Shown here: positions 1 to 64,000 of the stretch, one piece after another | Layout: the number at the start of each line of letters is the position of its first letter | How positions within the stretch are numbered: position 1 is the stretch's first letter | NCBI GenBank assembly: GCA_963714975.1 | Contig: CAVQQD010000002.1 | Location: 1,176,462-1,240,461, forward strand | Length of the DNA: 64,000 nucleotides | Reading direction: 5' to 3' | DNA from: an uncultured Gammaproteobacteria bacterium | GTDB lineage: Bacteria > Pseudomonadota > Gammaproteobacteria > JAURND01 | Made by a program: the position numbers and the translations under genes | Notes under the pieces: generated by a model | The model's input: the letters and a program-made list of their open reading frames with translations, nothing else | Told to the model about the DNA's origin: nothing | Database searches by the model: none

Positions 1-176
1 TGGGTGGCTGCTAATGATGCGTAGTGAGGAATTCCCTGTTGCAAGGCCCATAGTTCTGCGGCTTCATATGCAGAGATAATGCCTAGTATTTGCTGTCCTT
101 GTTGTTGGATAATTTTGGCACATTCCAGATGGAGATTATCCTCTCCAATGATAAAACAAGTGAAAATAGGGGACAT
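1..176 (-). CDS. 5' end of formyltransferase-initiated NRPS, copy 1 (runs off window)
   Basis: Manual translation from ATG 176: MSPIFTCFIIGEDNLHLECAKIIQQQGQQILGIISAYEAAELWALQQG, near-identical to the start of the NRPS at 50144. Confidence 0.9.
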   Translation of the reverse strand, partial: MSPIFTCFIIGEDNLHLECAKIIQQQGQQILGIISAYEAAELWALQQGIPHYASLAAT

Positions 177-591
177 AGGGTTGAAATGACTTCACGTTGG
201 GTTTTTAAATTTTCCCTCCTCATAAATTCCTAACAAATTTGTCATTCTAAGCGAAGCGAAAGACCTCCCCCCTGACCTCCTAGTCCTTACAGGACTAATT
301 TGTCAGGAACAAAACTGTCACATCCCTGTGGGTGGATCCTGACCTCCTTGCCAGGACGACGCTTACTAGGAGGCCCTTCGGTTCGCTCAGAATAACAATA
401 GGTTGGCCCTGTCGCACTTGCGGTGCTGCCCAACCACGATGACAGTCTACTAGCTTAAGGAAAAATTAACAAGTGTAGCAAAAGATTTATAAAAGAAGCG
501 GAAATGGAAAGCAGAGGGGTGATGGGCCACTTGAGAATAGATCAGTTGGATGAGAAGTCAAAATCTAAGATAAGCCGCCCTTAAGAAAAAT

Positions 592-620
592 TTGCATTTC
601 AGTCAAAGTCAATGAATAAT
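592..620 (+). promoter_or_regulatory. sigma70-like promoter of CDPS operon, copy 1
   Basis: TTGCAT-17 nt-AATAAT, conserved at 50563-50591; first leader hairpin starts at 627. Confidence 0.55.
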
Positions 621-626
621 AGCAAA

Positions 627-1057
627 CCTCGGGGGCTTGCGCCTCCGAGGCCGCGCCAAAAGAATGTTGATAGCATTCTTGAGGCACTTCCATAATCAAT
701 TAACCTAATACGAGGTTAACCGAAGATGGCCCAGAAAGCTTACTTCATTGCGTGTTCGTGTAAAACTCTTTTTTCGATGTTGCCCACATTTTTTTACCTG
801 GATTCTCCTAGGCGAATTGTTCACGCCTGGGAAAATTCGCTTGCATCCCATGGAATTTCCTCGACTGTCTTCGGTGGATTATGGGCTTGGGGTGCTAAGT
901 TACCGGTTTTTTGGTGGCCAACATCGATGCAGAGAGGGGTAAGCAAGTAAGAGAGGAACGGTATGGCGGGGTGATTTATATCGCCTCGCCATCCTAAAAT
1001 CTTCTGCTTGCCTACCCTGGTTCGATGCTTTTTTCGCATCCACCCAGGAACGCGCCG
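627..1057 (+). ncRNA. Structured 5' leader RNA of CDPS operon, copy 1
   Basis: At least seven stems shared with 50599-51034, with variable loops and compensatory changes. Confidence 0.65.
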
Positions 1058-1482
1058 ATGACTCCGAAAAAAATCAAACCCGTTTTCAAATACGAACAAA
1101 CTAACGCGCCAATTCCGTTCGATCAGGCGCATTGTTTACTGACGATTAGCGTCGGCCAAGAAGTGCATGAAGGCGAGCCATTCGCAGCGACCGTAGCTTT
1201 GGTGCGTCAGCAATTTGCGCGATGCACTCTGCTGATTGACGATACCCTGCAGCGCCACACCCTGGCATTATTGCACCCTGAACGCCGGGCGGAAGATTTT
1301 TTAGCCAGCGCACAACAAGAAGGCGAAGCGTGGTTAGCACGCAATCACTCTACTTATCAGCATTTACCACAGCTTAAAATAGTCCAGTGGGATGATTGGT
1401 TAAACCATCCGCGTTATCCCGCCACCTTTCGACGCGTTAACTATTTAGTGACTCAACACTCCGCTTACCAACACGCTATCAA

Positions 1483-3194
1483 CCTAAAAACGGCAGTTGA
1501 AGGACTTCCTAACCGATAAAACTCTGATCAAATATCTTCCAACAAAGTACCTTTTTTTCAATTTTATGTGGGTGCTGATAAACCAAGTGGTGGCTGCAGC
1601 GACTTTCCATTTAAATATTTTCCTACTGCTTGGCTCAAAATTCGATACCAACATTGATCATGTGTTAACTGCTCCGCATCTTTTTTTAATCCTTTAAAAA
1701 ATTTCACCACGCGGCTTAATAACATTTGAACTTTATTAATATTTCCATGCGTGCTGCTGATAACAATGTGTGTTTGTCTTGCATGGACAGTTTGTTTTGC
1801 CATAGCATGCAATAATAAGGGACGACTCGTAATAGCTTCTAAATGTTTGTCAGGTTCTGCCAGGCGAGCAAATATATTCCACCAATTATAAATAAGAGCA
1901 ACCACGCGCGACATAAAGCGGCAACGCTTCATGTCTTGGGTTGTAAACCCGCTCCAACCCCATTGATTTTTCAATTCATCAAATATATTTTCACTGTCCG
2001 CACGATCGCGATAATGTTGCGCAATAGTCAGTATTTCATCCGGTAATGAAGTAACTAATACAGCGTATTCATAAACATAGGTTTTATCATCAACCTCACC
2101 AAAACATATCTCTAATTGTTTTGTTCCTGCATGTTGTGAAATAAGCATTAAATTTTTTTGTATTTTTTTTCTCAACACGATGACTCGACGCGATCTTTCC
2201 CAACCATCTAATTTCAATAAGGCATCAGTCCCTTCCCAGCCCTGATCAGCAAAATACCAATCTTGACGAACCATTTTTACTTCTTCTATTAAACGCTTTA
2301 CATTCTTCGTTGATTTCAATTTAAATAAATAGGGTATTTGCTTTTCTTCAGCAATTTTCATCACACCATCTGTACCAAAAGCACAATCACCTCGCAAAAA
2401 TTGAGGCCACTGTGCACGCGGAATACGATCTAATAATTCCCATAAATCAGGCGCCGAATAACTGGATGCCATTTGATTACCAGGCTGTACTTCAACATCC
2501 AGTACTAAACGTAAATTGGCGATAAAATAGGAATGATAGGTATGAGAAGGGCGGCCAGGTTTTGTTGGATTATAACCCAATACAGCTCCTTCCTGTTTTC
2601 CATAAAGTACTTTAACTGTGGTATCAACATCTAATATCCATGGCACACTCAGCAATGGCACATAACATTTATTTAAATGTTTTTGTAGCCATACTATTCC
2701 AGCTTCTTCTTCCATTTTTACAAAAGCACGCCGGAGTGAATCTTCACTCACTATTTTTTTCATACCCAATAAATCTGGATTTACTCCATCACAACGCAAT
2801 GTAGTGATATGAGCATAGCGACTATGACCTGCTAAAACAGCTAATAACAGCGTACCTAAAATGTCACGATTTGAAGGAGCGTTGGGACTTACTAATTGCA
2901 ATGGACAATCTTCAACCCAAGGGTCAAATAAATTTCCAATCTTTAAAAATTCAATAAAAAATGCCAATTGTCCTAGCGGAGTTACAGCAGCTTGAGGATC
3001 CCATTCCACATAGATGCGACCACCAAAAGTATCTAGGGCTAATGAGACATTTTTGGCTAATAAATTTTCTTCTTTTAAGTCTTCTGGCAGTTCACCCGTT
3101 GGGTGAAGAGGAGCCGGAGGTAGTTTCATGCGATTTCCCCTGTAATTTTGTTATAAGGGTCGCATTATCTCATAGTTCAACTGCTTTTTTTAGG
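1483..3194 (-). mobile_element. IS1380-family insertion sequence
   Basis: Terminal IRs CCTAAAAACGGCAGTTGAA / CCTAAAAAAAGCAGTTGAA; ATCAA duplicated at 1478-1482 and 3195-3199; 1712 bp. Confidence 0.92.
1564..3129 (-). CDS. IS1380-family DDE transposase
   Basis: 521 aa; LDVDTT, RGDCAF and YRDRADSENIFDELK motifs. Confidence 0.9.
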   Translation of the reverse strand: MKLPPAPLHPTGELPEDLKEENLLAKNVSLALDTFGGRIYVEWDPQAAVTPLGQLAFFIEFLKIGNLFDPWVEDCPLQLVSPNAPSNRDILGTLLLAVLAGHSRYAHITTLRCDGVNPDLLGMKKIVSEDSLRRAFVKMEEEAGIVWLQKHLNKCYVPLLSVPWILDVDTTVKVLYGKQEGAVLGYNPTKPGRPSHTYHSYFIANLRLVLDVEVQPGNQMASSYSAPDLWELLDRIPRAQWPQFLRGDCAFGTDGVMKIAEEKQIPYLFKLKSTKNVKRLIEEVKMVRQDWYFADQGWEGTDALLKLDGWERSRRVIVLRKKIQKNLMLISQHAGTKQLEICFGEVDDKTYVYEYAVLVTSLPDEILTIAQHYRDRADSENIFDELKNQWGWSGFTTQDMKRCRFMSRVVALIYNWWNIFARLAEPDKHLEAITSRPLLLHAMAKQTVHARQTHIVISSTHGNINKVQMLLSRVVKFFKGLKKDAEQLTHDQCWYRILSQAVGKYLNGKSLQPPLGLSAPT

Positions 3195-3529
3195 ATCAAG
3201 CTAACCATTAGCACTTTTTTACAGCGTTACACTCAACGTCTGTCCCCTGAAATATTGAGACAATTTAATTACGCCCGTGCCCAGGAATTATGCCGGAATT
3301 ATGTCCTGGAAGAATGCACCGCGCTTTGTTTATGGCCGGAATTGCAGTGCCATTATGAGGTCTACCCCAGCCCACACAATGCCGCGATGACTTATACGCA
3401 TCAACAATTTCTGCTCCCGCGCTATCCCGATTTATTACACCCGATCTCGATTAAGTTTAAGCAGCGCAAGCAGTTCAAGCCGCAGCGCTTTGACTGCTTA
3501 CCGCCCACTCAAGCAGAAGGAGTGATGAA

Positions 3530-4710
3530 ATGACCCTCAATTTATTTTATATTCCCGAAATTATTTTTAGCTCGGCGCTTTTTATCAATGCCCTGCTGTT
3601 TATTCCACAATTTATCAAAATCCTCAAAGAAAAAACTGCCCAGGAAGTTTCCTTGCTGACCTTCGTCGGCTTTTGGCTAATTCAAGCCACCATTGTCTGG
3701 CACGGTTTTTTGCAGAGGGATTGGTGGTTGGTGTGGGGTTATATCTTCAGCATGTTCACCTGTGGCGCAGTGATTGTGGGCATTATTTTATATCGACAGC
3801 GTCCGCCCCCTGCCTCGCTGCAGGACCAATACGAATTACTCGACAATTTATTAGCGATCCTGCCAGAGCATTTGTATTGGATCGATCGCAAGGGGCGGTA
3901 TTTAGGTTGCAATAATCAGCAAGCCGAATCCGCAGGCCTGGCTTCGCGTGAAGACATTGTGGGCAAGCGCAATAGCGATTTGCCCTGGAATATCAATGCC
4001 GGGCAATTACCCGAAACTTTAGATGCACTCCATCAAAAAATCATGTGCACCGGTGAGGCACAGGTTGTCGAAGAACCAGCGGTGTTGCCCAATGGCCGCG
4101 AAGCAATTTTTCTCTCTCACAAAGTGCCGCTACATCGTCGCGGTCAAATTGTGGGGATGGCCGGTGTTTCGATTGATATTACCCGCCCGCATTGAAGCCG
4201 AAAAGGCGTTGCTGCAAGCCTTGCAAGCCAAAGACGATTTTCTGCACAATATCAGTCACGATTTGCGTACTCCGTTTTGTGGTCTGGTGACCATGACGGA
4301 ATCACTGGCATTAAATGAGGAAAATCCAGAACGGAAAATGGGACTGCAATGCATCATGGATTCGGCCGAAGCCTTACTCACTCATCTCAATGAAATTTTA
4401 GACTATGTGCGCTCCACAGCCGGCACCCCGGTGAGCCAAGTGGCTTTTGATTTACCGGCCCTGGTGCAAACCACCTATGCCATGTTGGCTCCAACCGCCC
4501 AAGCCAAGCAATTACATTTTACCTGGGAAGTGACCCAATCCCTGCCCACCAGTGTTTGTGGTGATCGGCTGCGCACCCAGCAAATTTTGTTACATGTTCT
4601 TGCCAATGCAATCAAATTCACACCCAAAGGCTTTGTGCGCTTGCAAACCGCGGTTGAATCTGAACAAGAACACCACTGGTTAATTCGCTTCACCGTAAGC
4701 GACAGCGGCA
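3530..4710 (+). pseudogene. PQ-loop/PAS histidine kinase, copy 1 (frameshift ~4190, truncated in HATPase)
   Basis: Matches 51800..53197 up to VSDSG at ~4710, then unrelated sequence; the rest of the ATP-binding domain is missing. Confidence 0.85.
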
Positions 4711-4994
4711 GAGGAAGTTATTGTCGAAATTACGCGACAATAAAAAAACAGCTGGGCATCTGCTATTTGGCTTGATTATTTTTTCTATGGTTACAGAAGG
4801 TAGTTTACAATTTACTCACTCGGGTAATATTTTTGGGCTAGAACCTCAAGCCGAGATATATTTAGCAATTGCTTTGTGTAGTACAGCTGTTTTAGCCCTC
4901 ATGATCAAAAAAGCAGTGACTGGCAATGTATTCTGCTTTACTTCAGAAGCAGGAGAAATTGCTGATACGCTGTATGCATTAAAAGGCAGTTGAC

Positions 4995-5020
4995 ATCCTC
5001 GCCCTGAAGGGCGAGGATTT
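4995..5020. mobile_element. IS200/IS605-type end hairpin remnant
   Basis: ATCCTCGCCC-TGAA-GGGCGAGGAT, typical subterminal hairpin; no transposase nearby. Confidence 0.5.
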
Positions 5021-5071
5021 CTACTGCTTTTAACCATCACCCCAAACCTGCACGATTCCTGCACGATACTT

Positions 5072-5290
5072 CTATTTAATGATCAATTTCCAAACGGTGT
5101 TTCGAGCTTTTCCTTGTTGCTCCAATAAACCAAAAGATTGTAAAACCGTTAAATCAGCTTTAATAGTCCTAAGGCTTAATTTTTCCCCTAAACGATTATA
5201 AATTTCTTGAGCATTTAAAGCTTCTCCATAAGCAAGAATCTCCAATATTTTTTGCTGTCTATCGGTTAAAGTAATATTTTCTTGCTTCTC
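5072..5290 (-). pseudogene. Winged-helix C-terminal fragment
   Basis: Manual translation LTDRQQKILEIL...LSLRTIKADLTVLQSFGLLEQQGKARNTVW with no start codon. Confidence 0.5.
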
Positions 5291-5298
5291 AATTGATA

Positions 5299-5797
5299 TT
5301 ATTGGAGGCTTAATGCTTTTGGGAAATCGAAATATGACTTTAAATTCGGATGTGGATGGGAGTGAGACATATTTAGTTGTTTGGATTTGCTCCGTAGGGT
5401 CCCGGGATCAAAATATTGGCTCTTTAAGGCTTGGGCCATCACGAAATTAAATTCCGTCAATTCTTTGACTAAATGTTCCATTTCTTCGGCGGATTCATTA
5501 CTGGGTAAGGGCTTGGGGTAATTCGCTTTGACAACATGGACCAAGCGCGGCCGACAAGGCTTGCAGTTCCTCGGTCCCGGTAATGCCACGCACGATATCG
5601 CCAATGGCGGGAAAAAAGCGCCCACGCTCCTCCGGGCTGGTAAGGTGCTGATAAATCGCCTGCTCTACAGCAGCAATGTCGTATTTTTGTAAGGTGATCC
5701 AGTACAGTTCACTGACCTCTTCGGTTAACGGCCACCGATAGTGATCCCCTAAAATTTTGAGCAACTTGGCAAAGCGCAGCATGTCCTGAGTATTCAT
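5299..5797 (-). CDS. Phage/ICE-type protein (helicase-loader-inhibitor/DUF6475-like), frameshifted
   Basis: ORFs 5498..5887 and 5299..5625; LYWITLQKYD...GRFFPAIGDIV motif; next to tRNA 3' end. Confidence 0.45.
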
Positions 5798-5969
5798 GGG
5801 CGGACTCCTAGCTGCTCCGCTTTGGTGTTTAACCAATTCTGCAGGGTCGCGGCATTGCCCTGCGCCTTTTGTTGGAAAGTCGCGCAAAACTCGCGCAAGC
5901 GATTTTGGTGTTACACAAAACGAAAGGGGATAGTTCGATATAACTGATTGATTTTAAATGAATTTTAGC

Positions 5970-6046
<77 letters not shown>

Positions 6047-6092
6047 ATTGGGGCTGAAGGTCTCAAAGTATAGTTAGTCATTGATTAGCTGT

Positions 6093-7968
6093 CTATTCCT
6101 TTTCTAGATCAGTGAAACTAATAAGCCTTTCCGCACGGCTGGGATGACGCAATTTACGTAGCGCTTTAGCCTCAATTTGACGAATGCGTTCGCGGGTGAC
6201 ATCAAATTGCTTTCCTACTTCTTCTAAGGTGTGATCCGTATTCATATCAATACCAAAGCGCATACGCAAGACTTTAGCTTCGCGCGTGGTGAGAGAAGAA
6301 AGCACATCCTTAATTGCTTGTTGCAAACCAGCAATCGTCGCCGCATCAATGGGCGATTCTTGATCACCTTCAATAAAATCACCTAAATGAGAATCATCAT
6401 CGCCATCTTGCCCAATCGGGGTTTCCATCGATATAGGTTCTTTAGCAATTTTCATTACTTTACGAATCTTATCCTCGCTCATCTCCATTAAAACGCTGAG
6501 TTCTTCTGGGGTGGGTTCTTGACCAGTCTCTTGCAAAATTTGTCGCAGCAATGCGGCTCAACTTATTGATTGTCTCAATCATGTGAACCGGAATGCGGAT
6601 GGTACGGGCTTGATCTGCAATTGAACGAGTAATGGCTTGACGAATCCACCAGGTGGCATAAGTTGAAAATTTATATCCGCGGCGATATTCAAATTTATCG
6701 ACCGCTTTCATCAAACCAATGTTACCTTCCTGAATTAAATCCAAAAATTGCAAACCTCGGTTCGTATATTTTTTCGCAATTGAAATGACCAAACGCAGAT
6801 TAGCTTCAATCATTTCTTTTTTCGCACGTCGTGCTTTCGCCTCCCCAATCGACAAGCGACGATTAATTTCTCTAATCTCGGGTATCATTAACCCTGCTTC
6901 TTCTTCTAGTGCAATCAATTTTCGTTGCAATCGAGCTACATCTTGCGCGAATGGTTTTAACAAAGATGCTCGATTTTTATGGATTTTGATATAAGAATCA
7001 AACCATTCTAAATTGGTTTCATTGTTGGGAAAAGAACCAATAAAAGATTTGCGGGGAGTATTACCTTGAACGACACTAATATTTAAAATAGCTCGCTCAT
7101 GCGCCCGTACCTGATCCAGCATGTCGCGTATCTTGCGGATTTGGCGGGAAAATAATTTAGGTGCTAATTTACATCCTGAAAATACCTCTTGCAGCTTTTT
7201 CAAAGCTTGATCAGTATTTTGATGTTTCTTACCATACTGATTGCGTGCAGCTAGATATCCCTGCTGCAATGCGGCCAATTCCTGAAAATATTGCTTGGCG
7301 ACTTCAGGATCTGGGCCGGTATCGAGTATTCCACCTTCTTCTCCTCCACCACCGCCTTCTTCATCTTCCTCTTCTGCTCCAGCAGGCAAAGCAGCCACTT
7401 CTTCTGGCATTGGAAGCTCACCTACCACCTCAGTGCTAGCTTCTTCACTGGCTAAGAAACCAGTAATCACATCACTTAAGCGCTTTTCATCTTTTAAAGC
7501 TTTTCCATATTCTGATAATACCGAATCAATAATCTTGGGGTATTGAGCCAAAGAAAACATGACATTCTTCGTGCCTTCCTCAATACGTTGCGCAATAGCA
7601 ATTTCACCCTGGCGTGTAAGCAGCTCTACACTGCCCATCTCTCGCATATACATGCGCACCGGGTCCGTAGTACGCCCAAATTCTGCATCAACGGGAACCA
7701 AAGCAGCTAATTCTTCAACAGCAACTTCCTCATCTGCTTCTACGCCTCCTTGAGGTAAAAGCAAAGCCTCACCACCACCTTCTCCTCCTTCATCTTCACG
7801 GACTTCAATCCCCATACCATTGAATACGATAATAATTTCTTCAATGCGTTCCGGATCCATCAATTCAGGTGGCAAGCCATCATTAAGATCAGCCGTGGTC
7901 AGATACCCCTTGGCAATTCCCTTACTGATTAAAGCCTTTATTTCAGATTTGTCAGTTTCAAAGCTCAT
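6093..7968 (-). CDS. rpoD: RNA polymerase sigma factor RpoD (apparent frameshift ~6551)
   Basis: [39 protein letters not shown] and [13 protein letters not shown] across two ORFs. Confidence 0.97.
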
Positions 7969-8134
7969 ATAAACGCATTTGCCTTCTTAAGATGGATATA
8001 ATACTTTCCTTAGAGAACTGGGAGCCGTCACTGGCCTACTCTTCTTTCTTATAATGCTATTCATCCCCTACCTCAAGTATAGTAGGGCCCAAAGCTGGAA
8101 AACTGATCATTTTAACGACATATTCACTATTAAG

Positions 8135-9859
8135 CTAGCCGTTGTGATGTTCTTTTATTAATTCCAGCAAAAAACCCTTCTCCTCAGCTGTCAGTAGCTG
8201 GCTTTTTGCTTTTGCAATTAACTCTTGGATTTTTTGCTCTCGCGTCAAAATGACTAATTTCTTGAAAATAGCTGATAATTCTGCCTGAATCCCTGATGTT
8301 GGAACCAGCAATTCTATAAAACTTAGCTGAACTAAATATTTATAGCTTTTGCTATCACGCCAATACTCTAACAACTGTGCCGTAATAAGATTGGGGTTTA
8401 TACGGAGCAATTCAAGTAACTTGAGTAAAATATCAATCCCGGGTAAATTCACTTGGGCTAATTCTCCGGGCGGTTCGCTTTCTAGCACAAGTTGCGGATA
8501 TTGCAAGATTAGGGCGATAGCCAATTGCATCGGGGATAGTATTTTCTTTGGCAATTTAGTCTTTGCTGGGTTTTGGGTTTTTGCTGCCTTGACCACATAG
8601 TGACTTAAGTCAGCCGCATGGACACCCACTACGGAAGCTAATTTTTCCAGCATTAATTGTTTAAACACTCCATTTCTAATTTTCTGGATTAACCCTAAGC
8701 CGAGCTTTGCTAGCTTTGCTTTCCCGTCCATAAATTGTGGATTTGCCAAGGAACAAAGTCGTTTGAAGAAAAAATCAGCCAGCGAAATTGCTTGTGACAT
8801 ACGCTCTCGAAAAAGCTTTTCGCCCTCTTTACGAATTAGACTGTCTGGATCTTCAGCTTTAGGAAGAAACATAAAACGAACCTGCCAACCATCTTGTATT
8901 ACCTCCAAGCTGACTTCTAGGGCCCGCCATGCAGCTTCTTGCCCTGCCCGATCCCCATCAAAGCAAAAAATCACTTCAGGGGTGTATCGAAATAGTTTTT
9001 GTAAATGCCTTTGGCTCGTTGCAGTTCCCAAGGTACCCACCACATTGCTGATGCCAAATTGCCACAGAGCAATAACATCCATATAACCTTCGACTACTAA
9101 CACCTGATCCAAATGAGCATTATTTTGTCGCGCTTCATACAAACCATAGAGCTCATTGCCTTTATGGAACAATTCAGTTTCAGGAGAATTTAAATACTTC
9201 GGTAACTCTTCTCCCAACGATCTGCCTCCAAAAGCAATCACCCGACCCCGGCTATCTTTAATCGGAATCATAATGCGATTGCGAAACCGATCATAAATCT
9301 TGCCCTGCTTCGACTTAAGAAACAGACCACTTTCAAGTAATTGCGATTGCGATAAGGAATTGAGTTGCCGTCGAAGATTGTCCCAACCTGCTAGGGCAAA
9401 GCCTATCGCAAATTTTTGCATAATTTCAGGGCTGAGCCCCCGCGAATGCAAGTAAGATTGCGCTTGAGATGCACGCATCAGTTGAGATTGATAATAGCGA
9501 GCAGCTTGATCGAGCACCTTATATAAAGGAGCTTGGGAAACTTGGGTAGGCTGCAATGCGGCTTGCGGCATGGGGAGCCCAAGAAAATTAGCTAGCTCCT
9601 CAACCGATTCAACAAATTCCAGCTTATTATAGGCCATTAAAAACCCGATGGCATTGCCATGGGCTCCGCAACCAAAGCAGTAATAAAATTGCTTTGGCTC
9701 ACTGACAGTAAAGGAGGGAGTTTTTTCGTTGTGGAAGGGGCAGCAAGTTACAAAATTGCTCCCCATTTTTTTCAGACTGACACGCCGGTCAATGAGTTCG
9801 ACAATATTAACCCGTTCCAACAGCTCATGAATAAAATCCTGAGGGATTGATGGGTTCAG
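8135..9859 (-). CDS. dnaG: DNA primase
   Basis: CPFHNEKTPSF, KYLNSPET, VEGYMDV, FDGDRAG; frame extends to a CTG at 9859 with GAGG upstream. Confidence 0.96.
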   Translation of the reverse strand: MNPSIPQDFIHELLERVNIVELIDRRVSLKKMGSNFVTCCPFHNEKTPSFTVSEPKQFYYCFGCGAHGNAIGFLMAYNKLEFVESVEELANFLGLPMPQAALQPTQVSQAPLYKVLDQAARYYQSQLMRASQAQSYLHSRGLSPEIMQKFAIGFALAGWDNLRRQLNSLSQSQLLESGLFLKSKQGKIYDRFRNRIMIPIKDSRGRVIAFGGRSLGEELPKYLNSPETELFHKGNELYGLYEARQNNAHLDQVLVVEGYMDVIALWQFGISNVVGTLGTATSQRHLQKLFRYTPEVIFCFDGDRAGQEAAWRALEVSLEVIQDGWQVRFMFLPKAEDPDSLIRKEGEKLFRERMSQAISLADFFFKRLCSLANPQFMDGKAKLAKLGLGLIQKIRNGVFKQLMLEKLASVVGVHAADLSHYVVKAAKTQNPAKTKLPKKILSPMQLAIALILQYPQLVLESEPPGELAQVNLPGIDILLKLLELLRINPNLITAQLLEYWRDSKSYKYLVQLSFIELLVPTSGIQAELSAIFKKLVILTREQKIQELIAKAKSQLLTAEEKGFLLELIKEHHNG

Positions 9860-9874
9860 CGGGATTTCCTCGTC

Positions 9875-10321
9875 TTACTTACTTAAATACTCTTTCACCT
9901 TGGCGCTGACTAAACCTACATCAACACGTCCTTGAAGCTTGGGCTTTAATTCCGCCATGACCTTACCCATATCCTTGATCGATTGAGCCTGGGTGGAGGT
10001 AATAACTTGTTGAATTAATGCCCCCACTTCAGCCTCTGTGAAAGGAGTAGGAAGGTAACTGGTAATGACCGAGATTTCATAATTTTCTTGATCGGCCAAA
10101 TCAGTACGCCCAGCACCGGCAAATAGAGCAGCGGCATCCTGACGCTGTTTGATCATCTTGTGGATTACCGCAAACACCTCAGGATCATCTAAAACAATGC
10201 GCTCATCAACTTCACGCTGTTTTATGGCAGCAAGTAAAAGACTAGTAGCGTCTTTACGCCTTTTATCATGAACCTTCATGGCTGCGATCATATCTTTGTG
10301 TATTTGTTCCTTTTTTAACAT
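9875..10321 (-). CDS. GatB/YqeY domain protein
   Basis: KMIKQRQDA, KDMGKVM; usual position between rpsU and dnaG. Confidence 0.92.
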   Translation of the reverse strand: MLKKEQIHKDMIAAMKVHDKRRKDATSLLLAAIKQREVDERIVLDDPEVFAVIHKMIKQRQDAAALFAGAGRTDLADQENYEISVITSYLPTPFTEAEVGALIQQVITSTQAQSIKDMGKVMAELKPKLQGRVDVGLVSAKVKEYLSK

Positions 10322-10323
10322 GA

Positions 10324-10602
10324 CTATTCTTGATCGTGATATCGTCTTGATTTGGTGTCTTTGCCACCACGCTTGCGCTCTCTACTCCGGCTACTATAGG
10401 AGGCGCCCTCTTTTTCCTTAAACAGTTTTTTCTCCCAACGCTTCACTGCAGCGGCATGTTTACGCTTTCGCTTGCTCGTTGGCTTTTCGTAAAATTCGAT
10501 TTGTCTTAGTTTGGCAAGTATTCCTGCTTTCTCACAGGCACGCTTAAAACGTCTTAATGCGACATCAAAAGGTTCGGTCTCCCTAATGTTCACTTGTGGC
10601 AT
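10324..10602 (-). CDS. rpsU: 30S ribosomal protein S21 with basic C-terminal extension
   Basis: [24 protein letters not shown]; start at MPQV. Confidence 0.95.
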
Positions 10603-10751
10603 TCGTCTTCTCACCTCTATCATTTATAGGTTGTAGGTTAATGGTTAAAAACTCAAACCGCGATGTTAAACAGGATCATCACAGAATGCAAGAGTCTTGC
10701 GAATGATGATAAAGCATCCTAAGATAACCGTTTTGAAAAAGGACATTAGCC

Positions 10752-13406
10752 ATGCCTTCGCGCAACACCTTAAAAACCAAACGATCGCTCGTATTAAACC
10801 ACGAAACTTATTACTACTACCATTTACCAACCGCCTACCAAGTACTCGGTGACTGCTCCCGCTTACCCAATTCATTAAAAGTGCTGCTTGAAAACCTCCT
10901 GCGCCATGAAGATGGAGAAACAGTCACGATTGAAGATTTGCAAGCCATCGCCCGTTGGCTAACAGCGCGCAGTTCCCAGCGCGAAATTGCTTTTCGCCCG
11001 GCCAGGGTGTTAATGCAAGATTTTACCGGCGTCCCGGCGGTGGTTGACCTAGCAGCAATGCGTGATGCGATGGTAAAGCTGGGAGGAGATCCCGCAAAAA
11101 TCAATCCCTCAACTCCTGTGGACTTAGTCATTGATCATTCAGTACAAGTCGATGAATTTGGATCTGCGCAAGCCTTTAAACACAATGTTCACCGAGAAAT
11201 GGAACGTAATTATGAGCGCTACGCTTTTTTGCGCTGGGGACAACAGGCCTTTGATAACTTCAAAGTAGTTCCCCCGGGCACGGGAATCTGTCATCAAGTC
11301 AATCTGGAATACCTAGCAAAAGCCGTTTGGAGTAGCGAAGTGGCGGGGGAACTACTAGCTTATCCAGATACCATCGTTGGCACCGATAGTCACACCACGA
11401 TGATTAATGGCTTGGGAGTATTGGGCTGGGGTGTAGGAGGTATCGAAGCTGAGGCGGCTATGTTGGGCCAACCCATTTCTATGCTCATCCCAGAAGTGGT
11501 TGGCTTTAGACTTTCTGGCCAACTACGCGAAGGCGTTACTGCCACTGATCTTGTTCTCACCATCACCCAAATGCTACGGAAACAAGGGGTGGTGGGTAAA
11601 TTTGTCGAATTCTACGGGCCTGGCTTGGCCCAATTACCCGTGGCTGATCGCGCCACTGTGGCTAATATGGCGCCTGAATATGGGGCTACGTGTGGCTTTT
11701 TTCCCATCGACGAACAAACTATTAATTACTTACGCCTCACCGGGCGTGATGAAGCGACGCTTACCTTAGTAGCAGCCTATGCGAAAGAACAAGGCCTGTG
11801 GCACAGCATTGAAAGCCCTGAGCCGGTATTCACTGTTACCCTGAGTTTAAATTTAAGCGAAGTCGAACCAAGCTTAGCTGGACCTAAACGTCCCCAAGAC
11901 AAAGTAGTTCTAGCGGATTCTAGCGGATAGTTTTGACCAATCAGTACAAGAAGCAGGAAAACGCATTTCGAGTCCCAGCGGCAGTGTCGATGAACTCGAC
12001 GATGGTGCCATCGTAATTGCCGCCATCACGAGCTGCACCAATACCTCAAACCCCAGTATATTAATGGCCGCTGGCCTACTCGCCAAAAAAGCACTGGAAA
12101 AAGGCCTGCAAAAAAAGTCCTGGGTTAAGTCATCACTAGCCCCAGGCTCTAAAGTAGTAACTGACTATCTCGAAAAAGCTGGACTCCAAACTTATTTAAA
12201 TCAGTTAGGCTTTTATTTGGTAGGCTACGGCTGTACTACCTGCATTGGTAATTCAGGTCCACTACCCGAATCAGTCCAACAAACTATCACTGATAAAAAT
12301 CTTATCGTCTGCTCTGTTTTGTCAGGCAATCGCAATTTTGAAGGCCGGGTGCATCCCGCCACCAAAGCCAATTGGCTGGCTTCTCCTCCTTTGGTCGTTG
12401 CCTTGGCACTAGCGGGCACAATCCGCATTGATTTAAACACCGAACCTTTAGGAAAGGATCAAGCAGGTAATCCGGTATTTTTAAAAGATATTTGGCCCAG
12501 CCAGATAAAGAAATCGAACAGGCCATGGTCCAAATTAGCCAAGCTATGTTTACCAAAGAATACGCCGATGTTTTTGCTGGAGATGCCGAATGGATGGCAA
12601 ATTCCAGTTATCGAGGGTAATACCTATCAATGGCGAACCGATTCCACCTACGTAAAAAATCCGCCATTTTTTCAGGATATTGGTTTAAAACCCGCGCCGC
12701 GTTCAGATGTATTAGGAGCACGCGTTTTGGCTTTATTTGGCGATAGCATTACCACGGATCATATTTCCCCGGCGGGTAATATCAAAGCCGATAGTCCTGC
12801 CGGAATATATTTACGTGCCAAGGAGTAGCGCCGCAGGATTTCAATTCCTATGGTGCTCGCCGCGGTAATCATGAGGTAATGATGCGCGGTACATTTGCTA
12901 ATATCCGCATTCGCAATGAAATGACTCCCGGGGTTGAAGGCGGGGTGACGCAGATATTTCCCACTGGAGAAGTGCTCTCTATTTATGATGCCGCGATGCG
13001 TTATCACGCAGACAAAACCCCATTAATTGTTATTGCTGGGAAAGAATATGGCACAGGTTCCTCACGCGATTGGGCGGCCAAAGGACCTTGTCTATTAGGG
13101 ATTAAGGTGGTGATTGCAGAAAGTTTTGAGCGCATTCACCGCTCTAATTTGATTGGCATGGGGATCTTACCATTGCAATTTCCAGAAGGTATTAGCCGCA
13201 AAATCTTGTATCTAGATGGCAATGAACATTTTGACTTTCTAGGATTAAGCAATTTGGAACCAGGAACGAAAATCAAAGTGTTCATCACCAGGACTGACGG
13301 GCAAACCCAAGAGCTAACTCTACTCTGCCGAATCGATACCCGCAACGAGTTAGAATACTATAAACACGGCGGCATTCTCGCCTATGTACTGAGGAACTTG
13401 CTGTGA
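10752..13406 (+). CDS. acnA: Aconitate hydratase A (several apparent frameshifts)
   Basis: [50 protein letters not shown] across three ORFs. Confidence 0.95.
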
Positions 13407-13939
13407 ATGATCTCCAAAAACCACTGCTTGGTGTTGTCATGGGATCCAAATCCGATTGGGAAACCCTGCAACATAGTACACTTACCTTAGAGCAATTACA
13501 TATTCCTCATGAAGTGAAAATTGTTTCAGCTCATCGCACGCCCGATTTATTATTTCACTATGCTGAAACGGCAGAAAATAGGGGGCTACATGCCATCATT
13601 GCTGGAGCTGGAGGTGCAGCACATTTACCTGGAATGTTGGCAGCAAAAACCGCTTTGCCGATTTTAGGGGTGCCAATTTCCGCAACGTCTCTGCAAGGTT
13701 TAGATGCGCTACTCTCAATCGTGCAAATGCCTGGGGGAATTCCGGTTGCCACTTTTGCTATTGGTAAAGCAGGCGCGATTAATGCGGCTTTATTTGCTGC
13801 AGCATTACTAGCACGGGAATTCCCAGAGATTCATGCCGCTTTAGCACACTATCGCGAGCAACAAACTCAGCAGGTTTTAAATCAATCCGGCATGTTCCCC
13901 CTACCCCCCTCTGAAAAAGGGGAAACAGGGGGGATTTGA
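13403..13939 (+). CDS. purE: N5-CAIR mutase
   Basis: [24 protein letters not shown]. Confidence 0.96.
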
Positions 13940-13967
13940 AAAGTAAGAGAAGAAGAAGGACAGTTAT

Positions 13968-15056
13968 ATGAAAGTGGGTGTCATTGGTGGTGGACAATTA
14001 GCACAGATGCTCGCCCTCGCAGGCTATCCATTAGGTATTAAAGTAATTTGCGTGGAAGCAACACAGGATTGTCCAGCAGCCCTAGTGACGGATGTGATTG
14101 TTGGCGCTTATGAAAACACGGAAAAGTTAGCTGAATTAGTGCAGCAAGTCGATGTGCTCACTTATGAATTTGAAAATATTTCACTCGCAAGTATAAGCAC
14201 CCTGCAGAATATTAATTTATATCCGCCTTTAAATGCCTTAAGCATCGCCAAAGATCGTTTACTGGAAAAGCGCTTCTTTCAGCAAACTTCAGTACCAACG
14301 ACGCATTACTTAGCAGTGAATTCACGCAACGAACTTCAGCAGGCTGCCGCAGAAATTGGGTTACCTGCAGTATTGAAAACCCGTTCTTTTGGCTATGATG
14401 GCAAAGGACAATATGTCATTCAAACTGCAGCAGAAATTGCAACGGCTTGGGAAAAATTGCAAGGCACCGCACTTATTTTGGAAAATTGGGTAAAGTTTGA
14501 CTGTGAAGTTTCCTGCATTGCAGCACGCTCTCTGAGTGGAGAAATTTTGTTTTATCCATTGGTAAAAAATCAACATAAAGACGGCATTTTACGCATCTCG
14601 GAAGTCACTGCCTTCAATCCGCAGGTTACTAATTTAGCTCAGTCCTACGTGCGGCGTATGTTAAATGAATTAAACTACGTCGGAATTTTAGCCGTAGAAT
14701 TTTTTCTCGAAGGGGAGCAATTATTTGCTAATGAAATGGCGCCTAGAGTGCATAATTCGGGACATTGGACTATTGAAGGTGCGCAAATCAGCCAATTTGA
14801 AAATCATTTACGCGCAGTTTGTGGCTTGCCACTTGGCTCAACAGCCACCCGAGGTAAAGTTGCGATGTTTAATCTGATCAGTTCCGTTCCACCTCTTGAC
14901 GAAATTTTAAAAATTTCTGGCGCCCATTGCCATTTATATGGAAAGACAGCCCGGCCAGGACGCAAATTAGGCCATGTGACGTTGTGTACCGAGGATGAGC
15001 AAATTTATCATGAAGAGCTAACAGCACTAGATACATGCCTAGAGAACTATTCCTAA
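13968..15056 (+). CDS. purK: N5-CAIR synthase
   Basis: GGGQLA, GYDGKGQ, NEMAPRVHNSGHW, RKLGHV. Confidence 0.96.
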   Translation: MKVGVIGGGQLAQMLALAGYPLGIKVICVEATQDCPAALVTDVIVGAYENTEKLAELVQQVDVLTYEFENISLASISTLQNINLYPPLNALSIAKDRLLEKRFFQQTSVPTTHYLAVNSRNELQQAAAEIGLPAVLKTRSFGYDGKGQYVIQTAAEIATAWEKLQGTALILENWVKFDCEVSCIAARSLSGEILFYPLVKNQHKDGILRISEVTAFNPQVTNLAQSYVRRMLNELNYVGILAVEFFLEGEQLFANEMAPRVHNSGHWTIEGAQISQFENHLRAVCGLPLGSTATRGKVAMFNLISSVPPLDEILKISGAHCHLYGKTARPGRKLGHVTLCTEDEQIYHEELTALDTCLENYS

Positions 15057-16150
15057 AGTTTTCCCAATTATTACTCAAATGGTACGACCGAAACGGCCGT
15101 AAAACCTTACCCTGGCGTGAGGATATCAGTCCTTATCGAGTATGGGTGTCAGAGATCATGCTGCAGCAAACTCAAGTAAAAACGGTAATTCCTTATTTTT
15201 TACATTTTATCCAACACTTCCCTAGTGTAGATGATCTTGCTAACGCGCACGAAGATGAAGTATTGCACTTCTGGACTGGGCTGGGTTATTACAGTCGTGC
15301 GCGAAATTTACACCAAGCAGCTAAGATTATCCAAGCCAAATACCAAAGCTTAATTCCCAATCAGCTGGAAACGTTAATGAGTTTACCCGGGATAGGCCGC
15401 TCAACAGCCGGAGCAATTTTATCTATTGCCTTTAATCAAGCCACTCCCATTCTCGACGGAAATGTTAAACGAATTTTAACTCGTTTCCATGCGATTGAAG
15501 GCTCTCCAGAACTATCTGTAGTAAATCAGCAATTATGGCATTGGGCGCAAGTGTATACTCCAATGAAACGTGCGACTGATTATACTCAAGCCATCATGGA
15601 TCTGGGCGCTTTAATCTGCACCCGCAGCAATCCGCTGTGCTCAGCTTGTCCCCTGCAAGATCATTGCCAAGCCCACCAACAACAGCGGGAAACTGCCTTT
15701 CCTAGTCCTAAAAAACGCAAAGAAATTCCGCTGCGCCATGTACACATGCTCATTTTTCACGATCCGATTTCTAATCGTGTATTACTTGAAAAACGCCCGC
15801 CAGTTGGCGTTTGGGGAGGATTATGGAGTTTTCCAGAATGCTTAGACCCTCAAATTTTGCTTCAATGGAGCGAACAGCGCTATGGGCTACAAATCAGTCA
15901 AATCCAACAGCTGCCAATAATTATGCATAAATTTAGTCATTTTCAGTTGAATATCACTCCTCTTTATATTAAAGTACTCTCTAAATTAAGTGGCATACGG
16001 GATTCTGAACGCCAAACCTGGTATCACTTAGAAAAATCCTCGCCACGCGGCTTGCCTGCACCCGTAAAGCGCTTGTTGGCCGAGTTGACAGAAATTCTCC
16101 CGAAAAAGGGAGTGCTGGCAGAAATCCCTCCTTTGAAAAAGGGGGGTTAG
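15035..16150 (+). CDS. mutY: A/G-specific adenine glycosylase
   Basis: [29 protein letters not shown], Fe-S cysteine motif. Confidence 0.96.
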
Positions 16151-16163
16151 GGGAAATTTAAAA

Positions 16164-16433
16164 ATGACACGACCCAAAGTTTATTGCACTAAACTCAAAC
16201 AAGATTTAGAGGGACTGGCAGCACCACCCTTGCCTGGAGAACTTGGGGCGCGAATTTTTACAGAAATTTCCAAGCAAGCTTGGAACATGTGGCTTAGACA
16301 CCAAACCATGCTCATCAATGAATATCGTCTCTCTTTAATTGATCCCAAGGCACGAAAGTTTTTACTCGAAGAAGCAGAAAAATTTTTATTTGGAGGCGGC
16401 AGTGAAACACCTGCTGGTTTTGTAGAAACTTAA
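16164..16433 (+). CDS. yggX: Fe(II)-trafficking / oxidative damage protection protein
   Basis: ISKQAW...[11 protein letters not shown]; follows mutY. Confidence 0.93.
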
Positions 16434-16447
16434 TTTTGGAGGCATTT

Positions 16448-16738
16448 ATGCAAAACCAAACACTGCGTGAAAGTATTGCAGATGGAGCAGGTAAAGGAAC
16501 TGTTGCAGGTATGTGTATTTTTATTCTCTTGACATTAGGGGTTATCGTCGGTGACTCTCCTTTAGATCTCCAAACGGCCATTTTAATTACTGTTCCGCCT
16601 ATCATCGGCGGTATGATTCTAGGAGCTATTGCGGGTTGGCATTGTCATTCCCACCGACATGATAGGCAAGCTGGGCTACCACAAAGACCAGTACCACCAC
16701 GTCCAGGTGACGCGGCCCAACAGCCTTTACTGAGCTAA
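16448..16738 (+). CDS. Small 2-TM membrane protein (paralog A)
   Basis: ESIADGAGKG...TVPPIIG shared with the next gene. Confidence 0.7.
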   Translation: MQNQTLRESIADGAGKGTVAGMCIFILLTLGVIVGDSPLDLQTAILITVPPIIGGMILGAIAGWHCHSHRHDRQAGLPQRPVPPRPGDAAQQPLLS

Positions 16739-16814
16739 TGAATACCCATAAACTAAAGAACCCGAATTATCGAGTTAGCCACCGAATATCTAGAAACTTA
16801 ATTTTGAGGCATCC

Positions 16815-17183
16815 ATGAGTGAACTAACAAATGACGAAAAGTCTGAAATTTATGAAAGTATTGCAGAAGGAGCAGGTAAAGGCGGTGCTGCAGGAATTAC
16901 ATTGATTGTTTGGATATCGTTAATGGCGCTTAAGCTCCATGATAATCTTGATGCCCGAACGGCCACTTTAGCTACTGTTCCACCTATTATTGGCCTTATG
17001 ATTCTGGGTGCGCTTTGGTATTATTATTCTAAACACAAGGAATTTACAGCTATGAACGAAGCATATCAAGAATTCAATCCAGATAGCGACAAGGAAGAGG
17101 GGGCAGTAAATGGCAAAAAAAACCTCGATTCATCTCAGCTTGTTGCTCTTACAGGTTCTATAAACGGAGGAACATGGCTGTAA
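16815..17183 (+). CDS. Small 2-TM membrane protein (paralog B)
   Basis: ESIAEGAGKG...TVPPIIG; upstream TAGAAACTTAATTTTG(G)AGGCAT is also duplicated. Confidence 0.7.
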   Translation: MSELTNDEKSEIYESIAEGAGKGGAAGITLIVWISLMALKLHDNLDARTATLATVPPIIGLMILGALWYYYSKHKEFTAMNEAYQEFNPDSDKEEGAVNGKKNLDSSQLVALTGSINGGTWL

Positions 17184-17272
17184 AACCCCTTTTCCTCTGC
17201 TAAAATTTGTAGCAAAGACTATTAAATCCCTGATTCCGCTTGTGGGAGAAGGGAAGCCAAAAGGAGAATTTT

Positions 17273-17923
17273 ATGCCAAAAAAATCAGCGAAACCTGATA
17301 TTGTCCAAGAAGCTTCAGAAGAATCCTTCCCAGCCAGTGATGCCCCAGCCTGGGGAACCCGAGAATCCCCCCCTCCTACTGTCGACCACAATACCGCAGA
17401 AATTTTGCTGCACGAGCACCAGGTAATCCTTAAGATGATCAAAGGCATAGATCAGCTAGTCGAAAATCTACAGCGCAACAAGCCTATCGGGAAAGAAAAA
17501 ATATCTGATACCCAAGAATTTATTCATACCTTTGTAGAAGGTTATCATCATCGCAAAGAGCGTCGATCTTTACTTCATGCCATTAAAAGTGGACAACTCA
17601 AAGCCAAGGAATATCCTCACGATTTTTTTATCCAAGAACACAAGAAAGCTCGGCAATTAGAACAGAAACTCGAACAACTTTCGCAGGTCATGCCAAATGA
17701 TTCTTCTTCACAAAATGATCAATTAATTAAAACCCTCTTGGAAATTAAAGGACTTTATTTTACCCACATTCAAAACGAAGAACAGCTGATTTTTCCTCTG
17801 ATCAAATTATTAGATAAAAACCTGCAAGAATCTTTGTTTACGCAAATTCAAAAAATCGAGCAGCAATTTGGCCCTGAGATTCAAAAACACATTCTTCAGA
17901 TTACCGAAAATATTTCTAAATAA
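17273..17923 (+). CDS. Hemerythrin/HHE domain protein
   Basis: HEH, HHRKE, EH and HIQNEEQLIFP; N-terminal ASEESFPASDAPAW motif. Confidence 0.8.
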   Translation: MPKKSAKPDIVQEASEESFPASDAPAWGTRESPPPTVDHNTAEILLHEHQVILKMIKGIDQLVENLQRNKPIGKEKISDTQEFIHTFVEGYHHRKERRSLLHAIKSGQLKAKEYPHDFFIQEHKKARQLEQKLEQLSQVMPNDSSSQNDQLIKTLLEIKGLYFTHIQNEEQLIFPLIKLLDKNLQESLFTQIQKIEQQFGPEIQKHILQITENISK

Positions 17924-17953
17924 TCAATTTCGTATACCAATAGTTAGAAGTTT

Positions 17954-17977
17954 AAAAGGTTCTATATAGAACCTTTT
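17954..17977. terminator. Probable intrinsic terminator
   Basis: AAAAGGTTCTATATAGAACCTTTT palindrome after the hemerythrin gene. Confidence 0.55.
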
Positions 17978-17980
17978 TCT

Positions 17981-18009
17981 TTGACATCACTTTAATGGTT
18001 TGTTAAGAT
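17981..18009 (+). promoter_or_regulatory. sigma70-type promoter
   Basis: TTGACA-17 nt-TAAGAT upstream of the BON/DUF883/CsbD genes. Confidence 0.65.
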
Positions 18010-18104
18010 GAGACAGTTTCTTCGAAGAAATGCTTTAATAGATTTAAAAGCCATATTTCTGGCATTTAAATATGTTTATTAATTTTTTTTGAAGGAGAAA
18101 CTCA

Positions 18105-18626
18105 ATGATAGCAATATTAAAAAGAGCAATAATTATCTTCTTATTCTTATCGCTACAATCTTTTGCTTCCGACATTACCGATAGTGACATTGCTTCAAGC
18201 ATTCAAAAGCAAATTTCTTTCAATCCCGTCACTTCCTCCACCCATGTTAAATTAATCAGTAATGCAGGCACTATTAGCTTCTCAGGTGTAGTTAAAACAG
18301 ATCAACAAGCTAGTACTTTAATTGAAATTGCCCAGGCTACTCCTGGAGTTGTTGATGTGAATATAGAAGATCTTAGGGTCAAAGAAAGTAAACAACCTTT
18401 AGCTGATACCTTGATTACTGCCAAAATAAAAGGATTATTTTTACGCGATAAATTATTTTCCGAAAAATCTATTGCTTCAGGTAGCTTAGTAGAAACTAAG
18501 AATGGAGTTGTTCATTTAGCAGGTGAAGCTAGTTCGGAAGATGCTATTAAAAATGCTATTGAATTGGCTCAATCTGTGAAAGGAGTCAAGAAAGTAGAAT
18601 CTCATCTGGTGATAACTCAAAAGTAA
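18105..18626 (+). CDS. OsmY-like dual BON-domain protein
   Basis: Signal peptide; DTLITAKIK, VETKNGVVHLAG, VKGVKKVESHL. Confidence 0.88.
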   Translation: MIAILKRAIIIFLFLSLQSFASDITDSDIASSIQKQISFNPVTSSTHVKLISNAGTISFSGVVKTDQQASTLIEIAQATPGVVDVNIEDLRVKESKQPLADTLITAKIKGLFLRDKLFSEKSIASGSLVETKNGVVHLAGEASSEDAIKNAIELAQSVKGVKKVESHLVITQK

Positions 18627-18663
18627 TTTCGAAAACTATTCTAACCCTATAGGAGGAATTGAT

Positions 18664-18978
18664 ATGAGCAAATTAAATAATCAGTTACATTTGGAACAAG
18701 AAAAACCAATAAACTTTCAATCAAGAGACAACAAGTCTCTGGAATCATCTCAAAATGATCAAGATAATCCAGGCAATTTTATTGAAAGGGGAAAAGATAT
18801 GATTAAAAACTTTAAAAATGAAGCTAAAGATAAGCTAGAGGAAGCAGTGGATCAAGTGAAGGATAAATCATCAGAGACTCAAGCTGCTTTAGGTAATTAT
18901 ATAAAGAAGCATCCTATTTTTTCTTTAGGTTGTGCTGCGTTGGCTGGTGTTGTACTTGCTGCTATATTGCGAAGATAA
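18664..18978 (+). CDS. DUF883 (ElaB/YqjD-like) protein
   Basis: C-terminal YIKKHP-hydrophobic helix-RR. Confidence 0.8.
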   Translation: MSKLNNQLHLEQEKPINFQSRDNKSLESSQNDQDNPGNFIERGKDMIKNFKNEAKDKLEEAVDQVKDKSSETQAALGNYIKKHPIFSLGCAALAGVVLAAILRR

Positions 18979-19035
18979 ATCTAGCAGTATCTGGGAAGTT
19001 ACGAATAGTTAAATTTCAAACATAATGGAGGTAAG

Positions 19036-19251
19036 ATGATGAATAAAGACATTTTTGAAGGGCGCTGGAAAACACTTAAAGGTAAATTTAAACAACAATG
19101 GGGTCTTTTCACCGATGATGAAATTGACATGATGAAGGGAAAATCCGAGGAATTGGAGGGCAAATTGCAAGAAAAATATGGATATACTAAAGAAAAATCC
19201 AAACAAATGTTGAAAAATTTTTTGGAGCACAATACAGATGACAGAAAATAA
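19036..19251 (+). CDS. CsbD family protein
   Basis: EGRWKTLKGKFKQQWG, GKLQEKYG. Confidence 0.9.
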   Translation: MMNKDIFEGRWKTLKGKFKQQWGLFTDDEIDMMKGKSEELEGKLQEKYGYTKEKSKQMLKNFLEHNTDDRK

Positions 19252-19264
19252 TTACTAATCACTC

Positions 19265-19352
19265 GTCATCCCGGCATGGATGCCGGGATCAACCTCGAGG
19301 AAATGAATTTTTCGGAAAATGGTGAACTGGATCCCAAGACCCTACAAGATGA
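19265..19352. repeat. REP/RPE-like palindromic element
   Basis: GTCATCCCGGCATGGATGCCGGGATC...GGATCCC...GATGAC; relatives at 39117 and 48868. Confidence 0.6.
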
Positions 19353-19408
19353 CCAGTACTTAAATGCGATCTGCGCATCGAATAGATATTTGAGAGCTTT
19401 CAAAACTA

Positions 19409-19437
19409 TTGACTCTGGACAAAGTAAACGGTTTAAT
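19409..19437 (+). promoter_or_regulatory. tRNA-Phe promoter
   Basis: TTGACT-17 nt-TTTAAT. Confidence 0.6.
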
Positions 19438-19455
19438 CTGCTTTCTTCCCACTTC

Positions 19456-19531
<76 letters not shown>

Positions 19532-20918
19532 ATAAAATCAAATACTTACAGAAACGGTCAAACTGCAAGGTTTCCTTATGTAGAATATATGTAGAAGAAT
19601 TGAGGTCTTCATTCTAATTTGAATCCCGATTCAAATTCATTAAAGAACTGGTTTTGAGCAGGATTATTGGATGCCAATTGTCTAACAAGGAAAGAGTAGA
19701 TGGAGTAGTTGTAGCTACTTTAACCTCCTCAGCTAACTCGTACTATGAATCAGACTCACCGACTGATTGGTTTGTGCCACCTGCAACCCCTCTCTCCTGC
19801 TTAATTTGATCCCTAAAATCTCATACATAGATTCGGTACCGCCCATAGCCTTCAACGCTCATTGAAAGAGAGCCACTTATACTCACTAAAAGTGATCCAC
19901 CATTGATTAAATATTTATTTCCACTTAATGCCGATAAAAAAACAATTGACACAACGATAGTTACTAATTATTCTCATATGGTATAGTAACAAGGTTAGGT
20001 CTTATGGCGCGCGCCATAATTCTTGTAACACCATGATTTTAATGGGCCATTTGATTTTATTATTAATATACTAATAAAAGAAAATCTCTTACCCCATAAT
20101 CACAAATTAAAACTCTTCTGCCACTCTACCTATGGACTTCGTGAATAATGGGGATAACTAAAAAGCCAGTTATCCCCATTATTCACAAGGGCCCACAGGT
20201 CAAAACAATAATTTTTTAATTTAAATATTCGTTATTGTTTATATGAAACTTTTACCCAAGCCATCCCCAGGGCGTCTGTCTAAGTAACCAATAAACTGAT
20301 TTTGGTAGCCTCAACAACCTAAAGTAAGTGCGCACATAGTGGATCACTTTTAGTGAGTATAAGTGGCTCAGTTTTGGTAAGCGCCGAAGCCATAGCTGGT
20401 ATAGCAGTCCCCTTCCAAGCGCACAGAAACCTTGAGGAATTTGCGTGGTTGTATTGCGCCAATACATCAAAATTGTTCCAACCATCCCCTACCAGGCCCG
20501 AACTCCTCAACGCTAAAAATTTTTGACTGACTGCGACACGAAGTCGCACAGTAGGGTTGTCCCACCAATCCATAAGGACATCGGGACGGGACCATTCGTA
20601 CCACCCAATGAAGCCTAGGAGCTTGAATCAAAGAGCAGCCGGGATTCAAAGTCGGGAGACACGAATCCTCCTGGTAGTCGCAATACTGGGTAAGTGCTAG
20701 GCATGTTAGATGGGGTGAACATATGTGAATCCGCAATAAAGATCGTGATTTTAAACAAGCGAAAGCGACACCGCTATATTCCTATTCAAGTATTGTATTC
20801 GCTCCATCCAGACTATGATGGGCCAAATATTATGGGATGCTTATGCAGACTTTTACCTGACCATGATCTATTGGATAAAAACAATTTTGTCAAATTTATT
20901 TTGTGAGTAATATTGTCA

Positions 20919-21383
20919 TTATGGAATACCCAATATAGCTTTCACTTGGCCTCTAGTCATTCCATATTTTTTGGCTGTATATTCTAAATTTTCAGGAGTA
21001 ACATAAAAATATTTAGATTTTGCAGAATCGCCACCTGAAATAATGTACTCTCCTGCCTGTGTTTCTCGCGCACCCAATTTAGATTTGACTTGATCTAAAG
21101 TCAAGCCATACTTCTTAGCGGTATACTCTAAATCTTCTTGAGTAAATTTTAAATCTTTTCTGCCAAGAGTATTAGGCTCTTTAGGCTCATCACGAAGCCC
21201 TAAAGGATCATTAGAATTAGCTGTACCAATAAATTGAATTTTTGGTTTTTGTTTTTCATGATCAAAAAGGCATAATTGAACACATTTATCTTTACAGGCT
21301 TGTAACCATAAACTGATTATTATGACTAAAATCATTCGACATATTGCTTCTTCTTTATTGTTTCGAAAAAATTTAATCATCAT
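20919..21383 (-). CDS. Putative lipoprotein with duplicated helical motif
   Basis: Hydrophobic stretch plus LQAC; repeat EDLEYTAKKYGLTLDQVK / ENLEYTAKKYGMTRGQVK; start uncertain. Confidence 0.55.
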   Translation of the reverse strand: MMIKFFRNNKEEAICRMILVIIISLWLQACKDKCVQLCLFDHEKQKPKIQFIGTANSNDPLGLRDEPKEPNTLGRKDLKFTQEDLEYTAKKYGLTLDQVKSKLGARETQAGEYIISGGDSAKSKYFYVTPENLEYTAKKYGMTRGQVKAILGIP

Positions 21384-21792
21384 TTTCGTCTTTGCCATCA
21401 TCTGTATTCGATGAATTAACCATTTGAATAATATAATTTTTATAACTCTTCTCGTCTCCGGAGGGCTTGCCCAAGGGTTCATGTTCACCACATGGATCTT
21501 CATATATAAAGAAATACTTGTGATCTTTTTTGTTGATATATTTACCAGAAGCTTCAAAAAATTTCTTTTGACGCAATTTTATAATTCGCAATTGCCTAAT
21601 GATCACATTGCCGATTTCGTACAGATTGTTTGCAATCTTCATTAACAAACAAACAGTTAAAATAGCAAAAATAAGAAAATCCCACTTTGGGAAATAAAGA
21701 TGACAGATTACAAAAGCTACGACAACAATAATAACTTTAATTGAATGGTACTCCCCATTGTCAGACACCTCATGGCGCTGACGCGCCGCCAC
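21373..21792 (-). CDS. Hypothetical membrane protein
   Basis: 139-aa ORF with two hydrophobic segments. Confidence 0.45.
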   Translation of the reverse strand: MAARQRHEVSDNGEYHSIKVIIVVVAFVICHLYFPKWDFLIFAILTVCLLMKIANNLYEIGNVIIRQLRIIKLRQKKFFEASGKYINKKDHKYFFIYEDPCGEHEPLGKPSGDEKSYKNYIIQMVNSSNTDDGKDENDD

Positions 21793-22841
21793 ATCCTAAA
21801 AATAACCTGCTCCCAAATAGACGGAAAGCGTATTTGGAAGACAGAAAAATAATTTTTTACACTCTATTTTTTAATATTTAGCCACAGCACAGGCGGGAGA
21901 GCCGATGACTGTGACGTGATTTAGGGCGGCATTGTCCGCTCTAAAAGCTTTACCATGAATAAATCACGTCAGTAAATATCCTGCGGTTAGGACAAATCCC
22001 CATATAAATAAATGTCCTTAGGGGTGCAACACTAACCTATGCACCGGGCCTATTCAGCGATTCAGTAAACTTAAAAATATCAGCTGCTCCATACCACCAA
22101 GCGGCCTCCAGAACTTCCATACAAAACACCGCAGCCAATGTCGTACTCAATCTCCACTCAGCACATAGCGACTAACCAGTCAATGACAGCAGCCACCAGG
22201 TAAACAAACCCTTTGTGTAGGCGGATATGTGACATCCCTGCACCATACCTGGTTGCAGCGAACAATCAGTACATTCCTCAATAAATAAGCATCTACAGGA
22301 TACTCAAGGGTATCTCTTTTGATCACCTAATCTTTATATATGGTATCACTAACCAATAGAATTATTACATAAAATAATTGTTTTTTATTGCAAGCTTAGT
22401 TAACCAGAACTACTCCATACTTTCAGAAGAATTGATTGATTAACAAGCACGGAGTTGTCTAGTAACTAGCTGATTTTAAAAATTTTTATTAGACGGATAT
22501 TTCACTGCAAAGGCCTGACAAAACTCATTAGAGCAGCGTTGAATCACGCAAAATTCAAGCAAGAATAATACTGTCCTTACTTGATGAGTCTAGATTCAAA
22601 ATAGTAACCCAAACTTCAAGCTTCTACAGGAGAGGTAGTAAAGCGGGCGTAAGCGTTCACGCTAAACCCCTGTAACCATACTCGCAATCAGGCTCGAGGC
22701 ACTAATGCTCTACCGGCTTTTACATCACAAACATACCGGCTTATATTTTACCTATCTCCAGCGTCTTTTCTAATATTCCCTCACGCTTTTTGTGAGGTGG
22801 GTTGCTCGCAATGACGTCAGACGGAGAAGAGAACTTTGAGC

Positions 22842-23357
22842 TTAAGTTCTTCTTTGTATATGTCTTGGTCCTACTTGGACTTGATTATCAGTTATTGGTT
22901 TATCTTCAACAGTTGTTTTTCCTGCTTTATAAAAACCATACGCTGCACCCAGCAGTGCTCCAACTAAAATGCAGCCGGCCAGAGTAAGGAGAATCTCTGG
23001 GAAATGATCTGGCCCGACATTTTTAGATAAGAACAGAATAGGGATACTTGCAAACATTCCCGCAAATCCCCCAAAAAGAGTAGAACCATTAAAATTATTT
23101 ACTGCTTGTTTACATTTTTCTTTGGAAAGATCATTTTCTAACTGGTCATTCAATAATTTTCCTGCCGCAGCGGCGGCTAATAGACCTATTAAGACAGCTC
23201 CAAAAGATATAGTTCCTACAAAAACCATCTTATCAAAGTAAGCTAATTGACGTGCAGCTATGATAGCCAAAGCAGATGTTCCAAATATTGCTAGGCCAAC
23301 CATATATCCCTTCTCTACATGAGAGAAAAAAATATCAAATTTATCCTGGCTGCTCAT
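22842..23357 (-). CDS. Hypothetical 4-TM protein
   Basis: 171-aa ORF, AGGAG RBS, four hydrophobic segments. Confidence 0.7.
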   Translation of the reverse strand: MSSQDKFDIFFSHVEKGYMVGLAIFGTSALAIIAARQLAYFDKMVFVGTISFGAVLIGLLAAAAAGKLLNDQLENDLSKEKCKQAVNNFNGSTLFGGFAGMFASIPILFLSKNVGPDHFPEILLTLAGCILVGALLGAAYGFYKAGKTTVEDKPITDNQVQVGPRHIQRRT

Positions 23358-23407
23358 TGTAATTACTCCTCTAAGTTTAAAGAATTATCTTTTATCCATT
23401 GTGCCGT

Positions 23408-23525
23408 AAAACCTCGTCATTTATGACGAGATACACTATAATGAACCCATGAAAAAAATACAAACATTTCGGTTTCGAATGGAACCGAATGGTGAACAAA
23501 AACGCCTGATGCAACGTATCCCACC
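23408..23525 (+). pseudogene. IS200/IS605 left end plus TnpB N-terminal fragment
   Basis: Hairpin CTCGTC-ATTTAT-GACGAG, then MKKIQTFRFRMEPNGEQKRLMQR from 23449. Confidence 0.65.
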
Positions 23526-23874
23526 AACAATCCCACCTAGCGACACATATGCGAATAAGTAATTGACATATTTTCATTAAAAATATAGTATTGTCACTAT
23601 GTTTTATTAATTTTCATAACATTAAAGCATAAGAAAAACCATATACTGATGATAAGCATAGTCAGCTGTAACTGCTAGGCATCCTCTTGACTTTATACTA
23701 TGAGTGGACATTCAAATATCTGTAAGATCAGCATTTACCACAGAAATAGATTGTGATTCATCAGATACTATTCTCAGCATGGTTAACCTTGTACCTTTCC
23801 GAAGCAAGGTGACATACAGTGATCTAATAGAGTAATTTTTAGGCATCAGGTTTATATTTTTAGCGAGGTGTTTT

Positions 23875-24594
23875 ATGGAAGAAGAAAAAACCCCCTTACC
23901 CCAGAGATTTTTTGGTGAGCATACTCGCCTCGAAAATCATAATAATAGTCCTTCAGATGGCACTGGTTTTCAATCAAGCTCTAAGTGTAAATCAAAAATA
24001 GGTTTATTCGTCAGTTTTTTAGCATTATCCGCAAGTTTGGAGATATTGTTAACATCTTCTCTTGGTAAAAACGCATTTCCTGGTGGCGATAGTGTAGTTG
24101 TAGTTAATGAGTTCTTGACTAATACTTTAAATAGCAGTTATAAGCATTTTACCAATGGAACCGTTATCGGGATGATAGGATTCCTGCTATCGTTGGTAGT
24201 TCTGGCATATTTTTTGAGGAGAATATATCCAAAAAATACGGAAAAAGTGGACCCTATACAAGCCTGCCGTCCTAAAAATGCTTTTAGTCTATCAAGGCCA
24301 GCTTTAAAAACTGTACAAGAACTTTATCGTTGCGAAGGTATTAATCCCGATTATTGGACATATGCAGGCGTTCCAGAGGATAGTGGTGGTAGATTATATT
24401 TAGGCATACCATTTGAGCAATATAAAAATATTTCATGGGAAGAAGCATTAGAAAAAGAACTTCAAATTCACGCTCCTCAATATAAGGGCTTTCACGATTA
24501 TATGATCGTTCCAGTAAAATACTGCAAAAACTTATCGCTATTTAATGCAAATAATTCCAATGGAGCAGATCATGATAATGAGCGAAGAATCTAA
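23875..24594 (+). CDS. 2-TM protein, module 1
   Basis: Paralog of 25564 and 31425 (CKSKIGLF...LSASLEILL). Confidence 0.8.
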   Translation: MEEEKTPLPQRFFGEHTRLENHNNSPSDGTGFQSSSKCKSKIGLFVSFLALSASLEILLTSSLGKNAFPGGDSVVVVNEFLTNTLNSSYKHFTNGTVIGMIGFLLSLVVLAYFLRRIYPKNTEKVDPIQACRPKNAFSLSRPALKTVQELYRCEGINPDYWTYAGVPEDSGGRLYLGIPFEQYKNISWEEALEKELQIHAPQYKGFHDYMIVPVKYCKNLSLFNANNSNGADHDNERRI

Positions 24595-25240
24595 AGATAC
24601 TCTTCCCACTCTGGTTGCGCGATCTACAGATAGTTTTATATTAAAACCAGATCTGGATCGGCCTGGTAAGACACTTACAACTACGGATGGATCTTCTCCC
24701 AGCAATCAATATTTCGAGGAATCAACTGGACAGTTGTGGGTTGGTAAGTGCAGTAAACAATCTATCTCAAAACCTTATGAGAGAGAACGCGTAATTGATA
24801 AATACTATTACGAATATAGAGAATGGCTAGGCTCAGCTTTATATCATGTTTTAGGGATAGAAACTCCTTTCCTTGTATTAAGTTTACAAATGCCAAAAAA
24901 GGAAGATGACTTAGTTGCAGATATTTTGGAATTCAACCAGCCCTGCATGCATGTTATGTCACAGTTTTTCCCTGGATTTAGCCCATATGGAGAAACTTTC
25001 GTAACAAAATATTTGAAAACTGTAGGACAACAAAAAGAAATTATGATTATGATTGTTTTGGCAGAAGTGGAGGTAATATGGGTTATGTGATTGTAAGTGA
25101 TGAGTTTGGGAAAAGGTATGCAAAATCTGTCAAAATTGATCCAGCTTTTGCTTTTACTTTTTTAGACAATCATCAAGATAAGGATTACCAACATGATCCA
25201 CTTGATTCTTTTAAAGATTTTTTTAATAATGCCATGATAA
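24578..25240 (+). pseudogene. Truncated LepB-N/PI4K-like kinase, module 1
   Basis: LWVGKC, YREWLG, MHVMS; after a deletion/frameshift GNMGYV and VKIDPA. Confidence 0.7.
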
Positions 25241-25563
25241 CTTAAATTGGATCATTAATGATCGTAGGAGCTTTAACTTGGATTTGTGTTGCTAAAAATA
25301 CCCCACATATTCCTGAGGCAATGCTGCAAAATGCTCCTGCCTAAACAATAGGTTGTAGAACATTGTTATAAATTAATATATTGTATTTGGATAGAAGGGA
25401 GCTTTGTATAGCTTAAGATTAATTGCAAAAATTTTCCTACTGTTTTTTATAAAAAATTGAGAATTCGTTTTTTTCCTTGCCAAGCAATTGGTGAGGCTTC
25501 TAACTTCTTTAAAGCGAAGTTGACATACAGTGTCCTGAAGAGTAATTTTTAGCGAGGTGTTTT

Positions 25564-26280
25564 ATGGAAGAAGAAAAAACCCCCTTACGCCAGGGATTCT
25601 TTGGTGAACATACTCGCCTCGAAAATCATAATAATCCTTCAAAAGGTGCTAGCTTTCAATCAAGCTCTAAATGTAAATCAAAAATAGGTTTATTCCTCAG
25701 CTTTTTAGCATTATCCGCAAGTTTGGAGATATTGTTGACATCTTCCCTTGATAAAAACGCACTTCCTGGCGGCGATAGTGTAGTTGTAGTCAATGAGTTC
25801 TTGACTAATACTTTAAATAGCAATTATAAGCATTTTACCTATGGAACTGTGGTGGGAGTTGCGGGATTTGCACTGTCGTTGATAGCGCTGGTTTGTTTCC
25901 TAAAAATATTAAGCAAAAAATTAGATAAACAAGCCTATCGTCCTCACGGCATTCGTTTTTTTGAATCCGGTATAGATGTAGTCAAAGCACAAGGAGGCTT
26001 TAAAACACACGAGTACTTTGAACTGTGTGGTATAAATCCCAAAACACAGACATTGGCGATAATAGTGCAAACAAATTCCGATAAAATGTATGTGGGTATA
26101 CCCCATGATCAATATGAAAAAAATAATTGGTGTGGCTATATCTTACAAGAAGAAATCGACAAATTAATAAACAAGGGACTTTTACCTGAAAAATGTTACT
26201 ACGACCATTTTATTATTGTCCCTGTTGAAAAATGCTTCAATTTAAACAAAGATCCTTCATCCACTCCTATAGTTTCATAA
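25564..26280 (+). CDS. 2-TM protein, module 2
   Basis: N-half near-identical to 23875; C-half divergent. Confidence 0.8.
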   Translation: MEEEKTPLRQGFFGEHTRLENHNNPSKGASFQSSSKCKSKIGLFLSFLALSASLEILLTSSLDKNALPGGDSVVVVNEFLTNTLNSNYKHFTYGTVVGVAGFALSLIALVCFLKILSKKLDKQAYRPHGIRFFESGIDVVKAQGGFKTHEYFELCGINPKTQTLAIIVQTNSDKMYVGIPHDQYEKNNWCGYILQEEIDKLINKGLLPEKCYYDHFIIVPVEKCFNLNKDPSSTPIVS

Positions 26281-26354
26281 TGTTTTTTAAGGTGGAGCAA
26301 TCAATGAGTCAACAACAAGTTATACCCCCTGTCCTTCCTTGTATCTTAATTCCA

Positions 26355-26560
26355 ATCACTCAATGTGGTTAAATATCCAAGGGCACTTGGATAGGGGTAA
26401 ATATGCCGGTGACTTCCTAAGGCATTAAGCCTGTAGAGGAGATTTTAGCAATTTACTCCGTACTTTATTCATACAGACCGGACGGTATCTTAGGACTTGA
26501 GGTAAATATCAATGATCCTGTATTCACAAGGTTGGTCCGAATAAAGCTATCCAAGCTATT
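26355..26560 (+). ncRNA. Bridge RNA in IS110 left end (limits approximate)
   Basis: Guides CTTCCT 26413-26418, GTAGAGGAG 26433-26441, GACGGTATCT 26481-26490 and ACAAG 26526-26530 match target and donor. Confidence 0.85.
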
Positions 26561-26581
26561 CGCAACATGTAGGATACTACT

Positions 26582-27547
26582 ATGAAGAAAGCATTTCTAG
26601 GCATTGATATCAGTAAAAATACATTTGATGTAGCTGTGCTAATGGAAGATAAGATAAAAACTCAAAAATTTAACAATAACGAGCAAGGCTTTAATAAATT
26701 ACTTGTATGGATAAACCAGAAGGAAATCGTGTTGTCTCAAGCTTGTATGGAAGCAACCAGTATTTACGGGCAGGCATTAGCCGAATTTCTTTATGCTCAA
26801 GAAATCCCTATAAGCGTTGTTAATCCTGCGAGAATTAAAGGATTTTCTCAAAGTGAATTAGCCCGCTCTAAAAATGATATTCTTGATGCAAAATTAATTG
26901 CAAGATTTTGTAAGTTGATAGGCCCAGAATTATGGCAACCAACTCCTGAACCGATTAAAATATTACAGCAATGGGTTAGGAGATTGGATGATTTAATCGC
27001 TATGCACAGGCAAGAAGCAAACCGATTAGAAGTCTCTGATGATTGTTTAAAGGAGCACATACAAGAGAACATTAGCCACTTAGAAAACAATATTAAGGAA
27101 GTTAAAAATGTCATTAAAAATCACATAAATAGCGATCCTGACATGAAGAAAAAAAGCAAGCTATTGCAATCTATTCCTGGTATTGGAGAAGCAACTACAG
27201 CGCAGATATTGGCTTTTATTGGGAATGTGAGTAAATTCAATAATGCGAAAGAATTGGCGGCATTCGTTGGTCTTAATCCCAAGCAACGACAATCAGGAAC
27301 CTCTATCAATGGTAGAGCTAGACTCTCTAAAACAGGTGATTCGGCTCTAAGAAAAGCATTTTATATGCCCGCTGTTGTCGCCATGAGACATAACCCAATA
27401 CTCAGAAATTTTTCTATGCGACTAGAAAAAACCGGCAAACACAAAATGGTTATTATTGGCGCAGTAATGAGAAAGCTTGTTCATATGATTTACGGGATAC
27501 TAAAATCTGAAACCGTGTTTGATCAAAATATATTAAAATTAGCTTGA
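26582..27547 (+). CDS. IS110 DEDD recombinase
   Basis: GIDISK, MEATS, KNDILDA, SIPGIG, QSGTS. Confidence 0.95.
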   Translation: MKKAFLGIDISKNTFDVAVLMEDKIKTQKFNNNEQGFNKLLVWINQKEIVLSQACMEATSIYGQALAEFLYAQEIPISVVNPARIKGFSQSELARSKNDILDAKLIARFCKLIGPELWQPTPEPIKILQQWVRRLDDLIAMHRQEANRLEVSDDCLKEHIQENISHLENNIKEVKNVIKNHINSDPDMKKKSKLLQSIPGIGEATTAQILAFIGNVSKFNNAKELAAFVGLNPKQRQSGTSINGRARLSKTGDSALRKAFYMPAVVAMRHNPILRNFSMRLEKTGKHKMVIIGAVMRKLVHMIYGILKSETVFDQNILKLA

Positions 27548-30500
27548 CAGATGAGACGGTATCTCCTCTACGCCCAACAAAGGATTTTAAGCTTCTACCT
27601 GAGCGAAAACGGCCCAACTCTAGTTCGTCTTCAATTCAATTTTTTGAAGAGTTAACCACAGGCTTATTATGGATTGGAAAGTGTAGCGAAAGTGCTATAA
27701 ATCCAAATATTGGCTCGTCTTTTGCACGTTACTATGAAGAATATAGAGAATGGTTAGGTCTTACGTTTTATCAATTATTAAATATTCCAACATCATTACA
27801 TATTGCCTTAAGCGACCAACCGTTAAATGAGCAAAATGTTAATTGCCTTCACCTAATGTCAGAATATATCCTCAACTTTCAAGAATTAGGGGAAGATTTT
27901 ATAGAAGATTATTGTATCGCAGCCAAGAGCCAGCCATCGTACCATGTTTCTTTGTCAGATAATGTTGCTGCTTTGCGTGGATTTGGTGCTGCAATGGCAG
28001 CTGCTTGTTTCTTATATGATTTAGATTGTATTGGAAGACGAGGATGTAACATAGGGTATGTCCCCGTGAAGGAAGAAGATGGGCAGTACTATGCCAAACT
28101 GGTGAAGATCGATGCAGGGTATGCATTTAGCTTTTTGGAAAGTCATAAAAATAAGATTTATGATCACAATCCTCAAACCCGTGATTTTTTTTATTCAAAT
28201 CATCGTGCTCATATAACTTGTGATTTTATTATACTGCCATCTGTTTCTATAAATGAAGTTGAGGTTTGGAAATTACCCGGTAAATCGATAACAGCCTATG
28301 TTAGCACAGGAAGCAAACTTTTTTTCTTTGACAAAATTAATGAATTATGTACTGAAATTCCCATTTCCGACGATCAACTAAAAGATTTAATGCTAAATTT
28401 AGTTAAAATAGAGCCACATAAAGTTCCTTTAGAAATAAAAGAAAGTTCTGGTACCCTGATTAAAGAATTATCCCTTTATCAAGCAAAATTTATTACCTCG
28501 GTCACTGGTCATTTTATAAAAAAACAATATAATATACTCCGATACGATGAATTAACTGAATCCGATAAAGAAGAATTTGCACAAACAGCGCGTCACATCT
28601 TACAAATTCCTGCATCCACTTTTAAAGCATTAATTGACCAAGCGGTCGTGCCTGATGGCTTTACGCGTGCGCAAGGGGATCGACTCTATAATGATTTGTT
28701 AATTCGCAGGTCAAAATTTATTGCGGCTTATCCTGAAATCGGCGTAACGTTACAGCAGGAAATATACGAAGCACGCCAAACACTTAAAATGCTTTTATCC
28801 ACGTTAGTTTCGCCTTCTTCTCCCTCCAAATCACCAATACAAAATTCGGAACCTTTAATGATGACAAACAACGAAAAGTGGAAACCTCAGATTCATCAAT
28901 TCGTGTTGTAGAGAATTTCAGCAGTGACTTATCATTTTTAACTTTAACTTCATCCAGCATTGCTTCTTTTTCGCCTAATATGAGCAGTCCATTCATCCGC
29001 TTGTCAAATCCTAGCTTAAGTCCAAACAGTACTCGGTTTCCCCTGAATGATCCATTGACCAATACCACCTCTGGGCTATTATCTCTGGTGGATTCTCCTA
29101 CCGTGTTTAGAATTATGGCAGATCAAAAATTGAGTCAGCACGCAATTGATGGCAATAATAATTGCTTATTTAATGCCTTTGCTTTGGGATTAATGGGTTT
29201 AATCGCGCAGGGGTCACTTTCTAGCAAGGAAATATTTACGAAGCTTGCCACCGAAAAAATCAAAGAGGAAAAAGCCAAGCTGAGTAAAGAACAATGGGGT
29301 GAGTGCTTGGGAAAAATGCAGGATTATTTGCAAACCAAAAACCCTCAAGCTTCTTTAGCAGTGCAACATAGCCTGGCGCCTTGGCTCAGACAAATAGCTG
29401 TGGCCAAATTAGCGGATGAGGATTTGGGGATTCGTGACTCCTTTACGGATGAATTATGTGCCCATATTTTAGATGGTACGCCCTCTGACTTGTTGCGGGA
29501 TAAGTCCGATTTTGTACAAAGTTTTGAGTCTATTAAACAGGCATTACTGCTAAAAAAACCTCAGGAGGCGAAGTCACTCACTGCCATAAAAAAGTTTGAA
29601 ACCGAAGTTCGAGAAAGAATCCGTACCTGGTTTGACGAGGGTATTGGTTTTAAGTTATATCGAGATCATATGGCCAAGGAAGAGGTCTGGAGTGGGGGTC
29701 CTGAGGCGAGGGTCTTAGCTGAGTTCTTGGGGATAACCCTGATTCTCGCCCATGGCCACAATCCGATGCGATTGGATATCGGTCATGAATGTGATTTTGG
29801 ACAAATTTCTACCGATAATTTTACCGAGGCAGAATACCGTCAACTGAGAAGTAAAGAACTCATTCTCGGAAAAGCCTGGGATCCCTCCCACCCCGTGTTG
29901 AAGTTAGCTTATGTAAGTGAAAGTTATTTAAATCAAAAGCTAGCAGAATTGCCTGCAGAGTTAAGTAAAAAATTTTCCGATGCCAGAAAAATGCATTATC
30001 GGCCCCCAGCTCAGTCAATGCTCATCCATAATCCTTACAGTATTCATTGGATTACCAGGAGTACCTGGGAAGGAAGTTTTAATGTTTTAGACAACTTTAA
30101 TACACCGGATTCCAAAACTACTCTCAGCCGCTTTTCTTCAATCGAAACTACTCAAGGCACACCACTCGCCAATTATTCAGGGAGCGAATCTACCTCACCT
30201 GCACTCGATGAACGTAAACTAAACACCCCTATGGATCCTGCTTCTCCTGGCTTTGTTGAGATGGAGGAGGATGAGCCTACCAAAATCGAATGTAACCAAA
30301 ATCTTATGGATGGATTCCAGTCGACTACCGACCCTTTAGAAACCAGCCCTTTTACTAGCAATCTCCCAAGCCATGAAAATCTGAGTTTTACTGCTTCCTC
30401 TTCTCGTTCTTCCATCGAAAGTCTAGTACCACAAGTTTTACTACTACGCTTTGGGATCTAAAAGAATCCGCTCGCTCCTCGGGTAGTCAAACCCTGAGCC

Positions 30501-31059
30501 CACTTCACCCAGACCAGAAAAAGCCAGCATTCCTGATAGTCAGGCGTTGCTGGAAACTTATGATACCCAAGCCAAAATGGTGCATGAATCCAGCTTACAA
30601 TTACGCTTTGCGCAATCCAAATATGCTCTATTCGATGACAAGTCTTATCCCGGTTGTAAAACCTTCAAATGCCTTGTGAAGGACAATAGAGCAGCGCTGA
30701 ATCGTGCAAAAATCGCGCTTCCACTAAGATTTTCATGCCGCCTCAGGATATCTCATTACCCACCCTTTCAATATTTTGCCCATTAAATTGACATATTTAC
30801 TGGATAGTGTAATATTATCGCCAAATTTTTGTTTATTTTAGGCAAAAGGATCGTTTATAGGGAGTCCCATGAGGTCTGAAATGATTTTTTAACAATGCAA
30901 TGACAACATAGGATGAAGAGGAACAATAGTATGCCAAAAAAAATTTTAGCCCTTAGTTTGGATTATGATGATTGTTTGATTAGTACCTAAGACTCTGCAA
31001 GCTAGATCAGAATCGGAGAAGATGGCTTCGACCTCATTTTCGAAAAGGTAAGCCTTCAA

Positions 31060-31424
31060 TTGATTCTTGCAAAGAATTTTTTAATAATGCCCTGATGATT
31101 TATATCGGAGCATCAATAATCGTGGGAGCTTTAGCTTGGATTTGTGTTGCCAAAAATACACCACATATTCCTGAGGCAAAACAGCAAAATGCGTCATAGC
31201 CTAAACAAATAGGCTGTAGAACATTGTTATAAATTAATATATTTTATTTGGACAGAAGAGAGCTTTGTGTAGCGTAAGCTTAATTGCAAAAACTGTCCTA
31301 ATGTTTTTTGTACAAAATTAAGAATTCGTCTCTTTCCTTGCCAAGCAGTTGGTGAGCCCTCTAACTTCTTTAAAGAGATGTTGACATACAGTGGCCTGAA
31401 GAGTAATTTTTAGCGAGGTATTTT
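31060..31424 (+). repeat. Duplicated upstream region of effector modules
   Basis: Closely similar to ~25200-25563; TGACATACAGTG...AGAGTAATTTTTAG...CGAGGT also precedes 23875. Confidence 0.8.
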
Positions 31425-32150
31425 GTGGCACAAGGTTCATTTTTTGAAAATAAAAAGAGATATGATCCTCCTCAGGGTCAGGATTCGGAGAATACTGCTT
31501 CTAGAAACCCTAGGTGTAAATATGGAATTGGTTTAATTGTTAGTTTTCTTGTGCTCTCAGCAAGCGTTGAAGTGCTATTAGTATCATCCTTGAACAAAAC
31601 AGTCATTCCTTATGGGGGTGATGCAATTAATGATTTCTTAACAACTCCTTTAAGTAAAAATTATGAACATTTTGCTAATGGGAGTGCTCTAGGAATGGGG
31701 GGAGCCGTTTTATCATTGATGGCTTTAATTTATTTCATACATAAGTTATACAATTCAAAAAGAATATCACACCCACAAAGTAATATCTCTACTTTTATAG
31801 ATAGTGGTCTATTTGAATTTAATGGAAATCCTCTTTATCGAGCTCAAAATTTTTATGAAGCAAATAATATTGTACCCCAATCACATACGTTAGCAGCATT
31901 TATTCTACATGAAAAAAAACCTATTTATGTAGGCATACCCCAAATAAAATATCAAGAAAATGTAATTTGCTCTGATTTTTTTGATCAAGAAATAGAAAGG
32001 CTTAAAAAAGAAGGAAAATTACCTAAAGAATGCGAATTTGATCGCTTTGTCAAGGTACCAATAGGGAAATGTATGAATTTAACAGAAACGGCAGAAATTA
32101 TCTCAGTTGCTGCGAACCATGAAAAGTCTAAAGAAGTTCTATACACTTGA
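31425..32150 (+). CDS. 2-TM protein, module 3
   Basis: CKYGIGLI...LSASVEVLL; C-terminal YVGIP and VPIGKC as in paralogs. Confidence 0.8.
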   Translation: MAQGSFFENKKRYDPPQGQDSENTASRNPRCKYGIGLIVSFLVLSASVEVLLVSSLNKTVIPYGGDAINDFLTTPLSKNYEHFANGSALGMGGAVLSLMALIYFIHKLYNSKRISHPQSNISTFIDSGLFEFNGNPLYRAQNFYEANNIVPQSHTLAAFILHEKKPIYVGIPQIKYQENVICSDFFDQEIERLKKEGKLPKECEFDRFVKVPIGKCMNLTETAEIISVAANHEKSKEVLYT

Positions 32151-32314
32151 TGGATGCAGTTTTTTCTCTGAACGAATAAGCATGAAAAATTTGCAAGCAC
32201 TGTAGAGTCAGTTGGGAAATCCATTCTGTAATAAGTCAGCGACAAGTTTGTATTAGTAGTATTATTTATAATTAAAATGATAGAATTCATTTTTAATTCA
32301 AATGGACTACTGTT

Positions 32315-35300
32315 ATGAGTCAAGAAATTTCCAAACCACCTTTTTTTCCAATCGTACGACAACAAAGTGATTTTAAACCTTTGCCAGAACAAGGTAGATT
32401 ACCAGGTAGTACTCCTTGTATTCAATTTTTTAAAGAAAGCAAAACCAATTCACTTTGGATTGGAAAATGCGATTTGCCTGCTCATTCTAGTTATAAATTT
32501 CAGCCCCATTATCAGCAATATAAGGAATGGCTAGGTTTAGCACTCTATCACTTATTAGGCATATCAACTGCACCTAGAGTTGCATTAAGTTTTCAGATTC
32601 CATCATATTATGGTGAAATACCAGATGAAAAAAATAGTCCTCAATTACATCTAATGTCTGAATATATTCAAAACTTTAACAGTCTAGATGAGCATTTTGT
32701 GGATTATTACCGTCGTGCGGCATTAAAGAAAAAAAATTATCAAATCACTGTGCCCAACAATGGAAAAATAGAATTACGTGGATTTGGTTCTGCTATGGCA
32801 GTGGCAAATTTTTTATATGATATAGATTGCCTAGGTAAGTCTAGTGGTAATATGGGTTATGTAGTTGAGATGGATGAACAAGAACAACCATTTGCAAAAA
32901 TAGTAAAGATTGATGCCGGACAAATATTTAGATTTTTTGATAAAATTGATGACCGCATTTATGATCACGACCCCAGAAATAGAAATATGTTTTTTGCCCC
33001 TGGAATGCTACGAAAATCAAGTGACTTCATTCTGGCGAAATCTTTGGACCATTTGGATTTTAATAATCTCCCAGGTAAATCTGAAAGGGCTTATGTTGCT
33101 GTAGAAAATAAATTATTTTTTGTAGAAAAAATAATGGAGAGACGAATTGAAATTCCAGTATCACAAAAAAAAATTGAAGAATTACTATCTAAAATTAATA
33201 TCAAAAAATCACTTGAATCAAAAGAGCAATCAATATATCTCATTGAAGAAATATCTATTAATCAGCTAAATTTAATATCAAGTATAACAGGGCATACTTT
33301 GCATAAAAACCCTTATTTACTCCGCTATGATGAATTAACTGAAGCAGATCAAGAAGAATTTTCGCAAACAGCACGACGCATCTTACAAACTCCCGCATCC
33401 ACTTTTAAGGCATTAATTGATCATGCAACACCTAATGGCTTTACGCCTACACAAGCCAATCAGTTATACAATGAATTGTTAATTCGCCGGTCAAAATTTA
33501 TTGCGGCTTATCCTGAAATTGGCGTCGCATTGCAGCAGGAGATATACGAAGCACGCCAAACACTTAAAATGCTTTTATCCACGTTAGTTTCGCCTTCTTC
33601 TCCCTCTAAATCGCCAATACAAAATTCGGAATTTTTAGGTGATGACAAACAACGAAAAGTGGAAACCTCAGATTCATCAAGCCGTGTTGTTGAGAGTTTC
33701 AGCAGTGGCTTATCATTTTTGACTTCAACTTCATCCAGCATTGCTTCTTTTTCGCCTAATATGAGTAGTCCATTCATCCGCTTGTCAAATCCTAGCTTAA
33801 GTTCAAACAGTATTCGATTTCCCCAGAATGATCCATTGACCACTACCACCTCTGGACTATTATCTCTGGTGGATTCTCCTACCGTGTTTAGAATTATGGG
33901 AGATCAAAAATTGAGTCAGCACACGATTGATGGCAACAATAATTGCTTATTTAATGCCTTTGCTGTGGGATTAATGGGTTTAATCGCGCAGGGGTCACTC
34001 TTTAGCGAGGAAATATTTACCAAGCTTGCCACCGAAAAAATCAAAGAGGAAAAAGCCAAGCTGAGTAAAGAACAATGGGATGAGTGCTTGGAAAAAATGC
34101 AGGATTATTTGCAAACCAAAAACCCTCAAGCTTCTTTAGCAGTGCAACACAGCCTGGCACCTTGGCTCAGACAAATAGCTGTGGCCAAATTAGCGGATGA
34201 GCACTTGGGGATTCGTGACTCCTTTACAGACGAATTATGTGGCCATATTTTAGATGGCACGCCCTCAGACTTATTGCGGGATAAGTCCGATTTTGTACAA
34301 AGTTTTGAGTCTATTAAACAGGCACTACTGTTAAAAAAACCTCAGGAGGCGCAGTCACTCATCGCCATAAGAAATTTTGAAACCGAGGTTAGAGAAAGAA
34401 TCCGTACCTGGTTTGACGAGGGCATTGGTTTTAAGTTATATCGAGAGCATATGGCCAAGGAAGAGGTATGGAGTGGGGGTCCTGAGGCGAGGGTCTTAGC
34501 TGAGTTCTTGGGGATAACCCTGATTCTCGCCCATGGCCACAATCCGATGCGATTGGATATCGGTCATGAATGTGATTTTGGACAAATTTCTACCGATAAT
34601 TTTACCGAGGCAGAATACCGTCAACTGAGAAGTAAAGAACTCATTCTCGGAAAAGCCTGGGATCCCTCCCACCCCGTGTTGAAGTTAGCTTATGTAAGTG
34701 AAAGTTATTTAAATCAAAAGCTAGCAGAATTGCCTGCAGAGTTAAGTAAAAAATTTTCCGATGCCAGAAAAATGCATTACCGGCCCCCAGCTCAGTCAAT
34801 GCTCATCCATAATCCTTACAGTATTCATTGGATTACCAGGAGTACCTGGGAAGGAAGTTTTAATGTTTTGAGCCACTCCAATATACGGGATTCGAAAACC
34901 ACCCTCAGCACTTTTTCCTCAATCGAAAACACTCAAGGCAAATCACCTTCCACAGATTACTCAGTGAGCGAATCTGCCACCCCCTTACCCGATGAGCACA
35001 AGCTAAAAAGCCCCACAACTCCTGCTTCTCCCAGCTTTGTTGAGATTGAGGAGGATGAACCGGCTAAAATCGAATTTAAACAAAATCTTATGGGCGGATT
35101 TCAGTCGACTACCGACCCTTTAGAAACCCGCCCTTTCCTGAGCAATGACCAAAGCCATGACAGCCTGAGTTTTATTGCTTTGTCCTCTCGTTCTTCCACC
35201 GAGAGTCTCAGTACCGCAAGTCTTAGTACCACGCTTTGGGACCTAAAAGAACCCACTCGCTCCTCTGGTAGTCAAACCTCTGAGCCCACTTCACCGAGAC

Positions 35301-38251
35301 CAGAGAAAGCAAGCATTCCCGATAGCCAGGCGTTACTGGAGGCTTATGATACACAAGCAAAAATAGCGCAAGAATCCAGCTTACAATTACGCTTTGCTCA
35401 ATCCAAATACGGTCTAGTCGACGACAAGTCTTATCCCGGTTGTAAAACCTTCCAAATGCCCTCGGTCTCGGCTTCTCTTATTGAGCGCACCCCACTACTG
35501 AGTAAGATCGCTCAGCAATTGCACGCTCAACCCAATATAATCGTAGCTCAAGGCTTAGGCGGTGCGGGAAAAACTCAGCTAGCCAGCCGTTACGCACAAC
35601 TGGCAGCCACAGCAGGCCAATCGTGTGGTGAACATAAACTCAATTATCAAGTCGTACTGTGGATGCAGGCGGAGTGTGATTTAGGAACCCAATTTCAGTG
35701 GGCCGCCGAAGCCTTTTGTAATCGCCCCGGATTATCCCCACAAGAAGCGACCAACCAAGTCTACGAGTATTTACGGGATAAAAAAGCGCTGATTGTCTTT
35801 GACAATGTCCCAAACATTGAAACCATTCGCCCATTCTTTCCACCAGCGAGAACCGGTATGATAGGCGGATTCTTTGAAAGTCGTCGCCACAATCATGTGT
35901 TGATCACCAGTCGTAACCCCATGACTGATAATCTGCCTGCATTAGCCATTACCGGCTTTACCCAAGAAGAAGCCCACGACTATATCAAAAAACGCTTGCC
36001 CGAGGCTAAAGACACTGAAATTACTCGATTAACCGACACCATCACCACCTTACCACTGACGCTTTCCCATGCCGTAGCCTATATTGCCGCAGACTATTGT
36101 TCCTTAGCAGATTACCCGAAGCATTTTGTTCTGCACCAATTCAGCATTGATCATTTACTGGTGGATATGGAACAAGAAAGCCAAACCTTGCTCACCACTT
36201 TTTTACTCAGCATCGCCCGCCTGCAACGTCAGCATCCCTGTGTAATTAGCATTTTGCAAACGACTGCATTTTTAGCATCCGAGGACATTCCACTGGAATT
36301 GCTGCATAGCCCAAAAATAAATCCCCAAGCCCATTATACGGCGCAACAATTGCAAGCCGGGGTGAATGCATTAATTCAAGCGGCGTTGCTACAACCGGGG
36401 AAAACTGAGCACCATATCACCATTCACCGCTTAGTGCAGCAAGTGGCGCGGCATCAAATGTCAGTGACCGAGCAAGCCCAATGTCTCCCCCGAGTGATGC
36501 AATTGTTAGGGGAAAGCTATCCTGAAGACGAAGTGGGTCATGCCGCGGATGCTAAATGTAAAGACTTACTCCCGCATTTCAATAAATTGATTGAGCAGGT
36601 GGAAGCGAGTAACCGTGAACCTGATGTCCATCAGGCTTTAATCCTAATGCGTTTGGGTCAAGTGAGTCACGACTTAGGTAATCCACACCAAGCCCGTGAT
36701 TTTTTACAGCGCTCATTACCTATTTTTGAAACACACTATGGACCGGATCATCCCCAGGTGGCTTATGTTTTGCGGTATTTAGGAAATGTTTATAGTTATC
36801 TGGGAGAGGACAGGAAAGCCTATTCATTACTCAAGAGAGCCTTGATCATATTTGAGAACCACCAAGATTCTCTGCCACTAAGTAGAGTTTTTAGTATTTT
36901 AGGTTACGTGGGTTTACGCTTAGGTGATGCGCTGCAAGCCCGTGATTTACTGCGCCGCGCACTGAAAATTCAACGAGAGTACTATAGTGATTATCGTCAA
37001 GAGCAGGGTTATGAGCATTGGCGAGTGGCAGATACTTTATTAAGTTTATCGGAAGCTTATCAAGCATTAGGCGATTATCCACAACAACGGGATTTATTGC
37101 TGCAAGCTCTAGCCATTGCTGAAAAACATTATGGTCGCGAACACGCTACAGTGGCTGATATTTTAGCTAATTTAGCTAATGCGTATGGAAGCTTGGGGAA
37201 TGCGCAAAAGCAACGCAATTTATTGCTGCAAGCATTGCCAATTCAAGAAAAAACCTATGGCCGTGAACACATTCAAGTGGCTTGGATTTTGGAGAATTTA
37301 GCCAATACCTATGGTGCCTTGGGTGATCCGAAAAAGAAATGTGATTTATTACTGCAAACCTTAGCCATCGAGGAAAACTACTATGGCCCTGATCACTGGC
37401 GAGTGGCGATTACTTTAACTAATTTATCCATTGCGTATGGCAAGTTGGGTGAAGTGCAAAAGAAGTGCGACTTATTGTTGCGAGCATTAGCTATCAAGGA
37501 AAAACATTATGGTCGTGCTCATCCAGAAGTCGCTTATACGCTAACCCATTTAGCAGTGGCTTATCAAGCGTTGCACCAACCCCAGGCCGCTTTACTTGCG
37601 GCTCAACGGGTGTATCACATTATGATGTTTTATCCTGGATATGGAGAATTAAATCATATAACCCAATGTTATCTCAGACTTTTACAATTTCACGATTTTA
37701 CTTTGGCACAATTGCGAGCGCCTTTAGAGCAAAAGGGAAGGAACAAAAAGACCACTGAGCGAAAAGAAGAAAAATCCTCTACCCCCAATTTGCCCCCTTC
37801 CACGGTAGTAACTTCGTCCAACCTATTTGCACCACCGTCAAACACAGCCACCCCAATCCTGGATGAAAAATTAGTCGGTCGCACTGTCGTAGGACTGGTG
37901 GATGCCCTAACTCGACATTTGGAAACCCATCATACGAATGTTCGTTGGGATCACAATGCTGCCGTTACGTTTGCCAGTTGCCTGGTCAGTGCTTGTGGTA
38001 AAGGAATAGCGGAAATCCAAAGGGAATTTGAACATCCTGAAAATTACTCCATACCTCCAGTGTTAATGCCATTTTTGCGTGATTATATTGCTTTTAACCC
38101 CACCCTCTTAGAACTAGAAAAACAGCCAGCACTCGCACAGCGATTTAAAACCGCCTTGTGCAAAGGTGAAATAGAGAATTTACGCCAATCCTATGGCACG
38201 CTACCACCGGTACCTCCCAAACAAGAAAGTTCCTTCTGCCTGGTAATGTGA
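32315..38251 (+). CDS. Multidomain effector: LepB-N/PI4K-like kinase, OTU-like, NB-ARC, TPR, CaaX
   Basis: WIGK, YDIDC, KIDAG; DGNNNCLF, WSGGPE, IHW; GLGGAGKT, LIVFDN; HxxVA TPRs; ends CLVM. Confidence 0.85.
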   Translation: MSQEISKPPFFPIVRQQSDFKPLPEQGRLPGSTPCIQFFKESKTNSLWIGKCDLPAHSSYKFQPHYQQYKEWLGLALYHLLGISTAPRVALSFQIPSYYGEIPDEKNSPQLHLMSEYIQNFNSLDEHFVDYYRRAALKKKNYQITVPNNGKIELRGFGSAMAVANFLYDIDCLGKSSGNMGYVVEMDEQEQPFAKIVKIDAGQIFRFFDKIDDRIYDHDPRNRNMFFAPGMLRKSSDFILAKSLDHLDFNNLPGKSERAYVAVENKLFFVEKIMERRIEIPVSQKKIEELLSKINIKKSLESKEQSIYLIEEISINQLNLISSITGHTLHKNPYLLRYDELTEADQEEFSQTARRILQTPASTFKALIDHATPNGFTPTQANQLYNELLIRRSKFIAAYPEIGVALQQEIYEARQTLKMLLSTLVSPSSPSKSPIQNSEFLGDDKQRKVETSDSSSRVVESFSSGLSFLTSTSSSIASFSPNMSSPFIRLSNPSLSSNSIRFPQNDPLTTTTSGLLSLVDSPTVFRIMGDQKLSQHTIDGNNNCLFNAFAVGLMGLIAQGSLFSEEIFTKLATEKIKEEKAKLSKEQWDECLEKMQDYLQTKNPQASLAVQHSLAPWLRQIAVAKLADEHLGIRDSFTDELCGHILDGTPSDLLRDKSDFVQSFESIKQALLLKKPQEAQSLIAIRNFETEVRERIRTWFDEGIGFKLYREHMAKEEVWSGGPEARVLAEFLGITLILAHGHNPMRLDIGHECDFGQISTDNFTEAEYRQLRSKELILGKAWDPSHPVLKLAYVSESYLNQKLAELPAELSKKFSDARKMHYRPPAQSMLIHNPYSIHWITRSTWEGSFNVLSHSNIRDSKTTLSTFSSIENTQGKSPSTDYSVSESATPLPDEHKLKSPTTPASPSFVEIEEDEPAKIEFKQNLMGGFQSTTDPLETRPFLSNDQSHDSLSFIALSSRSSTESLSTASLSTTLWDLKEPTRSSGSQTSEPTSPRPEKASIPDSQALLEAYDTQAKIAQESSLQLRFAQSKYGLVDDKSYPGCKTFQMPSVSASLIERTPLLSKIAQQLHAQPNIIVAQGLGGAGKTQLASRYAQLAATAGQSCGEHKLNYQVVLWMQAECDLGTQFQWAAEAFCNRPGLSPQEATNQVYEYLRDKKALIVFDNVPNIETIRPFFPPARTGMIGGFFESRRHNHVLITSRNPMTDNLPALAITGFTQEEAHDYIKKRLPEAKDTEITRLTDTITTLPLTLSHAVAYIAADYCSLADYPKHFVLHQFSIDHLLVDMEQESQTLLTTFLLSIARLQRQHPCVISILQTTAFLASEDIPLELLHSPKINPQAHYTAQQLQAGVNALIQAALLQPGKTEHHITIHRLVQQVARHQMSVTEQAQCLPRVMQLLGESYPEDEVGHAADAKCKDLLPHFNKLIEQVEASNREPDVHQALILMRLGQVSHDLGNPHQARDFLQRSLPIFETHYGPDHPQVAYVLRYLGNVYSYLGEDRKAYSLLKRALIIFENHQDSLPLSRVFSILGYVGLRLGDALQARDLLRRALKIQREYYSDYRQEQGYEHWRVADTLLSLSEAYQALGDYPQQRDLLLQALAIAEKHYGREHATVADILANLANAYGSLGNAQKQRNLLLQALPIQEKTYGREHIQVAWILENLANTYGALGDPKKKCDLLLQTLAIEENYYGPDHWRVAITLTNLSIAYGKLGEVQKKCDLLLRALAIKEKHYGRAHPEVAYTLTHLAVAYQALHQPQAALLAAQRVYHIMMFYPGYGELNHITQCYLRLLQFHDFTLAQLRAPLEQKGRNKKTTERKEEKSSTPNLPPSTVVTSSNLFAPPSNTATPILDEKLVGRTVVGLVDALTRHLETHHTNVRWDHNAAVTFASCLVSACGKGIAEIQREFEHPENYSIPPVLMPFLRDYIAFNPTLLELEKQPALAQRFKTALCKGEIENLRQSYGTLPPVPPKQESSFCLVM

Positions 38252-38257
38252 GCGCGC

Positions 38258-39075
38258 TTATAAGATAAGACAGCTCTGATTAGCATTGTTGGGCTGCTCC
38301 GGCTCCGGCACTTCTCCTTGAGCTCGTTTTAACTCCAGAGCTTGCTTATTTTCCTTATTTTCAACACCCAGCACCAACTCTGGGGTTGATGTAGTAAAGA
38401 GTTGCCTTGCTAATTGCTTGGCAAAGATTGGATAATTTTTGGCGAAAGACAGCTCTGAATGCGAAGTGACATACTGGCTAATAAAAGTTTTGAGCTGGAC
38501 TAGGGATTCCTTGTGATTCCAGATCCATCAGTAGGGTATTAAATTGATTTTTACGCAAACTTCCAAGGACAGTGCCCACAAACGTATTGGCGGCTTGTGC
38601 GTCCCAGGCTACTCTAGGGTGCCTCGCAAGTTCTGCTTGCATCGCCTGCAAAAATTTCAAGACCGCTTGATGAAACGCTTGTCTTTTGAGCACACCATCG
38701 GCAGTAATCCCTAATTCAGCGACTAACTCAGCCGCGGTGGGAGACTGCTCTTCCTCTGCGGCTTTCCCTATGAGCGATAATTTAAGTCTCCTGAGTAGTA
38801 AACTTTGCCTGTAATGTTTTAAAGGCGTCAATGGACTCACGTAATGCATAATTCGGTTTTAATTCCAAACTATCCAATGCTAAACCAGTTTTAGGACTCA
38901 GTTTACTGTTGCGAAACCATTCCTCAATCGCTGTACGCTCATACGTGTGACCGTCTACAGCAGTAACGGGATCGCGCATAACCTTGAGCGTAATCGGGCA
39001 TCGATAAGCCTCAGGAATTTCTAAATTATTTACAGGATTATTGACAGGTTTGGATCGTTTTTTTTCATCTTCCAT
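38258..39075 (-). CDS. U-box E3 ligase-like effector with CaaX (two apparent frameshifts)
   Basis: CPITLKVMRDPV, GHTYERTAIEEW, PNYAL; manually read third frame ends NQSCLIL*. Confidence 0.82.
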
Positions 39076-39116
39076 AGGTCACCTCTGAATTAATTTTTTG
39101 GAAACTACTCGCTCAA

Positions 39117-39199
39117 TCATCCCGCAGCTTATCCGCGGGATCCAGAAATGAAGTTTCTATTGGCCTTTCTTGGATCCCGCAGACAAGCCGTGGGACGAC
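39117..39199. repeat. RPE-like palindromic element
   Basis: TCATCCCGCAGCTTATCCGCGGGATCCA...TGGATCCCGCAGACAAGCCGTGGGACGAC. Confidence 0.7.
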
Positions 39200-39548
39200 G
39201 GAAAGCAAATTACAATACAAAATAAAATTGATGTGGCTCAGCATCATAACAAAAAATAAAAACTAATAAACATTTTTTTCCACTCTTATTTTGTGCGCTC
39301 CAAAAAATTGCGCAATGTCGATCCCACTTGAGCGAATTTTTTTAATTGTAGGCTCCTTATTATTCTGACCTTTCCTAGTTTTGCCACTGCCCGCCGAACC
39401 GATGACAATTAACGGCGGATGCAGCTGGAAAATACTCTGTTGAGCGGCATCAATCGTACTGCTTTTTTACCGCGGAAATATTTAATTCGTTGTATCGCAA
39501 AACGTCCATGGTAACCTCCACAATAAAATCTTCTCGCCGCCCAAGCGT

Positions 39549-39586
39549 AAATCCCCCCCTTTGAAAAAGGGGGGTAAGGGGGATTT
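39549..39586. repeat. CCCCCCTTTGAAAAAGGGGGG-type repeat
   Basis: Relatives at 13896-13938, 16122-16159 and 49188-49225. Confidence 0.75.
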
Positions 39587-39599
39587 AGAGAGAAAGCAG

Positions 39600-41311
39600 T
39601 TACTTCTGGACAAAACAATCCAACACCTCCTGAGCCGCTTCCTCAGTCAGGGGCTTTTCCAATACCCCATTAATGCCCACTGCCGCACATTCCGCTTGCA
39701 CTTTTTCAACATTATGGGCCGTCAGAGCCACAATCGGCACTGGATTTTTTCGACCCTTTTCTGCAGTACGAATATGCGCTGCTACCGTCGTCCCACTCAT
39801 ATCATCTAATCCAATATCGGTAATAATCAGCACATATTTATCCAATTCAAAAATATCTAGGGCTTTCTTACCTGTATCCACAATATCGAGCGTATACCCT
39901 AAGTGCGTGAGTATCGATTCCACGCCTTTTTGAGCCATCCGATTATCCTCGACCAGCAAAATACGCGGGCCAGTCTCCTCACCCTCACTAGAGGCATCCC
40001 CAAGAGGTGCTAGCTTGGTAAACTTAGGCTTGACTGCTCTCGGTTTAAGGAATGCCTTGGCGGGTAGAAAAGGAAACGTGATGGTGAAGCAACTGCCCTT
40101 GCCCAGTTCGCTGCTCACCTCAATTTTCCCTCCCATCAAGGTGACAAATTTATGCACAATATACAGCCCAATCCCATGCCCCTCAAATTTGCCTTCATAA
40201 GAAGGGGTCAAGCGCGTAAAGCGGTCGAAAATAGTCGCGATTTTTTCTTGGGGAATGCCCATGCCGGTATCACGAACTTTTAAACAAAGTTCATCTTTTT
40301 CTTTGCCAGTGTCTTCCTCGCGATTTTTCTGTAACAGAATGTCCATGCTTATCGAGCCTTCCTCAGTAAATTTAATCGCATTGCCTAATAAATTTAAAAT
40401 TATCCGATAAAATCCCGGCCCGCTGGCATAAACCATTTCAGGGATATTGGGATCATAAGTGGAATAAAATCCTAAGCCTTTCTGTTTCATGGAAGGGGTA
40501 AACATCTCGACAAGCTGATTCATTATGGTTTGGGGATTGAAATTTTCATTGGCTAAGTGCCACTCCCTTCGGTTTCAATCCGCCCCATCTCTAAACAATT
40601 CATAAAAAATTCTATCAATTCCTTGACCGAATTTTTAATCATCTGTACATTTTCATAATTATCTTCGAGGGCTTCGGGCTCCTCGAGTTGCCTGCCAATC
40701 CTATCCGCCATGGAAATAATACCCGCCAACGGCGTCTTGACATCGTGACTCATGTTTTGGATAAAATCCGTTTTAGCACGATCGGAAGCTTCGGCGGCTT
40801 CCAAGGCTAAACGCAGATCTTTCTGCATTTTTTTTAATTCGGAAATATTTATAGAAATACCCACTACGCCAGTAACTTTTTTAGCAGGATTAGGCAGAGG
40901 GACTTTATTCGTTAATTGATAAATGAGATTCCCATTAACGTCTATGAAGGGTTCTTCTCCATGATTTAACCGTGCAACACCTGTTTGCATGACTTTTTGG
41001 TCGACAGCAATAACTCCCGCTAACATTTCCTTATCCCAATGGAACGCCTTGGCAAAATCAATATCTGTTTTTCCACGAATCTCTTTCCTGGATTTAAAAC
41101 CTGCTAGGCGAGCTAATTCATCATTGCCACCACGATAGACTCCATTAGTATCTTTCCAATACACACTGCCCGGCATACAGGCAATAATATCTTCCAAATA
41201 GTTAATTACTTGAATTGCAAATTCTTCTGTAGAGTCATTTGGATCACCGGAATGACCTGTTATTTCATAACAAAGTTCTTTTAATCTATCACTTGCAGTG
41301 CTAGGGTTCAT
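39600..41311 (-). CDS. Cytoplasmic PAS-HisKA-HATPase-REC hybrid kinase (frameshift ~40550)
   Basis: MPGSVYWKD, NMSHDVKTPL, NLLGNAIKFT, DTGMGI, LLVEDN, ITDIGL; no TM segment. Confidence 0.9.
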
Positions 41312-41334
41312 TGGTAGTTTCTCCTTTATGAAGG

Positions 41335-44300
41335 TTAGTTAGCTATTTTAAACACACGTAACTCTTGTAAGCAATCCAGTAATTTTTCCGCTAAAATTTT
41401 TACATGTGGCTCTTGAAACATCGTTTCATGATCACCTGGTGTCTGATGTCGTATTACTTTGAATGTTGAATATTTATCCCAATGATTAAAAGGCGCATCG
41501 TAAGGCTGATAAACGGAATTTACTTGCATGGCCTTAAACAAAGTTAGTGGAGCTCCTAACCGTGTAAACCGATAATTATCGAGCAATTTCGCGCGTTGCC
41601 ATTGCAAATCTAACAAGTGTTCAGCTTTAGTAATCCCTTTACTCAAAAATTGTGAACGCATCATATGATATTGCCTGCGCATCGCAGCTTCAAAAAATTC
41701 GGGATTGCGTAATTTATCTGGATGAGGTACCCAACCATCTAAAAGGGCAACCAATTCGATTAATTCACCTTGAACTATTAATTGGCGCGCCATTTCGAAA
41801 CTAATGATGGCACCACCTGAAGCACCACCTAATCGATATGGCCCCTTAGGCTGTACATGCCGCAGTGCTTGTAAATAAAAACTGGCCATATCTTCGAGCA
41901 ATTGAATACAACTTGATTAGATTTTTCTACCCCAGGATCTTGAATCCCATATAAAGGTTGATCTGGGTAAAAATATTTAATCAATGTTGTATACCAAAAA
42001 ACAGTTCCACCTACAGGATGAACTAAAAAAATCGGTGTTTTATTACCCAAAGGTTGTAACGGCACGATAGAGGATAAAAAGGTGGTTTGAGCTGATTGTT
42101 TTGTCGTTCTATATGTAAATTTCTCATTAATTAATTGATTTTCTATTATTTCCGCGGTCTCACTGATGGTTGATGCATCTAAAATTGAACGAATGGGTAA
42201 TTCCAAATTAAAATGTTGTTTTATTTTTAATAACATTTGCAAAGCAAGTAACGAATGCCCGCCTAAGATAAAAAAATTATCTAAGATACTCACTTTTTCA
42301 AGTCCTAATACTTCTCGCCAAATTTCAGCTAATTTTAATTCCACTGAATTACGTGGTGCTATAAATGGTTCCTCCATTAAAAAAGAAGCTTGATTGGGTT
42401 TGGGCAAGGCTACCTTGTCAACCTTACCGTTATTGGTCAGAGGTAGGTTTTCCAGAGAGATAAAAAAAGCGGGCAACATATATTCTGGCAAATAGTGTTT
42501 CAAATGAGTTCTTAATTCTCCCACATTAAAAGCTATCCCTTTTTTTAAAAGTAGATAAGCGATAATTTTTGGATAATTTTCTAAACTAATATTTAAGATA
42601 ACAGCAGCTTGTGCTATCGGAGGGAATTCTTCAATACGCATAGAGATTTCGTCTAAATCAATACGATGTCCACGAATCTTCACTTGATTATCAAGTCTTG
42701 CTAAATAGTCTAACTCCCCATTATCTAATCGCCTTACCCAATCACCGGTTTTATATAGCCGTTTAAACTCATTAAACAATAGAGTGGTTATAAAGTTTTT
42801 CTGCGTCAATTCTGCTGAACAATAACCACGTGCCAGCCAGGGACCTGCAACATACAATTCTCCTGGGATACCTAAAGGTACTGGCTGTAAATGGTGATCT
42901 AAAACATAAAGCGATACACCAGAAAATCCCTTACCTAAAGGATAGCGCAATCCAGCTATCAATTTATCCGAGGTAATTTCACAATGAGTAAGATGTACTG
43001 TTGCCTCAGTAATTCCATACATATTAATCAATTTTGGAAGGTGGTTATCGTGCGATTGAAACCATAGAGAAACTGAAGCAGGAGAAAGCGGTTCACCATC
43101 GAAAAAAATATAGCGTAAAAATAGCATCTTTTTAAGATTTCCATCTATAACAGCTAACTGAGTGAACGCTGAGGGTGTTTGACTTAAAATAGTTACTCGG
43201 TGTTTACCACTAGACTATAGAATTCATCGGCAGATCGAGCTATATCAAAAGGCACGATTACAAGGCTTGCACCGTGTAGTAATGCTCCCCAGATTTCCCA
43301 AACAGAAAAATCGAAAGCAATCGAATGAAATAAAGTCCAAATGTCATCGGATACAAAATCGAAGTGCTCATTAGCTGCAGTAATAAGATGAACCACGCTA
43401 TGTTGTTCTACCATAACTCCTTTTGGGTTACCCGTTGAGCCAGAAGTATACATCATGTACATCAAATCTTGTCCTTTGCATTCAACATCTAGGTTATGAA
43501 CGGATTCATTCATAACCAGTAACCAATCCTCGTCAATTAAAAATAATGAAATTTGAGGTAAAGTTTTAATATTGAGTTTAGAGATTAGAGCGCCTTGTGA
43601 AATCAAACTTTGTGCTGAACTATCTGACAAAATAAACTGGATTCGCTGAGATGGATAAATAGGATCAATAGGCAAGTATGCACCACCTGCTTTTAAGACA
43701 GCTAAAATTGCAACTATCATTTCCATGCCACGCTCTAAACAAATAGCTACAATCGACTCATTTTTTATCCCTTTTTTTTGTAAATGATGTGCCAATTGGT
43801 TAGCTTTATTGTTTAGCTGTGCATAAGTCAATTTTGAATTGGTAAATACTAAGGCCGTAGCTTCTGGAGTTTTTGTTACTTGTTCCTCAAATAATCGATG
43901 CGGGACTTTAGGAGGTATTGTCACAGGATAGCTTTGTGAATAATTAATCAATTGTGAAATTTCTATGGGGGATAAAAAATTAAGTTCATACCAATAACTT
44001 TCCTCCTCTTCAAGCATATTTTTTAATAAAGTTTTGATATGACCAACCATACTTTTTATTGTGTGCTCAGCAAACAAATTATGATCATAATTAAATTTTA
44101 AGCTTAAATAAGTACCTGGCAAAATAATAAAAGCTATTGGGTAGTGAGTTGGGTCATAAATAGTTGCCTTATCAAAAGGAAAAACCAAATTGCTATTGTT
44201 ATCTACAGGATAATTTTCAAATACAACTATGCTATCAAATAAATCAGATTCTGGAGTTAATTCCGACCACTCATTGATTGCTGTCAATGGTGTACTGGCA

Positions 44301-47300
44301 TGATCAAGCAAAACACTAAACCGCTGACGAACTTGACATAAGCAATCAATCAGCTTAGTTTTTTCTGTAAAGGTCACTCGGAGAGGAACAGTATTAATCA
44401 TCAATCCTAATGTGTTATCCACGCTCTTAAGTTCTGCTGGACGAGTAGATAATGTAACTCCAAACATTACATCACTGGCTTGATTATAACGTGCAAGAAG
44501 TAAAGCCCAAGCAGTCTGAAACAAAGTACTTAGAGTTAAGCCATGTTTTCTGGAAAATTTTTTTAATTCTTGAGTTAAGTTTACAGAAAGATCAAAACAG
44601 TCTATATGATAATCAGCTTCTGCATTTTTATCATTTAACACCTGTAAGACTTTCGTGGTGGTTGGAGAATAAAAACCTGCAAGGTATTCGCGCCAAAAAA
44701 ACTCTGTTGCCATAAAATTCTGTTTTTTGGTCCATTGAATATAGTTAGTAAAAGATCCAGCATGGGTTAAGCGAAGCGGCTGGTTTTCTAAATAGGCACT
44801 ATAAATTAAACTCAACTCACGGAACAAAACAGCAATACTCCACCCATCCAAACAAATATGATGGCAAGTTAAAATGATATGATAGCCACAAATTATTTCT
44901 TTGTCATCCAAGGTCTCTGTTATCATAATTAAGGTCGCACGTAGCAAGGGGGCTTGGGTAAAATCAAACCCCGCCTGGCGATCAGCAACTAAAAAGGTAT
45001 CTAATCTGGTTTTAACTTCAATCTCAGAATTATTCTGCCACAAATATTCCCGAACCGATAACACACAATCCGGATGGATAACTTGGATAGGCTCACCTAA
45101 TCCTTCCCATTCAAAGCTAGTACGCAAAATGGAATGTCGCCTAATGAGCTCTTGGAATGCTCGTTTTAATACTTCTGTCTGTAATGATTTTGAGTAAGTC
45201 CAGTGTAATTGAATTGTATATACAGCCGATTGTGGGCTATGGAGGGTATGTAATAATATACCTTTCTGCATAGCTGACAGAGGAAGAATGGTTTCTAGGT
45301 CCGGAGTTGCAGAAATTTTTTCCGAATTTTGACTCGTTGATTTAATTAATTCGATTAACAATTGCCGATATTTTTCCACCAACGCTCGTATAGTCGATTG
45401 TTGATAATGACGAAAGTTATAAGTGAATGATATGTGCAATTCAGCGGAGATAATCCACAAATTGATATCGATTACATAAGCGCGGCGATTTTTTCTACCA
45501 CTTTTCAAGTATATATTTGTAAGCTGAAAAACAGAGGACTTTGTTTTATTTTGTTTAAACTGTCCCCAATAATTAAAACTAATTTCTGCTTGAGGCTGAT
45601 CTTGCAAAGTTTGTCTCAGTGTAGTATCCGTTCCGAGGTAACGAAGAGTGCCATAGTTTACCTCATTATCTTTAATAGCTTGTCGCTGCTTTTTTACCTT
45701 TTCCAAGATAAGCTTCAGCGGAGCATTTTCTGGCCAAGTAACATGAAATGGGAATAAGCTAGTAAACCATCCTACGGTGCGTGACCAGTCCAATTGGCTG
45801 GTTAGCTCATGGCGACCATGACTCTCTAAGTCTACAAATAGGCAGGGATGATTTGTCCATTTTTCAACTATTTGAGCCAAAATAGTCAATAAAATTTCTT
45901 CGTGAGAACCGTTAATGCAACTTTTATCCATCTGCAAAAATTTTTGAGTAAAGTCTGTATTGAGTCTTATCGTATATTCATTACTTTCTTCTTCTAGATT
46001 GGTTGGCGATTCAAAATCTCTGGGGAGCTTAACTATATCATTGCCTAACAACCATGCTGATGATTCTGAAGATATTATATCAACATTGTTGTAAAGCTCC
46101 TTTGCCCAGTTTTTATAAGAAGAAGTCCTCGAAGGCAGAGCAGGATTGCGATTTTGTATCCAAGCTCGATATAAAGCCTCAAAATCTTCTAAAAAGATAC
46201 GCCATGAAACACCATCAATAATGAGATGATGTGCTATTAATAAAATTTTTACAAGTTTATTACGTTTTAAAAAAAAGACTGCCCCAAACAAAGGACCTTG
46301 TGCAAGGTCGAATTGAGCCATTATTTTTTCTTGCCAATAATTGATGGAATCGGATTCAAGTGAACAATTCTGATCTAAAAAAACACACTCTGATATAAAT
46401 CGAGAGTCAGTGCTATAATGCGATTTCCATCCCTTTTCTAGATTAGTAAATCGGCTACGCAAGACATCATGAAGCAATATTAACTGCTTCAATCCTTGCT
46501 GAATCTTCTCAATTGTTACTGGAACATTGATTTTAAGTACGCAAACCTGACACCATTGCTCAGGTTGAAAAAATGCTTGATTAAAGAACCAATGCTGAAT
46601 TGGAGTGAGTGGTATTTCCCCTTCCACGGAGACATTACAAGGGAAGAAAGTTATTTTCGGCATAACATTGACAGCTAAATCTTTTAAGATAGGATTAGCA
46701 AAAATTTGCCGAATGCGTAATGGTATATTCGATTGTCTTGCTTGAGAAACAACTTGCATTGCTAGGATAGAATCTCCACCCAATGAAAAAAAATTGTCAT
46801 CACTTCCAATATTTTTGAGACCTAATACTTTTTTCCAAATAACAGCTAAAGTTTTTTCGGTTGAGCTGCTAAGTTTAACACGAGATGGCTGTTTAAGCTT
46901 TGCGGGTACTTGATACATCTTAACCAATTTCTGAAAATCAAACTTAGCATTCGTCGTTAATGGAATTTCCGCAACTGCTTTGTAAGCATAAGGTAACATA
47001 AAAGCCGGTAATCTTTTGGCCAAATAATTTTTCAACTTTTTTTCATAGATTGTGAAAGACGTCTCTTTAAGTGGTTTGGTAACAAAAAAGGCAATTAGCT
47101 TATATTGGTTTGTGAGCAATATTGGCAAAACAACAGCTTGAATAAGGCCAGGAAATTTTAATAAATAGTGCTCAATTTCTTTTAATTCAATACGATTTCC
47201 TCGAATCTTGACTTGGTTATCCTTACGACCTAAATATTCGATATTTCCGCCTGGTAACCAGCGCACTAAATCCCCAGTTTTGTATGCACGCTTTTTATCA

Positions 47301-50144
47301 TGACCGATGCTCAACTCTCCTATAAATCCTTGAGTGATGCTCTCAACCTTGTGAGTATAACCCCGCGCTACGCCAATACCGCTTATGTAAAGTTCTCCCA
47401 CGACTCCTACAGGCACAGGAATATATTTTTGATCAAGAATATACGCTTGCATATTAGCCAAGGGTTTACCAATGGTCACCAAATCCTTTTGCACATTTAA
47501 TTCTGCTAATGTTGCATAAATAGTAGTTTCAGTAGGTCCGTATATATTATAAACATAACCACATTTTTTGAGCTGATCAGCCAAATTTTCAGGGAGTGCT
47601 TCACCAGCAGTTAATATTTTAAAATTCTTATTTCCAGACCACCCTATATTAACTAACATTTGCCAAGTACCAGGAGTTGCTTGCATCACTGTTACAGAGC
47701 GTTTATGCAGTAAGTATTTTATTTTTTCCCCATTCCTTCTGTCCTCATCACTTGCAATAACCACACAACCTCCTAAAGTAAGAGGGAGGTAATAATCTAG
47801 GGCTGCCACATCAAAAGCAATCGAAGTAACTGCTAGAAATTTATCATTATTTTCAACAATTATTGCATTTCGAATGGCCATCAGACAGTTGACGATACTT
47901 CTATGCTCCACTAATACTCCTTTAGGCTTACCAGTAGACCCAGATGTATAAATGATGTAAATCAATGTGGAAGAGGAATTTATAGTTTCTAGATTTTTAG
48001 GGGATTCTTTAGAAATTAACTCCCAATCTTTATCAATCAGAATCTGGTTATCAATCAGTTTGGTTAAACTATTTAATTGTTTTTTTAAGGATTGTTCCGT
48101 TAATAAAAATTTGCTTTTACAGTCTGCTAAGATTTCGCGCATTCTTGCCACTGGATATTCAGGATCAATCGGCACATAAGCACCCCCCGCCTTTAAAATC
48201 CCCAAAATCCCAACAATCATTTCAATACTACGTTCCATGCAAATTGCGACTAGAGTTTCAGCTGCCACTCCTTGCTGACGTAAATAATGCGCTAGTTGAT
48301 TGGCTTTTTGATTGAGCTCAGCGATAGGTGAGCAATTGATTTTCAAAACATACCGCAATTTTGTCGGGATGTTGTCGAACTTGTTCTTCGAATAATTGCG
48401 GGATAGTTTTATCGCGTGGATAGTCTGTTTCAGTTTGATTCCAATCGATTAAGAGTTGCTGTTGTTCTTGTGGCGTGAGTAGCGCTAAATCAGCGATAGA
48501 TGTTTCGGGTTGTGCAGTAATGGCGGTTAGCAGGGTTTCTAAATGGCCAGGCATTTGTTGCAGGATAGTTTTTAAGTACGGTTCTTGTGCTAAGCATTTT
48601 TGATCGACGTGCCAAGATAAACTACGATCTTTGGCAGATATCATCAATACCAAAGCGGCACGAGATTTTTGTAGCTGCTCGATTTCTCCAATCACTACCG
48701 CAGTAAACACGGCGTGTTTGACTTCGGTTAAAATTGGGTAACGATAAAATATATCGCGTAAATAACTGCTTTTTTCGTGCATGGCAAATAACTCAGCTTG
48801 TAATTGAGAGACTACTTGGCCGAAGTGTAATCCGTCTTGCAAGGCTGTGAAATACGGTAGTTCTAAACTCGTCCTGGCATGGATGCCAGGATCCAGATCA
48901 CTAGGATGTGAAGCATTATGATCAGGTAATTGCAGCAACACCCCTACTTTGGGTTGATTACCAAGGCGATAGAGGTAGACGAGCCAGAGAGCCAACAGCA
49001 AGGTGTTGAAATCGTAGGTGGGGTAATGTTGTTGTAATAATTTTTGTAGGGGTTCCGAGGGGTTCCATTGTTGCAGGTGATGGTATTCGTAATGAGCATT
49101 ATTAGGGGAATTCAGAAAAGGTATTTTGGCAGACTCGATGGTTTGCCATTGGGAAACCCAGTAGCTTTCATCGCCTCCTCCGCTCTTTAAATCCCCCCTG
49201 CCCCCCTTTTTCAAAGGGGGGATTTCCGCTCGGGCCTCCAGAGTGACTACATCACCTTCTAAAGTACAAATCTGCCGAATGGCAATGTCGTAAGTGGCAG
49301 TTGCAACGCGCCAATAGTCCGCAGTAGCAGTAACAATTGTTCCAGGCTCTGCAATCGATGGCTCGGGTAATAATTCTAATTTAGTGACAATAAATTCTTC
49401 CCAGCTTCCCTGTTGGGACGACGGTTCGCTCTGCTGGGATGACAACTTAAATTTAGGACAAGTAAAACGATTAGGATAAGAGCCAAATTGAGTAGCCCGA
49501 AATAATCGCTCAATAGCTTCAGCACTGGCATTCCAATCAATCCAGCCATCACCAGCAGGTTTCTGATGCAGGCCAAAATAGCTACGTTGACTTAAATCTT
49601 GAGGCTGGCATTGGTAACTGTGCTTCGCCAAAGATTTCACTAAATCAGGGAAGCTTTGCAGTGCGGCTTCATAGCACTTGAGATTTAAGCTTAGTGCAGT
49701 TTCATCTTCAGTAATTGGCACCATCACTTGCTGCAAAATATCACCGGCATCGACGGTTTCAATGGCCACATGCCAAGTGATGCCATGGCTCTTTTCTTGA
49801 TTTAAGATCGCCCAAGAAGTGGCGTGAACTCCCGCGTAACGCGGTAAAGGCGCATCATGAAAATTAATCGCAAATTGCCGAGGCAGATTGAGTATCGCAG
49901 CAGGCAAAATCTGCGCATTGACGATGCTCAATAAATAATCAAAAGGAGTCTTGTTGAGTGCTTCTTGGGCTGCTGCTAGAGAGGCATAGTGGGAAATTCC
50001 CTGTTGCAAGGCCCATAGTTCTGCGGCTTCATACGCAGAAATAATACCTAGTATTTGCTGTCCTTGTTGTTGGATAATTTTGGCACATTCCAGATGGAGA
50101 TTATCCTCTCCAATGATAAAACAAGTGAAAATATCGGGGGACAT
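41335..50144 (-). CDS. Two-module NRPS F-A-T-E-C-A-T-TE (apparent frameshifts ~48330, ~43200, ~41900)
   Basis: NFHDAPLPRYAG (F); YTSGSTGxPKG twice; GGDS and GGHS (T); HHLIIDGVSW, SRTVGWFTS (E); HHICLDG (C); GASGG (TE). Confidence 0.92.
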
Positions 50145-50598
50145 AGGATTGAAATGACTTCACGTTGGGTTTTTAAATTTTCCCTCCTCAATAAATTCCT
50201 AACAAATTTGTCATTCTAAGCGAAACGAAAGACCTCCCCCCTGACCTCCTAATCCCTACAGGAAGTACAATCCAAGGTAGGAAGCGAAACTTTCACATCC
50301 CTGTGGGTGGATCCTGACCTCCATGCCAGGACGACGCTTACTAGGAGGCCCTTCGGTTCGCTCAGAATAACAATGGGTTGGTCTGTCACGCTTGCGATAC
50401 TACCCAACCACGGTGACAGTCTACTAGCTTAAGGAAAAATTAACAAGTGTAGCAAAAGATTTATAAAAGAAACGGAAATTGCAAGCGGGGTGTGATGGGG
50501 CACTAAGAATAGATCAGTTGGAGAGAAGTTAAACCCTAAGATAAGCCGCCCTTAAGAAAAATTTGCATTTCAGCCAAAGTCAATGAATAATGATGAAA

Positions 50599-51034
50599 CC
50601 TCAGGGGCTTGCGCCTCCGAGGCCGCGCCAAAAGAATGTTAGTCGCATTCTTGAGGCACTTCCACAACAACAACCTGAATGTGAGGTTAGCCGTCATGAC
50701 AGCTCAAAGCTTATCGCATTGCGCGTTCGTACAAAACTCTTTTTTTGATGTTCACTTCATTTTTTCGCCTGGTTCGTCTAGGCCGGATTGGTATGCCTGG
50801 ATCAATTAGCTTTTACCCCATGAAAACTCCTCGATTGTCTTCGGCGTGATTGTGGACTTGGGGTGCGAGTACCGGTTTTTTGGTGGCCAACATCGATGAA
50901 GAGGGGTAAGCGAGTAGAGAGGGAATAGGTATGGCGAAGTAAGCTGTATTTTCCTCGCTTCGCCATCACCTACCAAATCTTCTGCTGCCTACCTGGTTCG
51001 ATGCTTTATTTCGCATCAACTCAGGAACGCGCCG
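50599..51034 (+). ncRNA. Structured 5' leader RNA of CDPS operon, copy 2
   Basis: Same stems as 627-1057 with compensatory substitutions. Confidence 0.65.
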
Positions 51035-51781
51035 ATGACTCCGAATAAAATCAAACCCGTTTTCAAATACGACAAAACTCACGCGCCCATTCCGTTTGAT
51101 CAGGCGCATTGTTTACTGACAATTAGCGTCGGTCAAGAAGTGCACGAAGACGAGCCATTCGCGGCCACCGTAGCTTTAGTGCGTAAGCAATTTGCAAAAT
51201 GCACTTTGCTAATTGATGATACCCTGCAGCGCCATACTCTGGCATTACTACACCCTATGCTTCGAGCGGAGGATTTTGTAGCGACTACGCAGCAAGCAGG
51301 CGCAGCCTGGTTAGCGCGCAATCAAATTGTTTATGAACAGTTACCGCAGCTTAAAATAGTGCAGTGGAATTATTGGTTAACTCATCCGCGTTATCCCGCC
51401 ACTTTCAAACGCGTCCACTATTTAGTGAGCGAATACCCAGCCTACCAACAGACTATACATAGCACCGTCCGCACCTTTTTACAGCGCTACACCCCACGGT
51501 TATCCCCTGAAGTGCTAAGACAATTTAATTACATCCGTGCCCAGGAATTATGTCGAGATTATGTCTTGGAAGAATGTACCGCGCTGTGTTTATGGCCGGA
51601 ATTGCAGTGCCATTATGAAATCTACCCCAGTCCACGCAATGCAGCGATGACTTATACCCATCAACAATTCCTGCTCCCACGCTACCCGAATTTGTTACAC
51701 CCGATCGCGATTAAATTTAAGCAGCGCAAGCAGTTCAAGCCGCAACGCTTTATTTCTTTGCCCCGAGTGAACCCAAGCTAA
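51035..51781 (+). CDS. tRNA-dependent cyclodipeptide synthase, XYP subfamily
   Basis: 248 aa; ISVGQ (catalytic Ser), DDTLQRH, YVLEE, EIYP. Confidence 0.85.
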   Translation: MTPNKIKPVFKYDKTHAPIPFDQAHCLLTISVGQEVHEDEPFAATVALVRKQFAKCTLLIDDTLQRHTLALLHPMLRAEDFVATTQQAGAAWLARNQIVYEQLPQLKIVQWNYWLTHPRYPATFKRVHYLVSEYPAYQQTIHSTVRTFLQRYTPRLSPEVLRQFNYIRAQELCRDYVLEECTALCLWPELQCHYEIYPSPRNAAMTYTHQQFLLPRYPNLLHPIAIKFKQRKQFKPQRFISLPRVNPS

Positions 51782-51799
51782 CTTAGAGGAGTCCCTTCG

Positions 51800-53197
51800 A
51801 TGCTACTGAACTTCCCTACCCTTTCTGATCTGTTATTGAGCAGCGCGCTTTTTATCAACGCGCTGCTGTTTATTCCGCAATTTATCAAAATCCTCAAAGA
51901 AAAAACTGCCCAGGAAGTTTCCTTGCTGACCTTTGTCGGCTTTTGGCTGATTCAAGCGACGATTGTCTGGCACGGTTTTTTGCAACGAGATTCGTTATTG
52001 GTGTGGGGTTATGCCTTCAGTATGCTCACCTGCGGCGCGGTGATTGTAGGCATTATTTTATATCGGCGGCGTCCGCCAAATGCTTCGCTGCAGGAGCAAT
52101 ACGAATTACTCGATAATTTATTAGCCATCATGCCAGAACATTTATATTGGATCGATCGCGAGGGGCGGTATTTAGGCTGCAATAATCAGCAAGCCGAATC
52201 CGCAGGCCTGGCCTCGCGTGAAGACATTGTGGGTAAACGTAATAGCGATTTACCCTGGAATATCAATGCCGGGCAATTACCCGAAACCTTAGATGCACTC
52301 AATCAAACCATTATGCGCACCGGCGAGGCACAAATTGTCGAAGAACCCGCGGTATTGCCGAATGGCCGTAAAGCAATTTTCCTTTCCCACAAAGTGCCGC
52401 TGCGTCGACGCGGTCAAATCGTGGGGATGGCGGGCGTTTCAATTGATATTACCGCCCACATCGAAGCTGAAAAGTCGATGTTGCAAGCACTGCAAGCCAA
52501 AGATGATTTTCTCCACAATATCAGCCACGATTTGCGAACGCCGTTTTGTGGTCTGGTGACCATGACGGAAACGCTGGCTTTAAACGAGGAAAATGCGGAA
52601 CGGAAAATCGGCCTACAATGCATTATGGATTCAGCCGAAGCCTTACTCAATCATCTCAATGAAATTTTAGACTATGTACGCTCCACCGCCGGCACTCCGG
52701 TAAGTCAAGCGGCCTTTGATTTACCGGCCCTGGTGCAAACCACTTATGCGATGCTAGCGCCGGCCGCCCAAGCCAAACAATTACATTTTACCTGGGAAGT
52801 GACCCAGTCTCTGCCCACCAGCGTTTGTGGTGATCGGCTGCGCACCCAGCAAATTTTGCTACATGTTCTCGCCAATGCGATCAAATTCACGCCCCAGGGG
52901 TTTGTGCGCTTGCAAACTGCGATTGAAGCCGAAGAAGCACACCAGTGGTTAATTCGCTTTACTGTGAGCGACAGTGGCATCGGCATTCCAGAAGATCAGT
53001 GCGCGAAAATCTTTGAACCCTTTCATCGCCTCACTCCTTCCTATCAAGCGCAGTATGCAGGCAAGGGGCTGGGATTAAGTCTCGTGAAACAATTTTTAAC
53101 CGAGTTAGGCGGTGAAATTCAGGTAGCAAGCACCCTCAACCAGGGCAGCACCTTCACTCTGTTCATTCCCTTCCAACGCATAGGAGACTATCCATGA
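51800..53197 (+). CDS. PQ-loop (SemiSWEET-like)-PAS sensor histidine kinase
   Basis: 3-TM N-terminus FIPQFIKILKEKTAQEVS; PAS; ISHDLRTP; NAIKFT, DSGIGI, GKGLGL. Confidence 0.9.
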   Translation: MLLNFPTLSDLLLSSALFINALLFIPQFIKILKEKTAQEVSLLTFVGFWLIQATIVWHGFLQRDSLLVWGYAFSMLTCGAVIVGIILYRRRPPNASLQEQYELLDNLLAIMPEHLYWIDREGRYLGCNNQQAESAGLASREDIVGKRNSDLPWNINAGQLPETLDALNQTIMRTGEAQIVEEPAVLPNGRKAIFLSHKVPLRRRGQIVGMAGVSIDITAHIEAEKSMLQALQAKDDFLHNISHDLRTPFCGLVTMTETLALNEENAERKIGLQCIMDSAEALLNHLNEILDYVRSTAGTPVSQAAFDLPALVQTTYAMLAPAAQAKQLHFTWEVTQSLPTSVCGDRLRTQQILLHVLANAIKFTPQGFVRLQTAIEAEEAHQWLIRFTVSDSGIGIPEDQCAKIFEPFHRLTPSYQAQYAGKGLGLSLVKQFLTELGGEIQVASTLNQGSTFTLFIPFQRIGDYP

Positions 53198-53590
53198 AAA
53201 ATGTATTACTCATCGAGCCTGATCCGATGATTGCCTATACCAACCCGCCGATTTTTTGAAAGCTTGCATTGCTGCGTCAACGTGGTCAATAGCGGACTCG
53301 CCGCTTTAGAAAAGCTGCATCAAGCCTATCGATTAATCGTGGTAACCCTGGATCTGCCAGACTTAAATGGCCTTATGATCGCGCGCCACTTGCGGCAAAG
53401 CAAAGGACCCAATAGTAAGACACCCATAGTTATTGTCACCACTCACGAAGATGCGCAGCAAAAAATCCAAGCCTATGAATTAGGAATCAAGGGATTTTTA
53501 CTGAAACCCCTGACGAAAGAATTATGCCGGCAGATGATCGACGATTTAGTATTATCAGCCGCAGCTCCTCATTATTTTTTAGAGGGTTAA
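53194..53590 (+). CDS. Single-domain atypical receiver protein (frameshift ~53243)
   Basis: MKNVLLIEPD from an ATGA overlap; YRLIVVTLDLPDLNG, PIVIVTT, FLLKP. Confidence 0.8.
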
Positions 53591-53593
53591 AAA

Positions 53594-53938
53594 TTGAGAC
53601 AACTCGACACGCCTTGGACCGATCGTGAAATACGCGCCCTCACCCATTTCTTTGCAGCAGCCTTGGGGTTTTATGTACATCATCCAGAACGCGCCGACAC
53701 CGCTTCGGCACAAGACTTTATCCGGGATTTAAATACGCTGGTGGGCTTAAGTAGTACAGTAGTATTAGTCCAGCAAGAAATACTGCGGCCGATTAAACCC
53801 TTGCTCAACCGCTGGTGGCGCTATCAACCGTTTCATCAACACTCGAAGCAAATTAAGGCCCTGGCTTCTGCGGTGGTTAGTTTGGCTGCCTACAGTGGTG
53901 ATTTGATGCGCGACGTGGGTTACCCCCGCCTACAGTGA
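53594..53938 (+). CDS. Hypothetical protein, probably last gene of CDPS operon
   Basis: 114-aa ORF 3 nt after the receiver gene. Confidence 0.55.
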   Translation: MRQLDTPWTDREIRALTHFFAAALGFYVHHPERADTASAQDFIRDLNTLVGLSSTVVLVQQEILRPIKPLLNRWWRYQPFHQHSKQIKALASAVVSLAAYSGDLMRDVGYPRLQ

Positions 53939-54379
53939 GGATTGGGAGCAAGCACTACGCGGGTGTATTCATCATGGGATTAGCGAATTGGGTTTGTCCT
54001 GGTCAGAAGGGCTGCGATTTTGGGAAGAAAAGCAGCGCTGAAGACGGACCGGGATTACCCGGGATTACAATGAGTCATTTAGTCGCAATTCCTATGAATC
54101 AAATAAACTTGTTGTGGCCAAATACCCCGATAAACTATTTCATAAAGGCATAAATTTTCATAGGTTATTTTTTCAGCCTCCAAGGGCTGAATGTGAGCCA
54201 ACAAACCTTAACTAAATTTAAAAAGCATATTTTCGAGCTTAAAGAGCAAAAGGCAAGTCCCCTCACGCCTTCGGCAATATGCGGTCAAATTCAAGCATTG
54301 GTGCGCTGGAGGATTGCAAGCTATATTTTGCCGAGCCACGAATTATCCATGACAATTAATGCCTCTGTTACGTCGTTGT

Positions 54380-56974
54380 TTAATTCGTACCCCCACCATT
54401 CAGACTCATCGACGACTGATAGCTTTGCTTCATCCGTAAGCCCGCCATCGCCAGCTCGATTTGATCCCTATAATCCTCATACCCTTTCTCGGTATAAACG
54501 GCTACGGCAACATTCGCACCCCCCATCATGCTGCCAATTTTGGGGAACCAATCGTATGTCCAATGATACACGCGATCCTTCAACTTCACAAAACTCTCAC
54601 AATCCTTATCCCCTACTCCCCACACGTCTTGGCACCGAGCCAAATGATATCCCGCCAAAAATTCATTGGGTTCAATCCTTAGTAATAATTCATACCAATC
54701 TTTGTAGTAGACTGGAGCAAACTTCATGATTAAAAATGTCTGCTTATAATATTTTCTATTGTGTTCTTCACAGGCGCGCCAGCTGGTGGCAAGAACATTT
54801 TCACCTAGTTGCCCAATGACATAGTTCACTACCTCTGGATTCATGCCATACATGGCACAATACAGCGGATTTTTACCTTGGGCATTGGGTAAATCCACTA
54901 GCGCCCCTTTGCCGATGGCGGCTTTAACTTTCACCAAACTGCCATTTTCACAAGCAGTAACTAATTCATTTTGTAGTGGCATCAATTGTTGGCGCTTTTT
55001 TTCATCGAGGGGGGCTGCTTTTGTTTTGGCTTCACTCGATGACGTGGCTTTAGAATTACTGGCTCCACTAAAGAATGCCGGTTGACTGGCATGTAGGGAG
55101 GGGGTAGTACTGGTCGAAGCTTGCGTCGCAATGGTGGATTGATGAGTCATCAGGCCGGATTGAGTCATAAAGCGAGTATTTTCTTTTTCTTCTTGCTTCC
55201 CACAATTCAGACCCATTGACTGATTGGTTTGCGCCGCCTGTAATACCTCCAGCGCCTGCTTAATTTGATTCCGATAACCTTCAAACCCCGTCTCTGTATA
55301 ATCGCAAGAGAAACGGCGCTCCCACATCTGGAGTCGGAGTTGAGAAAGCAACCTCACCTCCATCTTCAACCTAATAAAATTACAACACCACGACGTATCC
55401 TCAAAATCGTTCTGCATCCGATCGAGGTGATACCCCACCAAAAATTCATTGGGTTCAATCTTCTCGAGTAAATCATACCAATCTTTATAAGTATCAGGAG
55501 CAAATTTCATAATTAAAAAAGTTTGCCCATAATATTTTTTATTGTGTTCTTCACAGGCACTCCAGCTAGTGGCAGGGGCATTTTTATCACGCTGTTTAAT
55601 GAAATATTGCACTACTTCAGGATTCATACCGTACACGGCACAATACAGCGGATTTTTACCTTGGACATTAGGTAAATCCACTAGCGCCCCTTTGGTGATA
55701 GCGGCTTTAACTTTCGCCAAACTGCCATTTTCACAAGCAGTAACTAATTCATTTTGTAGTGGCATTAATTGTTGGTGTTTTTTTTCATCCAAAGGGGTTG
55801 GTTTTTTGACTTCACTCGATGTGGTGCTAACAGAGCTACTGGGTCCGCCAAAGAATGCCGGCTGACTAGCATGTAGAGAAGGAATAGTCGTCAAGACTGG
55901 CGTTATAACAGAAGATTGTTGCGTCACCAAATTGGATTGCGCCACAGTCACAAACTTGGTTATTTCTTTTTCTTCTTGCTTCTTCGGTGTTTTATCAACT
56001 TGATGTGTAGGGGCAAATTGGCTGCCATCGTTTAGCTTTTTCCCAACAGAAGAGCTGGGACTAGTACTAGGTGGCCCAGCTTTTTCTTTTATTTCACTCT
56101 TTTGAGCAGCTTGCCATAATTGATCGAGTTGTGTGGCTAATACCTTGGCCTCGGGACGTTTTTCGGGGGCTTGCCAACACTCTTCAGCAATCGTTCTAAA
56201 TTTTTCAGGTGTATCTGTTTGAAAAATTTCTTTTTTTCCACTCTTAATCCACTCGACAACCATACCTCCCGCTTCTTTATAGGGTTCTTTACGGCTGGCT
56301 AACTCCCACAGTATCATACCTGCGCTGTACACATCCGATTTTTTGGTGGGCCTCTCTGTGAAAGTTTCAGGAGCAGCCCACAATATAGTGCCTTTAAAAC
56401 CTCCTTTAGTAATTGCTGCAGAGCTGACTTTAATCTTCGCTGAGCCAAAATCAGCTAATTTCGCACGACCATTACTATCGAGCAGAACATTGAAGCTTTT
56501 TAAATCACGATGCAAAATATCTTTGCTGTGTAAATGATGTAGACCAATACTGATATCCAAACCAATACGATAGCGTGTACTCCAAGAAATATCTTGTCGA
56601 CTGTGTAAAAAATTATATAAATTACCGCCAGGCATGTATTGCATCACTAAACAATAATGCGGTTTTTCTAAACTGATACCTCTGAGAGGCACTAAATAAT
56701 CGGATTGGGTGCTGGCTTGCGCCATCACTGTCGCTTCGGTGAGAATTTCTTCTTGAGTCTCTTCACTAAAGTCTTGAGCAGGGTATTTTTTAATTGCTAC
56801 AGGATTAAAATCCCATTCTCCTAGGTACACTGTGCCAGAACTGCCTCCATCCAAACGCTCTTTATATATTAAATCGCTATGACGAATACTAAGCGACATA
56901 AAAAATCCCCCATCTGACTGGATGAGCGATGTGGAAGATTGGAGTTTGGTTTCAATGAGCTTGCCTTGTGCCAT
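54380..56974 (-). CDS. Eukaryote-like (TKL-type) protein kinase with duplicated ankyrin-like unit
   Basis: GGSSGTVY, VAIK, HRDLKSFN, DFG, WAAPE; two copies of LVTACENGSL...GKNPLYCA. Confidence 0.9.
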   Translation of the reverse strand: MAQGKLIETKLQSSTSLIQSDGGFFMSLSIRHSDLIYKERLDGGSSGTVYLGEWDFNPVAIKKYPAQDFSEETQEEILTEATVMAQASTQSDYLVPLRGISLEKPHYCLVMQYMPGGNLYNFLHSRQDISWSTRYRIGLDISIGLHHLHSKDILHRDLKSFNVLLDSNGRAKLADFGSAKIKVSSAAITKGGFKGTILWAAPETFTERPTKKSDVYSAGMILWELASRKEPYKEAGGMVVEWIKSGKKEIFQTDTPEKFRTIAEECWQAPEKRPEAKVLATQLDQLWQAAQKSEIKEKAGPPSTSPSSSVGKKLNDGSQFAPTHQVDKTPKKQEEKEITKFVTVAQSNLVTQQSSVITPVLTTIPSLHASQPAFFGGPSSSVSTTSSEVKKPTPLDEKKHQQLMPLQNELVTACENGSLAKVKAAITKGALVDLPNVQGKNPLYCAVYGMNPEVVQYFIKQRDKNAPATSWSACEEHNKKYYGQTFLIMKFAPDTYKDWYDLLEKIEPNEFLVGYHLDRMQNDFEDTSWCCNFIRLKMEVRLLSQLRLQMWERRFSCDYTETGFEGYRNQIKQALEVLQAAQTNQSMGLNCGKQEEKENTRFMTQSGLMTHQSTIATQASTSTTPSLHASQPAFFSGASNSKATSSSEAKTKAAPLDEKKRQQLMPLQNELVTACENGSLVKVKAAIGKGALVDLPNAQGKNPLYCAMYGMNPEVVNYVIGQLGENVLATSWRACEEHNRKYYKQTFLIMKFAPVYYKDWYELLLRIEPNEFLAGYHLARCQDVWGVGDKDCESFVKLKDRVYHWTYDWFPKIGSMMGGANVAVAVYTEKGYEDYRDQIELAMAGLRMKQSYQSSMSLNGGGTN

Positions 56975-57278
56975 GAGGGCTCTCCTTTGTTGTTATCGTG
57001 TTAGTGAGATTGAAATCGCAGCGAATAACTAATCTAAGGATTAAAAATGAAACGCAAGTAATGTAGCATATCAATTGAGATGGACTAAGTAAACCCTCAT
57101 CTAGAAAAGGTGAGGTGGTCTGGAAGCAAATTGCATTGCAGCGTGTTTTTGAGCAATAGACAAACGTTGTAGTATAAAAAACTCTGTATCATTTTTGGCA
57201 ATCATGCCAAAAAATATAGAATTTATAGATATTTTAAAAATGTTTGGAAAATTATTTTTCAGTAATTTTAATAATAAC

Positions 57279-58145
57279 TTAGAATAAGTAGTTCTGTACT
57301 ATTTGGATGCGACTATGCCCGAGTTCCTCGGACAATATCATCCTGGCACGAATATCCTGATTTTGTTCGGTATAGTTCATGTCGCGAAATTTTGGACCAC
57401 CGGCAATCGGTGCGAGCCAACCGGTGAGTTCAAAATAGCGTTGTTGCGCATACGCATGACGTAATCCATGAGATTTTATCCCCGCGCGTTGTAATTGCTT
57501 ATCGTAGACATAGCGATGCTGAATATAACTTTTAGCTTCGGGAATTAACGATTGATTGGGCGTGGGTAGCAAGCCTTTGGCTTGATCCAAGCACCCGCGT
57601 TGTTCTTCAGTGCGAATCGGAATCTCACGACTACGATTGCCTTTGCACCAGGAACCGAGTAACGATAATTTATTTCCCTGATCGGCCAGATGGGGTTTGA
57701 TTTTGAGCGATTCTTCGCGCCGCAAACCAAAGACGCGCTGTAATTCTACCGAGGCTTTGACATAGGGATCAGTGATTTTCGACAGATCGGGATGCACACA
57801 GGCTTTGTTTCTACGCGTTGAGGTGATGCGCGAACCCACTTGTAAAACTTTATTGCTCGCGACCAGCTCGAGCTTTTGCAAAACGTCTGCTAAATAACGT
57901 AAGGCCGCTAAGCGATTTTTAATAGTACCCACTGCTAATTTTTTCTGTTGCCAAAATCTCACTAAGGCCTGAATATGCTTAGGTTTAATTTGTTCGACTG
58001 TTGCAATTTTGTACCCTAAATCTATCACTTGCTCTAAAGCCTGCTGTAAAATTCCGCGGCGATCCCAACGCGTAGCAAAAGAACCGCAGCGGTCGCGTTT
58101 TAAGCATTGGTATAACGAGCGTTTTAATTGCGATTTGACACTCAT
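57279..58145 (-). CDS. Tyrosine recombinase (Integrase_1-like)
   Basis: FGLRREE, KG, HGLRHAYAQ, ELGHSR, NYL. Confidence 0.9.
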   Translation of the reverse strand: MSVKSQLKRSLYQCLKRDRCGSFATRWDRRGILQQALEQVIDLGYKIATVEQIKPKHIQALVRFWQQKKLAVGTIKNRLAALRYLADVLQKLELVASNKVLQVGSRITSTRRNKACVHPDLSKITDPYVKASVELQRVFGLRREESLKIKPHLADQGNKLSLLGSWCKGNRSREIPIRTEEQRGCLDQAKGLLPTPNQSLIPEAKSYIQHRYVYDKQLQRAGIKSHGLRHAYAQQRYFELTGWLAPIAGGPKFRDMNYTEQNQDIRARMILSEELGHSRIQIVQNYLF

Positions 58146-58168
58146 AATCTCAGCAAAATGTTCATTGT

Positions 58169-58402
58169 TTCAAGTCAGTTTAGTGTTTAGTCTCAATCGA
58201 CTTGCTGAAATAACAAACCGATTGCCATCCTACGAATGGCTACGAGACTTTTAGTCGGAGGGACGCTACGAACCTAACGGGCATCACCGACTGAGGTACT
58301 GCAGGCACTACCAATTTTCGTTGACTGAATTGACCTCCTATTACGTTGGGGTGGATGAAAAGACATCTCAAGGGATGTCGTAGAAAAGCAAGTAACACTT
58401 GC
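58169..58402 (+). ncRNA. Candidate structured RNA upstream of the recombinase
   Basis: Nested stems with G-U pairs valid on the + strand. Confidence 0.5.
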
Positions 58403-58938
58403 CTGGGTATAAATACTATTTCTCACGGGCTAAATGAAAACTTTCAACCGATGGGAATTTAAAATAGCAGTGCCTTACGAAGACAGCTCGTAAAAAATCA
58501 GCACTGAATCCATGAAGAATATTTCTAAAAAAATAGAAATAAAAACGACTTGAGAATAGAAACTTAAGTATGACTTTAAGTTCATTGAAATACTTCAAGA
58601 CAAATGCAGTACCACAGTACGGCATTGTAGAGAATTACCTTGCGGTAATGGCCAGAGTTTCATCTCTACGCACTGGCTTTTGCTCTGTTAGTTACAGTCC
58701 AAACAGAAAATGACCCTGGGCCTTAGCTTAAGCTATTTTCGTATTTCGTCAACAGTTTTCGTAATTGTTTTTGAATTTTGATATTCCCAACTATTTTTAA
58801 TCTTGTGCGAAGAAATATTTTTCAATCTATGCAACGAAAGGGTATTTCAGAAATTAAATTCGTGGTCTACTACTGGCCATGAAATAACGAAAATACACTG
58901 CTATAAAAAATAAGCATTTTATTTCGTAGGAGTCGCCC

Positions 58939-61900
58939 ATGCAGGAATCACTACTCACTTCATCAGATCCCACTCGCGTAGCTTCCTCCACCCCGAGTTC
59001 GAATCAGGAAAGCAAAACTTCCGCTTCCTGGCCCATGCTTTCTGCCGAAGCGCTGCAACGGGATGAGCCCCTCGAGGGAAAATCCACTACCTTGTTCCGG
59101 GGGACTTATCAAGGAGAAGCGGTGACGGTGCAGCTGTTGCCTGCTTCCCCACTACAGCAAAAGTCCCTGCAAGCTTTTGCCCAAAGCGCCCTGCCCTTTT
59201 GGTTACCGGTTAAAGGGATTTGTCAGGGGACCAAAAGCAGTTCCTTAGTCCTAGCGGCTTTACCTGAAATGCGCTTTGATCAATTTCTGAAGTCCTCCGC
59301 CAGTGAGTCTTGGGTGAATCGCTGTCGCCTGTTGCGGGATGTGGCGGTGGGTTTATACCAACGCCGTGCCTTAGGCGCGACCCACCTCGGTTGGGATTGC
59401 CAGCACTTATACCTCGATGCTCAAGATCGAGCCCAACTGCTGCCCTTGGTACAAGAGACGCCCATGACGGAAGCAGAAGATGTGGAGAAGCTCGGGCAGT
59501 TGATTTGGCACATCGCGAGTGGCTCCTCCACTGTGGCCAAAGAGTGGCAGAAAGGAGCGGGGCTGCCGCCCACCTGTCCGCCGGATTTAGTGGCGTTCCT
59601 GAAAACCGCCACGGATCCGGTGGCCTCGGCTCGCCCTTCGTTAAAAACTCTGGCCAAAGGGCTGGATGCCTGCTGGCAACGGGCCGGGTCGAAGGGGCCG
59701 GAGGGTGTGCCCTCCTCTGAAGAAAAAAGAGAAAAAATATGAAGTGTCTGTGTCCACGCCCTCGCCCAAGCCGCCCAAGCCAGAAATGAGTGAATCCCTG
59801 ACAATTACCGCTTCTCTGGTGAATACCACGCTGGGGACGAGTTCTTTAGGGGGTGTCTTGTTATTAACTGACGATCAAAGCGTGGGGTGGCTCAGTCCGT
59901 CTGATCCGCGCTATGGAGTGGGGGTGAAACTGTGTCAATTGCGCGATCATTTTCAAGCACAATCCGAATCCAAAGCGGTACCTGGATTGCAAAAGGCCAT
60001 TCAACAAACCCTGTTCCATTCTCGAATTGAAGTGTTGTTGTGGCTCGGAAAGGATGAAGAAGATCCGAGTGTGCCATTGACAGAAACCGCAAGAGGTTTA
60101 TGGCAAGCCCCCAAATGGCAAGCGTTCCGTCCGGGGGATCCACCCCCTAGCACTTGGCTGCCCCTGCAAGTGGCCCCCCAAAAAGGGGACTTCGCCCTTA
60201 TTTATCCATCGCCATCAGCCCCCGACGGGAACCGCCGATTTTACCGAAGCACAGTGGCATGAATTACAGAGTCACTATGCGTTATTTTGGCTGGTGCAAG
60301 GCACAGATCAACCGAAGAAACCTGGCAATCTGTATGAAGCCAATGAATTGTACCGAGCAGGGCGAACTCGGCTGGTATTACATAGCACCCTCAGCGCCGC
60401 AACAAAGCTGGAAGAAAGCACTTATTTCATGCCACACGATGCCCAGGGGCATTTACTCTCGACGCGGTATAGCCGTTACAGCAGTGATCCCCAATTTGAC
60501 CTGAGTACCTGGGAAGGCCGCTATCGCGGTGCCCTGGGTAGCGAGGCGCAACAAAACATCCCCACTCCTATCAGGCCAGCTACAGATTTGGCAATTAGCG
60601 CTGAAGAGAGCCAGCGATTTTGCCAGGAAAAAATCACTGCCGAGGCCAAAAAAAACATCATGGGGGAAGGCACTTCCGGCCTAGTGCTGCGCAGTACCTA
60701 TGGCGGCCAACCGGTAGCGGTGAAGCATTTTAAAGAAGCCAAACTCTCTCCCGCGGATAAATTGCAGCTCAAAAAAGAAGCGGCAATCATGGCTCGATTA
60801 CATTCTGACTTTTTGGTTCGCGTCTGGGGACTCTCCTTGCAACCGCCGTTACTGGTGATGGAGTTATTACCCCACAGTTTAGAAGCAGTGTTGACGGATT
60901 CTCACGCTAAATTGCCTTGGACTTGGCGCTATCGGTTATTACGGGATGCCGCATTAGGACTGGTGATATTACATCAGCATGAGTTATTGCATCGGGATTT
61001 AAAGAGCGCCAATATTTTAGTGGATGCCGAAGGCCGGGCAAAACTGGCGGATTTTGGGACCTCGATCCTGAGCTTGGCGGCGCAGCAAGTGGGGCTGGAA
61101 GGTACGCCTTCTCACATTGCCCCGGAAGTGATGGCCGGAGATACCCCATCTACCGCCGCCGATGTGTATAGTTTTGGCGTCGTGTGCTGGGAAGTCGCCC
61201 TGCGTCGTCAGGCAGATTATGCGTTTCTCACCCAGACGGCGCTGGCTCTCCAAAAAGGGCAGCGAGGCATTTTACCCTCGGAGTGCCCGCCCGCTTTAGT
61301 GGAAGTGATTTATGCTTGTTGTACCAGAACACCCACGCAACGTCCTGATATTCGTGGCGTGGCGCAAGCCCTGGAAGGCTTATGGCAACAAGCAATCTCA
61401 GCCGAGCAACCGACTTTGCCCTCTTCCATATCTTCACAACCCAAAGAAAGTAAACAAGACGAACCAATCCCCTCTCTCCATTCGGACACCTCAGACACTG
61501 AATTTAAACTCTTGCCAGTCAAAAGCTACATCCCCTCCTGGCTGAATAAACAGTCGCCGCGCTATACCGTAGGCGTTAAAATTCAGCAGCTGCGCCACAT
61601 GGTATTAATCGACTCCCACCTCAGCCAAGAGCTGTCTCGCTATATTGCGCCCAACGGTCAATCCCAAGCTGGGATAGGCCAACCCTCCGATCCTTTATTC
61701 CCTTGGGTAGAAAAAGAATTCTTACAAGGTCCTGCCCAGGTATTGGTGCTACAAGGCGTGGGAGGTGCTGGTAAAAGCACCTTTAATCGCCATTTACTCC
61801 GAACTCTGTGGGAAGATTCCGCTTGGCAGGCCTATCGTCCGGGGGATCCACCACCTCGGGCATTAATGCCACTGTTTATTTCGTTGTCTTCCGCCCAAAT

Positions 61901-64000
61901 TAATCCCCAGCAGTTGTGGAATTATTACCGTCGTCTTCCCGAGATCGGTGGTTTCACCTGGGATGAAATTCGGGAGCTACAAAGCGAGTATCATACCCTG
62001 TGGATTGCTGATGGGTATGATGAAATCCCAGGACAAGCCGCCCTCAATTTATACGATACCAATCATTTGCGTGACTCCGAGGGGCGGGTGAAACTGATCA
62101 TCGGCTGTCGCAGCCAGCGGGTGCAGGCAATCAACGAGGCCGACAGTTTAGTCCCACACACCAATGGGGGAGCACCGAACTGGTCGCGTTACCGAATGCG
62201 CCATCTCTCAGCATTTACAAAAGAACAAACCCAGGCTTACATTGCTAAGTATGTCGCTCAACACCGAAATGATCCTGATCACCCCAAAGACTGGGACGAG
62301 GCCCGCTACCAACGAAACTTTGCTGAGATCCCAGAGCTGTCCACCCTAATCGATACCCCGTTTATGCTGTGGATGAGCTTGTCGATGTTACCGACCTTGG
62401 CCGAAGCACCGAACCAGAAGAAAACTCACCCTGAAACCAAAGACCAGGGAGACCAAAAAGAAAGCAAACCGTTGAAATCGCTTTCCCATGACCCCACACC
62501 CATCACCCGTGCCATGCTCTACGATCGGTTTATGGACTTGTGGTTTACCCGTCAAGCCAAAAAAGCCTGGCAACAGCACAGTTTCCTGCAAGATCCCACG
62601 GCTATTCTTGGCAAACCGGCGATGCAAGCGATTAAAGAGCAGGCGGCTAAAATGGGCGGAGAAGATGTACAAGTGTACTGGCTCAAAGCCGCCTATCGAG
62701 CGTTTTGTATTAGTTTTGCCCAATGCCTGGTATCAACCAATCAAGTGAGCTTGCGCCACGATCCCACTTCTTCCAGCCTGGAAGAAGATTCAGTACAACA
62801 CTTACTGGGTGATCAGCTACTTGATGGCGCCCGCTTGCGCCAGGGTTGTCCCTTGCAGGAAAGCCACGATCACAGCTGGCGTTTTCTTCATGCTTCCCTT
62901 GGGGATTATTTTATGACTACCGCGGTGACGGAGCAGCTAGTAGTGGATCCTACCTCTACTGACGTAGATTCACTTTTCCACTTCAATCAAACGCAGGCAG
63001 TTAATTTACTTAATCGAGCACCCCTGGCATCGGAACAAGTGCGTTTTCTGGTCGATCGGGTCAGCATCCAACTCGACCTGCAGAAAGCCCTGTTCGCCCT
63101 GATTGAACGCAGCAAGGAAGAAACAGTCCTCGCAATAGCTTCTAGCAATGCCGCCACCGTACTCAACGCTTGCCATATCAATTTCAGCGGACGCGATTGG
63201 CGTGGCGCACAACTACCTGGCGCGAACTTAAGCTACGGGTTGTTGGCACATACCGATTTACGTCAAGCTAATCTACGTGGCGCCACTCTGTGCCATACCA
63301 TTTTTTATCGTGCTAATCTAAAGGATACCGATTTAAGAGAAGTTCACTGGGGAGAAAGGCCCTGGCTGCGGTTGGCTGAACAAATTCGTGCTGTCGCCTG
63401 GCATCCCCACGAACCCTGGTTGGCGGTCTCACCAGGATACACAATTGTGTTATGGGACAGCGCCAGTGATCAACCGATCGGTCAACGACTCATAGGGCAT
63501 TCAAGTAGTGTGATGAGTCTCGCTTTCAGCCCCGATGGCCGTTGGCTCGCCTCCGGCAGTTATGATAAGACCGTACGCTTGTGGGATACCGCCACACAAA
63601 AGAGTACGATTCAGCTCACTGGGCATTTAAGTTACGTGACAAGCGTCGCCTTTAACCACGATGGCCAGGTGCTCGCCTCCGGGAGCAATGACAAAACCGT
63701 GCGGCTGTGGAAGGTAGCCACGCAAGAACTGGTGGGTGAGCTCAAAGGGCATTCGAAAGGAGTGCAGAGTGTCGCCTTCAGCCCCAACGGCCACTGGCTC
63801 GCCTCCGCAAGCGATGATCATACTGTGCGCCTGTGGGAGGTCACCACCCAAAAATATGTGGGTGAACTTACCAGACATGTGGAAGGAGTGCAGAGTGTCG
63901 CTTTCAGCCCTGATGGCCGTTGGCTCGCCTCAGGAGGCTCGGATGACAGAGTGTGCCTCTGGGAGGTGGCTACTCAAAAGCTGGTGGGTGGGTTCATCGG
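58939..64000 (+). CDS. Pseudokinase, degenerate NACHT, kinase, NACHT, pentapeptide, WD40 protein (frameshifts ~59730, ~60220; runs off window)
   Basis: Manual reading from ~60220: GEGTSG, VAVK, HRDLKSAN, DFG, GVGGAGKST, DGYDE, pentapeptide repeats, GHSSSVMSLAFSPDG...VRLWD. Confidence 0.85.

What the first reader, a model, noticed from the sequence alone, without database searches (positions are those of the whole stretch)
50599..51034. ~430-nt covarying leader RNA in front of the CDPS
Copy-1 coordinates: hairpins 627-650, 660-680 (loop TGATA vs TAGTC) and 701-718 (loop differs); long-range pairs TCGATGTTG 774-782/CAACATCGA 919-927 and GCTTAC 738-743/GTAAGC 939-944. CCTAGGC/GCCTGGG becomes TCTAGGC/GCCTGGA, and ATGGCGGGGT/GCCTCGCCAT becomes ATGGCGAAGT/GCTTCGCCAT. 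A last hairpin sits just before the ATG, with no strong Shine-Dalgarno. Indels break the uORFs but keep the stems. Inference: an unrecognised cis-regulatory RNA, possibly sensing the product, tRNA charging or a protein. Two copies give limited statistical power.
Basis: partly seen in the sequence, partly recalled or inferred. Interest (0 to 1): 0.8.

Follow-up and report, generated by a model that had tools for sequence, protein, structure and literature searches.

The report
Multi-copy structured leader RNA with uORF
The stretch before the cyclodipeptide synthase gene is one decayed copy of an undescribed 430-520-base folded mRNA leader with a conserved small reading frame, found more than 20 times in this genome, mostly before signalling genes.

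Summary
The two copies are part of a family. There are 16 full-length copies plus about 10 divergent or fragmentary ones in this 2.56-Mb genome. Relatives occur in 5 of 8 other genomes of the same family/order, in one other family and in 4 metagenome contigs.

Covariation is strong. In the own copies 93% of cells are paired against 44-50% in slid controls, and 30 of 90 pairs changed on both sides. In relatives the figures are 91% against 39-47%. G-U versus A-C counts place the structure on the + strand.

Rfam has no match.

The leader is not CDPS-specific: most copies precede single-domain response regulators, and in relatives DUF3050-PAS sensor operons.

Each copy has a sigma-70-like promoter (39 of 42). 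In fact a 57-79-codon uORF with a masked Shine-Dalgarno is open in 36 of 41 copies, without amino-acid conservation. The finding's copy is the one own full-length copy where it is broken.

Best reading: a new cis-acting leader whose uORF translation remodels the fold that masks the downstream ribosome site. The trigger is unknown.

The parts
50562..50591 (+). Sigma-70-like promoter: TTTGCA/TTGCAT, a 17-18 nt spacer, then AATAAT. The predicted transcript start is about 50595-50599.
   Evidence: Consensus scan. The motif TTG[ACT][ACT]T-N15-19-nA[ACT]AAT is present upstream in 39 of 42 copies. The transcription start itself is inferred, not measured.
50595..51034 (+). Leader RNA, copy A1 (the finding): 440 nt from the predicted start to the base before the CDPS ATG.
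   Evidence: Member of the family aligned in A2. CM R1 scores it 144.2 bits. G-U versus A-C cell counts of 169 versus 32 put the structure on the + strand.
50599..50622 (+). Hairpin P1.
   Evidence: Five of 8 pairs changed on both sides; 99.2% of cells are paired. P1 is absent in relatives, whose RNA starts at P2.
50625..50659 (+). Hairpin P2: outer GCGCC/GGCAC with a conserved C-A mismatch, inner AAGAATG/CATTCTT.
   Evidence: Helices 2-4. Six of 7 inner pairs changed on both sides across 44 sequences. The flanks GCGCAC and CACUUCCA are conserved across genera.
50672..50688 (+). Hairpin P3 (AACCT...AGGTT). Its 3' strand is the Shine-Dalgarno sequence of the uORF.
   Evidence: Five of 5 pairs changed on both sides; 77.9% of cells are paired (helix 5). 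SD plus start-codon context is listed.
50696..50809 (+). uORF remnant: 37 codons plus stop. It is the one broken uORF among the 16 full-length own copies.
   Evidence: A1 has 37 codons; the other 15 have 73-75. Same stop as ORF 50609..50809.
50709..50911 (+). Central multi-helix domain, closed by long-range helices Ha (50709-50715/50905-50911), Hb and Hc. It contains P5, P6, P7 and three conserved U-tracts.
   Evidence: Coordinates. Per-helix counts: Hc has 6 of 10, P5 4 of 6 and P7 6 of 8 pairs changed on both sides. Ha and Hb show one-sided changes only.
50917..50982 (+). Long hairpin P8. In intact copies it begins at the uORF stop codon. Its tip is variable and hosts insertions in some copies.
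   Evidence: In copy 1 the uORF ends at 950 and the 5' strand of P8 starts at 950. The equivalent hairpin in relatives has 6 of 9 basal pairs changed on both sides (helix 8).
50992..51026 (+). Last hairpin (CCTGG...CTCAGG), whose 3' strand overlaps the Shine-Dalgarno AGGA (51023-51026) of the CDPS gene.
   Evidence: Per-copy folds. The SD lies in the 3' strand in 13 of 16 own copies, with three different anti-SD sequences (types A, C and D).
51035..51781 (+). Cyclodipeptide synthase gene, 248 aa.
   Evidence: phmmer against PDB: 5ocd_A 'Cyclodipeptide synthase', E 6.5e-53. Pfam gives nothing; TIGR04539 scores only 21.7 bits, below its cut-off.
51800..53590 (+). Rest of the operon: a PQ-loop/PAS/HisKA/HATPase histidine kinase (51800-53197) and a receiver-domain frame (53231-53590).
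   Evidence: Pfam. The receiver frame is 52-54% identical to the type C response regulators that sit behind other leader copies.
624..1057 (+).
   Evidence: CM R1 scores it 150.7 bits.
1058..1519 (+). Truncated CDPS frame of copy 1 (153 codons). It is cut by an insertion at about 1474-3210 that carries a DDE transposase gene (1564-3129, minus strand).

Best explanation
Window 50595-51034 is one member of a multi-copy family of long (about 430-520 nt) structured 5' leaders of mRNAs.

Anatomy of a copy:
- Each copy has its own sigma-70-like promoter.
- The transcript begins with a 5' module. It holds P2, a C-rich linker and hairpin P3, which masks a Shine-Dalgarno sequence.
- Next comes a uORF of about 70-75 codons. 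Its body is folded into a multi-helix domain closed by pairing between its first and last codons.
- The uORF stop codon lies at the foot of a long hairpin, P8.
- A few bases after P8, a last hairpin masks the Shine-Dalgarno of the real gene.

Proposed working (inferred):
- The leader acts in cis and after transcription.
- Whether ribosomes load on the uORF is decided at the P2-P3 module by a still unknown input: a ligand, a protein such as CsrA, or a small RNA.
- Ribosomes translating the uORF unzip the central domain and terminate at the base of P8. This remodels or opens the neighbouring hairpin that hides the downstream ribosome site. Alternative pairings between the U-rich and purine-rich tracts could carry this change.
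- Translating ribosomes also protect the long leader from polarity.
- The leaders tie at least 20 genes into one regulon. These are orphan single-domain response regulators and signal-synthase/sensor operons (CDPS-HK-RR here).

In the finding's own copy the uORF is broken, so this copy is probably deregulated or decaying.
For: Shown by tool results:
1. Family size. nhmmer finds 17 copies with E at most 2.3e-27 in the own genome, and CM R1 gives 26 matches. Two more subfamilies, E and F, were read out.
2. Conservation beyond BLAST reach. BLAST finds 0 of 40 relatives. The CM finds 5 of 8 same-family genomes with 2-6 copies each, plus G093 in another family, and 4 metagenome stretches.
3. Covariation.
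4. Strand. G-U cells outnumber A-C cells 169 to 32 and 103 to 14.
5. Promoter motif present in 39 of 42 copies.
6. uORF. SD plus ATG/GTG sits at the same place in all clades. The frame is open for at least 57 codons in 36 of 41 copies (median 70), against 7 of 41 and 2 of 41 in the other two sense frames.
7. Reading frame kept, amino acids not. The A and C/D types differ by indels of -1, +3 and +1 that restore the frame before the shared stop. Substitutions per column are flat over codon positions, at 30.1, 32.0 and 33.2.
8. The uORF SD is the 3' strand of P3 (helix 5). The main SD lies in the 3' strand of the last hairpin in 13 of 16 own copies, with three different anti-SD sequences.
9. The uORF stop abuts the 5' strand of P8. 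In relatives the stop lies inside that strand.
10. Insertions are tolerated only at the tip of P8.
11. Genes behind the leader. Own copies have CDPS or REC-only regulators; 17 of 41 REC matches in the genome lie within 3.5 kb behind a leader. Relatives have DUF3050 plus a PAS sensor.

Inferred, not shown: the transcription start, that the uORF is translated, the direction of control, and the trigger.
Against: - There is no expression data of any kind.
- No canonical intrinsic terminator is predicted (0 found), so the classical attenuation scheme is not available.
- The uORF stop lies 110-190 nt upstream of the main SD in sequence, so coupling must work through structure. I could not demonstrate a switch.
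- The candidate alternative pairing (end of the uORF with GCYUACC after P8) is not better than shuffles in own copies: per copy, 31 to 498 of 500 shuffles do as well.
- Ha, the helix that closes the uORF domain, has no change on both sides in either clade.
- The copy in front of the intact CDPS (the finding) has a broken uORF. A third intact CDPS locus (C2:391058) lacks the 5' half of the leader. So the uORF is not indispensable for keeping the gene.
- Many loci are broken, so part of the family may be decaying rather than working. CDPS frames are truncated in 4 of the 6 full-length copies that precede a CDPS, and RR frames in 2 of 10.
- Folding energy does not favour the sense strand: z is -2.90 for + and -3.63 for -.
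Confidence: 0.55

Rival explanations
1. A riboswitch-like or protein-binding leader. The fold senses a small molecule (such as the cyclodipeptide or the DUF3050 product) or a protein and directly masks or unmasks the main ribosome site. The uORF is a passenger, kept open only because stop codons would cause polarity.
For: - The structure is large, conserved and covarying, with conserved unpaired stretches (GCGCAC, CACUUCCA).
- The main SD is masked in 13 of 16 own copies.
- The amino acids of the uORF are not conserved.
- Synthase-plus-sensor operons behind the leader fit an autoinduction loop.
Against: - SD plus start codon of the uORF are conserved at one position in all clades, and that SD has its own covarying mask, P3.
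- The frame is restored by compensating indels and ends at the same structural position.
- No known aptamer is matched.
Confidence: 0.15
2. A self-contained small-gene module: an mRNA for a roughly 70-residue peptide with a tightly folded, self-masking message, as in type I toxin-antitoxin mRNAs of the hok/mok kind. It is multiplied in the genome, and the gene behind it is incidental.
For: - There are many copies, and many broken neighbourhoods with IS insertions.
- The SD is masked, and the start and end of the ORF pair with each other.
- The ORF length of about 70 codons is kept.
Against: - There is no codon-position signal, and differing codons are mostly nonsynonymous.
- One segment is read in different frames in different subfamilies.
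- No family matches the peptides (Pfam; word-based protein search).
- No promoter-like site lies on the opposite strand inside the leader.
- Every complete copy is followed, at a fixed short distance and in the same orientation, by a gene whose SD is in the last hairpin.
Confidence: 0.1
3. A trans-acting or dual-function RNA. The roughly 330-450-nt structured transcript is the product itself, for example a sponge for CsrA or another RNA-binding protein, given its purine-rich GGA-containing tracts. Read-through into the next gene would be secondary.
For: - Several conserved purine tracts contain GGA.
- The 5' module precedes csrA in G093 and a CsrA-like frame, named by eye, in G143.
- One csrA gene exists in the own genome.
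Against: - No terminator is predicted before the main gene.
- The 3' end of the conserved region is the start codon and first codons of the next gene.
- The GGA motifs mostly lie in stems, not hairpin loops.
- The csrA of the own genome has no leader.
Confidence: 0.07
4. A dispersed selfish repeat, MITE-like or a relic of repeated segmental duplication, with no regulatory role. The stems would be palindromic relics.
For: - There are at least 22 copies, and the two window copies lie in an 86%-identical segmental duplication.
- Other short repeats and IS elements abound nearby.
Against: - Compensatory changes are seen in many helices, and the architecture is kept in genera where sequence similarity is below BLAST detection.
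- Promoter, uORF and orientation relative to a downstream start codon are all conserved.
- An exact 21-plus-base pattern of the family occurs in only 7 stretches on 2 assemblies among 185,579 species genomes.
Confidence: 0.05

Closest known systems
Leader-peptide (uORF) attenuators of bacterial operons: trp, pyrBI (recalled), and the ilvB-II motif of Corynebacterium (PMC10272879; I saw only the search listing and the start of the abstract)
   Same: A promoter-proximal leader. A small translated frame with its own SD lies inside conserved RNA structure, and ribosome position is thought to decide between alternative folds.
   Different: The frame is 57-79 codons rather than about 14-44. No run of regulatory codons was seen. 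No intrinsic terminator is predicted. The leader is 430-520 nt with about 14 helices, and it is present at least 22 times per genome before signalling genes rather than one biosynthetic operon.
Riboswitch-plus-uORF control in Mycobacterium tuberculosis (PMC11260477; I saw only the search listing and the start of the abstract)
   Same: A structured 5' element governs translation of a uORF, which in turn governs the gene behind it.
   Different: There the sensor is a recognisable B12 aptamer. Here the 5' module matches no Rfam family and its input is unknown.
Ribosome-arrest 'monitoring' uORFs: SecM-secA, MifM-yidC2, VemP-secDF2 (recalled; no call)
   Same: A long uORF (tens to more than 100 codons) lies upstream of a gene whose SD sits in a hairpin. 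A ribosome on the uORF opens it.
   Different: No conserved C-terminal arrest motif and no signal or membrane segment. The peptide sequence is unconstrained. The masked SD is more than 100 nt from the uORF stop, with hairpin P8 in between.
hok/mok mRNA of type I toxin-antitoxin loci (recalled; no call)
   Same: A message of about 400 nt with covarying long-range pairing, a masked SD, a roughly 70-codon frame, and several copies per genome that are often hit by IS elements.
   Different: No conserved hydrophobic toxin, no antisense promoter found, and always a co-oriented downstream gene with a masked SD.
T-box leaders (Rfam RF00230)
   Same: Cis-acting leaders present in many copies per genome.
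   Different: No T-box match at E up to 10. Most copies precede response regulators, not genes linked to tRNA or amino acids.
Large structured bacterial RNAs of unknown function: OLE, GOLLD, ROOL, raiA (names recalled; PMC10861870 seen in the search listing only)
   Same: Size of more than 400 nt, many covarying helices, narrow taxonomic range, and discovery by comparative analysis.
   Different: Those are free-standing non-coding RNAs. This one runs into a start codon and contains a conserved reading frame.

Membership tests
Any Rfam 15 family | A score at or above the family's gathering threshold | tested here: not met
   Over the whole window, only 2 tRNAs pass. A permissive scan of 50450-51100 gives 8 matches, the best at 22.3 bits against a gathering score of 69, mostly on the wrong strand.
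T-box leader | Match to the T-box covariance model (stem I with specifier loop, and the T-box antiterminator sequence) | tested here: not met
   RF00230 is absent from the matches at E up to 10.
Classical leader-peptide transcription attenuator | A short leader ORF with its own SD and start codon | tested here: met
   SD plus ATG/GTG are conserved. The frame is open in 36 of 41 copies, but it is longer than classical leaders (57-79 codons).
Classical leader-peptide transcription attenuator | An intrinsic terminator that alternates with an antiterminator | tested here: not met
   0 terminator-like sites in window 50100-51100. Only this one copy was scanned.
Classical leader-peptide transcription attenuator | A run of codons for the sensed amino acid | not tested
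   No dedicated count was made. No run is obvious in the peptides printed.
Ribosome-arrest monitoring uORF (SecM/MifM/VemP type) | A conserved arrest motif near the C-terminus, with the masked SD within reach of the stalled ribosome | tested here: not met
   The C-terminal halves differ between subfamilies and are even read in different frames. The main SD is 110-190 nt beyond the uORF stop.
Type I toxin-antitoxin mRNA (hok/mok type) | A small hydrophobic toxin ORF under protein-level constraint | tested here: not met
   Substitution is flat over codon positions. No family match. No consistent hydrophobic segment is visible by eye.
Type I toxin-antitoxin mRNA (hok/mok type) | An antisense RNA gene over the 5' part | tested here: inconclusive
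   No minus-strand promoter-like site lies between 50592 and 51034. This was a consensus scan of one copy only.
CsrA-controlled leader | Two or more GGA motifs, typically in hairpin loops, overlapping the SD | tested here: inconclusive
   GGA occurs in both SDs and in conserved purine tracts, but mostly in stems. csrA follows the 5' module in G093, and a CsrA-like frame, named by eye, follows it in G143. Binding cannot be tested here.
MITE or other non-autonomous mobile repeat | Terminal inverted repeats and target-site duplications, with insertion unrelated to gene starts | tested here: inconclusive
   No dedicated call searched for terminal repeats. Position and orientation relative to a downstream start codon are constant in all 16 full-length own copies, which argues against this.
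Cyclodipeptide synthase (the gene behind the leader) | Sequence homology to solved CDPS structures over the whole length | tested here: met
   5ocd_A, E 6.5e-53, residues 6-230 of 248. Three further distinct CDPS sequences match at about 1e-29.

The most novel reading that the evidence does not exclude
The family is an RNA-level receiver of a diffusible signal. The P2-P3 module would bind the product of the synthase encoded behind some copies: a cyclodipeptide here, the DUF3050 product in relatives. Binding would unmask the uORF ribosome site, and uORF translation would then switch on the gene behind the leader. More than 20 leaders would then form an RNA-based, quorum-sensing-like regulon that includes its own synthase operons (autoinduction) and a battery of orphan response regulators.
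Probability: 0.08. Interest if true: 0.95.

Novelty: new variant of a known kind. Interest (0 to 1): 0.7.

Why it matters
Few cis-regulatory RNAs occur 20 or more times in one genome, and few are this large.

This one has about 14 helices and strong covariation. It also has a conserved reading frame whose openness, start signals and stop position are kept while its amino acids are not. That makes it a clean natural case for asking how uORF translation and RNA folding cooperate in bacteria.

It also links orphan single-domain response regulators and signal-synthase/sensor operons (CDPS-HK, DUF3050-PAS) into one presumptive regulon in an uncultured gammaproteobacterial order. This gives a concrete handle on signalling in organisms known only from assemblies.

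The element is short enough to test in a laboratory host with reporter fusions.

Tried and rejected
- **Known RNA family.** Rfam at gathering and at E up to 10 gave nothing usable.
- **BLAST for relatives.** The 505-nt leader found 0 of 40 other genomes. Only covariance models found them.
- **Marginal CM hits.** G054, G069 and G081 (E 0.002-0.006) were rejected after reading. None has the SD/ATG/uORF arrangement: L034 and L035 have none, and L033 has a 50-codon TTG frame. Weak R2 hits in G122, G099, G127, G151, G143 and G013 (E 1e-5 to 9e-4) keep the 5' module, but with other ORF bodies. I treat them as leads only.
- **Protein-coding reading of the uORF.** Rejected as a normal protein: no codon-position signal, no Pfam match at E up to 1 for 6 peptides, and no candidate in the word-based protein search within its length range of 41-132 residues.
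- **Minus-strand ORFs of 84-107 aa over the 3' part.** Not pursued, because their positions and frames differ between subfamilies. Minus frames carry 2-6 stops in the uORF region.
- **Intrinsic attenuation.** No terminator was found. A conserved GGUUUUUU tract follows only a 3-bp closing helix.
- **Alternative helix (end of the uORF with GCYUACC after P8).** Not better than shuffles in own copies. Kept only as a lead, because the matching helix in relatives covaries (helix 8).
- **Folding energy as a guide to strand.** Uninformative.
- **Expression.** No RNA holder was listed for window 50300-51800. Only 2 DNA runs from one study hold small shares of the words, and I did not lay reads.
- **Literature.** The searches 'DUF3050', 'cyclodipeptide synthase/riboswitch/leader/upstream open reading frame' and 'structured RNA/uORF/response regulator/covariation/bacteria' listed nothing that describes this element. 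I read one passage of PMC3298696 and otherwise only listings. Supplementary motif lists of the ncRNA-discovery papers (PMC8632094, PMC11109978, PMC6429828) were not seen and could hold it.
- **Rows left out of the uORF count:**
  - L042 and L046 (weak CM hits);
  - L049 (uORF cut at 31 codons; an IS66-family transposase frame lies downstream);
  - L033-L035 (marginal hits);
  - own copies E1 (uORF fused to a 287-aa frame), E4 and E5 (fragments);
  - the C2:391058 copy (5' half replaced);
  - L080, found later.
Full report
**What is at the coordinates**

Window 50144-51034 is a divergent intergenic region.
- On the minus strand lies a formyltransferase-condensation (NRPS) gene, 48318-50144.
- On the plus strand lies a 248-aa gene, 51035-51781.

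The 248-aa gene is a true cyclodipeptide synthase. Pfam is silent and TIGR04539 is sub-threshold. But phmmer against PDB gives 5ocd_A 'Cyclodipeptide synthase' at E 6.5e-53 over residues 6-230.

Behind the CDPS gene come a PQ-loop/PAS/HisKA/HATPase kinase and a receiver frame.

It belongs to a segmental duplicate: window 1-1473 matches 49966-51450 at 85.8%, and 3211-4710 matches 51471-52979 at 86.5%. In that duplicate the CDPS is cut by an insertion carrying a DDE transposase gene.

- P1 lies at 627-650, inner P2 at 660-680 and P3 at 702-717.
- The long-range pairs are 774-782/919-927 and 738-743/939-944.
- The two compensated stems, P6 and P8i, are present.
- The last hairpin sits before the ATG.

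**It is a family, not a pair**

- The leader has 25 DNA matches in its own 2.56-Mb genome.
- nhmmer gives 17 copies at E 2.3e-27 or better.
- A covariance model of the 5' domain (R1) gives 26 matches.
- Reading the weaker matches shows two further subfamilies, E and F.

I count 16 full-length copies in four subfamilies (A-D), about six in types E and F, and several fragments.

BLAST finds the leader in 0 of 40 related genomes. R1 finds it in 5 of the 8 other genomes of the same family, with 2-6 copies each, and in G093 of another family. The order holds only those 9 genomes.

An exact pattern taken from the uORF start region occurs in only 7 stretches on 2 assemblies among 185,579 species genomes. 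Both assemblies are labelled only as Gammaproteobacteria bacterium. The same pattern occurs in 4 metagenome stretches.

**Structure**

- fold_alignment on the 16 full-length copies predicts 77 pairs, 30 of them with compensatory change.
- A hand-curated 90-pair structure in 13 helices gives 93.0% paired cells against 43.6-49.9% in slid controls. Thirty pairs changed on both sides against 5-13. The covariation score is 0.338 against at most 0.126, and 0 of 500 shuffles reach it.
- The 5' domain on 44 sequences, relatives included, gives 87.0% paired against 29.1-39.2%, with 28 of 31 pairs changed on both sides.
- An independent alignment of 11 relatives' full leaders gives 55 pairs with 22 compensatory, and 91.3% paired against 38.9-47.2%.

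The relatives share the architecture: P2, P3, the uORF, a central hairpin domain, a long hairpin at the uORF stop, and a small hairpin before the gene.

Limits of this evidence:
- The structures come from the same sequences on which they were counted.
- The CM alignment is fitted to the model.
- Paralogues are not independent.
- Ha, the GCTTAC/GTAAGC pair, stays complementary (92% and 87% paired). But it shows only one-sided changes.

G-U cells exceed A-C cells (169 to 32 and 103 to 14), so the fold belongs to the + strand. Energy z-scores do not discriminate between strands.

**Promoter**

A TTGCAT-like and AATAAT-like pair ends at 50591. The same arrangement stands upstream of 39 of 42 copies. 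This places the likely transcript start at the 5' edge of the structure, but the start was not measured.

**The uORF**

Just 3' of P3 there is an SD plus ATG/GTG, and the 3' strand of P3 is that SD.
- From this start, 15 of 16 own full-length copies have 73-75 codons ending at the same stop. The finding's copy is the exception, with 37 codons.
- Relatives have 57-79 codons.
- Over 41 copies, the frame is open for at least 57 codons in 36 (median 70). The other two sense frames reach that in 7 and 2 copies (medians 3 and 11).

Yet the peptide is not constrained.
- Substitutions per column are 30.1, 32.0 and 33.2 at codon positions 1, 2 and 3.
- Differing codons are mostly nonsynonymous.
- About 26 codons are read in different frames in the A and C/D types, and the frame is restored by compensating indels before the stop.
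- No protein family or homologue is found.

What is kept is the ability to start, to read through and to stop at one structural place. That place is the first base of the long hairpin P8 in own copies and inside its 5' strand in relatives.

**The gene behind the leader**

In types A, C and D (13 of 16 copies) the main SD lies in the 3' strand of the last hairpin, opposite three different anti-SD sequences.

| Source | Gene behind the leader |
|---|---|
| Own copies, CDPS type | CDPS frames behind 6 of the 16 full-length copies: 2 intact (A1, A4), 4 truncated |
| Own, C2:391058 copy (5' half replaced, not among the 16) | a third intact CDPS frame |
| Own copies, RR type | Single-domain receiver proteins of 127-174 aa; 8 intact and 2 broken among the 16 |
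| Own copies, types E and F | Further receiver proteins |
| Relatives | DUF3050 followed by a PAS sensor (MgoB of the Pseudomonas mgo operon is a DUF3050 protein, PMC3298696 passage) |
| G093 | CsrA |
| G143 | a CsrA-like frame, named by eye |

Seventeen of the 41 receiver-domain matches in the genome lie within 3.5 kb behind a leader. The receivers are paralogues, 44-54% identical.

**How it most likely works**

Shown:
- a promoter motif and a sense-strand fold;
- two masked ribosome sites;
- a conserved frame whose ends pair with each other and whose stop abuts P8;
- the next masked ribosome site a few bases beyond the far side of P8.

Inferred:
- Ribosome loading at the uORF is gated at P2-P3 by an unknown input.
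- Translating ribosomes unfold the central domain.
- Termination at the foot of P8 lets the neighbouring SD hairpin open or re-pair.

The three conserved U-tracts and the purine tracts offer many alternative pairings. I could not prove a specific switch.

No intrinsic terminator is predicted. Control is therefore more likely at the level of translation or Rho-dependent polarity.

**Comparison with what is known**

The leader works like leader-uORF systems and riboswitch-uORF tandems, and it has features of hok-type self-masking messages. It fails the defining tests of T-box leaders, classical terminator attenuators, arrest-peptide monitors and type I toxins (see Membership tests). It matches no Rfam family.

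I file it as a new variant of the cis-regulatory leader-with-uORF kind.

**Verdict**

It is an unrecognised cis-acting RNA, but it is not specific to the CDPS, and the uORF is central rather than dispensable. The finding's own copy is a decayed member. Function and trigger remain untested.

Noticed in passing
window 1474-3210 (transposase ORF 1564-3129, minus strand): An insertion carrying a 521-aa DDE transposase gene (PF13701/PF01609) splits the CDPS gene of copy 1. The duplicated segment resumes at 3211.
   Followed up: partly
window 3530-4775: The histidine kinase of copy 1 is split into two overlapping frames (3530-4195 and 4023-4775). Its paralogue at 51800-53197 is one 465-aa frame. This looks like a frameshift in a decaying duplicate.
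   Followed up: no
window about 50279-50336 (query positions 136-193): A separate short repeat of about 58 nt, upstream of the leader's promoter, has roughly 25 copies across the three contigs at 78-95% identity. It is unrelated to the leader family.
   Followed up: no
L019:1925-2010, also L021, L022, L020, L016, L017 (A2 columns 363-461): The tip of hairpin P8 carries palindromic insertions of 40-90 nt in types C and B, for example GTCATCCCGAG...CTCGGGATGAC. They look like small mobile hairpin repeats that landed where the RNA tolerates them.
   Followed up: no
own genome C3:470957 (copy B1) and C1:104012 (copy E7), downstream: The same 402-aa frame (MKIQQAFKFRIEPNGAQKRAM...) is inserted behind two leaders and cuts the response-regulator gene in B1. 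By recall it resembles IS200/IS605 OrfB/TnpB, but I did not test it against a family library.
   Followed up: no
L029 (G093) and L076 (G143): In two other families the 5' module (P2, P3, SD, ATG) is followed by a short uORF of 33-39 codons and then a csrA gene. CsrA was confirmed by Pfam for L029; for L076 it was read by eye. This hints at an older link between the module and CsrA.
   Followed up: partly
L019:2073-2567, compared with window 51035-51075: Type C response regulators begin MNDNNIKPAFKCF, resembling the CDPS start MTPNKIKPVFKYD. Copy A6 fuses a CDPS N-terminus directly to a receiver. The leader plus the first roughly 13 codons seems to have been moved as a unit, or RR-type loci arose by deletion of CDPS-HK.
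   Followed up: partly
window 43193-50144, minus strand: An NRPS pair diverges from the leader's promoter region: a 608-aa formyltransferase plus condensation-domain protein and a 1721-aa frame. A short part of the first gene's 5' end (49966-50144) lies inside the duplicated segment.
   Followed up: no
L038, L053, L032, L063, L065 (relatives and metagenome contigs): Behind the leader, a DUF3050 protein (254-269 aa) is followed by a PAS-domain sensor of about 386-390 aa. This synthase-like enzyme plus sensor pair parallels the CDPS-kinase pair in this genome.
   Followed up: partly
L074 (G127), L073 (G099), L075 (G151): Weak R2 hits precede small frames that share a helical, DF-x-DF-containing sequence (for example ...SGDDFLDFHQDVLRDYG...). 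These look like real small proteins, unlike the unconstrained uORF peptides of the main family.
   Followed up: no

What the first reader, a model, noticed from the sequence alone, without database searches (positions are those of the whole stretch)
51035..53938. CDPS + PQ-loop/PAS histidine kinase + receiver operon: candidate cyclodipeptide signalling system
Seen: an XYP-type CDPS tightly followed by a kinase whose input is a 3-TM PQ-loop fused to PAS, then a receiver and a small ORF; CDPS and kinase recur at 1058-4710. Known: CDPSs make diketopiperazines from aminoacyl-tRNAs and are usually flanked by tailoring enzymes; PQ-loop proteins (SemiSWEET, cystinosin, PQLC2) carry small solutes as oligomers. 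Inference: with no tailoring genes and a synthase-sensor-regulator layout like LqsA-LqsS-LqsR, the dimerising PQ-loop may be the receptor for the cyclodipeptide. I know of no described system of this type.
Basis: partly seen in the sequence, partly recalled or inferred. Interest (0 to 1): 0.88.

Follow-up and report, generated by a model that had tools for sequence, protein, structure and literature searches.

The report
Cyclodipeptide synthase paired with sensor kinase
A small enzyme that makes cyclic dipeptides sits in one operon with a sensor kinase carrying a sugar-transporter-like membrane domain, and this pairing recurs across Legionella-like bacteria, so it looks like an undescribed self-made chemical signalling circuit.

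Summary
Window 51035-53938 is a tight four-gene operon. It encodes an XYP-type cyclodipeptide synthase (CDPS), a SemiSWEET-like PQ-loop/PAS histidine kinase, a receiver and a small ORF of no known family. In this copy the receiver carries a 1-nt frameshift. The copy at 1058-4715 is a pseudogene: an IS sits in the CDPS and the kinase is frameshifted. The genome holds five CDPS-kinase copies plus remnants, each beside an NRPS cluster, and the intact copies are under purifying selection (dN/dS 0.08-0.18).

The pairing is conserved elsewhere. In 44 of 46 CDPS loci from Legionellales genomes a PAS kinase lies next to the CDPS, in three orientations. The CDPS and kinase trees agree (Mantel r 0.90). 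The PQ-loop is present in 11 of these 46 loci, fused in 5 and a separate small gene in 6. Starting from the PQ-loop in metagenomes, 33 of 80 loci carry an adjacent CDPS.

My best reading (about 0.5) is that the cyclodipeptide is a self-made signal. The cytoplasmic PAS domain would read it, and the PQ-loop would act as its membrane carrier rather than its receptor. All function is inferred.

Prior print is thin: one sentence in 2018 on PAS domains near CDPSs, and a figure abbreviation from 2010. In passing, most Legionella PQ-loop genes sit in a parallel operon in which a protein of confidently modelled but unmatched fold ("X") takes the CDPS slot.

The parts
50145..51034 (.). 890-nt intergenic region between the divergent NRPS head and the CDPS. 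It is conserved among the paralogous cassettes, and sub-segments (about 50337-50468 and 50542-50671) recur elsewhere in the genome.
   Evidence: The promoter-like matches on the + strand at 50413-50440 and 50562-50591 are not above background (10 found, 5.6 +/- 2.3 expected).
51035..51781 (+). Cyclodipeptide synthase, XYP subfamily, 248 aa. Catalytic-type residues are present: S31 (ISVGQ), Y176, E180, Y197-P198.
   Evidence: PDB 5ocd E 6.5e-53. The residues are invariant in alignment A1; their mapping to AlbC S37/Y178/E182/Y202/P203 is recalled. dN/dS among three intact paralogues is 0.12-0.18.
51800..52084 (+). Kinase residues 1-95: a SemiSWEET-like PQ-loop domain with three TM helices and the PQ motif P26-Q27.
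   Evidence: Pfam PF04193 at 22.5 bits. SemiSWEET structures 9kax E 5.1e-7, 4rng, 4x5m and 4qnc. Model helices at 6-34, 42-62 and 65-89. Family invariants are N20, Q27, K35, S41, F45, G47, Q52, D64, G70.
52085..52474 (+). Kinase residues 96-225: cytoplasmic PAS domain (PAS_4 type) with many invariant polar residues. This is the proposed ligand sensor.
   Evidence: Pfam PAS_4 E 1.1e-10. Invariant in 28 homologues: P112, Y116, W117, Y124, G126, C127, N128, N148, D165, N168, E181, E182, K198. dN/dS 0.02-0.07.
52475..53197 (+). Kinase residues 226-465: DHp (HisKA, phospho-His H243) and catalytic ATP-binding domain (N359, D391/G393/G395, G421/G423/G425).
   Evidence: Pfam HisKA and HATPase_c. Invariant or nearly invariant columns in A6. 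PDB 7z8n E 1.1e-41.
53194..53590 (+). Single-domain receiver gene. Its ATG overlaps the kinase stop codon. In this copy it is frameshifted by a 1-nt insertion near 53241-53243. The phospho-acceptor Asp (VVTLDLPD) is present downstream of the shift.
53594..53938 (+). Small ORF (114 aa) of no known family. It is conserved as the partner of single-domain receivers elsewhere in this genome.
   Evidence: No Pfam hit even at E<=10. Atlas best score 0.79. Receiver-plus-small-ORF pairs at about 40% identity lie at three other genome sites.
1058..4715 (+). Decayed paralogous copy. CDPS fragments lie at 1058-1483 and 3195-3503, split by an IS (transposase 1567-3129, minus strand). Kinase fragments lie at 3530-4240 and 4179-4715 (frameshifted, truncated near residue 395). 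No receiver or small ORF is present.
48318..50144 (-). Context gene: the head of an NRPS gene (formyltransferase N and C domains plus a condensation domain), divergent from the CDPS. It is part of the repeated supercassette in this genome only.
   Evidence: No NRPS lies near the CDPS in any of the 46 loci from other genomes.
54380..56974 (-). Context gene: a eukaryote-like Ser/Thr kinase with ankyrin repeats, convergent with the operon. It is also part of the repeated supercassette.

Best explanation
The operon is a self-signalling circuit built on a cyclodipeptide.

Proposed steps:
1. The CDPS makes a small, probably polar, cyclodipeptide from two aminoacyl-tRNAs in the cytoplasm.
2. The SemiSWEET-like PQ-loop domain acts as a passive carrier, so the compound equilibrates across the inner membrane.
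3. The cytoplasmic PAS domain of the same protein binds the compound and sets the activity of the HisKA kinase.
4. The kinase passes phosphate to the adjacent single-domain receiver. The receiver works with the small partner protein and unidentified downstream regulators.

In logic this resembles LuxI/LuxR (a cytoplasmic receptor for a signal that crosses membranes) wired through a kinase, with gene linkage like LqsA-LqsS. In lineages whose product presumably crosses membranes unaided, the PQ-loop is absent and the kinase is soluble.

Shown here: domain identities, intact catalytic motifs, operon structure, conserved gene linkage, co-inheritance and purifying selection.
Inferred: the product, its export and re-entry, ligand binding by the PAS domain, and every regulatory output.
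For: Identity and integrity of the parts:
- CDPS matches solved XYP CDPSs and its catalytic-type residues are invariant.
- Kinase H-, N- and G-box residues are conserved in 28 homologues.
- The genes are tightly coupled, with 18-nt, overlapping and 3-nt junctions.

Linkage, starting from the CDPS:
- 44 of 46 loci from other genomes (30-49% CDPS identity) have a PAS and/or kinase-core match next to the CDPS. The gene is co-directional, convergent or divergent.
- The two exceptions are L032, and L040, whose contig ends 239 nt after the CDPS.
- Three of the 44 are partial: L028 shows PAS but no kinase core, L044 shows the core only at a contig end, and L047 shows a 28-residue PAS fragment.

Base rate:
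- This PAS type gives 5-19 domain matches per genome in 5 Legionellales genomes. Chance adjacency to a given gene is therefore roughly 1% (my estimate).
- In 4 of those 5 genomes the best PAS match in the whole genome is the CDPS-adjacent kinase.

Co-inheritance (32 CDPS-kinase pairs):
- Mantel r is 0.896, with 0 of 2000 permutations as high.
- 13 of 29 bipartitions are shared, against a mean of 0.26 and a maximum of 3 under label shuffles.

The PQ-loop is tied to both partners:
- It lies within 6 kb in 11 of 46 CDPS loci: fused in 5, a separate adjacent gene in 5, and 4.2 kb away in 1.
- Starting from the PQ-loop in metagenomes, 33 of 80 loci have a CDPS within 1.5 kb. All 29 CDPS-bearing loci listed show a CDPS co-directional with and adjacent to the PQ gene, ordered CDPS>PQ-PAS-kinase or PQ>CDPS>PAS-kinase; three (L115, L125, L180) also carry a minus-strand CDPS match.
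- 16 of the 21 fused PQ-PAS kinases have the CDPS.
- In this genome, strong PQ-loop matches occur only in the five module copies. There is one further weak hit at E 0.007.

Other points:
- No other neighbour family recurs across clades, so there is no conserved tailoring enzyme.
- Paralogue dN/dS is 0.12-0.18 for the CDPS, 0.08-0.15 for the kinase and 0.02-0.07 for the PAS domain, at dS 0.24-0.41.
- Characterised relatives make small polar products. Fdum-CDPS (5OCD) uses two Gly-tRNAs (PMC12945691, passages). A Legionella lansingensis XYP CDPS makes cGE (PMC5816076, passages). Such products plausibly need a carrier.
- Charge distribution (RRR after TM3) fits an N-out/C-in topology, which places the PAS domain in the cytoplasm (direct reading of the sequence; model).
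Against: - No experiment and no expression data exist. The product of this CDPS is unknown.
- The loci are not independent: 17 of the 32 paired loci are closely related Legionella/Fluoribacter species with one arrangement. Agreement between the two trees may only reflect shared species history.
- The curated CDPS HMMs do not reach threshold.
- The best curated kinase match is ArcB, far below cut-off. That would equally allow a redox-type input.
- Synthase and sensor are both cytoplasmic, so nothing requires the signal ever to leave the cell.
- No DNA-binding regulator is linked, so the output is unknown.
- In this window copy the receiver is frameshifted, and several paralogous copies are decayed. 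This particular copy may not signal. The 3-contig assembly might also carry indel errors.
- Of the 27 metagenome PQ loci with 1.5 kb or more on both sides, 8 have none of the partners. The PQ-loop family therefore also has other contexts.
- The residues I recall as the sugar-binding Trp/Asn pair of SemiSWEETs are not aligned to Trp/Asn here. That argues against a sugar substrate, but nothing shows what is carried, if anything.
Confidence: 0.5

Rival explanations
1. The cyclodipeptide is an intracellular metabolic signal, not a cell-to-cell one. Because the CDPS consumes aminoacyl-tRNAs, the cyclodipeptide level would report tRNA charging, that is amino-acid supply. The cytoplasmic PAS kinase reads it inside the producing cell. 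Where present, the PQ-loop is a leak or reset valve.
For: - Synthase and sensor are both cytoplasmic.
- In 35 of 46 loci no PQ-loop lies within 6 kb, and the kinases start directly with PAS, so they are soluble.
- CDPSs use aminoacyl-tRNAs as substrates (established; PMC12945691 passages).
- Amino-acid supply is a known life-cycle cue in Legionella-like bacteria (recalled, not tested here).
Against: - The repeated recruitment of a membrane carrier next to the CDPS (33 of 80 PQ-loop loci) is easier to explain if the compound is meant to cross the membrane.
- Small cyclodipeptides may cross membranes anyway, which would blur this distinction.
- Nothing tested here separates this reading from the main one.
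Confidence: 0.2
2. One reading: the PQ-loop domain itself is the receptor (a 'transceptor'). Binding or transport of the cyclodipeptide by the dimeric three-helix bundle is transmitted to the kinase, and the PAS domain serves only as a relay.
For: - The fusion exists and is widespread: 54 homologues share the PQ-plus-PAS region, 26 of them with PF04193 annotated, and 21 of 80 metagenome loci are fused.
- 16 of those 21 fused kinases sit beside a CDPS.
- Transporter-fused kinases are a known design, for example the SLC5-STAC kinase CrbS (PMC5715377, abstract seen in a search listing).
- Polar residues inside the helices are invariant: N20, Q52, D64.
Against: - The PQ-loop is dispensable for the pairing: it is absent within 6 kb in 35 of 46 CDPS loci.
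- It is often a free-standing 80-140 aa gene, so it cannot be signalling through a covalent link there.
- The PAS domain, not the PQ-loop, is the most constrained part and carries many invariant polar residues.
- TM3 and the PAS cap helix are separated by RRPP with a helix break and low confidence in the model.
Confidence: 0.12
3. The kinase is an ordinary cluster-situated regulator. It senses something unrelated (redox, oxygen or a host cue), as ArcB-like PAS kinases do, and merely controls expression of the CDPS. In this genome it would also control the neighbouring NRPS cluster. The cyclodipeptide would then be an exported effector or metabolite and the PQ-loop its exporter.
For: - The best curated kinase match is ArcB (202.8 bits, cut-off 838).
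- In this genome every CDPS-kinase copy adjoins an NRPS head and eukaryote-like kinase/ankyrin genes in a repeated supercassette.
- Aravind et al. 2010 proposed host-directed roles for CDPS products of intracellular bacteria (PMC2922099, passages).
Against: - The NRPS and kinase-ankyrin genes are not near the CDPS in any of 46 loci from other genomes. The supercassette is therefore a local feature.
- No DNA-binding regulator is linked.
- The specific PAS orthologue travels with the CDPS: it is the best PAS match of the genome in 4 of 5 genomes, and the trees agree. A generic environmental sensor would not be expected to do so.
Confidence: 0.15

Closest known systems
Alpha-hydroxyketone quorum sensing: Legionella lqsA-lqsR-hdeD-lqsS and Vibrio cqsA-cqsS (recalled, not examined here)
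   Same: An autoinducer synthase gene sits beside its sensor histidine kinase and a receiver-domain protein that has no classical DNA-binding output. Both occur in the same bacterial group.
   Different: - The synthase there is a PLP-dependent acyltransferase that makes a lipid-like ketone; here it is a tRNA-dependent CDPS.
- The sensor there is a polytopic membrane receptor; here the conserved sensor module is a cytoplasmic PAS domain, with or without a 3-TM SemiSWEET-like domain.
- No sequence relationship was tested or is claimed.
CDPS biosynthetic clusters (AlbC, YvmC, Rv2275 and others) and solved XYP CDPSs (5OCD Fdum-CDPS, 5MLQ Nbra-CDPS)
   Same: The enzyme family and the catalytic-type residues are the same.
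   Different: Classical clusters pair the CDPS with tailoring enzymes such as oxidases, P450s and methyltransferases (PMC5767969, section 9). Here the only partners that recur across clades are a PAS kinase, a PQ-loop protein and a receiver.
Bacterial SemiSWEET sugar uniporters (9kax, 4rng, 4x5m, 4qnc)
   Same: They share the roughly 90-residue three-helix PQ-loop unit, the PQ motif and full-length alignment.
   Different: - The domain is fused to, or encoded beside, a PAS histidine kinase and a CDPS.
- The positions I recall as the sugar-binding Trp and Asn align here with Ile and Tyr.
- The substrate is unknown.
Transporter-fused histidine kinases of the CbrA/CrbS type (SLC5-STAC-kinase; PMC5715377, abstract in a search listing)
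   Same: A solute-carrier-type membrane domain is fused to the N-terminus of a PAS or signalling kinase.
   Different: The carrier family is unrelated (13-TM SLC5 against 3-TM PQ-loop). Those systems have no linked synthase, because they sense nutrients rather than a self-made compound.
Earlier notes on CDPS neighbourhoods: Skinnider et al. 2018 (PMC5767969, section 9 read) and Aravind et al. 2010 (PMC2922099, passages)
   Same: The 2018 paper reports PAS domains among the commonest non-biosynthetic Pfam domains within 2.5 kb of CDPSs and suggests quorum sensing. The 2010 paper finds CDPSs in Legionella and Rickettsiella and lists 'Hiskin+rec' as a gene label of its operon figure.
   Different: Neither names taxa, kinase architecture, counts or the PQ-loop partner, and neither analyses co-inheritance. 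The 2010 paper proposes host manipulation rather than sensing. Its figures and both papers' supplements were not visible to me.

Membership tests
Cyclodipeptide synthase, XYP subfamily | Sequence homology to characterised or solved CDPSs over the whole Rossmann-like domain | tested here: met
   5ocd at E 6.5e-53 covers residues 6-230. 5mlq is at 1.5e-29 and 5mlp at 1.1e-7.
Cyclodipeptide synthase, XYP subfamily | Catalytic Ser, the Tyr...Glu pair and the Y-P of the X-Y-P motif (AlbC S37, Y178, E182, Y202, P203; numbering recalled) | tested here: met
   S31 in ISVGQ, Y176, E180 and Y197-P198 are all invariant in A1 and aligned with 5ocd.
Cyclodipeptide synthase, XYP subfamily | Score above the curated family HMM thresholds | tested here: not met
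   Pfam gives no hit. TIGR04539 scores 21.7 bits against a cut-off of 45. The curated models under-represent this Legionellales clade. I still file the protein as a CDPS on the strength of the structure-backed homology.
Cyclodipeptide synthase, XYP subfamily | Makes a cyclodipeptide from aminoacyl-tRNAs | not testable with these tools
   Needs expression and LC-MS.
PQ-loop / SemiSWEET | Three-helix bundle of about 90 residues with the PQ motif in helix 1 | tested here: met
   P26-Q27 is present. Model helices lie at 6-34, 42-62 and 65-89. PF04193 scores 22.5 bits against a cut-off of 22. SemiSWEET 9kax matches at E 5.1e-7 over residues 11-86.
PQ-loop / SemiSWEET | Sugar-binding Trp (helix 2) and Asn (helix 3) (identity of these residues recalled) | tested here: not met
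   In the 9kax alignment the Trp column holds Ile and the Asn column holds Tyr in the window protein. I therefore call the domain SemiSWEET-like, not a sugar SemiSWEET.
PQ-loop / SemiSWEET | Functional unit is a dimer that transports a small solute | not testable with these tools
   Needs biochemistry or a solved structure.
HisKA-type sensor histidine kinase | H-box His, N-box Asn, G1 (DxGxG) and G2 (GxGxG) boxes | tested here: met
   H243, N359, D391/G393/G395 and G421/G423/G425 are invariant or nearly invariant in 28 homologues. Pfam gives HisKA at 1.1e-10 and HATPase_c at 1.4e-25.
Response-regulator receiver | Intact (beta-alpha)5 domain with phospho-acceptor Asp and acidic pocket | tested here: inconclusive
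   - The phospho-acceptor Asp is present (TLDLPD).
- In this copy a 1-nt insertion separates strand beta-1 from the rest.
- Intact paralogues read LLIEPDP where DD is usual.
- The copy at C3:799k has Asn at the acceptor position and the remnant at C2:961k has Glu there.
Autoinducer synthase / sensor kinase quorum-sensing circuit | Synthase gene linked to its cognate sensor across genomes | tested here: met
   44 of 46 loci. Mantel r 0.896.
Autoinducer synthase / sensor kinase quorum-sensing circuit | The signal leaves the cell, accumulates with density, and the sensor responds to it | not testable with these tools
   No data. This is the key open step.

The most novel reading that the evidence does not exclude
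Legionella-like bacteria share a modular small-molecule signalling chassis that has not been described. It consists of a SemiSWEET-like carrier, an interchangeable synthase (a CDPS, or the fold-orphan protein X that occupies the same slot in 23 of 30 Legionellales PQ-loop loci) and a cognate cytoplasmic PAS kinase.

If this is right, it would provide three things:
- the first dedicated receptor for CDPS-made cyclodipeptides;
- the first non-sugar role for bacterial SemiSWEET homologues;
- a second, chemically unknown signal made by X.
Probability: 0.35. Interest if true: 0.9.

Novelty: new variant of a known kind. Interest (0 to 1): 0.76.

Why it matters
Whether bacterial cyclodipeptides are true signals, and what receives them, has been argued for years without a dedicated synthase-receptor pair to test. 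This locus family offers such a pair. A CDPS is genetically locked to one PAS kinase across dozens of Legionellales genomes and metagenome contigs. A transporter-like third partner suggests how a polar product would cross the membrane.

The system can be tested directly with three small proteins. It would add a new chemical class to two-component quorum sensing and a new substrate class to the SemiSWEET/PQ-loop superfamily. It also points to a sister operon whose synthase-slot protein has no known fold.

Tried and rejected
- **Is protein X a divergent CDPS?** Profile-profile comparison of X against the CDPS gave probability 0.2, both with 3 vs 6 sequences and with 21 vs 46 sequences. X has no Pfam, NCBIfam or PDB sequence hit. 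The Atlas feature search put a 'putative cyclodipeptide synthase' cluster first, at 0.87 with 165 shared features. That is below the level the tool calls more than a lead. I therefore rejected this reading on present evidence.
- **Fold of X.** The model is good (pLDDT 84.6), but Foldseek against PDB found 0 matches at E<=0.001 and a best TM of 0.14.
- **Small ORF as an Hpt domain.** Pfam finds nothing at E<=10 and the Atlas top score is 0.79. By eye I saw no HxxKG-type motif. Left as unknown.
- **Paralogues as diversified private channels.** Rejected. The PAS domains differ at only 7 of 130 positions, and the CDPS catalytic-type residues are identical between copies.
- **CDPS feeding the neighbouring NRPS.** Not supported by conservation. 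None of the 46 loci from other genomes has an NRPS, kinase-ankyrin gene or small-ORF homologue within 6 kb.
- **Promoter and terminator scan.** Uninformative: 10 promoter-like sites against 5.6 +/- 2.3 expected, and 3 terminator-like sites against 4.9 expected.
- **Complex prediction on two copies of the PQ-loop domain.** No verdict (score 0.22, mark 0.42). I do not use it either way.
- **The look-up of sequencing runs.** No RNA holder is listed. Two soil-metagenome DNA runs hold only 0.06-0.07 of the words. I did not lay reads, so the frameshifts could not be checked against reads.
- **Genome-level co-occurrence of CDPS and PQ-loop in Legionellales.** CDPS is in 59 of 204 genomes, the PQ-loop in 36 of 204, and both in 17 (my count from the tables; about 10 expected if independent). 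The enrichment is mild, because most PQ-loop genes go with X. I did not lean on it.
- **Literature searches**. No paper combines CDPS with histidine kinase and Legionella in a relevant way. No relevant paper combines PQ-loop or SemiSWEET with histidine kinase. Of the 429 papers holding at least two of cyclodipeptide / diketopiperazine / SemiSWEET / PQ-loop, none of the 15 listed pairs a cyclodipeptide term with a carrier term; the other 414 were not inspected.
- **Not seen.** Supplements and figures of the papers were not visible to me and may hold neighbourhood tables.

Full report
**1. What is in the window**

Four co-directional ORFs fill 51035-53938.

- *CDPS.* The first ORF (248 aa) is a cyclodipeptide synthase.
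  - It matches the solved XYP-subfamily enzymes 5ocd (E 6.5e-53), 5mlq (1.5e-29) and 5mlp (1.1e-7) over its whole length.
  - It keeps the catalytic-type residues S31, Y176, E180 and Y197-P198, all invariant in a six-sequence alignment. Their mapping to AlbC numbering is recalled.
  - Curated HMMs miss it. Pfam gives nothing, and TIGR04539 scores 21.7 bits against a cut-off of 45.
- *Kinase.* The second ORF (465 aa) reads PQ-loop, PAS_4, HisKA, HATPase_c.
  - Its first 90 residues align end to end with solved bacterial SemiSWEETs (9kax at E 5.1e-7, then 4rng, 4x5m, 4qnc).
  - An AF2 model (pLDDT 82.2, 28-sequence alignment) gives three helices at 6-34, 42-62 and 65-89, then a break at 90-93 (RRPP). 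PAS spans 94-216, DHp 218-296 and the ATP-binding domain 304-460.
  - The H, N, G1 and G2 box residues are conserved in 28 homologues.
- *Receiver.* The kinase stop overlaps an ATG (ATGA) at 53194 that opens the receiver gene. Four paralogous copies read MKNVLLIEPDPMIAYTTRRFFE... in one frame. The window copy has one extra base near 53241-53243, so the 119-aa ORF listed from 53231 lacks strand beta-1.
- *Small ORF.* The fourth ORF (114 aa) has no family. It recurs with single-domain receivers at three other sites in the genome at about 40% identity.

**2. The second copy and the genome-wide picture**

Window 1-4710 is 86% identical to 49966-52979, but that copy is decayed. A DDE transposase IS splits the CDPS, and identical copies of this IS occur at several other sites in the genome. 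The kinase is frameshifted and truncated.

The genome (2.56 Mb, 3 contigs, 43% GC) is the only member of its genus among those held. Its order holds 9 genomes. It carries five CDPS-kinase copies:

| Copy | State |
|---|---|
| C2:11k | all four genes intact |
| C2:389k | CDPS and kinase intact; receiver and small ORF deleted |
| C3:799k | CDPS frameshifted; receiver acceptor Asp replaced by Asn; small ORF truncated |
| Window copy B (51035-53938) | CDPS, kinase and small ORF intact; receiver frameshifted |
| Window copy A (1058-4715) | IS in CDPS; kinase frameshifted and truncated |

There are also two remnants in which the CDPS N-terminus is joined to the receiver.

Each copy lies in a larger repeated block. 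On one side are eukaryote-like Ser/Thr-kinase/ankyrin genes. On the other is an NRPS cluster that begins with a formyltransferase-condensation head and ends with a second, 33%-identical PAS kinase plus receiver.

Intact paralogues are under purifying selection. dN/dS is 0.12-0.18 for the CDPS and 0.08-0.15 for the kinase, at dS 0.24-0.41. The PAS domain is the most constrained part (0.02-0.07; 7 of 130 positions vary). The PQ-loop is less constrained (0.11-0.25; 17 of 95 vary).

**3. Is the pairing conserved elsewhere? Starting from the CDPS**

A pattern scan of 185,579 species genomes with the CDPS alignment returned 46 loci. All are from Legionella, Fluoribacter, Tatlockia, Coxiellaceae or unnamed gammaproteobacterial MAGs, at 30-49% identity.

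- *Adjacency.* In 44 of the 46 a PAS and/or kinase-core match lies beside the CDPS.
  - The two exceptions are L032, and L040, whose contig ends 239 nt after the CDPS.
  - Three of the 44 are only partly visible or lack a kinase-core hit (L028, L044, L047).
- *Orientation.* Among the 32 complete CDPS-kinase pairs (31 loci plus the window): 12 kinases are co-directional downstream, 4 of them PQ-fused; 17 are convergent, as soluble PAS-PAS-kinase-receiver proteins of about 823 aa in named Legionella/Fluoribacter species; and 3 are divergent, 1 of them PQ-fused.
- *Family relatives.* In the three relatives found in the relatives search (two of the same family, G004 and G006, and one of the same class, G042), the CDPS is followed by a soluble PAS-HisKA-HATPase-receiver(-Hpt) hybrid kinase. 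The window's separate receiver is therefore best seen as a split-off part of such a hybrid.
- *Base rate.* This PAS type gives 5-19 domain matches per genome in five Legionellales genomes. In four of the five, the best match in the whole genome is the CDPS-adjacent kinase.
- *Co-inheritance.* CDPS and kinase distances correlate (Mantel r 0.896; 0 of 2000 permutations as high). The two trees share 13 of 29 bipartitions, against a mean of 0.26 and a maximum of 3 under shuffling. Shared species history contributes to this.
- *Other neighbours.* No other neighbour family recurs outside single clades. None of the 46 loci has an NRPS, a kinase-ankyrin gene or a small-ORF homologue nearby.

**4. The PQ-loop partner**

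Within the 46 CDPS loci the PQ-loop is fused to the kinase in 5. It is a separate 80-117 aa gene next to the CDPS in 5, and 4.2 kb away in 1. The window's CDPS falls in the clade with most of the fused kinases.

A protein search with residues 1-230 found 54 homologues, 26 of them with PF04193 annotated. Nearly all are from metagenomes, and one is from a sponge symbiont.

Going the other way, a metagenome scan with a PQ-loop alignment kept 80 loci. HMM scoring of these gave:

| Partner near the PQ-loop | Loci (of 80) |
|---|---|
| CDPS within 1.5 kb | 33 (16 with a fused PQ-PAS kinase, 17 with a separate PQ gene) |
| Protein X | 8 |
| PAS kinase only | 9 |
| None of these | 30 (22 of them on short contigs) |

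Among the 27 loci with at least 1.5 kb on both sides, 19 have a PAS kinase, 10 a CDPS and 5 X. Gene orders are CDPS>PQ-PAS-kinase or PQ>CDPS>PAS-kinase.

In this genome the PQ-loop occurs only in the five module copies, apart from one weak hit. Family-wide invariant polar residues lie inside the helices (N20, Q52, D64). The columns I recall as the sugar-binding Trp and Asn of SemiSWEETs hold Ile and Tyr here.

**5. A parallel operon (noticed in passing)**

In a sample of 204 scored Legionellales genomes the PQ-loop family is present in 36. Of the 30 loci fetched:

- In 23 the PQ gene is immediately followed by a conserved 345-460 aa protein, 'X'. In 10 of these a PAS domain follows X before the 1.5-kb flank ends.
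- 3 have a CDPS instead.
- 1 has only a kinase.
- 3 have nothing detectable.

The same PQ>X>PAS-PAS-kinase>receiver-protein operon occurs in the window's own order.

X has no Pfam, NCBIfam or PDB sequence match and is not a CDPS by profile comparison. Its model is confident (pLDDT 84.6, pTM 0.84) but has no PDB fold match. It has invariant Cys, His, Arg and Asn residues. X thus occupies the CDPS slot in the same chassis.

**6. Mechanism**

The constant elements are a cytoplasmic synthase and a cytoplasmic PAS kinase. The carrier-like PQ-loop is frequent but optional, and may be fused or free.

I therefore favour (about 0.5) a self-signalling circuit in which the PAS domain binds the cyclodipeptide and the PQ-loop lets a polar product equilibrate across the membrane. 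Characterised relatives do make small polar products. Examples are cGG for Fdum-CDPS (PMC12945691, passages) and cGE for a Legionella lansingensis enzyme (PMC5816076, passages).

The rivals, set out with their evidence in the Rival explanations section, are:
- an intracellular read-out of tRNA charging (0.2);
- a generic cluster regulator (0.15).

No step of function was tested.

**7. Comparison with what is known, and novelty**

- In logic the system resembles LqsA/LqsS or CqsA/CqsS (recalled), but it shares no parts with them.
- Among transporter-fused kinases it resembles CbrA/CrbS, but uses an unrelated carrier.
- Print precedents are one sentence in Skinnider et al. 2018 (PAS domains common near CDPSs, quorum sensing suggested; section 9 read) and a 'Hiskin+rec' label in the abbreviation list of Aravind et al. 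2010.
- Searches for CDPS or cyclodipeptide together with histidine kinase, PQ-loop or SemiSWEET found nothing relevant. Figures and supplements were not visible to me.
- I rate this a new variant of a known kind, namely synthase-plus-sensor-kinase signalling. Its chemistry is new, its carrier partner is undescribed, and its conservation is now documented.

**8. Caveats**

- The loci are phylogenetically clustered.
- The metagenome contigs are short.
- The window copy has a frameshifted receiver.
- The assembly's indel accuracy is unknown, and reads could not be checked.

Noticed in passing
L018:1978-3249(-), L080:5986-7023, L082:8909-10192; L085-L113: Protein family 'X' (345-460 aa) lies between a free-standing PQ-loop gene and a PAS-PAS histidine kinase in 23 of 30 Legionellales PQ-loop loci, and also in the window's own order. 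It has no Pfam, NCBIfam or PDB sequence hit and is not a CDPS by hhalign. The AF2 model is confident (pLDDT 84.6) but has no Foldseek match in PDB. Cys, His, Arg and Asn residues are invariant. X may be a second, unknown signal synthase.
   Followed up: partly
window 39600-59800 and G000 C2:5958-25926, C2:382602-395845, C2:1107492-1120289, C3:791586-814144: A supercassette of roughly 20 kb is repeated about six times at 75-92% identity in a 2.56-Mb genome. It holds two small ORFs, one or two Ser/Thr-kinase-ankyrin genes, the CDPS operon, an NRPS cluster starting with a formyltransferase-condensation head, and a second PAS kinase plus receiver. Individual copies show different deletions and frameshifts.
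   Followed up: partly
window 1567-3129 (-): A DDE_Tnp_1_4 transposase (521 aa) is present in at least six 100%-identical copies across the genome. This suggests a currently active IS, and it has inactivated one CDPS copy.
   Followed up: no
window 48318-48358: The NRPS head ORF (608 aa) and the next NRPS ORF (43193-48358, 1721 aa) overlap by 41 nt in different frames. The break lies at the start of an adenylation domain. This is either a frameshift or an assembly indel in what should be one gene.
   Followed up: no
window 39600-41311 (-): The second PAS kinase plus receiver, at the far end of the NRPS cluster (30-36% identical to the CDPS-linked kinase), is split into two ORFs here. It is continuous in other copies of the cassette.
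   Followed up: no
G000 C2:362559-363132, C3:599341-600022, C3:707566-708193: Pairs of a single-domain receiver and a homologue of the small ORF (about 40% identity) occur without any kinase or CDPS. The small protein is therefore a conserved receiver partner of unknown function. It has an invariant His-Pro motif, and I saw no Hpt signature by eye.
   Followed up: partly
G061:C13:780624-782250: A distant CDPS-like match (E 5.4e-9) lies in a 491-aa ORF about 1 kb from, and divergent to, a 564-aa PAS kinase. That kinase holds the genome's second-best match to the window's PAS domain. About 20 similar long CDPS-like ORFs (400-550 aa) appear in other Legionellales genomes. The CDPS-PAS-kinase rule may therefore extend to a second CDPS subfamily.
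   Followed up: no
window 28532-30673 vs 33315-35460; 54645-55096 vs 55428-55876: There are internal repeats: a 2.1-kb segment at 91% identity within the upstream region of large ORFs, and a 450-nt repeat at 84% identity inside the Ser/Thr-kinase-ankyrin gene.
   Followed up: no
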